From: Oopsacas minuta
Lineage: Eukaryota > Animalia > Porifera
NCBI GenBank assembly: GCA_024704765.1
Contig: JAKMXF010000345.1
Coordinates: 139,239-203,238, forward strand
Direction of reading: 5' to 3'
Length of the DNA: 64,000 bases
Shown here one piece after another: positions 1 through 64,000 of the stretch (positions are counted from its first letter, which is position 1; the number at the start of each line of letters is the position of its first letter). A program made the position numbers and the translations under genes. The notes under the pieces were generated by a model. It saw only the letters and a program-made list of their open reading frames with translations, made no database searches and was not told the DNA's origin.

Positions 1-593
1 TATAATTCACAATTTATTGAAAGGTTTGACTTTGCACATTTAGTAATTTCCCGAATGTACAATGGTTAATTCAATCCTGATTACTTAAAATACAAATCTA
101 ATGAAAATCTGAAAGAATGAAAAGGAGCGGATTGGAGCGTGCTCCTTTTTTTCTGGAGTTCGATCCGGAGCGCACTCCTTTTCTGAGCGGAGGTGGGAGC
201 GCCTCTCCTTTACAGGGCTGGAGCGTGCTCCAAAAATGAGGAGCACTTAATGCTCTATGTTTATGCCAAATATTGTACAATGGAAGCTGGTTATAACAAC
301 CTCCTTATGAGTAGCAATGTGTTCTTATGACCGGAATCCAGTGTTTACAGGTTACTCTGAATAACGGATACTGCAGGATAGGGCCTGTGAAATCGCTGAT
401 AGAAAGAACTTTATATTGACATTATATTTTGGCATTTATTCCTATTTTGATGGGCCAGATTTTTGCCCTTTTCTGCCTTGTCCTTTCGAGTCGTATTTTG
501 CACGGATTTCCCAAGCTAATACGCGAAATTATGTTTATGTCCCTGAAAAAACTTGCTAATAGGCGAACGTACTGGATTATATTTCAATTCTAG

Positions 594-1875
594 TTTACAT
601 GGAGATGACTGATAAGATAATTGATCTTGAATTAAAGCACCAGAAGAACCCTTCATCATCAAAAGTTTCTATACCAGGTGTTAATACCAGTAAATTCAGG
701 CCTTCTTTCTCTCTATCTCCTCCTGCCAGCACTTTAAAGGGGAAAACTAAGAATAAGGTAATTATCAAAAATCACAATAGTCAAGTCCTGTTGTAACGAA
801 CATGGATATATCAAATCCCACGAAGTCTGAAATTGTACAAATATGGTCACAAACCCTCAAAAATACCATAAATCTCATCGGCTATATCGAACTCTGCTTG
901 TGACGGCGTAATTATCGCGGTTCCTTGAGTTCCTTCTATATTCTGGAAGCATATTTAAGGGGCCGTTTAGACCTCAAGTAATGCTTTCAATGATGAATCG
1001 TTTTGTATTGAAATAGACTTCACATTGGGAGAGGCTTATATACAGGAATTTAGCTTTTTTACGAAACCTTTGAACTTGTCCTAAAATTTAGTTTCTTATG
1101 GAAAAACTAAAGGTATGGATAATTCAAATGCCTTACGAGTAAGTTCCTGAGGCGTAACCATGGTGGCGAAACCTCACTTCTAGTGCTGGCTCTTCCCCTC
1201 AAGTAACATTACATTTATACTATATGTACATTTTCATAGGCCCCGAAGCGAATTACAGCATCGAAAGGTAGAAAAACTAAAAAGGCAACTCCAGTCAAAG
1301 CAACCAAGAAACCCACACTAATAAAGCCCAAAGTTACTTTCAAAATCGAGCCGATCAAAGTAGAACCACCTGACACGAAACCTGTACTTCCTACACGAGT
1401 TTCTACTAGAAAGAGATCTGCTCCAATGGATTATATGGCTATAAGTCCAAATAAGAAAATGTAAGTAGTTTTATTTAGAAATGATGACGTGATATATGAA
1501 GGCATTAAAATTTGATAATTATTTGTGGTAAAGCCAGACGTATGCAGTTCAGACTCATGAACCTAATTGAGCCAATGAGTTGATGCCATTTGTCCTATTT
1601 ACCTGCATATTTGATGAAATACCAAAGCATCCAATAATACATTATTTTATGCAATTCTATTCTTCAGGAAAATAGCTATAAAAGCTAAGTCGCCAGTAAA
1701 GAAATTGGCAAAAAGAAATACAGTTAAAGTGCCCGTCAAAAAGTTAGCTAAGAAAACTTCAGCAAAAGCAGCAGCCACAAAGTTGACTGGTGCAAGGAAA
1801 AAAGTTGATAAAAATGTAAAAATTGGCGTGAAAAGGATTCCCAACAAGGATAGAATTCGAAAGAGGATATATTGA
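594..1875 (+). CDS. 3' part of a spliced gene encoding a Lys/Ala/Pro-rich basic protein (histone-H1-tail-like composition); identity unknown
   Basis: Exons 594-757, 1240-1460 and 1668-1875 join with GT-AG and consistent phases: ...KGKTKNK|APKRITASKGRKTKKATPVKATKK...SPNKKM|KIAIKAKSPVKKLAKRNTVKVPVKKLAKKTSAKAAATK...RIY*. 5' exons not identified. Confidence 0.5.
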
Positions 1876-2440
1876 ATGAAGTGCCTTGAATCCTTGCATG
1901 CGAGTTTTATACTTTACTTATCAGTTTTAGATTTTTCACATTTATTTTCTATTTTTTGTGGCTAGTTTTGATGCCTTTATTTTCGATAATTCCTTACTTT
2001 TGTTGAAAAACTGACTACAAATGTCTGTCTTCTTGAATTTGATATTATTTATATAACATTCAGTTTCGGATATGTTAACATTTCCTCTATACTCTTAAAT
2101 ACTGGGAAACCTCGATAATTATTAAAAAAACGGTTAATTCTAATTTCCGTGGAAAAACTGGCAAATATTACACAAAATCCTACAACGATGGTTATTCAAT
2201 AGGTATTATTCCGGATAAAGTGAACACATTTTGATCGTTCATTCGTGTTCATATTTACGATATTCCATTAAATATGTCATAACTAACAATGCAAGAAGAT
2301 AATATATGAGTTGTCTCTTCCATTTTGTTTTTTGGACAAATTACAAGTTGATTCACGAATGAATATTTAAGTCATATGCTTGTTCATGAGTTGCATGATT
2401 ATAAACTAGAGAAATCCTGTGAAATTGTCGCTATAATCCT

Positions 2441-5389
2441 ATGGGCCTTACCAGAAGGAAGAAGAAACGAACTCATATTTCTACTGAACCAGGCAAGAAG
2501 GGTGATGTTGGAGAACGTGCTGGTAACGTCCTTCCTGATTCTGTGAAGAAACCGCCAGCATGCTTCATAATTGGTGAGTAAATATAATTATACTTATATG
2601 ACAGGTTTGGGTATGCACTATGCTGATATTTTTTGACAATTTCCTCTGCAGTTTTACAAATGTTTGGTCGCTTTACACTTCCTCATAAATTTGCGTTGAA
2701 TTTTTCAGAGTGCTTCCAGACCACATTGGCGTTACTTACAATATACAATATATAAATTGTTCGAACATTTGATTATGCCTTGAAAAAATGTAATTCCCAC
2801 TTTATTTCGCCTATTAGGTAGAGGTCAACTGAACATATATCTCCAACAACTAATATCAGATCTGAAATTTGTCTACGAACCAAATACTGCATCAAATTTG
2901 AAAACTACGAAAAAGAATTCTCTACGAGATTTCCTACATGTTGCTGGCCCTTTGGGTGTCTCACATTGCATTGTACTTAACTTCTCAGGAAATGCGCCTA
3001 CAATACGCTTCGCAAGATTCCCACATGGCCCAACGGTAACCTTTAAAGTTCTAGAATATTCTTTAATGAGAGATGTTGTGTCGTCACAAAAACGGCCGAA
3101 AATTATTCAAGATCTTCATTTAAATTCTCCTCTATTAGTATTGAGTCAGTTTAATGAGCAAATTGTGACGGAGAATGAAGGTAAGTTCATTTTTCTATTG
3201 AAACTGAGGTTTTCGGGAATTTGTTGGCGGGCACGTGCCGTTTGCGAAATTCCAGCATTCTTCGAAATATTTCCTGGATCTTCAAGTTTTAGATACATAA
3301 ATAGCAATATCAAGGCTAATATTTAGGAGAAAGTACATATGTTTGCGACTATTTCTCTGGATTCTTGTAAATTCCCGTGATAATCCATCGATCGCGCCCA
3401 TTTTTCGGAGGATATTTATTTCTCCGAGCGTAAATTTCATATAAATTAATTCTTCTACAGACTCAATAGAACCAGATTCTGTAAAGCAAATTACTCCACG
3501 TTGCCTCAAACTATTATCTACAATGCTACAGAATATGTTCCCTTCCCTCAACGTACATAATGTAAAACTGAAGCAGGTTTGTGTGTAATGTACGTGTTGA
3601 ATATAGTTACAATCTGTGCCGCGGCCGGAAAGTATATAAATGGCAATATACGATATAATTTTAGCTCCAACGCACTTAGTGCCTAGAATTTATAGTGCCA
3701 TTTTAAATACATTTAATTAACATTCAAGACAGTTGGTACAGATTATACATTTGTTTGGCTCAACCATAATGTTGAAAATACACTTAGTGCCTAGAATTAA
3801 GTGCCATTTTAAGTAAATTTAATTAATACTCTAAGCTGTCCGCACAGATTATTAAGTTTTTGCTCAACCATAATACAAACATACACTTAGTGCCTAGAAT
3901 TTATAGTGCCATTTTAAGAATTTAATTAATACTCTAAGCTGTCAGCACAGATTGTAAATTTAGACTTTTCAAAAAATGGAAGTTTTTAAGAAGTTTGCAT
4001 AGTAATTATTGATACAATTATGGTGGCGTCATTATTATCATGGCCAATCCATTCCACTTGAATTACACTTCACAGGTAAAGCGATGTGTTCTATTCCATT
4101 ACGATGCCGCCTCCAATCAAATCCATCTACGTCACTACTGTATTAAAACTAGTCCTCAAGGCATACGTAAACAGGTTGATAGGCTAGCTAGACATAAGAT
4201 ACCGTCTCTAGCCAAGTATGATGATATTAGTGATTATCTTATGAGGGAGAATCTGTCTGAGAGCGAGCCTGACGATTTACCAGAGGCTCAGGTTAGTTTT
4301 AGAATATGTATTCCTACTCCCAAGAGGCAATATAGATTGGTCCGCACCATGAAAATACACCTTTTCTAGGTTATACTACCACAATCTTTACCTGGAGCTG
4401 GAAACAAAATATCTCAGAGAAGTAAAATACGTCTCTACGAGTTAGGCCCACGATTAACTCTATCTCTGATTAAAATACAAGATTCTTTGTTTGATGGGGA
4501 AGTTCTCTACCACATGTATGTTCATAAATCTAAAGAAGAGATTGCTTTCATGAGGAAGGAGAAGGCAAGGATCATAAATGAAAAGGTATAATATATGGAT
4601 CACAGTTCTATTGCTTTCGTAAGATTACAATCTGTGCCGACAGCATAATGCATCAAATGCTATACTATGCTGTAGGCACAGTTTGTAATTTTTTACTCAA
4701 AATGCATAGCAAAAATCTTGTACGTTGAAATGTGCAAATTGCCTTGGAATTTATAAATATTTTCTTCTTTGTAATTATAGACAAGACGACGTAAATTACA
4801 AGAAGCTAATGTTAGACGTAAAGAAGAAGAAAAACAGATACACCGTAAGAGAACTTTAGCAGGAATGCGAGCACATAATCAGAAGGATACAGAGTATAGT
4901 AGTGATGATGACTTTGAGTATTATAGACAAGAAGTTGGTGAGGATCCTAGCAATGAGTTGTTACTTTCCAAAGCTAAACGAGTGAAATTTGATACAAATA
5001 ATGGAGATTTTTCTGATGATGAACAAAGTAAAAGACCTAATTTCCGCAGCGGAAAGTCAAGTTTTCGAGGTGGAAAGCGAGATTTTGGTGGTGCAGAGCG
5101 AAAGTTCCATGGCGGTAACAAACGAAATTTTCACGAAAATGGCAAAGTTGGGAGAATTGATAGACATCGAGGTTTTAAAAAATCAGAAAATGGTTCTCAA
5201 TTTCGCGCGAAGAGTTATTTTCAAGGCCGTGAAGGATCAAATTTTAGAGATAGAAAGGGTAGAAATAATTTCACAGACAGTAGTGCACGGGGAGGAAAAT
5301 TCGGGAACAGTAATAGTGCGAAAGAAAAGTACAGCAAACCACGGAAGGCACCAGGCGGTAGAGTCTTTAGAGTTAGAAAACGAAATTAA
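2441..5389 (+). CDS. PPAN: Peter pan / suppressor of SWI4 1 homolog (Brix-domain ribosome biogenesis factor), 6 exons
   Basis: Exons approx. 2441-2573, 2818-3180, 3461-3576, 4076-4291, 4370-4585, 4781-5389. Motifs EPNTASNLKTTKKNSLRDFLHVAGPLGVSH, RFPHGPTVTFKVLEYSL, MLQNMFPSLNVHNVKLKQVKRCVL and IRLYELGPRLTLSLIKIQ match the Ssf1/PPAN family. Confidence 0.92.
3607..3957. mobile_element. MITE-like element with TTACAATCTGTGC terminal inverted repeats and three internal ~105-bp tandem repeats
   Basis: TTACAATCTGTGC at 3607 and its reverse complement GCACAGATTGTAA ending at 3957; internal unit CACTTAGTGCCTAGAATT...GTGCCATTTTAA occurs three times. A 64-bp version with the same termini lies at 4625-4688. 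Confidence 0.7.
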
Positions 5390-5452
5390 TTGATGATACA
5401 ATTATAGCGATATTTCTCAATTTATAGCTTTCAATTGAAATTCCACATTCTA

Positions 5453-5580
5453 TAGTGTAACCTCCACAACGGGCAACTTCTGGAAACGGAGTGAAAAGTA
5501 ATAGAGCGAATTCCTAGCCTCATACAAACAGAGTACCATTTTCGGCGGCCCTGACACTCCGTTTGTGGAGATTACACTGT
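5453..5580. mobile_element. MITE family A (CAGTGTAACCTCCACAAAC termini, Tc1/mariner-like ends); representative copy
   Basis: Termini AGTGTAACCTCCACAA ... TTTGTGGAGATTACACTG. Related copies at ~14691-14826, 19963-20101, 27420-27500, 37788-37874, 40985-41098, 42127-42240 and 44440-44610. Confidence 0.75.
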
Positions 5581-5591
5581 TTTAGATTTCA

Positions 5592-7175
5592 ATGCAATTA
5601 GCCATGAATTCCTTAGAATTCATACTATTAATTACATGCATACAATTGGCCGAACCACAAATGCTCGTTGTAAACACATGGCCGTTTAAGGACGCCACTA
5701 AAACTGCAGGTTATCATCTATCAATGCTTTCTACAGCTATAAACGCTGTTGTATATGGCTGTAGTGTTTGTGAAGTTGAGCAGTGTGATCATACTGTTGG
5801 TTATGGAGGTAGCCCTGATGAGAAGGGAGAGACTACGCTTGATGCTATGGTTATGGATGGTGATACTCTTAATGTTGGTGAGTATGCGAAGATTTTATTT
5901 CAGCTCCTATAGGGAGATGCCTAAACAACCGTATGCACAACCGTGCGAATTCTAACATTCCGTTTTTGACAGATTTATCATATGATTAATCATGTTTCAC
6001 ACCTTATTGCATATTTCCCAATGATCATGAAATTCCGTTTCAACTGTGAGTCAGGGTAATCGAGTACTTAGATTCCAATTTTGATATTTCAAATATATAT
6101 ATATTTACGCATATATTATTTCACACTGTCTACTATACAGGTGCAGTTGGAGATCTACGTAACATTAAAAACGCGATACAAGTTGCCCGTGCTGTACTAG
6201 AGCATACAAACCATACTTTACTAGCTGGTGAATCTGCTACGAACTTTGCTGTAGAATCGTTAGGATTACAAAAGACCAACTTGACAACGGAATACTCTTC
6301 AAAAATGTGGAAAAATTGGTTGGAAGCTGATTGCCAACCTAACTATTGGTATAATGTTTATCCAGATAGCAAAAAGTCATGTGGTCCTTATTCTATACAG
6401 AAATCTTATTCCAATAACCTCAAAAAATCGAAAGGTATGTAATTCATACATTGGTAAGGTCCCTTTTGATGAGAAACTTGTTTCAGCTCCACATGATGTT
6501 CATCGAAGCATGCGAGGCGGAGTTTTATTATCATATCGATTATCGGACAAATTATCGGAAATATTGAAGCAATATAAAAAATGTCGAAAATTCTAATTTC
6601 CTAATACTTCGATATTTTCCTAATTTCAGAAATATCGAACCGATATCGATATTTGCCAAACCTTTGCTGAACCAAGTTTTCAACATAATAGATGTATTTT
6701 CTATATTTCTATAGAACATATGCCAAAAGGCGAGCAACCTATTTCCCATGACACTATAGGAATGATTGCAATTGACTCCAAAGGAAAAATCGCCACGGGA
6801 ACAACTACTAACGGTCTCATCCACAAGATACCCGGACGAGTCGGCGACAGTCCTATAATGGGTGCAGGGGCATACGCGGATTCGAGTGTAGGCGCAGCTG
6901 TCGCTACAGGCGATGGTGACGTCATGATGCGGTTTTTACCCACGTTTCTTATTGTAGAGTTAATGCGTGGAGGTGTGTCACCACAATCTGCATGTGATAC
7001 TGCAATCGAACGGATTCGTGTGAAATATCCTAAATTCCAGGGGGCTGTACTTGCTGTTGGGAAGGATTTGAGTGTTGGTGCGGCTACTTGGGGCTTTAAC
7101 CCATTCACTTATACACAATATAATTTCACTGATGGATTGCCTTATACAGTTAAAATATATCCTAAAGAATCGTAG
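5592..7175 (+). CDS. AGA: N(4)-(beta-N-acetylglucosaminyl)-L-asparaginase (glycosylasparaginase), 3 exons
   Basis: Exons 5592(or 5604)-5877, 6141-6434, 6715-7175. Signal peptide; [34 protein letters not shown]; HDTIGM (nucleophile Thr), [18 protein letters not shown]. Confidence 0.95.
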
Positions 7176-7771
7176 TTATATATTTGCTGTTTATTTGGGA
7201 TAATGGTATATATTATTTATTATTTTGGCAATTGAAATTTAACCATAATTTAGGCTTGTTTCAGCTCCACTACCCGCATGAATATTGTCATTAATAGAAT
7301 TACAGTCAGCTCACATTATATCGAAGTTCAAGGGACAGCAATAATTCCTTCGATATATCTGTGTTGATATTACGGGCAGTTTACTGTATTATAATTATTT
7401 CACCATTGAAATTACTAACTAATGGGTGGATATTAATGATTTCATCTCAGCAAAGATTTTCCATGAATTAGCCACTCAATGCCAACGTCACAACATTGTC
7501 TTTTCAACAAATATTAATTTCGAGTTAAAGAGCATTATAATTTAATATACTGAGTCAGAGGTTGATTTGCTTGGTTTTATCTTGTGTCATGGAAACACTC
7601 ATAATCCAAATTCAACATTTTTATACCATAAATTCATCCATGTATGTATTCTAAGAACCATTTTACCGAATTTCGTAATCAATATTAACGATTATATCAT
7701 TCAGAATATAACTTCAAAATTCCATATATAGCATTTGGTATAAATAGATTTTTAGGCATAATTTCGTGAAA

Positions 7772-8635
7772 ATGGACATGTTATTTTTTCGCGTTTTTAT
7801 TCCGTTTTGTTTCTTTCAAATTGTCCAAAGCTGTACAGTTAATATTCTCTGGGACTCAACGTATATTCATGGTATTTCTACTATTCCTAATGGAATGATT
7901 TTGCCACCAAATTCATCAACTTGCGCTTTTCACATAGGCTGGAGAATTATATTAAATACTACGAAGGATGGACAGTTTGAAAGGTTGTGGCTTGTTGATA
8001 GTTATGCGCATTTTCGCGTTTGTAACACCACAAATGCGATTATTTTCGAGGAGTTTACAGGCGTTTATGAGTTCTCTCTCTCGCCTGGAATATTCTCATT
8101 TGATTCTGTGTATTACTTTTTCTCCACTTCGAATGAACCGAATTTTACTGCGGACTTTTGCAAACTGAAACTATCATTTTTGCTAAAACCGGTTTCTTCT
8201 GTCTGCAATTTGCAACCAGAATGCGATTCAAGTAGTTTAGTAATAATACAAACAGCAACAAACAACATCACAAGCATTCCTACGATCTTTCAAATTGATT
8301 ATTTCAATTTGACAACGTTACAACTCTTCGTAATAGTAGCTATAGGGATTGTTGGGATATTTGCATTTTGCATGTGTTTGATTCCAATGGCGATATACGT
8401 GTATTTCCACCGTGAAAAACGTATTGATGAAGAAATCTCGATAGATTTTGAAGATGAAATCGGTTTGGAGGAATATTTGAAAAGATTTTTGATACTAGAA
8501 GATGATTTTCAAGTCGATAAATATTCAGAGCCGAATTCGCCGTTCAAAGATTCAGCATTGACTGTTACTATTCCTCAATCTAGTGTATTGTCATGTAATA
8601 ATATCTATAGAGCACCTTCTGTTACAACAGTTTGA
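7772..8635 (+). CDS. Ephrin-like (cupredoxin-fold) type I membrane protein, paralog E1 (divergent)
   Basis: Intronless ORF: signal peptide, VNILWD...ERLWLV...CN...YYFFSTSN...CKLKLSF, TM segment, acidic tail ending SVTTV. Homologous to E2-E6 by motif. Confidence 0.65.
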   Translation: MDMLFFRVFIPFCFFQIVQSCTVNILWDSTYIHGISTIPNGMILPPNSSTCAFHIGWRIILNTTKDGQFERLWLVDSYAHFRVCNTTNAIIFEEFTGVYEFSLSPGIFSFDSVYYFFSTSNEPNFTADFCKLKLSFLLKPVSSVCNLQPECDSSSLVIIQTATNNITSIPTIFQIDYFNLTTLQLFVIVAIGIVGIFAFCMCLIPMAIYVYFHREKRIDEEISIDFEDEIGLEEYLKRFLILEDDFQVDKYSEPNSPFKDSALTVTIPQSSVLSCNNIYRAPSVTTV

Positions 8636-8736
8636 TATTTTTGTGTAAATTCGTGACTTATTTGTATTTTTTCTAATTAGGAATATATTTATGAAGGTTG
8701 CTTTGGGTTCTCCCTCACTGCTAGATCCCATTCATC

Positions 8737-8870
8737 ACCGTTGCTCACCTAATAGCAAGTTTATTCAGGGGAGTCAATTTTGTGATGGAAATAATTCCTC
8801 TAATAGCATTTCGCGTATTATTATCAAGGAAATTCGTGCAAAATACGACTTGCTAATGGGCGAACTCCAT
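8737..8870. mobile_element. Dispersed repeat/MITE, related copy at ~38738-38946
   Basis: Shared blocks CCTAATAGCAAG and GTGCAAAATACGACTTG...GGCGAACTC; the 38.7-kb copy has GTTCGCCTAAT/ATAGGCGAAC inverted ends. Confidence 0.55.
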
Positions 8871-9554
8871 TTTAGGGAATTTGTTGTCGGAAAAGTTTAG
8901 GAAATTTTGATTATCCAAAAGGTGTCAAATTCGATAATTTTCTGTTAGAATTTTGTGAACACGGTCTCAAAAATTCAGGTTCATTCCGCATTGCTCTCGT
9001 AGCATATAGTAAAGAAACAGTTCAGAAGGGTTTGCCCCACAATATCGAAAATAATTCAAAATATTTTTGAGATAGAATTCCAAGTTTTACCAGGCATTTG
9101 AACCATCAAAACTCTGAAAAGACATCACAATATCAGTTCACAGATGTAATTTCAAATGTAGCCATTTTAGAGTATAAGTTACCATGGATAACTACAAAAA
9201 ATGAACTTTCTTTGTTCGTTACCACAACATTATTCTTTCTATGTAATTTTCTGGTGTAAGCAGTTAGTTCCATCTTTTTCCAAGTTCAAATTCTCACCTC
9301 TTTATTGTCACCAATTTTACAATTGAATATAAATTCCGGCGCCATATCTCCTCACCATAGCAATAGAATAGTTCAATTGGCATTCATGTTATAGATTTAG
9401 CGCTTTAGACATTTCTATGAAATTAGGGTTTCGTGAACACACCAATGAACAGTTATTGAATTCTGGTTTGGAAAACTTATCTTTGCATTTGATAGTGATT
9501 CTCTTTGAGGAAATTTCTATTTATTTGTATTCAAATTGTAATTATTATTCCAGC

Positions 9555-10430
9555 ATGAAATTCGATATAATTATCTTGATATTGAGTTTTAGAATATCTG
9601 TGGTAGAATTACGAGTTTGGAATGTTCTCTGGGAACGAGACTTTTGTTCACAAGCTCTCCCCGATACATTTATATATCCGTTTAACACGAATTGTAGTTT
9701 GTGTACATCTGATCAATTGCGGTTACACACACCAAATATTGGCAATTATGAAAATGTTTATCGCGTCGAAACTGAGCAAGAAATGTTAGCTTGTAATGCA
9801 ACAAATGCATTGAACACTTCACCACTGATTTTTAATACAGAAACAGTATTTACGCTTATTAACAGTGGATCTAGTGATAATGCTTTCAACTTTTACCTTG
9901 GACAATGGATATATTTGATTTCCACAAGCAATGGGACTAAACACAGTGCAAGGAATGATGTCACGCGGCCTGTTAATTCGTGCCTACAATTCTCGTTTGT
10001 ATTGTTAACGTTTGGGCAGAATTGCGGAAATTTTGACACGACGTGTAGTATGACGAGCGTTTTCACTGATAACTCGAGTCGAATAGGCTGTGAATCAGCT
10101 ATCATTTCGGAAATTGTAACAGAATTAAATTCCACAGAAAATTCCACAAATTCTACAACAAAATATCATACAAATAATTACACTATCTCTTCGCCGTTTA
10201 TGTTAAAAACAGTTTTGAGAAGTTCAATTGCTTTCATCTCAATTGGAATTTTCATTTTTCTTTTCATACTTACTTGCTTCATTCTAAGCCTGATAATCAC
10301 ATATCGTGTGGTGAAATGCAACAAATCAAAACGCCTATTGCAAATCCACTATCAGCTAGAACAAAATAACCTTGATGGAGAAGACAAGGAATCAAGAAGA
10401 AATAGTTTCGAATTTGTTGAACCAGTTTGA
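9555..10430 (+). CDS. Ephrin-like type I membrane protein, paralog E2
   Basis: Likely ATG at 9555 (MKFDIIILILSF, signal peptide). WNVLWERDFC, YENVYRV, EMLACNA, YLISTSNGT, NSCLQFSF; Thr/Asn stalk, TM, tail ending FEFVEPV. Confidence 0.75.
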   Translation: MKFDIIILILSFRISVVELRVWNVLWERDFCSQALPDTFIYPFNTNCSLCTSDQLRLHTPNIGNYENVYRVETEQEMLACNATNALNTSPLIFNTETVFTLINSGSSDNAFNFYLGQWIYLISTSNGTKHSARNDVTRPVNSCLQFSFVLLTFGQNCGNFDTTCSMTSVFTDNSSRIGCESAIISEIVTELNSTENSTNSTTKYHTNNYTISSPFMLKTVLRSSIAFISIGIFIFLFILTCFILSLIITYRVVKCNKSKRLLQIHYQLEQNNLDGEDKESRRNSFEFVEPV

Positions 10431-11454
10431 TAAATTGTAATTAAATTCCTAGTAAAAAATTATATTTTCTAATAACCACCTTTCTTCCAGGGCTTATGCT
10501 TACTGTTAGGTTTCTTTTTGTATTCCTTGGTTAATCTTATCTTCATAGCTTTGTATGCATTGGGTATAATTACTGGTAGTTCATTTTCTCTCTACACATA
10601 TTTATATGCATTATTATCGCATAATTATCTGTTTTGAATTGTGTTTATTGGAGCTAGTGAATTTACACAATTCCATGAGTTTATTGTGTGTTACTTTTCA
10701 TCTGGAAATACTATTTGTTGTCGTATATTCCCTAGTCCAGATGTGTATAAGAGATAGCTCTAGGTGTGTTGTAGATTTTTACGTCACTTTTGGGTGTGAA
10801 AAATCGGTTTAATTAATCATTTTGTGAAATGACCTTTGCATACACATTGAGTTAATTTTCAATTTAACTTTAACTTTATTCCCAGTAGATTTTGGAGGTT
10901 GTCATATTTATCAACTTCTTTTACAAATTTCTCAGAATTTCACGTCATTCCCCCTATTACACCAGAAAATATCCAGAAATATTACAAAAATGGAAACCGG
11001 GATAATCCAGTGATACAAGATTGGCAAGTATGGTATTTGTGCGTTGGACAACCAAATATACATATGTGTTTTCAAATACTATACAGCAGAAGTGGGGAAG
11101 GTTGGCTGGGCAGGTGAATCTCCGTTGATAACCCCCGAGTCAATTTTTATAGCCACTTCCTCCAACGAATGTTTTTACATACAATATTCGATTATTATAA
11201 TATGCCCTAAGGTTGTTGGTTGGATATGCAATTGGTAACAAATTTCTTCTGGGAAACCCAAAAATTCTATTCATCAAAGCGATAAATACAATGTTTTTTC
11301 CAAACTTAGCACAGAAATTGATTATTCAAGAAATTTATCGTAGAATCTTCTAGAGGTTCGTTTTTATGAAAATGAATAAAGGTGTACCAAATTTGTCCAG
11401 CTTATAGAGTTTGCACTGTAATTTGTAATATTAATTAAATTATATTTAGTATAA

Positions 11455-12438
11455 ATGTTCCTCTACTCATTTCTCATCTTATGCTTCACACATGTCTGCC
11501 TCCCTGCTACCAATTACGATATAATCTGGGATCAAAACTATTGTAATGAAAAAGACAGATATAATAACTATCTACTGCCACATAACTCTCCTTGTTCATT
11601 CTGTTTTGGTGACGTCATAACATTGCATATAAACTCTACGTCTGTGACATATGAGAATCTTTATCGTGTACCCACAGCCACGGATATGATCAATTGTAAT
11701 GCAACTGTCAATGATAATACTCAATCTATTGTGTTCAATGACAGACAAGAAATAACTATACGAGCAGGTGGTAGTGAAGCAGCTTTGTCTTTCCAATTAC
11801 AACCTGATGCTTATTACTTTATTTCTACAAGTAATGGAACACAATTTTCCGCTGATAATGATGTAATACAATCACCTAATTCATGTCTTCAATTGGCATT
11901 TACCGTTTTATTAGATAATAATGCAGGTTGCGGTAATTACACTGCAAATTGTGTCTTTAATTCCGTATTTACTGATCCTTCATCTTCGTTATTTTGCTCA
12001 AACACTTGGACTACTAATTCTGGTACTATGACAACGATGGGAACCACCAGCACGACGCCGTTTCCCACCACGAATACAACAACACAAACAACAGCAACAC
12101 CAATTTCTACGGTGGGACTTTCAATAATTTTCTATGTCAACACGACAGATTCACCAGATCTAATTGCAGGGCTATATGCATTACTCGCAATCTGTATTAT
12201 TTTTATATTTATATTTTTCATATTCGGAATTGTATGCCTACCTTTATTCTGGTTTGGCAAAATTCCAGATCCATGCTCTTCAACTTTCATTCTCAACCCC
12301 AAAAGGAGACGAAAACATAGACTTTCCAATTTTTCCTATAAAGAAAGAACAGGAGTAATCGAAATAGGACACCCTCAGGCCCAGCCAAATAATGAAGAAT
12401 CGCCATACGTCAATTTAGAACAAATGACAATACAATAA
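11455..12438 (+). CDS. Ephrin-like type I membrane protein, paralog E3
   Basis: Signal peptide; YDIIWD, GDVITL, YENLYRV, YYFISTSNGTQFSADN (compare recalled ephrin-B YYIISTSNGSLEGLDN); Thr-rich stalk, TM, tail with PYVNL. Confidence 0.8.
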   Translation: MFLYSFLILCFTHVCLPATNYDIIWDQNYCNEKDRYNNYLLPHNSPCSFCFGDVITLHINSTSVTYENLYRVPTATDMINCNATVNDNTQSIVFNDRQEITIRAGGSEAALSFQLQPDAYYFISTSNGTQFSADNDVIQSPNSCLQLAFTVLLDNNAGCGNYTANCVFNSVFTDPSSSLFCSNTWTTNSGTMTTMGTTSTTPFPTTNTTTQTTATPISTVGLSIIFYVNTTDSPDLIAGLYALLAICIIFIFIFFIFGIVCLPLFWFGKIPDPCSSTFILNPKRRRKHRLSNFSYKERTGVIEIGHPQAQPNNEESPYVNLEQMTIQ

Positions 12439-12783
12439 AAATATTATCACTTAATTTTCATCAAAATAGTTATTATATTAGTTAGACTAACCTTATACAC
12501 TTTTGATTGAAATACATTTGTGCATAATTACTGACTATTTTGAAGTATTTATGCATCTTCCTCATATTCTATATCTCTGCTCTTTCCCAGCAATATTACG
12601 CTTTTGATAACTAGATTTCTAGTGAATATTTCTGACTATGTCGTTGCTAGGGTGGAACAACCAGGAGCGTGTCCTGAGGGCATATTATTGTTCGAAACTC
12701 TAATCCCTCGGGTTTCACCCGTTGACACTATATCTATCTCAACATATTCTGTTAACCCCTCCCATAGACTGTAATACAAATTC

Positions 12784-12870
12784 TGAGATCCTGTGGACTC
12801 CCTAGTGTTTTACGTGAAACACCAAAGGTGGCAAGGGGCCATCAGTTCCCTAGGGTGCACAGGATCTCAA
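12784..12870. mobile_element. Short MITE with TGAGATCCTGTG/CACAGGATCTCA inverted termini
   Basis: TGAGATCCTGTG at 12784 and CACAGGATCTCA ending ~12870; the same left end recurs at ~33402. Confidence 0.55.
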
Positions 12871-12991
12871 AATTTGTATTGCAGCCTATGGGAGGAGGTC
12901 CTTAGAATTGTTAAAATTGATCCACTGGTGGAGGTTTAAAATTGGTGTTCTAGCCAATATGTAATCATTTTACGATATAATTAGCTCAATT

Positions 12992-13936
12992 ATGAATTAT
13001 CTAAAATCTTTTCTAATTCTGTGCTTCACACATGTCTGCCTCCCTGCTACCAATTATAACATAATCTGGGATCGAAACTATTGTAATGAAAAAGACAGAT
13101 ATAATAACTATCTACTGCCACATAACTCTCCCTGTTCATTCTGTTTTGATGACGTCATAACATTATATGTAAACTCTACAGCTGATACATATGAGAATCT
13201 TTATCGTGTACCCACAGCAACGGATATGGTAAATTGTAATGCAACTGTCAATGATAATACTCAATCTATTGTGTTCAATGACAGACAAGAAATAACTATA
13301 CGAGCAGGTGGTAGTGAAGCAGCTTTGTCTTTCCAATTACAACCTGATGCTTATTACTTTATTTCTACAAGTAATGGAACACAATTTTCCGCTGAAAACG
13401 ATGTAATACAATCACCTAATTCATGTCTTCAATTGGCATTTACCGTTTTATTAAATAATAATGCAGATTGCGGCAATTACTTTGCGAATTGTAACTATAC
13501 TTCCGTAATAACTGATCCTACATCTTCGTTATCTTGCTTGGGCTTTTCAAATGCTACAAATACCACAAAAGTTAATGTGACTAACACATCACCAACTATG
13601 ACGTCACCAGCAACAATGATGACGTCAGCTAGCCCAGTTTATCTTATAATAACATTCTATAGCTACACATCACATCCTACAGGTTTAATAGTATTTCTTT
13701 ACATTTTACTGACATGTGTTGTATTTGCTATTATTTTGTATCTAATCTTTGGTAGCATTTCTATACCTCTATTCTGGATATGTTCTGGATCCAAAGGTCA
13801 ATATACACCGAAATTCAAAAACACAGTTTCACAAGAAACTTCACAAGAAACTTCGCAAGAAACTTCGCAAGAAACTCCACCGATTTATAAATCAGGTGAC
13901 AAATTTCAACGAAAGATTTACCCATATAATTCGTGA
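12992..13936 (+). CDS. Ephrin-like type I membrane protein, paralog E4
   Basis: Ectodomain highly similar to E3/E5; distinct stalk and TM; tail with (SQET)x4. Confidence 0.8.
   Translation: MNYLKSFLILCFTHVCLPATNYNIIWDRNYCNEKDRYNNYLLPHNSPCSFCFDDVITLYVNSTADTYENLYRVPTATDMVNCNATVNDNTQSIVFNDRQEITIRAGGSEAALSFQLQPDAYYFISTSNGTQFSAENDVIQSPNSCLQLAFTVLLNNNADCGNYFANCNYTSVITDPTSSLSCLGFSNATNTTKVNVTNTSPTMTSPATMMTSASPVYLIITFYSYTSHPTGLIVFLYILLTCVVFAIILYLIFGSISIPLFWICSGSKGQYTPKFKNTVSQETSQETSQETSQETPPIYKSGDKFQRKIYPYNS
13829..13876 (+). repeat. 12-bp coding tandem repeat (SQET)x4
   Basis: TCA/TCG CAA GAA ACT four times in the E4 tail. Confidence 0.9.
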
Positions 13937-14902
13937 TTAATATATTCCAAATATTTTTAATAACCTTTTACTAATTACGATGTCTTATGATAACCTTTTT
14001 TGGCCGTATTTATCACTTTTTATGTTTCACATATTATTTATAATTCTTATACCATTACATGGGACTGTTGATAATGACAATTTCAAGGGACTGGGGAAAG
14101 GTCCTGTTATGTAGAATTGCCTTGCGGTCTAGCTTGGAAGCCCAAACCATGAACGGGGTTCGTATCGTGCTTGCGATGGACTTGTAACATCTTGCAGAAA
14201 CAGTCCATACTTACCAATTTTCCCTGGGTTTTCGAAATTTCGTGAATTTCCCAGTTTTTCATACATAAATAGCGAATTCATACAATTATTCATAGAAAAA
14301 TCCCCTAAAATTTCCATAAATTCATGAATTCTAGTTTTTCACATAATTCCAAATTTCTTACAATACTTTACTCATTATTGCAAATTTCTGCTACAAATAC
14401 ATAAATACATTAGCTTGTATGTTCTAATTAAATTTATAACAAATCTAATATTTTGATTCCTTAAATATATGTATTTTACGAAACTTCATGCTTACATATT
14501 TTCAAGTTATTTTAGAGAAGATGCACTGTAAATGCATCCAAACTAATGATCACATTGAGTAAGCCATTTTCTGTTAATTGGAGGTTAAAGTGTTGTAGCA
14601 CTATTTCCTTTTATGGAAAAAGTGAAATTTTTCTTAGAATATTTCTTGTCATTATGTATTCCATTAAATTGAGGATTAATTGAATACGTATACAGTGGAT
14701 CAGGCCTGTGGAAACTGGGAAATTCTGGAACGGAGTGAGAAAGATATAGAGCGAATTCATAGTCCCTTATAAATGATCCTCCACAAACAGGGTAGAATTT
14801 TCGGCGTGTTTGTGAGGGTTACACTGATATAATTTACAAATGTATTTTACCGTAATTTTGTAGTAAAATTTTCGTTTAGTTATCTCGCAAAAATAGCTTA
14901 AA

Positions 14903-15904
14903 ATGTTTAGATTTTCATTTCTCATCTTATGCTTCACACATGTCTGCCTCCCTGCTACCAATTACGATATAATCTGGGATCAAAACTATTGTAATGAAAA
15001 AGACAGATATAATAACTATCTACTGCCACATAACTCTCCTTGTTCATTCTGTTTTGGTGACGTCATAACATTGCATATAAACTCTACGTCTGTGACATAT
15101 GAGAATCTTTATCGTGTACCCACAGCCACGGATATGATCAATTGTAATGCAACTGTCAATGATAATACTCAATCTATTGTGTTCAATAATAAACGAGAAA
15201 TAACTATACGAGCAGGTGGTAGTGAAGCAGCTTTGTCTTTCCAATTACAACCTGATGCTTATTACTTTATTTCTACAAGTAATGGAACACAATTTTCCGC
15301 TGATAATGATGTAATACAATCACCTAATTCATGTCTTCAATTGGCATTTACCGTTTTATTAGATAATAATGCAGGTTGCGGTAATTACACTGCAAATTGT
15401 GTCTTTAATTCCGTATTTACTGATCCTTCATCTTCGTTATTTTGTCCTCTTCCAACTACGACACCCATGATAACAATAGCTCCTACAACAATAACTCCTA
15501 CAGCAACGAATTCATCGTCAATGAATGATACCACTCAATCAGCAGGTACTACGTCATCAAATGGACCTTTAGTAATAATTTTTGAAGTTTTCGTTCCAGC
15601 TCAAATGGAAGCAGTCATTGCTATTAGTACACTAATTGCTATTACTATTTTCCTAATAATTTGCATTCCTTTAGTTGCAATTCCGCTATTGATTCTATAC
15701 GCATTAGGCAAAATTGGCTGTGATTGTAATACTCTAAAATTTAAACATCTTTCCGAACCGTCTTCTCCAATCAGTCCAGTAACTAACCTTAGAAGCAGTC
15801 TAGATGGCATGTCTCAATCGAACGAATATGATTTGCAAGGGAAGCCACAGGATAAAATTGATAATGAATTGTATATTCCACCCCACCAACCAGATGATGC
15901 GTAA
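14903..15904 (+). CDS. Ephrin-like type I membrane protein, paralog E5
   Basis: 14915-15444 matches E3 11467-11996 except for 4 nt (by eye); unrelated stalk, TM and tail. Confidence 0.8.
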   Translation: MFRFSFLILCFTHVCLPATNYDIIWDQNYCNEKDRYNNYLLPHNSPCSFCFGDVITLHINSTSVTYENLYRVPTATDMINCNATVNDNTQSIVFNNKREITIRAGGSEAALSFQLQPDAYYFISTSNGTQFSADNDVIQSPNSCLQLAFTVLLDNNAGCGNYTANCVFNSVFTDPSSSLFCPLPTTTPMITIAPTTITPTATNSSSMNDTTQSAGTTSSNGPLVIIFEVFVPAQMEAVIAISTLIAITIFLIICIPLVAIPLLILYALGKIGCDCNTLKFKHLSEPSSPISPVTNLRSSLDGMSQSNEYDLQGKPQDKIDNELYIPPHQPDDA

Positions 15905-16305
15905 GGAATTTAGCCAACGTTCCTCTTTACCTAATTCGTATATTCATTTTGAATTTAGTATATAGAGATTTTTCATATATTGAGTGAGTTTTACATATTG
16001 TGTTTGTATATATTTCTGATGTATTGATAATCTGGTTTCGCAGGAATTGTCATGTTTTTAATTATTAATTAGGAATTGTTGAGTTTTTGAGTGTCAGTTT
16101 AATAAATTGTTGTTGTTTTGATGGGTTTAATGAGGGAGGAGGTAATTAACTGTTTTCATTGGTTGGCGTCGCATGAGACGAAATTTTTCTGTATTTAGCT
16201 TTTGCAATTTGGTGCCTCATAATCACTTTTTTAGTTCCCGGCTGCCTTATCAGACAGTTGACAAGTTCCTTAAATCTATATACATATACTGATATTAGCT
16301 CAACG

Positions 16306-17175
16306 ATGTATTTCCATTCCTTCATTCTTCTCAGCTATTTATGTATATGCTTCGCCATCAATTACGATATAATCTGGGATCAAAACTATTGTAGCGAAAT
16401 GGACAGATATCCAAGTAGTTACTTACTACCCACAAACTCTCCGTGTTCATTTTGCTTTGGTGACGTCATAACACTACGTATAAACTCTACGTCTGTGACA
16501 TATGAGAATCTTTATCGCGTACCCACAGCCACGGATATGATCAATTGTAATGCAACTGTCAATGAAAATACTCAATCTATTGTGTTCAATGATAAACGAG
16601 AAATAACTATACGAGCAGGTGGTAGTGAAGCAGCTTTGTCTTTCCAATTGCAACCTGATGCTTATTACTTTATTTCTACAAGTGATGGAACACAAAATTC
16701 AGCTGAAAACGATTTATTACAATCACTTAATTCATGTCTTCAATTAACATTTTATGTTCTATTGAATGAAAATCCGATTTGTGGGAATTATGAAGCGAAT
16801 TGTGCTAGTGGATCTGTATTTACTGATCCAAACTCTTCACTATTTTGTAGTTCTCCAACTCCAACCCCAACTCCAACTCCAACTCCAACTCCAACTCCAA
16901 CTCCAACTCCAACTCCAACTATGTCAACAATGCCGATGTCAACAACCGCAATTCCACCATCTAATGACAATCAATCGTCTATCGTTTTCTATATATTTGT
17001 ACCCGATCCAATTGCTACAGTAGTAATACTTTCTATTCTAACTGCATTCATTGCTTTCCTAATTATAGCTGTTCTCGTTATCGGAATAACTCTACTGGTT
17101 TTCTATGGACTGGGCAGAAATATCTGCCCGTGTGTTGTTAAAGCCGAACCCTCCTATGAATTTGCGGAAAAGTAG
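16306..17175 (+). CDS. Ephrin-like type I membrane protein, paralog E6
   Basis: Likely ATG at 16306 (MYFHSFILLSYLCICFA); same domain motifs; (PT)11 stalk, TM, short tail EPSYEFAEK. Confidence 0.8.
   Translation: MYFHSFILLSYLCICFAINYDIIWDQNYCSEMDRYPSSYLLPTNSPCSFCFGDVITLRINSTSVTYENLYRVPTATDMINCNATVNENTQSIVFNDKREITIRAGGSEAALSFQLQPDAYYFISTSDGTQNSAENDLLQSLNSCLQLTFYVLLNENPICGNYEANCASGSVFTDPNSSLFCSSPTPTPTPTPTPTPTPTPTPTPTMSTMPMSTTAIPPSNDNQSSIVFYIFVPDPIATVVILSILTAFIAFLIIAVLVIGITLLVFYGLGRNICPCVVKAEPSYEFAEK
16855..16920 (+). repeat. Hexamer coding microsatellite (CCAACT)n encoding (PT)11
   Basis: 11 units CCAACT/CCAACC directly visible. Confidence 0.9.
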
Positions 17176-17590
17176 CTATAGACTGTGATAAATTACCCAA
17201 CAAATATTTCGTATATTCGCTCTTTATGGCAAAATTAATAAATCACTTTTTGTAATATTATCTGTGTATATGTTGAGCTATTACATCTCTACTGAAATGT
17301 CCGCGGAGAATTGTCCCCACAGTAAATTACACCCTCTGTTATACTCCTATGGTGAGATGTATGTTTAATGTTTTAGATTGAAATATTGCAGAAATTCTTT
17401 TTTTTGCTGTCGGCACAGGTAATTTGGATTTTATGCGCGCACTCTGCTCGCATATTCAAATAGTCATGTGTATGCATCTATGGGTGTCTATTTTCACTTG
17501 ATATCCTTCAAGTGTATATTTTTAATACTTTTGGCGATGTTTCATATTTTCACACCTTTTCAAAGATCATTTAGATTAGATTAGATTCAT

Positions 17591-20500
17591 ATGGCTGAAA
17601 AAGATTTATATTTTCAAGGATTAAGCATTCTATTTATCAATTCAGGGCTTATTAAAGCAAGAGCGAACATTCTTAAGAAACAACTAGAAAAATTTGGCGG
17701 TACTTTCTCATCAAAATACATACCATCAGCCACTACACACATCCTTACAGTACCAAATATAACAAAAAGTTCATTTGAAAAGGAATTAGAATTAAAAATT
17801 GATGAAATAAAATGCCCAATTTTGAATGTTGAATGGTTAAGTGTGTGCTTAACAAAATCAAAATTACATACAGAAGCAGGATTTTTGCATGATTTTAAGT
17901 CAGAATTAAACAACGAAAAAACTCACACACCCGCGGTTCCTGTAAAAAATGTTACAATTCCGAAGCCAGTGGAAGCGCCCCCTGAATTGTACCCACAGGG
18001 AGAAACCGTGTTGGGTATGAAGCGGAAATTATATGATAGTGATGATGATTCTAAAGATTCTGTGGATTTTAATACGAACACTAAGAAGTATCTTTATCCA
18101 CAAGTTGTGAGAGGGAAAAATACAGCGGGTATGTTGAGAATTTAAAATCTGGAGGGACAGAGCCAGGTTTATAAAATAATTTGTAATAAATCATATGACT
18201 CATATCCCTTGTTCTGGTATTCTTACAACTTAACACCGGTATCTATCACTTTTCACATTTTCACTTTGTATCTCAATATGTTATTGTTACATACCACAGG
18301 TAGATGGAAGCAAAACAAACCAAGTTATTCAAATTCAGAACAGAAATCGACTATTATTGATCAATTGGATTCTGATAGTGATTATAATACTACCACTGAT
18401 GATGATGATGATGTCAGAGGGAATGTGAATTTTACATTTGGCGATAATCAACTAGAAAAAGGGAAGCAGATTGAATATTCACCCCCGAAGCGAAAATTGG
18501 TAATAATACACAGTGGATGCTGGCTGAATGAACACCCTTGGGAGTAGCAATATATACTCTTATAACCAGCATAAATATACATGAATATATGCAACTGTTT
18601 TTCAGGGCATAGTTCTTATAACCTGCATCCACTGATATATGTATATGTGACGTATTATCTTAAGTACAGTGGAGTTCGTCTATTAACAATCGTATTTTCC
18701 TTGCTAAATGCGCGAATTTGCGATTATGCGAAATATATGCAAAATACACTATATGTTCATGAATAGGCAGATTTTAGATCTACGTTTATCTGCTTGCTTA
18801 TTTTTTAAAGAATCTACTGTATTTTTTAGAAAGGCTTCTCTTGTATGACTGGGAAATCACAACTTCCTACTAACTACAACAAACACATTACAGATAAATT
18901 AGAAGAATTAGCCGTGTTATATAAAGCGCGAGGAGAGAATTGGAAAGAGAGAAGTTATTCAAAAGCTGTAGCCGTGTTAAAGAAACATCCAAAGGAGGTT
19001 ACGTCATGGGAGGAGGCTAAGAATTTACCATGCATTGGTAGGCTAGAATAGTTTGTGTTAATTTTCGCCGCTGATAACGAGTTTCATACCTGAAAAGTTA
19101 AAACTGATAGAAAATGATAACTTTTAAAAATCTGCGAATATACATGCAAAATGTCAGTGGCGAGTATTCGCGAAATTTACCATTTATCAAGTCGAATCCT
19201 CGCAATTACACGGTTTAGAAATTCGCATGAAATATCACTCTAAATCAGGGACGGTCCCACTGTAATCGGTTAATAGGGTGCCGGTTAATTTGGTCACTTG
19301 TCCTAAACAGACCCATGTAAATAGGATCAAATTGCAACGTTTAATCGGGGCAAAATTCCTGATCCCAAGCGAAGCATGGTCTACTGTATTACAAATGTAT
19401 TTGACATTATTGTATTTAGGAGAAAGTTTAGCTGACAAAGTTTGGGAAATTATATCAAGTGGGAGATTAAGGAAACTCGACCACTTGTCAGAAGATAAAG
19501 ATACCAGCTCAATATCTCTATTCTCTAACCTATGGGGAGCTGGGCTTGTGACTGCTAATAAATGGTTTGCACAAGGTTATCGAACTTTAGATGATATCAG
19601 AGAGAAGGCTGAGCTAACAAGGTAAGTAATTAGAATATACAATAAACTCCCGTTATGTCGAAGCTCAAGGGACCGCGAAAGTTACTTCGATATAACCGAT
19701 GTAATATATGCTACTTTGACTGTTTGGGACCATATTTGTATAATTACAGACTTCGATATATCCGTGTTCGTTATAACTGGGGTGTATACAATATTTACAA
19801 TGAATAATATTGAGATAAAATTTCCTATTTTTTTGGCTATTTTCTGATATATTTTTGTGGGAATTTCTTAACATATTATATTCAGATTTTAGAGATTAGG
19901 CAATGGATATTCATGAAATAGCTTAAACGGTTGTGTTAATTGGATTTTCCTGTAATTATATATACAGCGAATCTCTACAAATGTGGCCTGTGGCAACGGA
20001 GTGAAAATACAAGGAACGAATTCCTAGTGCCACAAAGTGCACCTCCCAAAACGGAAACGGGGAGCATTTGCGGCGTCCCCGTTTATGGAGGTTACACTGT
20101 ATTTACATAATTCACAAATGGAAATGCCAGCTAGAAATTCCTTTTTCCTAACACTATTCCCAGGCAACAACAAGTTGGTATGAAGTATTACGAAGAATTT
20201 ATTGAAAGAATCCCACGTGTAGAAGTAATAGAAATAGAGGATATTGTTAAGGAAGTAATCCATGGCATAAATCCTGGTCTAATCCTTGTTACTTGTGGTT
20301 CATTTCGTAGAGGGAAAAGTACGTGTGGTGACGTAGATTGTCTGATATCACATCCTGATGGTAAATCACATAAGGGAGTATTTCAACAGGTATATTTGAT
20401 GTTTTATTGGCATTTATAGTGTATTTGAGTATTTCTTAATTGATGCACCTTGTCGATTAATAACATACTTATTAATACAAAACGGACACTCCGAGAAGTG

Positions 20501-22121
20501 GACAATCCCTCTACAACGGACAAACCTCCTGGAATGAATTAGCAATCATATATGTAATACTTTAGCAGTCTCCGAGAAGCGGACAACTCTCTAAAACGGA
20601 CAGAAGAGATGTCCTCAGCGTACCCGTTATTCGGAGACCCTACTGCATATCAAAAATTCCCCTTGTGTAGTTCAATTATATTCTCACAATATCATTGAAC
20701 TTTTCAAATCAGATAAAATTAAATTTTTCACAAGTCCTCAATAGCATAATCTCGTCTCAGGAACATCCGTCTATTTCTAAGCAATTTCCTACTCAAGTAT
20801 GACACAATTGCATTTATCATAAGAGTTTCACAGTTGTTGCATAGTTAACACTTTCAATATGTTGGTATACATGCAGCAGCCAAATTTTAACACCGCAATC
20901 ATTTGATATTTTTATTTATACACACAACATATATGTTTACTACGTATGCCACACATGGTTTGACACTGATATAAGATCTCAGACGTTTCCTCACATCACA
21001 TCATCAGTGGTGTTTGTTTACAAAAGACTTTTTGGATTTATCCAGAATGATTAGATATGACGTAATACCATTATTATTATTATTATTATCATAGACTATA
21101 AATATTATGAAAATTTATATTTCCTGTCACAGAGTTTGAATTTATTTATTCAAATTGTTTTGGGATATCTATGACATTCCTTCTCGTTGCTATTTCACGT
21201 TTTCCCCCTATTCCTGAAATACAGTAAATGCTGTTTCAACGACTATTCTGGGGTAATCGAGTATGCTGAAGCCGAATATGGGATTGTAAACAATATATTG
21301 TGAATATTTGTTTACTTTATCTACCTAAAAGTAAACAAATATTCACAATATCTTGTTTACAATATCATATTTGGACTCAGCATGCTCGATTACCCCAGGA
21401 TAGTCGTTATAAGACCCCCCTTGGGGGAAGCAATACATGTTGTTATAACCGGAATACATTGTAATATTCATTGAAATGAATTTGTACTTCATTTTCGTAT
21501 CCATAGATATTACAGAAAGGTCATGACATGGACTTCTTAACAGATGATCTATCTATCCATGATGGAGGAGATCACAATCAATCAAAGTATTTAGGTGTAT
21601 GTTTACTGAAGGGAGATAACCGTAAGCATAGGAGACTTGATATTATTGTTGTGCCTTATGCTCAATGGGCTTGTGCTATACTATATTTCACTGGTTCTGC
21701 TCACTTTAATCGATCTTTGAGGCTTTATGCACAGAAGCAAGGTATGTAATGTATGATATATAATCGGGTTTATTTCCTGATTTATACACTCATAATTCAG
21801 TGTTGCCAGATGGTTTGCTCTGAAATTTCAATTCTTGACATAAGTCAAAAGTGCTTGCCAAAGCGAAAATCTATGAACTTTGCTCCTGACCTGGTAACAC
21901 TGATCCTGATTATAGTAAATACCCCAATACTCGAAGGTTTCGGAAACAATTTCATTTATCCTATAGGAATGCATCTATCAGAACACCATCTCTGCACAGA
22001 TGTAATGCGTAAAGGCACAACGATAATACACGAAGGCACAATACTACCCACATTCACTGAGCAAGATATATTCCTGCATTTGGGTTTGGATTATCTAGAA
22101 CCACATGATCGGGATAAATAG
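17591..22121 (+). CDS. POLL: DNA polymerase lambda (family X; BRCT + 8-kDa lyase + nucleotidyltransferase), about 7 exons
   Basis: Exons approx. 17591-18128, 18300-18499, 18830-19037, 19420-19621, ~20165-20388, ~21508-21741, ~21968-22121. N-terminal BRCT (THIL...[10 protein letters not shown]); [14 protein letters not shown]; [23 protein letters not shown]; RRLDIIVVP; [13 protein letters not shown]. Confidence 0.92.
19650..19780. mobile_element. MITE family B (GTTATATCGAAGCTCAAGGGACCGC...CTTCGATATA); representative copy
   Basis: Related blocks at ~7315-7365, 34265-34380 and 39762-39915. Confidence 0.6.
21238..21408. repeat. ~171-bp near-perfect foldback inverted repeat in a POLL intron
   Basis: Left arm AACGACTATTCTGGGGTAATCGAGTATGCTGA...ATTGTGAATATTTGTTTACTTT, loop ~8 nt, right arm AAAGTAAACAAATATTCACAAT...TCAGCATGCTCGATTACCCCAGGATAGTCGTT. 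Confidence 0.85.
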
Positions 22122-22555
22122 TAGCTGTAAATATAATTCATAGTTTTTGTACATCCGTGATTTAAGGGATTTGTGTATTTATCAAAGGTTTGTTAAGAAT
22201 ATTCTTTATGATTGTTCATGCTGAATTCTTTTCATTTTAGTTTACATGACGTAATACTATTTCATACTTACCAACCACTTACATTAATTTCCCCTGAGTT
22301 TCAGGTCTCTCACGATTTCGGGCCTACTAATACTGCAAAGTCCCTGGTCCTTACACAAAACTCTAATACTAAATAGACATCTCACGATAGAATCGTGCCA
22401 AATGCCGCGAAAAGTGCCAATATACATTGGAACCTTATTAATACGAATACTCAAATTTGTTTGCTTCATCCATAGTTCGTATTAACGAGATTCTACCGTT
22501 AAAGCAGTTTATAAATATTCTATTTCTATGAGAACTAGCTTATAATAATATTTCT

Positions 22556-24525
22556 ATGAATATGAGTTTACATCCAAGAGATAGAGATATTTTCCTACAA
22601 CTTGAAAATGATCATTTTCGTGATATCAGCGAAATTGAGATCATAAGTCGCGAAGTCAAACATGAATTCGATAAATTTCACAAAGAATTGACCCAGAAAG
22701 AATATGATATTGTGAGAGAAATTAACAAAATCCGCGATAAAATTGTTGAAGATTTTAACCAAAAAAAGAACCGTTTATTTGATACTACAAACCAATATCG
22801 CGAAATTCAACACGATTTAGGAGTATCTACACATGTGAACATTTTGTGGAAGAAAAACGGTTTGGCGATAAATGATATCTGCGAAATACAGTCCTCACAG
22901 AGACGGCGATCACACTCAATTTCCTCAGCAACAAATCCTTATGGCGACCTCATAATAATGTTAAATTCCGCTCGTCAGGTTCAAAGTTCAATCCAAGCAA
23001 TTGCAATGGAATATCCACCGGAAATGCACTCAACAGCAAGACAGCTGATCCACAACAAACAACATAAATATCATATCCTACCTGTTTATGAGCTGATACA
23101 ACATAATTTGAAATGTAATACGAAGATGGTTGATATACAAGATGGACTGCACTCTTTGTCAAAGTATGTGATTTGTTTGTTCTTTGATCCAAGCAGGACT
23201 ATCTTTCATACGATACAGGTAAGTGTTTTTGTTATTTCTCTTACCTTTGTGACTAATAAATACATTCTGAGATGGCATTATTTCTTACAGGGACTCTGTT
23301 ACCAACTCCCTATATTTCTTTTCCGACAATTTCCCTGAATTCCAAGTTTTACATTAATAGCGATTTCAGGTTTTTATTTTTGGAAAACAAGCGCATGAAT
23401 TGCAATTTTTCATGGATTCTCAAGTTTTTTAATGAGACCCTCTGAGAGGGGGCCAGTAGATCCATTTGGCTTCAAAAACATTTCATCGTATGACCATATT
23501 AGGGTATTATATATTCATTTGGGGAAGATAGCAAAATGACTTGGCCTCTACGATCCTGTCAGAGTCAATCCGCGGGAAGGTTTGGCAAATATACTCACTA
23601 CGCTCCCGTAAAATGTTTATTGTTAAATATCTAATAAGCATTTTGAGCGGACAATTTTCGTCATAACAGCCCCTATGAAGTGCAACTGCTATATGCAAAA
23701 ATATGTTATCTAATTGTGTTCTTATTCATATAGACTGACTCAGAATACCACAGAACTCTTATTTCAAACAAAATAGTAGGCTACGATAAAATTCTACACA
23801 GAATTGATTACCAATACAATCACACTACCCAATTCTATACAATCGACCAACATCTACTGTCTACTCCTCAATATCTTCATAAACTAGCTTCCATCTGCTG
23901 TGAACTTCTATTAGCTGTTGAGGAATTGAGATATTTTCAGGAGAACACCGATCTGAATCGTCTCGATCTTCTGACCTACTTTTCACCACCCCCCTTAGTT
24001 CATGACTTTGAAATAAACGCATCGGTATGTCCAATAACAGCCTTAGATGTTTGCGCTTCAGGTCGTGATGCAAGCCTTTTATCACAGAATAGTGATTCAT
24101 TTGGTTCTCCGATACAATCATTAAACTATCAACGTTCAAAAGCTAAACTCTATTCCGATAATGATACACCAAATTCCAGTGTATCTGATACGCAATACAA
24201 TAGTCGTACATCAAATTGTAGTGGCGATATTCTCCAGTCACGTGATAGATATGACGTAGTTGAACCAGCTCCCACTGTTACGCAGGATAAATTCACCTCA
24301 ACAGCCTTTAATTTAATCGAAGATACGAATCTATACTCAATCTCTGATCCTGGAAATAATGATATGGCTAAACAAGATCGCGGAAATCCACGCGGTTTAT
24401 TACAGAATCCACCCAGGAAAGTTGATTCTAGTCCAAGTATTGGTTGTAAAATTTGCCCTAAATGTAACAAAGAGACATCTATTTCATATTTAGCTTGTGA
24501 ATGGTGTCGTGCTTATGTCTCTTAA
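22556..24525 (+). CDS. Coiled-coil + SPATA2/Tamozhennic-type PUB domain + disordered linker + C-terminal Cys4 zinc ribbon (gene A), 2 exons, ~484 aa
   Basis: Exons 22556-23218 and 23734-24525, phase 0. Spliced core GLHSLSKYVICLFFDPSRTIFHTIQ|TDSEYHRTLISNKIVGYDKILHRIDY...LASICCELLLAVEEL; C-terminus CPKC-x9-CEWC. Confidence 0.7.
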
Positions 24526-25345
24526 TTCTTGTAATTTATTTATATTTCAAACTTTTGATATAATTCATGTTTGTTTTCCTATTTTCTTCTGTTCTGAATG
24601 ATAATTATTAATATAAGGATTTTCATATGATTTCTATAGGGAAATATTTTATTGAGCTGTTTTATGCGAAATAGACCATGGACCATGTGTACTGTTATAA
24701 GAAGAGTTGTCCTCCTATATCTTATCGAATATTTAACCACGGATGTTGGATTTCGTATTTCTCCTTGAATGTTATTCAAAAGCTATTTCGAGATATTCCC
24801 TCTTTCTTGGTTTGGGTAGTTCACATGGATTATTGGCTATGCAGGCTTGGATGTTGTTCAAGGATATTTTGATGAGGTGATTTTCTATAATACATAATAT
24901 ATACGAAATCCACCATCCATTGTTAAATATCTAATAGGAGGAACCATTTTTGTCAAACTGTACTCGGGTTAAAACTATGTTTTGGCTAAATGCTGTTCCT
25001 ATATGCTTATTAGCCATTTAACCATGGATGGTTTATTTAGCATATTTTGTGTCCTATACAAATCACCCTTCCAATGAAGCGAAGAGTGCTTCAAAATGAC
25101 GTTGAACAACTTCCAAGCAGATATCACCATCCATGGTTAAATAGCTAATAATCATATAGGAGAGAATTTTCTTCTTAACAAGATCATTGGACCATGGATC
25201 ATACTGTAGAACTCTTTCGGATATATCGAAATGATTCTTTCCCCAATATAGCGTGAAATAAATTGATCCATGGTTCAAATATGATTCTCCATTGGGTATA
25301 TATTTCAATTTATTTGAGTGAATAAAGGTTATTTCTTGATAACTA

Positions 25346-26110
25346 ATGGCTATGGAGATTGAAGGAACATTTGATGGCAAAATTTCATTCAAAATACGTA
25401 TACAAAATGCTAGAGATGAAATACAATCCAAATACCTAGAATTTCATTCACAATTGACAAAAGAAGAATCGCGGCTTATAACAAGACTTGATGACATTGA
25501 ATCTGAGGTCTTAGAAACTTTCGAGAAATATAGCACATCTCTAAATGAAATTACGAAAGCGAGAGAACAAATACTCTCAATTTTCAAGACAAATACCACA
25601 AATCGTGATCTGCTTAGAAACAATTTGGAAATATACGACAAAGAAATACAAGCTATAAAAGAAAACACGAAAATTGAAAATATTATCAATTTAGAGTGGG
25701 ATATCAAACCGATTGAGATTAATTGCCTGATCCAAACTAAAAATTGCCCTCCACAAACGACACAGCACGCCATACCGCAATTATTGAAGCAAGTGTCGTC
25801 ACCCTTACCAAATACTCTCGATTCGAAGTACCAACGTTTGAATTCATACCAGGGAAATGCCCCTCGTAAACATTTTATGAAAATGCCGAAACAAACTGAA
25901 TGGGAATGTCCACATTGTACAACTTTGAATTCTATGAGCAACCACTATTGTGAAATTTGTTATAAGACCCCGCGTTATAAGATTGACAAGCAAAGTGGAA
26001 AGCCGAATATTCCACATGGAACGAAGTATTGTCGTCGTTGTAACCAGGCTAATCGCTATCAGGACCAGATATGTGCTTATTGTGGACTATGGTTGGTACA
26101 TATGAATTAG
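25346..26110 (+). CDS. Coiled-coil + RanBP2/NZF zinc finger + zinc ribbon protein (gene B), intronless
   Basis: Heptad-rich N-terminus; WECPHCTTLNSMSNHYCEICY (W-x-C-x2-C-x3-N-x6-C-x2-C); KYCRRCNQANRYQDQICAYCG. Confidence 0.75.
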   Translation: MAMEIEGTFDGKISFKIRIQNARDEIQSKYLEFHSQLTKEESRLITRLDDIESEVLETFEKYSTSLNEITKAREQILSIFKTNTTNRDLLRNNLEIYDKEIQAIKENTKIENIINLEWDIKPIEINCLIQTKNCPPQTTQHAIPQLLKQVSSPLPNTLDSKYQRLNSYQGNAPRKHFMKMPKQTEWECPHCTTLNSMSNHYCEICYKTPRYKIDKQSGKPNIPHGTKYCRRCNQANRYQDQICAYCGLWLVHMN

Positions 26111-26484
26111 TTGGTGTGGGTATTTTGAGTTGGATTTTGTTTCATATATTTTTGTGAATATTTAGCCAAATGTTTGTCTCTCGTTGGGGGTGTACAGGTC
26201 CATTTGTATACTTTCATAGGTCATCAGGGCTCTCAACTTGGAAACTTCAAAATCTCACGATTCTATCTTGGGATATGCAATTTAGTATTATTTTCTATTA
26301 TTACAATACCCAATTCTTCTGCAGTATTTGTAGACCCGAAATGGTGAGCGTTGAGAGCCCAGGTTATCTAGAACTCCGCATAAGTCGAAGGTATTATTGC
26401 TGTCCCTTGAGTTTCGATGTAACGGGAGTTGAGTGTATTTTGAGTACATATTTCTATGTTAATTTTAGAATTCTAGCTTTGACC

Positions 26485-27234
26485 ATGGCTCAATCTCCAC
26501 AAATTTCCGAAACGACATTACAAACTATTACAGAATTTCAAACACGAATACAATCATACAGAGCTGAAATCAAAAACAAAATTTCACAAATCATCGGTCA
26601 ACTCAAAAACGAGGAAAATCAACTTTTATCGAAACTCGATGATATTGAAAAGGAAGTTCTCGATAAATACAAAATAGCCAGTTCGACATTAGCCGAAATT
26701 ACCAAAGCCAGAGAACATATACTCGGTGTATTGAAGAGTAATACCACTAGTACTTTACTGAAAAATAACTTAGAATTGTATGATAAAGAGATTGAAAATA
26801 TCAAGAAAAATTCGATAATTTCTTCTACGAACATTCAGTTAAAATGGAATATTAATAATATTGAAAATATTTGTGTAATTTCGAAATTGATTGATGAAAA
26901 CCGTGAAAATATTATAAATTCTAAGTGTGTAGAAACTGATAAAAGATCCGTAGTCTATACTGAATATCTTAAGCCTCTAAAACCGAAATTTCAAGTGCCT
27001 GAACCCAATTGTCAAAACAAAAATTTATTAAAATTAAACAGACATTTAGTAAACCTAGAAGATAACATATTCTCTCCAGATTACTCTACTGACAAGCCCA
27101 ATAATACGATTACAGAACCACAATATACTAATTTATCCTTGAAAAGAGAATGGGTATGTCCTAATTGCACATATTATAATGATCCTAGCCTTACAAAATG
27201 TGGAATGTGTTCATACCTTAGACAGAACTACTAA
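26485..27234 (+). CDS. Coiled-coil + RanBP2/NZF zinc finger protein (gene C), intronless
   Basis: Likely ATG at 26485 (ACCATGG). Coiled coil clearly paralogous to gene B (LAEITKAREHIL vs LNEITKAREQIL); WVCPNCTYYNDPSLTKCGMC with the TY pair at the NZF TF position. Confidence 0.75.
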   Translation: MAQSPQISETTLQTITEFQTRIQSYRAEIKNKISQIIGQLKNEENQLLSKLDDIEKEVLDKYKIASSTLAEITKAREHILGVLKSNTTSTLLKNNLELYDKEIENIKKNSIISSTNIQLKWNINNIENICVISKLIDENRENIINSKCVETDKRSVVYTEYLKPLKPKFQVPEPNCQNKNLLKLNRHLVNLEDNIFSPDYSTDKPNNTITEPQYTNLSLKREWVCPNCTYYNDPSLTKCGMCSYLRQNY

Positions 27235-27629
27235 TTAAGTTTGTGTATATTTTATTAACTATAGTTGTGATGACGTAACTTTGTTATTATATTAGAGAAT
27301 ATTATTATCACCAAATTATATTTTTATAATAACAAATACTTATATTTCATTAAGAACCGATGCTAACTTGGCAGAGTTCGATATATTAGTGAATCTTTCC
27401 AATTATTCTTTGATAGAATATAACCTCCACGAACGGGGGATTTGACAGATACCAGGGATTTTCGACGTCCCTGGTACACTGTTTGTGGAGGTTACACGCG
27501 AAATATTGCCCCGACTGCCGCGTCACCTTCCACCGAATACATATATTGTTTGTAGTTAACTATAAATTTTGATAACAGAACCATGGATAACTAATTCCAT
27601 TCAAATTATATTATTAGCATAGAGTACGC

Positions 27630-30600
27630 ATGACTGGCTACACAGATCCAACAATCAAAGATGAAACTTTTAGAATCCTGAGAGATCTTGAACGTGCTAT
27701 CACTGATGATTCAAAGCGAACACGTGAAATCGTAAAAACAGAATTCACCGAGTTGAAACGAAAAGTTACAGAATTTGAATTAGAAAAATTGGACTATATA
27801 AATCAAATTGAATCCGAGAAGAAAGCTCAAATATCAACCATTCGTTCTCAGCATGATGGCTTGAAAATGGCTCAATCATTTTCCGCGCAAAATAACCCAG
27901 AAATCACCAAAAAATTCAGTGAATTGGAAAAAGACCTCAATCGATTACGTAACAGTATGATGAGTAAGCAAATTAACATAGACATCAATAAAGTTGAAGT
28001 ATTCGATCAATTGCAACTTTTCTGCAACACAAACTATGGAGTGCCACCAGGGACGCAAACAATCCCCCCACCCTATGCTGTCCCACAACAGAAACTCATC
28101 ATACAAGAAACGCTGGATAAAGTCCACTCAGAAAGCCGAATGCCAGCCGAAAAATTAGAATCCATCGAGGGATTTATCCGGTTTGTCCTTACATTTAAAT
28201 CCTCCGAATATAAGCCAACGCTTACTAGTAATATTCCCATTGAAATAGCAAACGAGGCTAAAAGGTACGTTAAAGTCGAAAATAAATATACTATGGCTAA
28301 TTTCTATGATATTATGCTGCGTACTATGAAGGAAGGTAAGTCAATGAAGAATATCTGTGCTGGTTTTGAGAATTTGGCGAAGATGTGTAATTGTGTTTAT
28401 TTTGATTCTCACAGTGATGAAACTAAAATTATTAAGGTAAGTGAAGACCAAAGTCCATGATTCATGTCAAAATTCATTGCAAATTCTTGTCATAAGGGAA
28501 AGGTCAAAATCTATGAACTCTGTTTATTATCTGGCATGAACCAAACAGAAAATCGTCGATTTTGGACCAGGGATTGCAGAAACGGAGTTTTGAATTATGC
28601 AGTTCTACAATTATGTAATACTTTAGCAAGCCAAATGCCCTTTTTAGCAGTTTACTAATTACAAATAATAATCGCGGCCGTATCCCTAGTCCAATCCACA
28701 ATTTCCTATGTAAAGTAGCTAATCGCTTGTCAAAAACATGTCCATATATGGTAGTGATATATTTTATATACTTTTAGGTTGATGGCCCATTTTATAAACA
28801 AGGCATAAGCAATAACCTCTGCTCTACAGATGATATACTACGTCTCCTCGGCTATGAAAATAGGATACAATTTTGGCAATTTAACAAGCCTCAAAATGTA
28901 AAGAAATTCGAAGCACAGATTGAGCGTTTGTTTTGTGAATTGTGTATTCTTGTACAAGAATCTATTGCCATAGAAAAGCAGATAAAAAAGGAGAAATATA
29001 ACGAATATATTTTACAGAAGATAGATACACAGGTTGTACCGAATTTACCAACACCGGTAGGGATGGTAAAACCGGTCGCGCCGGATCCAGTTGAAAAACC
29101 AAATCCGGTTGAAGGAGCAAGACCTGTCTCTCCAGAAGATGACGAGGAGCAATACGCATTTTCAGAGTTATTAGTCGCGATCGATGCTCTGGGGACACAA
29201 GACCAAAAATACACTACGTCACTCGCAGAGGCTAATCCAGACGAATTCCTTGAATTAGCCAAAAAATGCATAAATCTACCTGTACAAAAGAAATACCAGA
29301 ATATCGACATGTATAAGGTTATACATGGTAATGTATTGAACCATAAGCAAGTTGGAGAGATTAAGATAGGATTGGTGGGTGTATTTAAGTATGCATTAAA
29401 CCAATACGTTGATGCACAATTACCTGAAATTCAATTACTTTTGGTAAGCTATATAACTGCTTGTTATGACCAAATGGCCCCTCTATATGCTTATTAGTTA
29501 TGTAACCATGGATGGCGGTTTTAGTTTATCTGCTTGAATGTTGTTCTAAGTCATTTTGAGGCACTCTGCTTGATCGGAAGGGAGAATTTGCATGGAATTT
29601 ATAAATATCCTAAATTCACCATCCATGGTTAAATATCTAATAAGCATATAGACAAAAATTTTGTCAAACAGCATAAAATGACCCTATAAGGAGAGGTGGT
29701 CTCAGGATCTGGATACCCGCGGCAAATCATCAGTTTACCACTGCGACCGTGCCATTACCAGTCTGCTGTATATATGATTATACGTATGCAGCCAACTCCC
29801 ATTATATTTAACACGGATATCTCGGAATACCCGCTTATATCAAAGTCTGAAATTGTACAAATATGGTGCCAACTGTCAAAAGTCACATATATTTCATGGG
29901 TTTTATCGAAGTAATTTAGCGATCCCTTGAGCTGTTTTTGTATTTATATAATCAATATTTATTGGTTGTGCATTTCCTATAGTATGATAAAGATCCTTTT
30001 CATTCACTTGTCTCGAGTAAGATGATAAACTCGGAAGAAATTTTCCTGAAGCTAGGCTATCTCAAAATGTCAGAAGGACAAGGAATGCAGCTCAAGGAGG
30101 CTGTTGATGATAGAACCACACGTTTGCATAATGTATCTCTTATTTGCTGTGAGCTTTTAATTGCAATACAGGAATTGTCAGAATTTGGAAATACTGATCA
30201 GAATCCGTTGAAATATTTTGATACTAATAAGGATCAAAGTGTTAAATCTTCAATTCCAGAACCAGCACCACGAAAATCAATGCCAAATATTCTACCACCA
30301 CCAGCACAAGGGTTTGGTCCAATTCAAAGTATCCCTAAACAAGGATCTGGTCCAATTCAAAGTATCCCTAAACAAGGATCTGGTCCAATATCAAATATAC
30401 CACCACCCCTAGAACTTGGCCAAATGGTGAATATTCCACAATCACAATCACAAGGATATGGTCCAGTACAAAATATTCCCCCTAAGGAAGGATTAGAGCC
30501 AATACATCCATCACGGCCACAACAAGGATCTGGTCCCATACAATTTATTCCACAACCAATAGGACCTGGTCAAATGCCGAATATGCCCCAATCACAATCA

Positions 30601-32090
30601 CAAGGTTCTGGCCAAATTCAAAATATCGATCCACAACAACAACAATGGATGAGCCAGTTGCCTCAGCGATCTCTACAACAACAGAATGCTCCCCCTCCAC
30701 AAAATTTTGGCCCATTCCATTCTTTTCAAGGCCCGCACCCTTCTTTGAATTTACTTCAGGGATTTGAGAAACTTCGTGAAACTTTATCAAATTTCAAGCT
30801 TCAAACTGCAATACCCTCGCATTTAATTGACCTTGCGCGTGCTTGTCTGCCTCTTTCAGCAAAGGATAAATACGCACTTGGTATCATTTGTGAAATAGTT
30901 TTGCAAAATCTGAAGCATAATACACCAATTGTTCAAATTCGTGAAGGTATAGAATGGCTTGCCAAATATTGTATTTGTATATTTCTTCGTGTATCAGATA
31001 GAGAAGTACTCACCCTAAAGGTTTGTGTTTTTATATTTTATGTATTTTTATAGCAAAATTCAGAAAATTTAGTGCACATTTCTGAAAGATGCCAAAATCA
31101 AAGTTTTCGCCAATTTCAGTAGGAAAGCCAAAAAATACAAAGGAATTTGCATTTTCAGAAATGTACACAATTTCTTTGAATAATTATTTATTCTTAATAT
31201 GAAAATTCAATATTTTCGGCACATGAATTTGTTAGCCAAAATATTTTGGGGTCTGCACAGATCTAACTTTTATATTTCTATATGTATTTATTTAGGAAAG
31301 TGGGTCTCTTTTCTTTCGAGAGATTTGTGCACGGATCAAGATAACAAATAATATATTCACGCATCTTGGTTATGAGTATTTAGAAACAGATAGATCTTTT
31401 TACCTAAAAGCGGAATTATTTGAAAATCCAGCCAACTTAAATAGATTAATAGAAACTGGATGTGATTGCCTTCTTGCCATGCAGGATTTAATTGCTTATG
31501 AACATATTGGACATGGCAAATTCATTGAGTTTTTCCAACAGTATACCCCCAATCCAACTCACGAAAATATGCCAGCTGAAATGCCAACACAATCTCGCCA
31601 ATATGCTGAACCACCCACTGAAAATTTGCCCGCCAAAAATCTATCTTTTGCCGACCTATCAGGCCCAATACCTCCACCACATCCAACACAATCATATTCG
31701 TCGAATCCACCAAGGGACCAGAGTTTTAGTATTCCTGTGCAGTCGCAGCCTCCATATAGTTCAGTATACGATCATAACAGGCCATACCAAGAACTCCCTT
31801 ATGATCAAAGTGTAAATTCCCAATATTATCAACAGCAAAAGCAACAACAACTCCAAAAGCCATACCCAAGGTCAATTGCTGGTCAACAACGTTGGCAATG
31901 TCCGCACTGTACAAGCTTCAATCCTATTAATATATCTTTCTGTGAAGTGTGCTACAAAACGCCTGACTACAGGCTTGATACCGAATCACCTCCACGTACA
32001 AATCCTAGCACGAAGTTATGTCCCCGGTGTAGACAACCAAATCGTATGCAGGATATTAGCTGTACTGGATGTGGTGCTAATTTTATGTGA
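27630..32090 (+). CDS. Coiled-coil + three SPATA2-type PUB domains + Pro/Gln linkers + NZF + zinc ribbon (gene D), 4 exons, ~1101 aa
   Basis: Exons 27630-28436, 28778-29443, 29983-31020, 31296-32090, all phase 0. PUB cores GFENLAKMC...IK|VDGPFYK...LRLLGYE, GLVGVFKYALN...LL|YDKDPFH...FLKLGYL and GIEWLAKYC...LK|ESGSLFF...FTHLGYE; WQCPHCTSFNPINISFCEVC; CPRC...CTGC. Confidence 0.75.
29504..29630. mobile_element. MITE family C with AACCATGGATGG termini; representative copy
   Basis: AACCATGGATGG...CCATCCATGGTT. Other copies at ~24735-24924, 25020-25138 and 32396-32527. Confidence 0.75.
30316..30390 (+). repeat. 33-bp coding tandem repeat (GPIQSIPKQGS) within a degenerate GPxQxIP array
   Basis: Two exact 33-mers GGTCCAATTCAAAGTATCCCTAAACAAGGATCT plus further degenerate units to ~30630. 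Confidence 0.85.
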
Positions 32091-33069
32091 TGCCATCTTT
32101 CAGACCTATAATATATATTTGTAAAAACTCGTTGTTTGTGTGTACTTTACGACTTTTCTTTATTTCTTCTGTTTAGACTTTTTAGCTTTGTACACAAACT
32201 TGTACTTTGCTTATTAATATATAGAATGACTCTGATAGCAGATTTTCACAAAATTGTGTGTTGACTTTTTGAGTGTATATTCTTGTATTTTCACTGTAAG
32301 CAAGCTTTATTCATGTTATGGATCTGTTTTATTTATTATTAGATTTACAGTAAAGAGGGCTATCGAAATTTATGTTACGTATGTGCTTATTATTTAACAA
32401 TGGATGGTGGGTTTTGTTAATTATTTTCTTGTATGTTGTTCTAGGTCATTTTGAGACAGTCCTCGCTTGGTTAATACGTACAGGGAAATATGTATTTTAA
32501 GTTATATTAAATCCGCCATCCATGGTACAATTACGAATAATCACAGAGGGGATAATTCTCGCCAGAATAACCTGAAATTTGAATACCGTAAACTGGGGCT
32601 ACTTTGGTCCACTGGGTTGTTTAACCCAAATATTAAAGTTTCAAAGAAACTAGATTAGATTCAGTATTATACTTGAAAATGACTTGCAAATTTTTAACGA
32701 ATTTTCAAATATCGGTAGACAACTCGAATACAAATACAATATCTATTCGATACGTAAGCAAATTTCAATATTTGGGCCAAAGTAGCCCCAGTTTACGGTA
32801 GTAGAGTTGCTCGATGCACTATTAAGTAGACAACTAAATATTCTATGGCCACAATGGCTTGTAAACTAATCGGAAAATGCAATTGTTATCATCACATAAA
32901 TATGTCTTGAAATCAACATGCCTAATGTAGTATATGGTTACCATGCATACGTATCCAATTTGACTTAATGTTATCATATCAATTCATTAATCTTAACCAT
33001 TGGCTTACATATATACATGTATACAAGTAAATTGTAGATAGTTGTTTTGGAGAGTATAGTTGATTTTCG

Positions 33070-36000
33070 ATGTCTTTGCTGACTATTGAGCGGCCTACTT
33101 CAGCCGCAAGTTCAATTGAACAAGTGCAGGTAAGAATTTATTTGTTTTTATTAATTTGACTCTGGTTAATCGGGTTGCTTATGTCCAGAAACAGGGGTCG
33201 TGTAATAATACAGTGGAAACTCGTTAATACGAACACCAATGGACTGTCAAAATGTGTTTGCTTTATCCAGAGTAATACTGGTTGAAAACAATTGTGAGAA
33301 CTTGATTTCATGTAAATATTTGTTCATCTTATTCGGAAACACGGTTAATTCGAATCTTAAGACGGACAAATATTTACGAAATCATGAATTTGACCGATTT
33401 TGAGATCCTGTGGACTCCAGGTTGGGAACCGGTGTTATAATGCATACAAGGAATCGAAACCCTTACATAATCCACGAGAGAGCTACTACGTTAATATTTC
33501 TACAATATAGGACGAGACAGATTCAGATACAGTATCTCAATCTAGTTATGATGGTTTCTATGCTAATAAACATTTAGCCCTGGCTATTCCTCATATGGTT
33601 AGGAGAGTTAGTATTGTAAGCACAAACAGCTATAATATTATTGGTGAGTTTTTGATTTTACTTGAGGCCACTTTTGGTTGAAAAACTTGGAAACTTGTTT
33701 CAGCTCCACCGCCCGAATCAAGTTTACCTGCCGTATGAATATTGTCATTATTTCACCATTTTATCAGTGGAATACACTACACACAATATATTTACTAACT
33801 AGCAGGTGAATAGTAGTGATTTTATCTTCACAGACCGCCTTTAATACGTTTAATAGAAGTACATAACTTAATGAGATAATTCTTATGAAATGCCGTGTGG
33901 AGCTGAAACAAGTTTCTCATTAACAGGGGTCTGATTGGAAGAAAATATTGTATTTCCTAGGATAGTAGCCTCCCCATGAACGCGGTTAAATGGGATTCTC
34001 CATTCAATGAAATTTCCAATACAAATACGCATATGTATAACTTTGTATTGTCATAATGATGATAATAGCATTACATTGTATGATACACTCATCCATCGGC
34101 GCTATCCTTAAATATATGCTGTCCATATTCTGGTTTCACTGATTAATTTAAGTCTTCTACAAATGCGTAGTTTGCTAATATTATAATTCTTCAATACGGT
34201 CACGATGATACTATCCAGATCTTGTATAGGCAATTACGTAAATTCTGTAAACCAACATCCATCTCTGGTTACACCGAAGCTCAAGGGACCGCGTTAATTA
34301 CTTCGATATAACCAATGAAGTTATGTTCTTTGGCTGTTTGGGACCATATTTATACACAAAATGTACAGTTTTAGACTTGATATAAGCGGGAATGTTGATT
34401 TATCGTGTTCGCAAAAACCAGAGTTGACTTTATCAACTACTTCTAATATGCGAATTGACACTAAAATGTGTGATGTTGAGCCAATTGGGCAAACTGACAC
34501 ATTCCCCTCCCCCAAAAGATCTCCGATCCCCACGAATATCTTACAAGGCACCTTAGTTACCAGAAAATATGCACTTTTCAAGCACATTGCAAATCAAATC
34601 GCTACATCAAGCTAACAATACAATATTATATCATTGGCATAACACATTCATAGTACAATTCTATGGTATATTACTGTATCACTATAAAAAGGAGAATTTC
34701 TTTCGAAAACTAACTGAGCTTTGAAATAATTTTCCAAACACAAAAACAATTTTTACTCTTTTGTAATTTTCTGATTTAAAATGGGTGTTCTATCAAGAAG
34801 AACTCGTTTATTGTTACTTGGAGGTAACTCAAGAATTGCAAGTAAAAGTAAGACATTTTGTTGTTGTTTATTTGTGTACTTTTTGCAGGGAAATTATGCA
34901 AATTGGAGTATAGAAATCCAAAATCGAGCCGATCAAACAAATATAGAACTGTACTATGATGAAAATATTTTTTTTGGATTTTCACTTTTCTATGAACAGT
35001 AAAATTCTTATTTTTGCAAATTTCCTTGTACAGAAAACCTCCAAAAGATGAACACCTTGTCTCGGTCCCAAATGTTTTCCATTGTTACGCACAATGTCAT
35101 GAAAAGTAAACACCTCTCGTATGTGAACATTTTAGCTGGTCCCCAGAGTATTCCTTTACTTAAGGTTTGACTGTATCTCAATTCTCCAATACACGTAATT
35201 TGAATAAAACCATCTATATGCACTTATCAACAGTCAAATTGACCGAATATTTTAATGTAATTTCCCATTTAATTAAGAATCCAATAAGTATTTCTTTATG
35301 ACGACGATTTGTCTGCACTCATATTGTTGTGGTTATATGTTTACATCATTTATAATTCTCAATGACTTTCATCATATGGTGATGAGAGTATATTTGTTTA
35401 TTAATTAGCACATATAATATCACGCATTTGTCCGTAATATCGTATTCTGAACAACACTTTACTGAAACCTTACTTTCCAACTGTCTGTCCCGATTATTAG
35501 TTTAACACATTCTGTGAACGCCTGCTGTCGTCCGTGGACCACCAATGGTCCATAGACCCCAGGTTGGGAACCACTGGCTACAGTGAAACCTCCACAAACA
35601 CGGAATCTGGTGAAACGGGAAAGGGATAGCATTTTGCACCCGCTAATATTCCTACATTTTTTCTCCATCAATGCAAAGTATGCCAGTGACTATATGCAAT
35701 ACATGTAATTACACTGATATATTTGTTGGATAATTCTCAATAAATATTAATTAGCATGTAGTGTATTACCATGTACAGATCTCGGTGTAATCAGGTGCTG
35801 GTATTAACAGTTTCATTTACAGTTGGTATCATATACAGCTGTTATCATCGATATATTGGATTCGCGATAATACCGAATACCAAATTTATGTGTATTTGAC
35901 AGTAGCATATTCTTACTAAATACCACAATTTAAGTTTTCATATGATACTAATCTATCTGGCTTGACCTTTCTATGCAAACATATGTAACATATTTTCATA

Positions 36001-39000
36001 GAATACACTGGTTCCCAACCAAACCCTTACGTATATACAGTAGAACTCGGATAAGACGTACCCCCTCGGGAAACAGAAATTAGTACGACTTAACCGAGTG
36101 TACGTCTTATCCGAATATGTTTGCATTACAAATAATGATGACTTATATTTGGGGATATAAGAAATAGTACGTCTTAAGCCGAGTTCTACTGTACCACTAA
36201 AACAGCTCTTACAGTATTTGAAAGTTGGATTATTTAATTCATTCTAAGTCTATTGTTTATAATAAAAATTGCTTATTGATAGTATTGAATATTAATTATT
36301 TGTGGTGCTAATTGAGCTCAATATGCCATGTCTGGTCTCTTTCAAGTGCCATATATGTATTTTCATGATAAGACGAATATTAATGTAATTATAGTTACGA
36401 TTGTACAGTTCTTTTGATAACGATTATAACAGTAGTGCCATATGCGAATATTTGCAATAACTTGTTATTCGTATTTGTGAAATAATTCAGCAAATATTGA
36501 GACTGAGCAATATTATGTGGACCATTTTTGGTTGACATGACGTGATCTTTGCTCACCCAGACTCCTATGGTTTGGGTCGTAGTCCAATCTATAAGAAATA
36601 TTATTGATAATCAGTTCTTATGTATGAAGCTTGTTACTGGTATTATAACTTCCATATACGGATATTTTGAGAATATGATAGCACAGTAAAAACTCGTTTT
36701 TCTAATGCAATGCCATCAATTGGCAGGCATTCATATGTTTAGTTATAATATTGTAATATATATTTTGCATTTTCTAATAGAATTACTATCCCACGTGCTT
36801 AATTAGCTAATTTGCAATGATATATTATGTTTAGCTTAATATTGACCAAAATAGCACTAAAAATTCTGAAATTTGTAATATAATGCGATTTCTACTAATA
36901 ATCATTTGATAATTCTTGTTATACTTTTTATCACAAGTCTGAACTAACTGATAAGTTTGTAATAACAACAGATATATCATGGCAAAATATAGTTTACACA
37001 TTTTTACTTATTTGGCTATTTGTCATATCTGCAAGCATACGCACCGCAATTAACACAGATTTAATATACGTAATTTCTACTAAATTCATAGTTTCACTTT
37101 CAATACAGGATTGTGCTAGTTTTGAGACTTTTTGCATATTTCAGTTCTTGTACAGTTAAACAGGGTTTTAGCTGCTGTTTGCTCTGAATTTTCATGGCAA
37201 TTGTTTTTCAATTTTTGAAGACACAAAAGATTTTGGAAAAGTATTATCCTAATTAAAGGTCAAATGTGACGTAAATTTCAACAGAATTCTTCTAGAGGGT
37301 GGCGACGAATTGTTATCGCCATTTTTGCGTTTTCTAGACCCCTGTGCGTATTCAGGGAAATACTGTATTCACTGAGCGACCATTAAAATGCTATTAAGAT
37401 TGTCTTTAACAATTCCAAAGCCGTAAATAAGGGAAAAGGGTTTCAAAACAAATTTCCTTATATGGGAATTTATGTCTCGAATTTTTTCTATAAAAATGCT
37501 ATTATTAAGCGGAAAGGGGTTTGTTTATGATGAATATTTGCCGGTTTTTAATGAAGAAAAGTTATATTTTCAATTTCTCCTATTTACATTTGAGTTATCA
37601 ACATTCATTCTCTACAGGAGATTTACAACATCATTTACACCAGTTGATGTCTATTATGCGGCCGAGAGAGAGAATTGATATGGTAAGTTGTTTGTATTTA
37701 TTGACAACCATTTTCTGATATATTATTACTTGTTTCGCCAACTTGAACGTGAGTTACATAATATCAAGGAAAAACACGATTAAAATTCAGTGTAACCTCC
37801 ACAAACGGGGAATTTGGCAGAAACGCGGTAGCATTTTCGGCGTCTCTGGCACCCTGTTTGTGGAAGTCACACTGCATATTATATCCAATTAGCGTATTTA
37901 TTATTAACTTAAATTCGCTTACATATTTTGCTCATGCCTGATGGGCGAATCAATACATTATGTAGGCAACTGAAAACTCTCAATAATATTGTCTACGTAT
38001 TCTACGTATGATCTTATGATTATTCATGTATTGTGATTCTTATCTACTCGCTACTAGAAATGCTTTTTATTCTTGGAAACTGTATTTCTTGTTTGTATGT
38101 GGATTTATTGCCTATGAGGTCAAATTTTTGGCATCGTCATTATTGATTAAGTTGTAGTTTTACTAGCTTTTGGGTAGCTAATTGGCCTCGTTAATACAAC
38201 ACAGTTAATACGAATCTCTGGATAAGAAGAACAAATACTGGCACATAATCAGTTCCCTAGAGTGGAAATCCAATTGGCATTACTCCGGATAAAGCGAACA
38301 GATCTTGACCGTTCGTTAGCGTTCGTATTCGTCAATAGTTAGGAATGCTTCCCTGTTTCTGTCAAATCCCCCGTTTACAGAAGTTACACTGTAGGATAAT
38401 TACAAATTTGCTTTTAGGTAGTAGCATTAGAACAAGCTAATCCTAGTAAAACCAAATACTTGATATTAGTAACAGCATATGGTAATGAAGATACAGAGGA
38501 GAGCTGTTTGCTTGGGACTGAATCTGTGAATCAAGAGTAAGTCTATTCATAGTTAACAGTAGCCGCCGAACTTTCTAACTTGAACGATCCGGCGGGGCTC
38601 GCACATATATTTTGTACTTGCTCTATCAATTGGTACCTGTGTATTCTATAGGTTCAGAATTGTATTGGTAATCCCTCTATGGAAGAATACTGTATTAAAA
38701 TATTTTGGAGACGGGTAAGTGATAATGTATAAGTACAGTGCTGTTCGCCTAATAGCAAGCTTTTTCAGAGATATTTTGTATTGGAGTCTTTACACACTAT
38801 AGCTACTCCGCTTATAGCTAAATGAAACAGGGGCCCAGAGCACCTCGTTATATCGAGAGTTCTCTGTAAATTCCTCTAAAGCAATTTTGCGTATAGCAAG
38901 TGAAATTAGTGCAAAATACGACTTGAAAATAGGCGAACTCTACTGTATTCTACCATCCGAAAATTTTATTCATTTACGCTATTTTTAGAGGATTTAAATT

Positions 39001-42000
39001 GACATCAGGGTATGATGCTTATGTATTCAAGACGTCATCAGTGCCTTGTATGTGGGCAGCATCTAATGCTATATGTACAGCAGTAGAGAATGCTAGAGAT
39101 CTCAATTATTATTCTGGAGGCACAAGTCATACGTGGGTTCCTTATTATAAAGACAAATTAACTGATAATAGACAGAGCTTACATGAATGGTAAGTTGAAG
39201 TTTGTCGGTCAAATATGTTGGTGCACTTGTTCCAAGCCCTGAATTGGCCAAGCAGTGTTGCTAGGTGATGTGATCCCAAAGTTCATGCCAAGTCCTTGAA
39301 AGTTCATTCCAAGGTTCATAGTTCATACCACAAGTCAAAAGTTCATATCTCCTGCCAAATCTAAAAAACGCGTCCATGATATCACATTACTGTGGCGAAG
39401 TGACCTTATTTATTCAATTAGCCCAGGGGTGAGCATTATTTCTACAAATTTCAGTACCAATTGCATAATCGTTAGAGTTATTATTGGATAGGAATTGTTA
39501 CTTATTTTCTTTCAACTTTGGACCTTACATGATCATAATTTCATGAATAACTACACTTCCCCCACAATCTAACATATTCGATTACAACCTTGTAATTGTA
39601 ATTGGCTTTTGATAATATAATGTGTGTGTTTTGTGAAGGTATATGATGGATGAAGTGACGTCATTTTTCAGGCCAGATTCTCCTATCTTCTCAATAGAAG
39701 AAGAGTAAGTAATTTGTGACTTTTAAAATTTGATTATTTCCCCTAATAACTACAGCCAACTCCCGGTTATATCGAAGCTCAAGAGACCGCAATACTTGCT
39801 TCCACATAACCAATGGAATATATGTTACTTTAAAGGTTTGAGACCACATTTGTACAATTTAAGACTTCGATATAAGCGGGTATTTCTATATATCCGTATT
39901 CTATATAACGGGAGATTACTGTATTTATGTTCATATGTATTTTAGTCCAATTGATGACGAAACAACTTTTAAGCGTGCGTTGATATCCCAGCTTAGAGAG
40001 GTATGTGAATTGATAATTATCTTTTTTGGGTGTTATTGTTTATATATTCTCGTTGCCTTTATAGAATATGAGTCATACAGATTTAGAAAATGTTACAAGT
40101 CGTGATGTAAGTACTTACCTTCACATTTAAAAATTTAATTATAATTTCCGCGTTTTTTTTGCGATTTTTTCTGATTTTTTATCGATAAAATTTTGAGTTT
40201 TTATAGTGAAATTTTACATGTTTTTGATCGTTAATTTTTCCACTTTTTATTGTGAATTTTTCTATTTTTAGTTAAGATTACAGTTAGAAGCTCAGTTCAA
40301 TCGTCCACTCAAGAGTTACCTTAGTTTCCTAGATGAACAGATGCTATTCATATTTGGACAAATGAAGAAACCATCTGAAATATTATCTTTCTTATATCTG
40401 GTGGGTTTATGCATAAATTCTGTGAATAACGTAACAGCAAAAATTGCGATTTAATTTCGCTTTTCAATATTTATTTTAGTTGTTTATGATAATACAAGTT
40501 TATTGTAATTTTCTTTAGGGTTCCGAATGGAATGCTTCAAATCTATCTGAACTAAGACAATTAGGGTCAGTTTCTTATATGCTATTTACTACAATCTCCT
40601 CTATATTACACCCAGGTCGTGTCCAGAAAAATTGTCCTGGGTATCAAATTTGGTATGACAGTCCTCTGGTATACCAGGGCCAGCGCCGTACCATAATTTC
40701 AAAGCCGGGGTAAATGTTCCTTTGTCCGCCCCTAGGACGCCCCTTATAGCATGTATGTAATATTGAATAATCCCACTTTATATGCTTCAATTCATTTATA
40801 GGGTTGGTTATATCATCAATATCTCAAGAGAAGTTGATAACTTTTTCCCAGATACTTTCAAGTATTTACCTATCAGGTAAGAACCTTGGATATTGTCAAT
40901 AAATAATATGACGTCACTCAAAATGATTTGCAAATTTGACTACTTTGTAATCTCCCAAACGGCGGGCCTCGGACGTCGAAAATATTTCCCAGTTTGTGGA
41001 GGTTCATTTGTATGGGACTAGGAATTCGGCTTGTTTTTCACTCCGTTTCCAGAAGTTCCCGTTTCCAACCGGCCCCATTTGTGAAGATTACACTGTATCT
41101 AATCATTTATTCATAGAGTATACGATCAAGAGACTTCGGATCTTATGCGACACTGGGAGAGTACTTTCAAATTTATAAGTGAAGCAAGGTTAGTACATTC
41201 AATTCTACATTGTAGTTCATGGAAAATTGTTTATTTATTTTCTAATTTGTGTAGAGATAATAACAGTAAAGTATTGGTACATTGTAAGATGGGAGTAAGC
41301 AGATCTGCATCAACAGTGAGTATTTGTTTGATAATTATAAATACACCTATGCTAGCTGGGGTGAATAAAATAGCAAAATTGTCAGATAGGGAGGTAGTAT
41401 CTGATGATCAATATATGTCCGAAATTGCGACTTCTCAGCCAAAACAGCAACCAAGTATGCTTATAGAAATAGCTCATTGGAATTTCTCCAGGGTCCAAAT
41501 ATCATACATTGCAGTATTTACTTGCTAATGAGACGAATCACAATGATTACTTCTAAATTAATAGATTTTTAACATTTTTGTCATTCATAGGTAATCGCGT
41601 TTCTAATGAAAGAACTCAATATGAGTTTAGAGAGTGGAATAAGCCACGTAAAAGAACGACGTAACTGTATTAAACCGAATAAAGGATTTCTGGAACAATT
41701 GAAAACATATGAAGGCATTTTGAATGCAAGGTAGTGCAGATTAGTAAATCTGACATTTATGTTAACGAATTAAATGGTCGTATTACATAGGGCAATCCTT
41801 ACGTATTGAATTATAATGAAAACTTTCAAAGCTAAATTGATTACTTTGTTAAGTCTTTTTTGCTCAGAAATTTCATGAAAACTTAGAGCAATTTTGAGCA
41901 CATTTTTGTGTGATAACAATGATATTTTTAGAAATAATTCCTATTAATATTTTCATTAGTACAAAATTAACTAAAATGGTGAATATGTTAAGAAATTGAT

Positions 42001-43889
42001 TATTACTATATATGGGCATTTTACGCTTATAAAACAGATTACATCATCTCTATTAACTTCTAATATAGTGTTGTATACACGTTTAGTTTTTTATCAATTT
42101 GAATTTCTATTACTTGATTATTAATACAGTGAAACCTGTGGAAACAGCGAACTTCTTGAAACTGAGTGAAAAATAATTCTTAGTCCCATTCAAATGAACC
42201 TCCACGAACGTGGATAAGGGCAGAAATGGGTAGCATTATTCAGAGGTTGCATTTTATATAAATTCTTGTGATTAGACATAAAACCTTCTGGTCTGCAAAG
42301 ATAGAAAAGAAATCCCATTTACTCCGCTGTCGTTCAGAAACTAGTTTAATACAAGATATCCATTTCCCAAAGCAAGCACCAGAACTCTGTCTATCATATT
42401 CAACTTCAAATTTAACACCAAAATCATGGCGTAATGAATTGAATACTGAACAAATCTCAGCGAATGATTCTCAAACTACAAGTGATATTGAGCCTTTTGA
42501 TTCTTCTGATACAGGATCTCCTGTGAGTTCTTCTCCGATGTCACAGCCTGATGAAACTCTGTTACAGGTAAATTATAATCCTCATTGTCAGATCCTGGGA
42601 ATTCAAATTTTCCCCTGCATAAGACTTAAAGTCTCGGCGGGAGTATGACCACTTGTAATAATTTCCTGAGATTTTATTTGCCAAATATCTAAATTAAAAT
42701 TTGCAAATATTTCTTGTAAATTACCGAGATAATCCAGGGATCCTTGGGAGGGATGCAAGGATCAAAATGACAATTTTTGACTAATATTTATTCGTAGATG
42801 ATGTCAGAAGGTAGTGATCTTCCAATAACTCAACTCTCCTCTGATATTGCACAAGCTAAACGTGAAAAAATGGAAAGAGAAAATCAACAAAAAACAAAAC
42901 ATTTAACCATATGCGACATAAATGTATCAGAAAAATCTGCATTCCAACCGGTTGCTAAGCGACAGAAAATATCCACCAGTTTGAAAACTAGGCCAAAATC
43001 AGCTGTTTCAAGTTCATCATACAAATCACAATCTTTGGACGGAAACTTTGCGTATTACCTTGAATTGCCTAGATCCATGCCAAATTCACCTGGCTTGAAA
43101 AAGGCCAATCGAATGTCAATATCACCAACCAAATTATCTCCACTTTTAGAAACGAGCTATACAAATACGTCAATTTTACGACCGCATTCTGCGCCGAAAA
43201 GTAACAGTGAAAACCGACCGACAAGCGAAGTTCTAGAACGAACACTATCAACGCCAGACTTATGCGAATTAAGTGGAACGAAACGTCACACAATTACCGA
43301 ATCGATTTCTCCAAATGATTCCGTACAGTTGCATGTACAAAACTTTGAATCACTTTCCCTACAGAATATACGTACAGCTTGCGACTCGTTGAGCTCATCA
43401 CCACCATTAAACGATTACTCAATTGACCTACATGGATCTTCTTGGAGTAAAGAAAGACATTCAGTCTCAATTGAGAATTTAAGTTCACATTCCTCGCATC
43501 AGCTGGGTAGCAACAAATCACGGATTGGTTTGAATAAAAACTCAAACAATGCGAACCATCTTTCGCCATCATTAAGAAACACTGATAACGAACGGCTAAT
43601 TGAAAATGTACAAGCATATATACAGAGACTAGAATCAATGGAAAAAGACCGAGATGAAGTACTAGCAAGTTCGCCACGTAAAATGCCTTGTACATTGCCT
43701 GAACAGGAAAATACAGTTAGTGCTATGAAGAAAATATTTGAGAAGGATGATGACATTGAAAAATTCGAGGATCAAATAGAATTTCTGAATTCAAACTCGA
43801 ATAATAATAATAATAATAATAATACTACCATGGACACAGAATTTATGATTTTTCCGTATATTATGGAGAGCCAAGAAACAGATTGTTAG
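33070..43889 (+). CDS. SSH: Protein phosphatase Slingshot homolog (dual-specificity cofilin phosphatase), multi-exon
   Basis: Exon 1 MSLLTIERPTSAASS (33070-33129); exon 2 33511-33643; GDLQHHL (37618); EESCLLG; FRPDSP; GQMKKPSEI; LGSEWNASNL; EVDNFFP; VLVHCKMGVSRSAS; IKPNKGFLEQLKTYEGILNA; Ser-rich tail to 43889. Confidence 0.93.
33695..33915. mobile_element. MITE family D with AAACTTGTTTCAGCTCCAC termini
   Basis: AAACTTGTTTCAGCTCCAC at ~33695 and GTGGAGCTGAAACAAGTTT at ~33897-33915; the same end occurs at ~6475 and ~7255. Confidence 0.7.
36036..36193. mobile_element. MITE with TACAGTAGAACTCGG/CCGAGTTCTACTGTA termini (TA target-site duplication pattern)
   Basis: 15-bp inverted termini including flanking TA, directly visible. 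Confidence 0.75.
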
Positions 43890-44788
43890 CAACTTTCAAT
43901 GCATAATTGCACACAATTAAACTGTGAAACCAAGCTTTAATACATATTTTTTAGTTGAAATTCAATGCACAAACACTGCATTTTAGCTGTATATATAATA
44001 ATTATTGTCACACTAATATATATCAACATTGTACTTTAAAATTACACATTACGTTTATATGCATATATGATAGATGAACATTTGAATGCCAACTAGTAAG
44101 AATTATTTATCATTGATTTGATGGTCATATTGATGGAAAGATCTGCTATTAAATTCATTTATTTATTAACATATATTCTTTATGTTAAGGCTATGGGGTA
44201 ATTGAGAGATGTTTGTGCAGGGCAGTTTTCAACTGTTAACTGGAGTGCTGAGTCCACTGTATTTACGTATCACGATTTGACACGAAATGTACCATGGATA
44301 AATGGATCAGGAACACATTGGAGTATGCCTTGCAAACGTTCTGTTCAGTGTGTTCGCTTTGTGCTATCTACTCTATCTTATTCAAAATGTAGATTCCCGA
44401 TAGGCAAAGATATTGCCTACAAATGTGAATGCAATTCTTTTTACAGTAACTTGCACGAAAGTGGTGGGAGGGACGCCGAAAATGCTACCACGTTAACCGT
44501 TATTGCCAAATTCCCCGCTTGGTGGAGGTTCATTTGTATGAAACTAGGAATTCATTTTATTTATTTTCACTCCGTTCCCGATTCCACCGCTCATTTGTGG
44601 AGGTTATACTGGAATGATATTATGAAAAATTCGGATTTCTAGTTAGAATGTGGGTAGCACAATGTTCTCGCCAAAGAATTCCAAAGACTAAACACCATCA
44701 GACATTTAATATTAAAGCAAACTAAGAAATTATACACAATATTATATACATACATATAGAGGGGTCATCTTGTGATGCAATAGTATTG

Positions 44789-47700
44789 TTAGATTGTAGT
44801 TGAACAGTACTCATTGACTAGAGCGAAGCAAGATAGGAAATGATTCTAAAATAGAGAATAAAAGTAAATGGAATGTAATCCTATTAATATAATAATCCCT
44901 CGATTCAAGGTTTTACGAATATCAATACGTCGGGGATATCTCAGTTATTGATAAATAATGCTATATTTGTTTTAAATATCGAAAATATTGGGAAAAATGA
45001 GAATTATCGGAAATTGTTTTTCGATATTTCCGACATTTTTCGAAAATCCCGATACCGATAATTCCGATAAATATCCGAATTTCCGATAGTTTTGATATTC
45101 TTCCAACTCGATATATGTATATCGATGTAATTCCTTCCTAGACTTACCAAGGTAGGCACGAAGTGCATCCTCTCGCTCCTCAATCCTTTGATAACATGGA
45201 AGATATCAATAGCATCTTTATTGTTAATATGCTCAATAATCTTGTAGGTAGTCAGCAATACTCCTGTACGTCCTATACCATCACTACAATGGACTATTAT
45301 GGGTAAATTCGGGTTTTCTTGCCTGTACTTTTGCATAGTCTGTATCAGTAAAAGAATACTTTTAATATCTGTAGCTTCGCCTTTGTCGTTCCAAGCTAGT
45401 AATATTAACTGCGTAACGGAATGCGACATACCATCTTCATTGTTTTCTATGATCAAACTTTGCTTTATTATAGTAGAGACTTTCTCAGAGTGCGTATTCC
45501 TGACTGTAAATGGGTTGATATGAGTGCATTCATCTGTTTTGCCCCAATAAGAGGCACGTTTTGACCTTTTCCCTTCGATTTCACCCTTTTCCTTTCTCGT
45601 AGTTAGCATTATAACTAGAGACGAGGCTGTTTGTGTTACCATTTGAAGGAAATCGGCCATTGTGTGTGTATTTGGGTGCACAGTCGCAATAAAATTTAAA
45701 TTCGAAATGTATGACGCGTTTATATAATCGTTCATGTCGGTCAATGGAATCAAGACAACGCGGTTATCGTCGTATGGAACGATTTTAGCGACAGGGTTCT
45801 TTTTCGCATTTTGAGGATCACTTCCTGTTTCGTATGGTAACTCAATTATTTCATCAGTTTGGAAGTTGAGCTCGTTAAATTGTTGGTAGAGAATAGATTC
45901 ATAACCTTCGATATCCGTTTCTAGATATTGCTTGTATGTAGATGTGAATTCGCTTGCTTCGATTGACGTATCTTGGAAGAGAAGCTCTGAAACTGAAAGA
46001 TAAATGAATTTATATTGGCGAAAGGTTTGCACCATTTGTGGACGACTTTCCCTCATCTCGTAGACAACTTTGTATATGCTTATAGGTTGTGATTTTTCAA
46101 TAGCAGATAGGATATTGAATAGTGTTATGAAAGTCCCAGTTCGACCCACCCCCGCGGAACAGTGCACTAGTATATGGGATTTGGTATCTTTGACGTCATT
46201 ATGGACTTTTTGTGTGAAATTTAGGAGTTCATCGTAGACGATTGGTACATCCTGATCAGGCCAGGCTGTGAAATGGAAATGCTTGATTTTCTGTGTTTTC
46301 TCCCCGTTGCTGGCTTGGAAAATCCTCACAATATATCCGAGGAATGTTTCCGCGTGGATTTGCTGGATTTTGAATTTCCCAAACTGCTCAGGTGTCCGAC
46401 TATCTAACGGAAAATACATCTCACATTTCTTTCGATTGCCTTCAATAATATTCGAAAGCATAACAATATTCGTGACGTCACTCTCCATGATCATTCGCCA
46501 GAAATCTACAACAGTTTCCTCCTTAGGCGCCTGAGCTGCAATGAATTTCTCCGTACAATACAACCCTGGTATATAGCTAGCGTTTATGTACGTAGTCATG
46601 TAATCACCGTCTAACGGTGTAAGTATAACACGTGATTTGTCATATGGGAAAATCATTTTGTATTTATTCTTTTGCTTGTTGTGGGCCATTACCGCGTTTT
46701 CGCAGGGATATTTTAATGTTACACCACCCAAACTCTTAAATTCTTCTTCAAATAAACCAGTGTTTTTTATGAGTTTTGTTAGATGCTGTTTGTATAGGTC
46801 TAGTTTAATCGGTTCCATTTTGGGGTCTACGAATTCTGTGATATCTTCATAGTACAATTTCATTTTGGGCTGCGATTTACTTGGCAAGTTGATGTAGTTT
46901 GAAGAGTATATTGATTCTGGGATTTCTATGTTCGAATCTTCCAAAGTTTCCATCAATTCTTTTTCAGTTATGTCAATTCCTGGAATCACGTCTTTCAAAA
47001 ATTCATAGTTCTTTCTATCATTTTTCTGTTTACACTGCCTTACGCTTGGAGGGGGAATTGCTGCAGTTAGACTGTTAGAGTATTTGATTTTGCTTAAGTA
47101 TTGATATTCCTTGGGTTTTCTCTTGCGTATACAGATTATAATAATAATAAATATTATTATTATCATGACTATGATACAGGCTGTGAGAACTACAAAACCA
47201 ACAACTGCTCCGATTGCGATTACTGTTATTGAAATTCCTTCTGGAGTTAGCGTACTATTTGTTTGTATCATTGATACTGATACACTTTCTGTTGTACCTA
47301 CAGATTTTGAAGCAGATATGTATACAGTAGACTCCAGCTTAATAGAGCGACCGGTTGGTCACTTTGCCAGATACAGAACCATACAAATAGTGTTAAATTA
47401 CTCCTATTAATTGGATCAATATGTCCTGGTCCCGATGTGACCTTATTAAGCGAAGTATACTGTAATTATTTATGTGGAACTATCATTTGATTTGGAATTT
47501 TGAAGCGAAAATGCCTTAGAAATTTTACGAAATTTTTTGTTGTTGTTAATGAAGAGGATTATCTAGCTACCTGTTGTTGCTGGTATAGTAGTCTGGGCTC
47601 CCGTAGTAGTTGTAGTGTATATTTGTTCAGCTCCACCGCTCGTGACATGACATCTATACGATCCATTCTTATTAATTGCCAATTCGCTGATTCCATTTTC

Positions 47701-48686
47701 GCTAGTATCGGCATTCATAGAGTTCCATACATTACTTCTTGTAGCTTTATACTCCCATGAGATTGTTCTATTACTCTGAGGATATGTATCAGTTCTACAG
47801 GCTAGAATTGTAGGTAATATACTACTGTTAGTGATGGCGTCATTGGTGATGGTTTGATATTGCTCATTTTCTCTGATAGCAAATGCACTACCTACGAACA
47901 AAACTAACTTAAGCTAGAGTCCTAATTAGCTAATTCTAGATTAGTTTTGTGTACTTATTAAGTTATTACAGTATTCAAGATCATCGAATGTTCATGACAT
48001 TACTTACCTGGTTTTCTACAAATGCGGTGTATGTCCATACTACTACTACAAGGGGCAGATCTCCATGCACCATAACCATTAATCCCAATACATCCGTCTG
48101 GATCGTTTATTATAGGCACCTTGGTATATGTTAGTGGATTACCATCTTCCCAATTTGATAATTCATTGTAACTCGAATAATTCAATCCAATCCATGCAAG
48201 TGTACCCAATGAATTTCCAGGATAATTCTTTACAAGATTTTGTAACATTTCATCCTCATTTTCTGAATTTATACTTGTTAGATGTCCTCCTCTTGTAATG
48301 CAATTTTGTCTAGAATTCTCCCACGAAAGATCAAGCTCTGAGATATAAATGAAACAACTATTGTTGTAGAATACATCACAATTAGTTCCAAAATCTAATA
48401 TTCATAAGAAAATCCACATTATTATTAGAAACGGGTATCTCTCCCATTTTATTTAACTTATTTACTCAATCCAATATTGTGGTTAGCGGTTCCCAAACTG
48501 GGCCTATGGAGACTGTGATCAGCATGGGGTTCACAGGATCTGTTAATATTGGTATAGCGGGTCTACAGGTGAAAGGTTTGGGAACCCCTGATGATAGAAT
48601 AATCCCTTACCTATACTTAGTGCAGAACATCTTAACACACAAATAATCTCCAAGATAAATACAAAATGAATCTTACTGAAATACAT
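44789..48686 (-). CDS. Receptor-type tyrosine phosphatase R1: signal peptide - C-type lectin - Ig-like - TM - D1 (active) - D2; 5 exons
   Basis: Exons approx. 48686-48611 (MYFSKIHFVFILEIICVLRCSALSI), 48395-48008 (CTLD), ~47895-47561 (Ig: C...W...YRC), ~47297-45141, 44845-44789 (NHFLSCFALVNEYCSTTI*). D1 has WPDQ, HCSAGVGRTG and QMVQT; D2 has HCSDGIGRTG but WND in place of WPD. Confidence 0.88.
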
Positions 48687-49056
48687 TGTCAATGTTGAAA
48701 ATTCTATCTTTTCTCTCTCAAACAATTTCTTCCATAATTTATACTCTCAAACTCGGATAATTTACATAATTATGACTTCAGAATAATCTGTAGGGATTAT
48801 TTTATTGGGAAGTTTAACAGAATAATTCTGCCCAAATATGGGAAATATCCATTAATGATAACTCTATGAGTAATACAATATCTAATGTATATTAAATAAG
48901 GAAAAATTAGAAATTATGTTTATTTATCCACTTTTAATCATACAGAGTTCATTCTATGGAAAAATGCTGTTACAACACTACAATTATATAATACACGTAT
49001 ACATAATTTGTATATAATAATTCTAGTCACAACAACAATTTGTTGTTTTCTGTAAT

Positions 49057-52000
49057 TTAGTCGGAGTATTTGGTCTTGTAGTATTCTTGAAGGATAGAGT
49101 AACAATATGAGTAATGTATCTAGAAATGAGCCAAAATAATATATAAATCATAACCAAATATTGTCTACAATGAGTTAAGGATTATATTAATTTTCCACTT
49201 TTTTGGGAAAAATTATTGTGGAATTTAACGTATGATTAATTATATAAATTAAACGCAAATTCCTGACCAATTTTGTGTGTTTTAGAATAACTGAGATTCC
49301 ACCTAAAGCAACCGTTCCCAACATTATTCTCTCTTAGGACCCCTATACCAATTTTAACACATTTTGTGACCCTCTCATAGACAGCAATATACATTTTAGA
49401 TCATGTGGACCATGGACCCACCTGTCTTAATTTACTCGAAATATTTAAATTTCTTAAATATGTCTGATTTCAATTTGAGAATAATATTATTCATTTGCCA
49501 TTACATATGTGACTAATCCATGGTCCCAATTGCAGCTTTCTACCTATTCACCAGCACTTTTGTGCTCAAGATACAAGCGAAAATGTCTGTTTTTCGTACA
49601 TCATTATATTCTATCCGATTTCTTAACTAACCATTTATACTCAACTCACCAAAGATGGTACACAGTATTTTCTCTCCATTCTCATCCGCTTTACAACTTC
49701 ATTAACATCAACATTCGCATTTCCTTCTATTTCCTCTATTACCTTCAGTACTGTTGCTAACACAGCACTCTTTCGTATACCATCTGAGCAATGTATTACT
49801 ATAGGGGGCCCTGGCTGTTCATTTTTGTGAGCCAAAATTGTTTCAACCAAATTGACTATGCTTTTGATATCGGATTGATCTTCCCAGCCTATTGATGTTA
49901 TCTGTTTGAACGTATTCTCGCGGTTTTCATTGGCATTATGCAGTATTAATGTATGTATTATCGCATTTTCTGATTTTGTAACTGCGCTAGTTTTTACTAC
50001 AAATTGTTCATACTCCCTCACAGAACCTTGTTGCCCCCAGTACGTAACTCCATTCGAAATATTCCACTCAATCTCGCTCAACTCTTTCTTCGTTGTCAAC
50101 ATTACGACAAGGCTAGCTTCCGTTTGGTAGAGCATTTGTAGGAAATCTGGTAGTGTATTTTGCATTGGATGAATTGTGATGATAAATTCGTTGTTGCAAA
50201 TGTATGACGCGTTTATATAATTGTTTTCGGTCATAAGGACAACTCTATTGTAATCGTATGGTACAATGTTTTCTATGGAATTTTTAGGTTTGTTGTTTGG
50301 TTCATTGGCGATGTGTGTTGCTTGGTGATGACGTAATCTTGAACATTCCGAATTGAGAATTTTAAATTGTTTTCGTATTTCTGTTTCTGACATTTGTCCG
50401 AAAGTGGCGGATTTAGAAAGATTTTCTTGAGTTATAACTTGTAAATTTTGGTATGGTGATTCGTTTATGAGCTCTTTGGCTGTATGTTCTACCTCTGCCA
50501 TTGCAACATAGTCATCTGATGGTGTATAATCGGCATCTGTCATTTGATTCATGACGTCAGAAATATTCAAGTATTCTGCTTTATTTGATGGCTGTTCAAT
50601 TTCTGTATCTGTTCGCATTTGTGATTCTTTCTCATATTTTATACGATTTTCCTCCTCATTTATGCGTTTGAAATGAACAGCCCTGTTTCTCCTTTTACAC
50701 AATATTACGATAAATATGCTTATTATGGTCGCTATTGAACATAACAACACGAGTATTAGTATTAAAGTAATCAATCCGCCGAATAATGCTTGACTTCTTT
50801 TAGAATTGAGAAATAGATAAGGAGTTGCATCGTTTGAAGTGGAGGTAAATTCTTTTGTGCTGATACTGGGTGTACCTGTATCAAAAACGAAAAGTGATGG
50901 GTTTTACAAAAGTTCAAATTTTAGCTTTACTTTTGGACCGAATCATTTGTGATTTTTTGTTATAACTGCAAGAGCTAATTATACGAATAGTTCCTTACAG
51001 CTTCTTAGTTCTTATCTCATCAACTGAATTGACGGGAATATCTCGTATTTGGCTTACCTGTAGTGGTTGGTATGAGTACTGTAGTGTATATTTGTTCAGC
51101 TCCACCACTTTTGACATGACATCTATATGATCCATACGCAGTAACTGTCAATTCGCTGATTCCATTTTCCCTAGTATCAGCATTCATAGAGTTCCATACA
51201 TTACTTCCTGTAGCTTTATACTCCCACGAGGCTTTTCTATTACTCTGAGGATATGTATCAGTTCTACAGGCTAGAATTGTAGGTAATATACTACTGATGG
51301 TGGTGGTGGTGTCATTGGTGATAGTTTGATATTGTCCATTCTCTCTGATAGCAAATGCACTACCTACGAACAAAAATACCTTAAGCTAGAGTCCTAATTA
51401 GCTAATTCTAGATTAGTTTTGTGTACATATTAAGCTATTACAGTATTCGAGATCATCGAATGTTCATGACATTCCTTACCTGGTTTTCTACAAATGCGGT
51501 GTCTGTCTATATCACTACTACAGGAGGTGGAAACCCATGTACCATGACCATTAATCGCAATACAACCTTCTTTAGCGTTTATTATAAGCATCTTAGTATA
51601 TGTTAGTGGATTACCATCTTCCCAATTTGATGATTCATTGTAACTCGAATAATTCAATCCAATCCATACAGATGTACCCAATGAATTTTCAGGATAATTC
51701 GCTACAAGATTTTGTAACATTTCATTCTCATTTTCTGAATTTATACTTGTTAGATGTCCTCCTCTTGTAATGCAATTTTGTCTAGAATTCTCCCACGGAA
51801 GATCAAGCTCTGAGATGTAAATGAAACAGCTTTTGTTGTAGAATACATCACAATCAGTTCCAAAATCTAAAAACAAACAAAGATATATACATTGCAAGAA
51901 TTTCAAATTTCTCCAAAATCTAGTAACCTATCACTAATCTAAGTAATCTCTGATAAAGCAAATTGTCCAAGTTTACACACTATAATAGCGATAAACACAA

Positions 52001-52286
52001 ACTTGTTCAATATTAACGAATACAGTGGATGCTGGTTATAACAATTTCATCCGGAGTACAATACATGTTCTTATACCGGAACAATACAATAGTACATGAT
52101 AACAGTTCTAGAGGGAATCCGTTGTTCTTATAACCGGCGCGGCACCCACTGTATAGTTGCTTACATACTGTAATTGTAGTTGTTTGAAGAATACTTAAAT
52201 TATAACATACCAAGAGATTGAGAGGAAATTACATCACAAAATATCCCCAAGACAACAATAAGATTGATTCCATGGCAAAACAACAT
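49057..52286 (-). CDS. Receptor pseudophosphatase R2: signal peptide - C-type lectin - Ig-like - TM - Tyr-motif linker - single D2-like domain; 5 exons
   Basis: Exons approx. 52286-52211 (MLFCHGINLIVVLGIFCDVISSQSL; 76 nt, as in R1), ~51865-51478, ~51370-51058, ~50877-49648, 49119-49057 (IHYSYCYSILQEYYKTKYSD*). The only PTP domain has HCSDGIRKS (P-loop Arg replaced by Lys) and WED. Confidence 0.8.
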
Positions 52287-53434
52287 ATTATAGATTCAGT
52301 AAATATTCCCTTACAACCTTCCAAATTCAATTTATATATAAACACGCTATGTTCAAATTACGGAAATATTATCATAATTCTGATGATTGTAACTCGATAT
52401 ATTATTGCCTACACATTAAAGGCAGCTTTGTATTTCATGTTTGTGATTTAATCTTATTAAATATTTCTTTGATATTTTGACAATAGAATTATACTGGATT
52501 GTTGTGAATATAAAGATGATTAAATCATCGCCAATTTCAACATCTCTATATTTAACCATAATCTTCGAAATTCTTTTCTATTATATTATATAATTTCGTG
52601 TTTTATAACTTAAAATTTGTATTTGTTATTTGTATCTAAATCCATAACGAAGAAGCCATAATAATGCAATATATTTTGGCTTGGATTCTGGACACATTCA
52701 ACGTTTAATTGATAAAACAACTTGATTCTTCAAAGTGAGGTACACTATTTTATTTTGCTTGTTTATTATCTTTGCCAATTCAAATACCACATTTACTCCT
52801 CCCCGTACAATCACCATAATCGCCCGCTCCATTTGGGTGACTGCGTACACAATCATTGCTCTGATAAAACTGACTCGATAGCATTTTAAACTAACATAAT
52901 GACTTTCATATTCAATAATCAGAATCTCATAAATGTAACCTAAGACTCTTCATTATTTCTCTAATGTATAATTGCATGATTATATTGCCACGTTCCAAAA
53001 ATGGAATATTCCCTATGCTATAGGAAAAACATAAATTATGAACCTGTTATCTATTTTCTATAATTGCATTTACTTTTCCATATTTTCTGCTCACGGTAGT
53101 GTGGGCCCTCCTATGCACACTTTTTGGACACTTTGGTGGAAGTCCACCCATATGGTGACACATTAGTAGATTATCATTGTATCATTATGCTCCGCTAACG
53201 TACGTAAATACTAATTGATGATGCAATTATTGAATAATCTTTTCAAGATAATTTTAGTTAACATACAAATTGCTGTGAATTCTTAATCAGCTACTGAAAG
53301 TAGTATTGACTATTATGTATCTCACGCATATGATCTTATACGTTAATGACGTTCAATAGTATTTATCTACCAGTCATAAATGAGTAGTTTGACTACTATA
53401 AATGATAACAACTTAATATAATTAATAAATTCAA

Positions 53435-55165
53435 ATGAGGATCAAGACAATCTTTGCTACGCTTTCCCTACTTGGCTTATCCATTGCAATTTCTCCACAA
53501 TTTTGGTGGGATTTGTCAAATTGTTTATTCATTTTCTTCAATCCGTATACAATTCTTGAGAAACATTTCCCCTACCTAAGAGACGAAGTATTACGTTTAA
53601 ACAGCTCTATATCAAGACTTCCAAGCTGGCGACTGCTATTACTATTCAGTACTGTTGGATATTTGTTGCATGCCCTGTCCATCTTTCTATTTGAAACCAA
53701 ACTAACTTTGAAGGAACGATTTATCCATACTTTCTTTTACTGCGTACGAAATGCACCGTTTATCAAGACGTATATCAAAACGGAAATGGATAAGGCCAAA
53801 ATTCTGGTTGAGGGTTCTTTCGCAAGTGTGAATTGTCCACGGAAGAATCACGCCTTACCTAAGAATGGTCTCTCAAGGGATGAAATACTTACGGAATGTG
53901 AAGCACACGCTAAAATGGGGGACGGTAATTGGAGAAGAGGCCAAGTTTCAGGAGCCGTGTACATTTACAACCCTGATCACAAGCAAGTCCTTGAAGATGT
54001 ATATTCAAAATTCGCTGAGACAAACCCCTTACATCCTGATGTATTTCCTGGTGTACGTAAAATGGATGCAGAAATCGTTTCAATGTGTTTGAACATGTAC
54101 CATGGTTTTAATGGTGAGTGTGGGGCCACGACATCAGGGGGAACTGAGAGCATTTTAATGGCTATGAAAGCGTATCGAGAAATCGGTTACTCAAAAGGCA
54201 TCAAGTATCCTGAAATTATTGTTGCTATTTCAGCTCATTCAGCTTTCATGAAAGCAGCCAATTACTTCGGTATGAGAGCCATCAGAGTGAAAGTGGATAA
54301 GAATTTCGCACTCGATGTCAAAGCGTTTGAAAAGGCGATTAATAGCAATACAGTAGTTCTAGTTGCATCCGCACCCAGTTACCCTCATGGGATAATCGAT
54401 GCTGTGGGAGATGTAGCTAAATTAGGCCTCAAATATAACGTGGGGGTACACGTGGACTGTTGTTTAGGTGGATTCTTAATACCTTTCATGGAGGAAGCTG
54501 GGTATCCTATTCCGATGGTCGATTTCAGAGTGGATGGGGTTACTTCGATATCATGTGATACTCACAAATATGGTTACGGACCAAAAGGCTGTTCAGTGAT
54601 TATGTACAAGGATGACAAGCTTAGAATGAATCAGTATTTCATAGATACAGATTGGTCAGGTGGAATTTATGCTTCTCCTGCAATTGCTGGCAGTAGGAGT
54701 GGTGCAGTTCTTGCTTGTACATGGGCAGCAATGATGCATGTAGGAAGAGAAGGATACGTTGAGAGAACTAGGGAAATTATCGCTGTGAGAGAAGAAACTG
54801 AAAAGCAAGTTCGGAATATACCTGAATTGATTGTCTATGGAAATCCCACTGTTTCTGTACTTGCAATCGGAAGTAAGACCCTTGATATATTCAACATAGC
54901 TGATCTTCTAACTAAAATGGGCTGGCATCTTAATATTCTCCAATTTCCTGGAGCTTTTCATATTTGCTTCACTGCTATGCATATTGGCAAGAACATTCCA
55001 GAACGTTTTATCACTGATCTTAAGAAGTGTGTTGAGGCAGCGCAAGATACAAATGGCAGTTTAAACGGGGCAGGTTCTATATATGGAACCACGATGCAGA
55101 TACCAGATAGATCACTGGTTGGTGAAGTAACCACTACTTACCTGAATTCGCTCTACAAAGTATAA
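53435..55165 (+). CDS. SGPL1: Sphingosine-1-phosphate lyase (PLP-dependent), intronless
   Basis: 576-aa uninterrupted ORF: N-terminal hydrophobic anchor, GQVSGAVY, TNPLHPDVFPGVRKMDAE, TSGGTESILMA, HVDCCLGGF, SISCDTHKYG (PLP Lys), GSRSG. Confidence 0.95.
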   Translation: MRIKTIFATLSLLGLSIAISPQFWWDLSNCLFIFFNPYTILEKHFPYLRDEVLRLNSSISRLPSWRLLLLFSTVGYLLHALSIFLFETKLTLKERFIHTFFYCVRNAPFIKTYIKTEMDKAKILVEGSFASVNCPRKNHALPKNGLSRDEILTECEAHAKMGDGNWRRGQVSGAVYIYNPDHKQVLEDVYSKFAETNPLHPDVFPGVRKMDAEIVSMCLNMYHGFNGECGATTSGGTESILMAMKAYREIGYSKGIKYPEIIVAISAHSAFMKAANYFGMRAIRVKVDKNFALDVKAFEKAINSNTVVLVASAPSYPHGIIDAVGDVAKLGLKYNVGVHVDCCLGGFLIPFMEEAGYPIPMVDFRVDGVTSISCDTHKYGYGPKGCSVIMYKDDKLRMNQYFIDTDWSGGIYASPAIAGSRSGAVLACTWAAMMHVGREGYVERTREIIAVREETEKQVRNIPELIVYGNPTVSVLAIGSKTLDIFNIADLLTKMGWHLNILQFPGAFHICFTAMHIGKNIPERFITDLKKCVEAAQDTNGSLNGAGSIYGTTMQIPDRSLVGEVTTTYLNSLYKV

Positions 55166-55415
55166 ACACATTATAGTAGTACCTGTTTTATCATACACCA
55201 CCCCACCCACCACTAAACATTATTGTATAAGTTATGATATCAAATACAAACAATAATAAATTATTCCATAGTATATCAATGGTCATACATAATCGAGCAG
55301 GTTAGGGAGAACTATGTACATGCTAAAGAGGGTATTGTTCTGGTAATAATCACACATTTATAAACTGTTCATAAAGAACAAATACATATAATACATAATT
55401 CGGAAGTATCTTCGA

Positions 55416-58400
55416 TTAAATTCTTTGGCAGTATTCATTCATCAGCGTATAGCAAGCTAAGAAGTGGTTCTACAAGAATATGATGGTAATCAAAGTTACA
55501 AATATAAAGGGTTGTAGTATACGTACTTAAGTTCGGCCCAAGATTCTTACAAGCTTCAAATTAAATAAGTTTAACGCAGGTTGGTTTACGCACAATTAAG
55601 GTAAGCACCTTATATACTATTTAGTAATTTAACCTTCAGGATATAGTATGTGTATCGCTATTCCATTGGAGTTATAAATTCATGTTACACTTCTATGATA
55701 AATTATTAAAAACTTAAACTTACCAGAGTGGTGACACTATTCATCCTCTCATTCCTCAGTTTCTTCACGATATGAAATATATCAATGAAACCCTTCTCTC
55801 TGCTATTTTTAATTGCCTTATAAACAGTATACAACACCCCACTCATTCCAGCTCCATCTTGACAGTGTATTATGATCGGGGCTAATGGAAACTGTTGATG
55901 AAACTCGAGCATTGCTTGTAGTACAAGTACATTCTTCTTCAAATCAGGTTCTCCCTTATCATTCCAACAATTGGCAATTATTTGAGTGAATATTTTGTTA
56001 GATTCCTCTTCCATATGTTGCAATGATATTTTGTTACGAATATAATGCAATTTCTCACTCTCTTCACAAGTGAGTTTGAATGAGTCGGTTTGGAAAGATT
56101 CGCTGAACTTTGGCCAATAGACAACTCTTTGAGATTTGTTCTGTTCAATCAACTGGAGCTCCCATTTAGAACACAACATTATTACCAAACTAGGTTCCAT
56201 TTGGTAAATGAGTTGATAGAAATCTCGCAAAGTTTCTGCCAGAGGGTGAATTGTAAGAATGATTTCACCATTATCTAGGCTACTAGCGTTTATATAATCT
56301 CCTTCCCAGTATGGTGAGTAGAGAACGACTCTATTACTATCAGATGGTAGAATATCTTTGATTGGATTTTTGCCTGAATTACACTCCTTAATTGCATCTA
56401 CACAAACTGGATCAAACGCCTTTTCGCATTGGTAGTTGAGTTCACTAAATTGTTGAAAAAATACAGATACATATCCAGTATATTCAGATTGCATGTACAG
56501 ATCGAATGTGTCGGCAAATTCTCTGGTTGGGGTGGATGTACTCCCAAGTAATATCTCAAGGACGGATAGATAAATGAATTTATACTGTGCAAATGTTTGG
56601 ACCATTTGAGGACGATGTTCTCTCATTTGATGGACGATACTATATATACTGATGGGTTTCGTCTGGACAATTGCAACGAAAAGATTGTACAGCGTTAAGA
56701 ACGTACCAGAACGACCTACGCCTGCAGAGCAATGCACTAATACAGGTGCTTTTGTTTTGATTAATCCTTCATGAACTTTGGAAACAAACAGCAACAACTC
56801 ATCATAAAGCGTTGGAACATCATGATCAGGCCATGCGGTGAAATGAAAATGTTTTAATTGTTTGATCTTTCCCATCGATTGAACACTCATCATCCTTATG
56901 GTATAGCCAGTCTTCACTTCTTCATTATCGACCATGATTTCATATGGACCGAATATTACTTTCTTACCAATTTTCAATGGGAAATATGCTTCACATTTTC
57001 TTCGTCCTGATTCAACTAAATTTGTTACCATTACAATATTTGCTATGTTATTCTCAATAATCATTTGCCAAAAATCCTGTAGTGTATTTTCCTTTGGTCC
57101 TTGTGCAGCAATGAAACTTTCTTTAACATAGAATCCAGGTATCTTACTTGCATTTACGTAATCCGTATTGATATTTCCACTCTGAGGGGTTAGAATGACC
57201 CGAGATTTATCATATGGATATATTAGCTTGAAACGATTCTTCACTTTGTTTTCCTCAATTGATGCATGTTTACAAGAGTATCTGTGTGTTTTCCCTCCTA
57301 AACTTTCGTATTCTTCAAGAAGTGCGCCTTCTTTTTTCCAAATAGTGTCCATGCGCTGTTTGAATACATCTAATGGTATGGGAGCCATTCTTGGATCTAA
57401 TACTTCTGTAATATCTTCATATGCTATTTCTATACTTTGTTGGTATACATTTTCTTCTGGTTTGGATGTAATTTCTGATTGTGTAAAATTTGTTTCTAAA
57501 GTGCCCTTTTCTTCCATTATACTGTATCCATGATTGGAGACACTTTTCGGATAATCAAAGTTATCTCTACTTTCATTTTCTACATTTGGTGATTTAATAG
57601 GACTACCCCTGGGTTCATTGTTCAAATGTTGTTTTGGATAAGATGAACGTTTTCCTTTTACTATTTTGAATACAAAAAAGATTAGGAGAATAGTGATGAT
57701 AATTATGCACGCTAATATGACGATTAGGATAATTGGAATTGCGATTGTTGCAGGGGATATACTAGATCCTTGTTGCGGGGTAACTCTCAAATACACTAGA
57801 GCTGTGGTATATTCTACCCCTTTTGATGTATTTCTAACCAATGAATAATTTCCTCCATTATCCTCCGATACCATAGGAATAATGTATGTAGGTGATATCA
57901 TATCTCCCAAGTTTGTTTTCCAAATACACACAGGAATATTACAAGTGAATTGGACATTCTTTGTACCCACTGGTACTTCTATTTCTTTTGGTGATGGAAA
58001 TAATTCATTACTAATATCACTTGTGGTAAAGTTGTACCCTTCATAACTGATTGTTACTTCTACTGTATCTGTAAATATAGGATAGATAATTTGATGATAT
58101 AATATGTACTATCAATATACCTTTGATTGCTAGCTGGAGACTTCCCAGTAAGGTGATTGGACTCATTCTATAGAACGAAGTCATTCCGTGTATTCCTGTT
58201 CCCACATTAGTGAATACTGCACTCAACAACACTGGATTTGGGTACTCAATACTGTATTCCTTAGTTTCACCATCATTTACAGAGTCTGTTGTCCAACGTA
58301 TTTTAGTATCTGGAATTTCTGAGTTTGAATAGTAGAGTATATCATTAATAGAACCGACAGTATAGTTCACTTGTAACGAAATGTTAAAGTTGGTTATTTC

Positions 58401-61400
58401 TTCTAGAAAAAAACATGACTGTCAATATGGATCGCATATTATAATAATCGCTGTGTAGAATGCGGAGATATTACTATTTAAATCCCTATTACCTATTCCA
58501 TCAGTTGTTTCAGTAATATTGATCTGTATGGCACAGACTTCTTGCCCATCCCAGTTGGTAATATATAACTTATACACCCCTTTGTTCTGTGATGTGAAAG
58601 TTGAAATTGCTACAGTATTGAATGAATAGCTTCCATCAGGTAGCATCCATCTACCTTCAATGTTATCTGGAATAGAAATGTTCTTGATACCAATAGGAAT
58701 TTCTATATTATTCATGACAGGATAAACTGATGAAAATTTTTCAATAATGAGATCACCATATTGGAGGATTATTTGTGGTACTAGAGGAAATAATGTGAGG
58801 ATAATTGGATAACATATTACTCCAAGTCGTAACACTACCTCTAGAATTAATTTTGTTTTTTGATATTTCATCTCCATCTCTCGAACAATTGATGCTATAG
58901 TAACCGATTGACTTATCACCAATCATTTTGTATATGTTGAATGGATTGGGAAGAGTAACACTACCCTCTACAGACCATAATAACGCAGACAGGCTACCAC
59001 TATCCATGGGATCGCATAGTAGTAATACATTCTGTCTATCTACTCCTACTGTATAGTTGTAGGTAGTTCCTGATATAGCAACTAGATGAGAGATTTGAAT
59101 GATACATGAGTTAGGATAATCAAAGAGCACAAAATTTGCTAACCTGTTGTTAAGGCTGGATCATACAACCCAATCGCATAAGATAATGAATTGATTTGAC
59201 ACTGATAATATCCTTGTTTGGTAATATCAACTGCTAACCAACTTAATCCAGTTTCTGTACTACTATATGTTGCTGTAAGTACTTCACTATCTGATAGATC
59301 TGAGTTTTCTGAAAAATTCCATAAGATATTATTACTCTGTTCTCCTCCACATGCTAAGGTACGTGAAGTGAACAAGAAAGTGTTTGAGTTAAGTAGTTGG
59401 AAGTCAAATCTTTCGTTAATGAGTTCTCCAAATCTACCAACTGAGAGTAGATAGGAATTAGAAATGTGAAAGAATCTTAGAATATATATATTCATATTTA
59501 CAAACCTATTGTTACAGTACTAGTTGAAGCTCTTTTGCATACAAAAGTGTTTATAGTATCCTCACAGTTCACAGTTTCCCAACTAACACCTCCAGTTGTG
59601 TTAATCTCAATACAATCACCATCATTAGATGGGGGATTTGTCCAATTCGCATAGCTAAATGTTGCACCATCAGTCCAGGTATAAGTTCCCTCTTCACTCC
59701 TATCATTCAATCCTATCCAATAATTATTACTCATTATGATAGTGTATAAGTAGTTGTTCTCTCTCTCTGTAGTAATACTAGTCAAGTCACCACCCCATAC
59801 AGCACAACTAGATTGAGCATCTAACCAGTTGATTCTTGTACTTACATCAAATATTCGGTAACATGATCCTTCATAGATGAGATCACATACACTGGGTGTT
59901 GCTATAGGTAAACAAAACACAATTATTGCTCCAATTCTATATACAAACTTTAGATACACGATTTATGGTTACTCTCGGGTACCCAATGTATTCTTATACC
60001 GTACATATTGTTTAAAAGGTCTTATTAGCTTGTATTATGCAGAAAATGTAGAAATATTGTGTTACCTGGTTTTGTGCAGAAGTGACAATCTATTGGAGTA
60101 TTACAAAAAAGATTTATCCATCCATCTGATATAGGGCCAGTACCTCCGGCTTTATATCTGAATCGAACACAATCAAAATTAGCTACATCTCTAGGGTATG
60201 TATATTCTAATGTTCCGAAGTTCCTATATGTGCTTGTGCTGCCATCTACCCACACAAATGCACTACCATTAGTACCAGCATCTACAAGTATATCATTCAG
60301 ACCAATATAGCATCTAAAGTATGTTTGTATATCTGTTATACTATAATATAATAAATCGTCTTTTACTTCTGACGTGATAGTAGCAAGATTTCCTCCCCAT
60401 AAGATACAGCTGAGTTGTGCAGTTAGCCAGTCTATAGAAGGTGAATTGGTGAAATATCCAAATGTTGTTCCACCGAATGTAAATTCTTCTTCTGGATCCA
60501 TAACTAAGATAGATTATGTATTTGTATAAAAAATCGATACATTCTGAGGTAAGTATATTCCACGTGTATATATTCAAGAGCCTTTTCATGTATGTAAATT
60601 TTACGATATAATTCATAGAATGTCTGTTTTAAGAATATTTACCTGTAAGAGCAGGTGATGATGTAATTTTAATCTGCATAGCAATCACCTCTTCTTGATT
60701 CCAGTTGTCATCAGTATAGAATGTGTACATTCCTTCATCAGCTTGCATGAATTCTGAGATAACTAAAGTGGGACTTGTAGTATCCACACCTTCTGGATCA
60801 GTCCATTTTCCCTCTAAGTTGATGGAGAGAGAAACATCTTTTGTTTCTAATGCGATATCAATCAGATTCATTGATGGATATGTTAAGGAGAAGCTTTCAA
60901 CCAGAAACTGACCGTAGTGAACGGACATTTCGGGGACTAAAAGCAACAGTTTGTATATATAAAGATAGCTTTTTTGAAATGATATGTAAATTTACCTGTA
61001 ATTGAAAGATTGATAGTAACAATGGTGGTCCCTTCTCTCATACAGCTAAATGCTGTAGACTCTGTTGGTAATGTAGCACTCTCAGTATTTACGTGAATTG
61101 GGTTATTATACGTACTATCCCACATAACTGTACTCAAACTACCAATCTCAGTAGGATTACACAACAGTAATACAGTGTCTCTGTCCACCCCTACTATATA
61201 TATGTATGTTTGCCCTTCAACCGCAACTAGATAGATAAGTTGGTGTTATCAAGACTGTAAAATATATTCAAATATATCAAAGTAATCTACTTACTTGTTG
61301 TTAAGGATGGATCATACAATCCGATCGTATAAGTTTCTGAATTGGCTTGGCACTGATAATAACCTTGTTTGGTAATATCAACTGCTAACCAACTCCATCC

Positions 61401-63886
61401 AGCTTCCATATTCTCATAGGTTGCTATTTCTGGTAGATAAGATGATAGATCTGAATTCTCTGAAAATATCCATGTAATGGCTATATTCTCTTCTCCTCCA
61501 TAAGCTAATGTATGTGGGGTGAACAAGAATGTGTTTTCACTAATTGTTTCAAAGTCTAATCTTCCATTACTAAGTTGTCCAAATCCTCCAGCTAAAACAT
61601 GATATATATTAATATATTGTATCCAATAGCTACTATTTCTATGGCATTGTAGCATTCCTATTATACTGACCTGTTGTTACAGAAGAAGGTCTTTTACATA
61701 GAAAAGCATTTCTGGTCATGACACAGTCTACAGTCCTCCAACTACCCTCTCCACCTCGTATTATGTCAACACAATCTTCATTACTAATAGATGGTTCATT
61801 CCCTGTCCAGTTTGTATGACTATATACTGAACCATCAATCCAGGTATATGTTCCATCGTTATTATCTCTATCATTCAATCCTATCCAGCAATTACTCACT
61901 GTAGCAGGAGGGATAATAGTGTATAAGTAATTATTCTCTCTCTCTGTAGTAATACTAGTCAAGTCACCACCCCATACAGCACAACTAGATTGAGCATCTA
62001 ACCAGTTGATTCCAGTACTCACTTCATATAATCGATAGCAAGATCCATCATAGATCAGATCACATCCTTGTGAGTTACCTATTCAAATTAAGTAACTAAA
62101 TTGAATAAAAGTATTTTCAACAGTTTAGTAAATTGAAAGGACAAAATACATTTTATTCTATTTTCCCAGTTTAGTATTTTCCTTTCTTATTTGTATTATT
62201 TAGTGTAACCATTGTCCAGGATTTTATACATCAATACAGGATTCTCGAGATTATTATTTTGAATAGTCGGATGTTAAAATTATGTGATTCGAGATCAACT
62301 CCCTGAAGATGTCAAATTTACCAAATGTACTATTGCTACACATAACACATAACACATCATTAGTCATTTTAGAACCTGCATGCAGCTAATATATAATCTT
62401 GCTATCACATAGATATGTCTTTAACTTTTCTGAAAAATCTACATAAATTCTTAAACTGGCTATCAATATTAGCGGCAGCTTTGCTTTGTAATGTTAAATG
62501 AGGTCTCACACTATTTCTATTACAAAATTAAATATCCAGTTATATTTTTATATATGCTTGTCAAAAATGATCAATTTAGTGTCCAGGATCTTGTCCAGGG
62601 TATTTAAAATTATGTCCAGGAATATTCCAGGAATATTAATGCTTAAATATACAGGATTTAGAACTAAACATGCTGGTCAACGTAAAATTTATTTTCAAGT
62701 TTTGGACCTTTTTTTAATCTACGATCACTTACCTGGTTTGGTGCAGAAGTAACAATCTCTATTAAAGGTACAATTTCTATTAATCCAACCGCTTGATAAT
62801 ACACCTCCGAATTTGTATCTGAATCTAACACAGTCATTACCATCATTTCCTGAGGGACTTGATACTTTAGGAAATGAACCGAAGTTAGTATAAGTATTGG
62901 CACTACCATCAACCCATACAAATGCACTAGCATCAGTACCAGCGTGCACATCTCTATCATTTAGACCTATATAACATGAAACATAGCTTATTTCAGGTTC
63001 TGGTGCACTATAAAACAATAAGCTGTCTTCTACTGCTGAATTGATTGTAGCAAGATTTCCTCCCCAGTTATTGCATTCTACTTCAGCATCTGGCCAATTT
63101 ATTGGGCTCACTATGAAGTATCCAAATGTTGTATCATTATATATTAGAGAAATATTAGGAGTTTGTGCTTAAGAAAGAGATAAAGAATATATTATATAAT
63201 TTATACGTTAGTATATTGACTAGTTAATTCTATACAAAATTATTTAACAGAACCGTTTTACAAAGTCCTTGTACATATATATTCTAATATTTACGTATAA
63301 TTGTAGGTTATGTGTCGGACAAATATTACAATTATTACATCGTTAAATATATTCCATGTGGTCGTCCAAACTTTAATGGGATTATTAGAACCTGTATTCC
63401 GATATTGTAGGGGACCTTTAGCCAAGCGTATCGTAACAGGTAGCAAATATGGATACATTGAATTGAACTCCGAGAATTGTGGATTATTATGGTGTCCAAT
63501 GCTATTTTATCGGGCTGTAGCTTGGCACGTATAAACAGTATAACCCTATGAATATTGGTTTGGTGGAACCTGACCAACCTGGCCGTTTTTATAGCAATGA
63601 GTATATGCTAGGGTCAACTATGATATTTACCAAATCCTGTTTATTAACGACCCCCAAGTGCTGTAGCTGGGCAAAGGTCGTTATAACAGACGCCCGCTAC
63701 AAGCTATCGTATAAAAGTTATGATAATAAGGTTCGACTGTTTATGAAAAGTACGCACATGTATATACATATTTGCTATTAGCTAAGGCAGATATTTAAAC
63801 ATAATAAGATAGTTACCTGTTATAATGCCGGAAAGTGAAGCACTTATCGTGAACAATAGAACAACTTGATAAAAGTTAGTTCCCAT
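55416..63886 (-). CDS. Receptor-type tyrosine phosphatase R3: signal peptide - duplicated (2 CTLD + 3 Ig-like/other) cassette - further Ig-like domains - TM - D1 (active) - D2 (inactive); about 14 exons
   Basis: Signal exon 63886-63817 (MGTNFYQVVLLFTISASLSGIIT); CTLD exons near 63168-62733, 62078-61668, 60500-60065 and 59905-59505; large exon with TM, D1 (WPDH, HCSAGVGRSG) and D2 (HCQDGAGMS); last exon 55469-55416 (NHFLACYTLMNEYCQRI*), homologous to the last exon of R1. Confidence 0.85.
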
Positions 63887-64000
63887 CTCAGTTCAAGTTA
63901 GTTTGGTTCTTATAATTCCAATGAATTTATTCCATAACTTGCAATTTATTATTCCTAAATTCAATATGCAAAGAAGATTAGTTACAACTGAAATACGATA

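Follow-up and report, generated by a model that had tools for sequence, protein, structure and literature searches.

A tandem pair of glass-sponge receptors, a receptor tyrosine phosphatase and a D1-less twin, with lectin–Ig ectodomains in concerted evolution

Two adjacent genes of the glass sponge Oopsacas minuta, here called R1 and R2, encode surface receptors whose outer parts have been kept alike by gene conversion while their cytoplasmic parts evolved apart; this concerted evolution of the ectodomain is our main new result. Judged from their sequences, these lectin+Ig receptors form a tandem pair that is old and conserved among glass sponges. R1 is a complete receptor tyrosine phosphatase with an active-looking first phosphatase domain (D1), and R2 descends from the same kind of gene, having lost D1 in-frame inside its large exon. 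For the explanation as a whole, a conserved converting pair that delivers opposed or modulating signals through R1 and R2, we estimate a probability of about 0.55.

Both genes lie on the minus strand of a contiguous stretch of 64,000 nt (the window), with R1 downstream of R2 and 370 nt between the R2 stop codon and the R1 start codon. As had been read from the sequence, they share an exon plan of five exons, the first being 76 nt long in each (Table 1). Exon models and hydrophobic spans give both products a signal peptide, an ectodomain and one membrane span. The R2 coding sequence (2058 nt) encodes exactly an NCBI-annotated O. minuta protein of 685 aa (P0001), which carries the name 'Receptor-type tyrosine-protein phosphatase alpha' and has a membrane helix predicted at residues 284–322; exons were compared individually, and P0001 was the only full-length sequence used. 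A different last exon for R2, with an acceptor near 49587 (TFSLVS and stop), is ruled out by the annotated protein and by a Vazella transcript, which place this exon at 49119-49057, where it encodes the last helix of the PTP fold. Pfam assigns two Y_phosphatase domains to R1 but a single one to R2. R1 D1 holds all catalytic motifs (KNRY-type Tyr, WPD, HCX5R and Q-loop) and is followed by D2; R2 lacks such a D1 and has only a D2-type domain. Here the sequence-only reading proved right: a single exon 4 runs from the R2 membrane span to one D2-type domain, containing HCSDGIRKS and WED, with no D1, intron or gap between.

Table 1. Positions of R1, R2 and a neighbouring gene in the window
Feature	Position	Strand	Remark
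R1 gene	44789-48686	minus	five exons
R1 exon 1, 76 nt, start codon and signal peptide	48611..48686	minus	
R1 exon 2, 387 nt, C-type lectin-like domain (CTLD)	48008..48394	minus	Pfam Lectin_C; 91% DNA identity with R2 exon 2
R1 exon 3, 321 nt, Ig-like domain and stalk	47571..47891	minus	conversion tract end ~47611
R1 exon 4, 2150 nt, membrane span, juxtamembrane region, D1 and D2	45148..47297	minus	
R1 membrane span	47208-47128	minus	
R1 D1	46680-45991	minus	KNKY, WPD (46263-46255), HCSAGVGRTG (46164-46135), QTFRQY
R1 D2	45810-45148	minus	WND, HCSDGIGRTG (45291-45262)
R1 exon 5, 57 nt, NHFLSCFALVNEYCSTTI and stop	44789..44845	minus	
R2 gene	49057-52286	minus	five exons
R2 exon 1, 76 nt, start codon and signal peptide, ends in phase 1	52211..52286	minus	matches N-terminus of P0001
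R2 exon 2, 387 nt, phase 1-1, CTLD	51480..51866	minus	Pfam Lectin_C E 2.9e-15; inside conversion tract
R2 intron 2	51364..51479	minus	homogenised with R1 intron 2; 6 differences in 116 nt
R2 exon 3, 306 nt, phase 1-1, Ig-like all-beta domain and Thr-rich stalk	51058..51363	minus	AlphaFold
R2 exon 4, 1226 nt, stalk, membrane span, tyrosine tail and single D2-type PTP domain	49650..50875	minus	
R2 membrane span	50771-50697	minus	
R2 disordered tyrosine tail	50696-50412	minus	
R2 motif EYLNI (YxN)	50562..50576	minus	Tyr and Asn(+2) invariant in three orthologues
R2 motif DYVAM (YxxM)	50499..50513	minus	Asp, Tyr and Met invariant in three orthologues
R2 motif PYQNL (YxN)	50442..50456	minus	Tyr and Asn(+2) invariant in three orthologues
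R2 D2-type PTP domain	50294-49650	minus	Pfam Y_phosphatase
R2 WED	49886-49878	minus	
R2 P-loop HCSDGIRKS	49767..49793	minus	Cys kept; Lys at catalytic Arg position
R2 exon 5, 63 nt, IHYSYCYSILQEYYKTKYSD and stop	49057..49119	minus	P0001; same exon in Vazella transcript P0002
Intronless pyridoxal-dependent decarboxylase-family gene	53435..55165	plus	Pfam Pyridoxal_deC on orthologues

The ectodomains had been described as nearly the same. In figures this means 91.3% DNA identity over 791 nt (R1 47611-48398, R2 51080-51870); at the protein level the CTLDs are about 82% identical and the Ig exons about 83%. The signal exons and stalk, like the membrane span and cytoplasmic parts, are not alignable as DNA. 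As to the Ig assignment, AlphaFold predicts an all-beta fold for the R2 exon 3 region (beta strands at pLDDT 56-71, moderate confidence), and Pfam Ig_3 matches R1 weakly (E 0.008) and R2 not at all. Read directly, the CTLD of R2 exon 2 contains no EPN/QPD or WND sugar/Ca motif.

Evidence for conversion comes from comparing the block of exon 2, intron 2 and exon 3 within and between species. Within two other glass-sponge assemblies, R1 and R2 are 91.6% identical over 886 nt (L015) and 90.3-90.6% identical over 787 nt (L035); in a third (L036), R1 and the gene at R2's position are 81-87% identical. Between species, the same block is about 69% identical. Intron 2 is homogenised together with the exons (JC distance 0.054 and 0.052). 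A tree of the CTLD exon groups sequences by species, whereas a tree of the PTP domains groups them by gene, and the cytoplasmic parts of R1 and R2 cluster by gene across species. Partners have matching ectodomains in all four lineages, over a time in which synonymous sites became saturated. We conclude that this block has been copied repeatedly between R1 and R2 by interlocus gene conversion. As a result of this copying of the CTLD and Ig block, the outer faces stay similar while the inner parts evolve apart.

The match is not complete, the CTLDs of the partners differing at 18-20% of residues. For the R1 and R2 CTLDs, the four species give omega values of 1.07, 1.09, 0.79 and 0.48, and summing the four pairs gives 0.78. 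In some CTLD columns the partners differ repeatedly across species (permutation p < 0.0002). These data do not demonstrate positive selection on the CTLD, as omega is 0.48-1.09 and recurrent columns could reflect rate heterogeneity among sites. As to the proposal that R1 and R2 see one ligand, the divergence of about 20%, with omega about 1 in two species, makes ligand sharing uncertain.

Identity between the single phosphatase domain of R2 and the domains of R1 is 40% for D2 and 26% for D1. The R2 domain falls inside the D2 clade of the tree, among sponge D2 domains (support 96/91 and 98/93), and in the PDB it best matches D2 of PTPsigma, LAR and RPTPalpha (E 1e-42 to 1e-44 for D2 of PTPσ/LAR; for tandem PTPσ, E 5e-44, the best stretch lying in D2). 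The AlphaFold model of the domain has pLDDT 80-96. Cys329 and Asp299 are kept, and the Cys and the W-x-D Asp are invariant across orthologues. The P-loop Arg is replaced by Lys, KN-S-I stands for KNRY, and both Q-loop Gln are lost (VPSL|IHY). Without the catalytic Arg, the Tyr of the pTyr loop and either Gln of the Q-loop, the domain is by sequence a D2-type pseudophosphatase. Arg-to-Lys replacement was dropped as a hallmark of D1-less genes because Lys also occurs in many D2 domains of intact D1+D2 genes and because the Vazella and L035 orthologues of R2 keep Arg. R2-D2 is under purifying selection: between O. minuta and L015, where synonymous sites are saturated, its dN comes to 0.29 and its omega does not exceed 0.18. 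No other part of R2 is as well conserved (amino-acid identity is 59% here and 37% in the tail).

R2 orthologues of the same build were found in three other glass-sponge sources, namely Vazella pourtalesii transcripts and the L015 and L035 assemblies. Together with O. minuta R2 they form a well-supported clade, and the R1 orthologues make up a clade of their own in which the species follow the same order; one Vazella transcriptome set holds orthologues of both. Both L015 and L036 preserve the gene order R3, decarboxylase gene, R2, R1. In L036, the gene that takes R2's place has D2 and a D1 that is dead, not deleted. The tree is compatible with placing this gene in the R2 clade (AU test, p 0.50) or in the R1 clade (p 0.43), and its assignment as an R2 orthologue rests on synteny and a common YxxM position, not on the tree. 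A single origin for all D1-less genes is disfavoured (AU test, p 0.024), and R2 and a 'core' D1-less family with HCEDGISKT form separate clades.

The tail between the R2 membrane span and the phosphatase domain is predicted to be disordered (AlphaFold pLDDT 24-41). The three tyrosine motifs noted there, EYLNI, DYVAM and PYQNL, are present, and in the tail alignment Tyr68/Asn70, Asp88-Tyr89/Met92 and Tyr108/Asn110 are invariant, with about 17% of the rest of the tail invariant. As a distinction of R2, the motifs hold up only for YxxM, which is specific to the R2 lineage. The R1 juxtamembrane region has EYQYL, NYEFL, NYINL and YYEDI, and R1 orthologues keep an invariant juxtamembrane YxN, so R2 is not alone in carrying docking motifs. 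ITAM, ITIM and hemITAM patterns were sought in the R2 tail, where neither the spacing nor the -2 residue proved conserved, and the membrane span has no charged residue. Thus, with no charged span residue, ITAM or consistent ITIM, the vertebrate wiring is absent from R2. Possible readers of the motifs are encoded in the O. minuta genome, where SH2 matches number at least 56 and two p110 genes include a p85-binding domain; the genome search for the p85 iSH2 family gave no matches, although an intron-split coiled coil may escape such a search.

In the explanation that we prefer, R1 and R2 probably engage the same or closely related ligands, and R1 would carry phosphatase activity to the contact site. 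Lacking an eraser of its own, R2 would retain YxN/YxxM sites in phosphorylated form, which may recruit Grb2-type and PI3K-p85-type SH2 proteins; its D2 may serve as a scaffold, and its signal would oppose or modulate that of R1. The same observations can be read with R2 as a regulatory decoy or dominant negative that competes for ligand or pairs with R1, its D2 binding R1 substrates or R1-D1 and so tuning R1 output, and its tyrosines being R1 substrates or sorting signals. We regard this as rather unlikely, although the strong conservation of D2 relative to the tail and the invariant Cys and W-x-D Asp would suit it, as would the recruitment or sequestration of substrates by known D2 and pseudophosphatase domains (PTPRK-D2, PTPRU). 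Since D1 of the L036 gene is dead rather than deleted, the common theme would on that account be loss of activity and not gain of motifs. All three R2 motifs also fit the YxxΦ sorting/endocytic signal, but an invariant Asn(+2) in two of them and Met(+3) in the third are stricter than YxxΦ needs, and the variable P-loop position (Arg, Lys and Lys among R2 orthologues) argues against conserved phosphate binding in the pocket.

Functional pairing might be absent altogether, R1 and R2 being independent members of a fast-evolving family whose ectodomain likeness is a neutral by-product of tandem conversion. Tandem paralogues can convert without any functional coupling; ectodomain DNA is widely shared, at 80-98%, by numerous members of the family that lie clustered on contigs C111, C312, C345 and C17, further clusters being on C321, C99, C67, C16, C222 and C66; omega over the R1/R2 conversion tract is 0.71, no different from 1; and the tract ends where homology ends, as expected for homology-limited conversion. 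We nevertheless consider this account improbable, because matching has been kept in four of four lineages up to synonymous saturation and the CTLD-Ig type of R1 and R2 is confined to this pair and to decayed copies of it. In L036, moreover, the dead-D1 gene matches the ectodomain of R1a, whereas R1a and R1b, which are equally adjacent, have cytoplasmic DNA in common (86%) but not the CTLD. A reading of R2 as a pseudogene in decay, or as an artefact of assembly or annotation from which D1 was lost, is scarcely credible and is already contradicted by the data. An ectodomain omega close to 1 and the lost P-loop Arg could be taken to favour it, but Arg-to-Lys is common in D2 of intact genes, D2 omega is low, all five exons are open with GT-AG introns throughout, and the coding sequence matches P0001. 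The same architecture recurs in the independent assemblies L015 and L035 and in Vazella transcripts, and the window holds no N, so D1 was not removed by an assembly gap. The view of R2 as an undecayed gene, with a D2 under constraint and an orthologue transcribed in Vazella, is thereby upheld.

Paired receptors are encoded by linked genes with very similar extracellular binding domains, kept alike by gene conversion, and with opposing intracellular parts, an ITIM in one partner and a charged membrane span with an ITAM adaptor in the other; examples are Siglec-5/14, Siglec-11/16 and PILRα/β, and also KIR and C-type-lectin NK receptors (PMC13358205). That R1 and R2 show the genomic hallmarks of such pairs is supported by their linkage, the 91.3% identity of CTLD and Ig, the conversion and the distinct cytoplasmic modules. 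The likeness extends to the use of C-type lectin and Ig binding domains, to elevated amino-acid divergence in the binding domain and to the tie of one module to tyrosine-phosphatase activity. Whereas the vertebrate inhibitory partner recruits a phosphatase through its ITIM, R1 ('inhibitory-type') carries its own, and in place of a charged span and ITAM adaptor R2 has its own YxN/YxxM tail and a pseudophosphatase domain. R1 and R2 are not homologous to the vertebrate paired-receptor families.

R1 has the same full plan as RPTPα/ε, LAR/PTPσ and CD45 (ectodomain, span, active-type D1 and D2), with a CTLD+Ig ectodomain unlike that of RPTPα/ε. R2, having no D1, misses the defining catalytic domain of tandem RPTPs, and its remaining domain is of their D2 type by tree and PDB matches. 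RPTPα reportedly has a Grb2-binding pYxN site at Tyr789 (YANF), an observation attributed to den Hertog et al. 1994; that site is in the C-terminal tail, whereas the YxN sites of R2 are juxtamembrane. Tails of the DAP10/CD28 type are short and disordered and combine YxN (Grb2) with YxxM (PI3K p85), and DAP10 serves the C-type-lectin receptor NKG2D. The putative motifs of R2 make the same combination, but on separate tyrosines and on the receptor chain itself.

For the phosphatase domain, the closest parallels are receptors whose PTP fold is under selection despite lost catalytic residues, such as PTPRU and PTPRN/IA-2. PTPRU is a receptor pseudophosphatase with a dead D1 (bioRxiv 10.1101/805119; PMC7320164), and the D2 of PTPRK recruits Afadin (PMC9640194). 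By analogy with PTPRU, PTPRN and PTPRK-D2, the R2 domain likely acts as a scaffold or competitor. In PTPRU/PTPRN-type receptors D1 is inactivated, whereas in R2 it is deleted and a matched active twin lies beside the gene; the direct parallel to PTPRU is the L036 gene at R2's position, with its dead D1 and D2. The single, dead domain of IA-2 is D1-derived and that of R2 D2-derived, and R2 is not orthologous to the D1-type domain of PTPRN/IA-2 (R8), as PTPRN2 (2qep) matches far more weakly (E 8e-17) than the PTPσ/LAR D2 domains and the tree places R2 with sponge D2 domains.

Paired receptors, whose sensors match while their signalling modules are opposed, are seen as an outcome of immune arms races in vertebrates. 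In this syncytial glass sponge, the genomic signature comprises close linkage, a lectin-Ig sensor private to the pair, conversion sustained across four lineages, and cytoplasmic parts that diverge. No account of the receptor-pair system turned up in the literature searched. Tentatively, and with the odds somewhat against it, we raise the possibility of an ancient paired-receptor system of glass sponges, independent of that of vertebrates, in which an active RPTP and a phosphatase-dead or D1-less twin have a lectin-Ig sensor in common. Recurrent conversion would have kept the sensors matched, with amino acids turning over fast at surface positions that recur, since before four hexactinellid lineages diverged. 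The twin would signal via SH2 docking, giving opposite-sign readouts of one ligand class in self/non-self or microbe recognition, and the L036 dead-D1 gene would be a surviving intermediate. If this were true, the paired design would be much older, or more easily evolved, than thought, and deletion or inactivation of D1 could turn a receptor phosphatase to this use. For Hexactinellida, whose phosphotyrosine signalling and recognition biology are almost unexplored, R1 and R2 also offer a concrete, testable entry, and the progression from active D1+D2 through dead D1+D2 to D1-less forms a natural series for the function of D2 alone. The decarboxylase-family gene that lies between R3 and R2 in the conserved gene order likely encodes sphingosine-1-phosphate lyase.

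The window (G000:C345:139239-203238, in an assembly of 61.5 Mb) carries R1 and R2 on the minus strand, with only 370 nt, including AATAAA and TATAAA motifs, between the stop codon of R2 and the start codon of R1. Exon lengths correspond (R2/R1: 76 nt in both, 387 nt in both, 306/321, 1226/2150 and 63/57 nt), indicating a common exon plan in which exon 4 is longer in R1 by 924 nt (308 codons). An assembly gap had been considered as a cause of the missing membrane-proximal phosphatase domain (D1) of R2; since the window contains no N, this explanation is dismissed. The R2 product is identical (100%) to an NCBI Oopsacas minuta protein of 685 aa, P0001, named 'Receptor-type tyrosine-protein phosphatase alpha', which was the sole full-length sequence used; exons were otherwise analysed singly by reference. 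By Pfam, exon 2 encodes a Lectin_C domain in each gene, and Y_phosphatase is matched twice in R1 and once in R2.

Coordinates of the genes, exons and related stretches (window positions unless a contig or locus is named; L015, L035 and L036 are stretches of other glass-sponge assemblies)
Feature	Position	Strand	Remarks
R2 exons	52286-52211, 51866-51480, 51363-51058, 50875-49650, 49119-49057	-	GT-AG at all introns; CDS 2058 nt
R1 exons	48686-48611, 48394-48008, 47891-47571, 47297-45148, 44845-44789	-	GT-AG at all introns; product 996 aa
Sole DNA-alignable R1/R2 stretch	R1 47611-48398; R2 51080-51870	-	91.3% over 791 nt
R3	55706-63111		D1+D2 receptor; D2 P-loop HCQDGAGMSG; long ectodomain of several CTLD and Ig-like exons
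Decarboxylase-family gene	53435-55165	+	pyridoxal-dependent; intronless; 576 aa; L015 orthologue 80% protein identity
DSP-type open frame	41145-41528	+	dual-specificity-phosphatase-type P-loop (VLVHCKMGVSRSAS)
Ser-rich open frame	42798-43889	+	363 aa; poly-Asn run at end; follows DSP-type frame
R3 membrane-proximal ectodomain and D1-less gene	C345:197219-198680; C345:228168-229808		88% over 1463 nt; D1-less gene 30 kb away (G000:C345:228168-231158)
Further D1-less/D1+D2 pair	C345:210260-211968; 213088-214790		ectodomain DNA 86.7%
Further D1-less/D1+D2 pair	C17:45513-45830; 29889-30206		ectodomain DNA 98.4%
Decayed copies of R2 5' half	G000:C111:387628-389641 (L032); C345:1837-3319; C345:13909-15389		82-87% identity to R2
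R2a/R2b tandem duplicate	L035:954-7780		94-95% identity over ~4.5 kb
Orphan CTLD exon between R2a and R2b	L035:4304-4678
Gene at R2's syntenic position	L036:5707-7914		both PTP domains retained; D1 catalytically dead by sequence
Two active R1 copies	L036:9984-12063; L036:14796-16877		cytoplasmic DNA 86% alike; CTLDs divergent

R1-D1 looks catalytically competent, because KNKY, WPD, HCSAGVGRTG and QTFRQY are all present. The single PTP domain of R2 is 40% identical to R1-D2, the membrane-distal domain, and 26% to R1-D1; it lies inside the D2 clade in trees, and among solved structures its best-matching stretches belong to D2 in PTPsigma, LAR and RPTPalpha. It is therefore D2-derived and not IA-2-like, and R2 lacks the D1 that defines classical RPTPs. 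Cys329 and Asp299 (WED) are retained, but the P-loop HCSDGIRKS has Lys where the catalytic Arg is expected, KNRY is replaced by KN-S-I and the Q-loop glutamines are missing (VPSL|IHYSYCY), which are features of a pseudophosphatase. In an AlphaFold model of P0001 built with a 25-row alignment, the PTP domain is confidently modelled (pLDDT 80-96) and a membrane helix is present; the tail (residues 322-417) is without secondary structure (pLDDT 24-41). Confidence is moderate for the exon-3 domain, which is modelled as all-beta, and low for the CTLD. On direct reading of the sequence, EPN/QPD and WND motifs were absent from the CTLD.

On the sequence-only reading R2 does not look decayed, and several observations bear this out. 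A Vazella pourtalesii transcript (product P0002; EukProt, two Trinity isoforms) shares 50% identity with R2 over tail and domain and has the same last exon, and the D1-less build is also encoded in L015 (ENA ERZ25072730) and L035 (ENA ERZ25069837). R2 sequences from O. minuta, Vazella, L015 and L035 form a well-supported clade, with R1 orthologues in a separate clade of identical species order. Between O. minuta and L015, R2-D2 has a dN of 0.29 with saturated synonymous sites (pS 0.66-0.80), so that omega is at most 0.18, the mark of purifying selection; the corresponding dN values of R1-D2, R1-D1 and the decarboxylase-family gene next to the pair are 0.18, 0.14 and 0.12. About 17% of the R2 tail is invariant in the three-species alignment A1, including Tyr68/Asn70 (EYLNIS), Asp88-Tyr89/Met92 (DYVAM) and Tyr108/Asn110 (PYQNL).

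The L036 gene at R2's position is collinear with R1 (39% identity); its SYENV aligns with R1 NYEFL and its GYVKM with R1 NYINL. Since, in addition, x-Y-(I/A/V)-N-(L/I/V) is invariant in the juxtamembrane region of all R1 orthologues, we conclude that the R2 tail derives from an ancestral juxtamembrane region. Of the tail motifs, noted earlier as matching SH2-docking patterns, YxN is common to both genes and YxxM alone is peculiar to the R2 lineage. D1 of the L036 gene appears dead in four ways (KNKY to KNKG, a 7-residue deletion, WPD to WTS, and P-loop HCSNGIGPTG with Arg to Pro), and the gene may represent a step on the way from an active RPTP to D1-less R2. The tree does not separate its placement with the R2 clade (AU p 0.50) from that with the R1 clade (0.43). 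The AU test speaks against a single origin of the D1-less genes as a whole (p 0.024).

The DNA-alignable stretch of O. minuta R1 and R2 runs from the exon-2 acceptor to ~40 nt short of the exon-3 donor, and its intron 2 shows 6 differences in 116 nt. L015 is syntenic with O. minuta (order R3', decarboxylase gene, R2', R1'), and 886 nt of the same exon 2-intron 2-exon 3 block show 91.6% identity between its R2' and R1'; between the two species CTLD exons are ~69% identical, similar to the cytoplasmic exons (66-72%). In L035, each of two recent R2 copies shares 90.3-90.6% identity with R1 across 787 nt. In L036 (ENA ERZ20067936), identity between the gene at R2's position and the active R1a beside it is 81-87% for the ectodomain and ~66% for the cytoplasmic part. 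The decarboxylase-family gene lies between R3 and R2 in both L015 and L036. CTLD-exon DNA groups by species (supports 100/99, 100/100, 100/99, 87/96), PTP domains by gene. Because the intron is homogenised together with the exons, the process is gene conversion at the level of DNA and not just protein-level constraint; it has recurred in four lineages and lasted longer than synonymous-site saturation. Outside the pair, this CTLD-Ig type occurs in the genome only as decayed copies. These extend from the upstream flank through the signal exon and a CTLD exon with 2 stops to an Ig exon with 4 stops, lack a PTP exon, and lie immediately downstream of D1-less 'core' genes. L035, a Vazella-like assembly, carries the R2 tandem duplicate.

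The claim of a shared ectodomain holds at the DNA level; the lectin faces, however, are similar but not the same, as judged from CTLD-exon omega between R1 and R2 (O. minuta 1.07, L015 1.09, L035 0.79, L036 0.48; four pairs summed 0.78) and from 11 CTLD columns at which the partners differ in three or all four of the pairs (permutation p < 0.0002). Ig-exon omega is 0.44 and 0.69. Positive selection on the CTLD is not demonstrated by omega of 0.48-1.09, and simple rate heterogeneity among sites could explain the recurrent columns.

Paired receptors are defined by linked genes, highly similar lectin/Ig binding domains, gene conversion and divergent intracellular parts (PMC13358205). R1 and R2 resemble them in each of these genomic features; they differ in having no ITIM, charged membrane-span residue or ITAM adaptor, and in that a phosphatase is integral to one partner. 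Overall, the sequence observation is confirmed, and the paired-receptor interpretation is supported in part. In that interpretation the ligands of R1 and R2 would be identical or related; R1 would dephosphorylate locally, while on R2, with no eraser on its own chain, phosphorylated YxN/YxxM sites would persist and recruit SH2 proteins. The genome has at least 56 SH2 matches and encodes a class IA PI3K with a p85-binding domain; a genome search for the p85 iSH2, an intron-split coiled coil, gave no match. Alternatively, R2 may be a decoy or a regulator acting through its D2 (compare PTPRU and PTPRK-D2), or the tail motifs may serve as YxxΦ sorting signals.

Conversion could also be neutral, without functional coupling of R1 and R2. 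The search for D1-less partners of other RPTPs, suggested earlier, did find more D1-less/D1+D2 pairs with common ectodomain DNA, which stops before the membrane span; ectodomain exchange across cytoplasmic types is thus a family trait, consistent with both selected pairing and a generally conversion-prone family. The two L036 R1 copies have the reverse of the R2/R1 pattern: on each side of the membrane span, modules are swapped or retained independently of the other side. Our literature search found no paper describing the R1/R2 system, which bears on how receptor signalling and recognition evolved.

At least 123 PTP-domain matches occur in the genome, which also has a D1-less 'core' family with a membrane span, tyrosine tail, single D2 and P-loop HC(E/D)DGI(S/A/T)KT. 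Arg-to-Lys replacement is also frequent in D2 of intact D1+D2 genes: on contigs C345, C312, C17 and C111 most such D2 domains have Lys (R3: Met) at the catalytic Arg position, so an inactive D2 looks like the ancestral state of this sponge family as a whole. The decarboxylase-family gene is likely a sphingosine-1-phosphate lyase, and the DSP-type and Ser-rich frames probably belong together in a single multi-exon DSP gene that lies upstream of R1.
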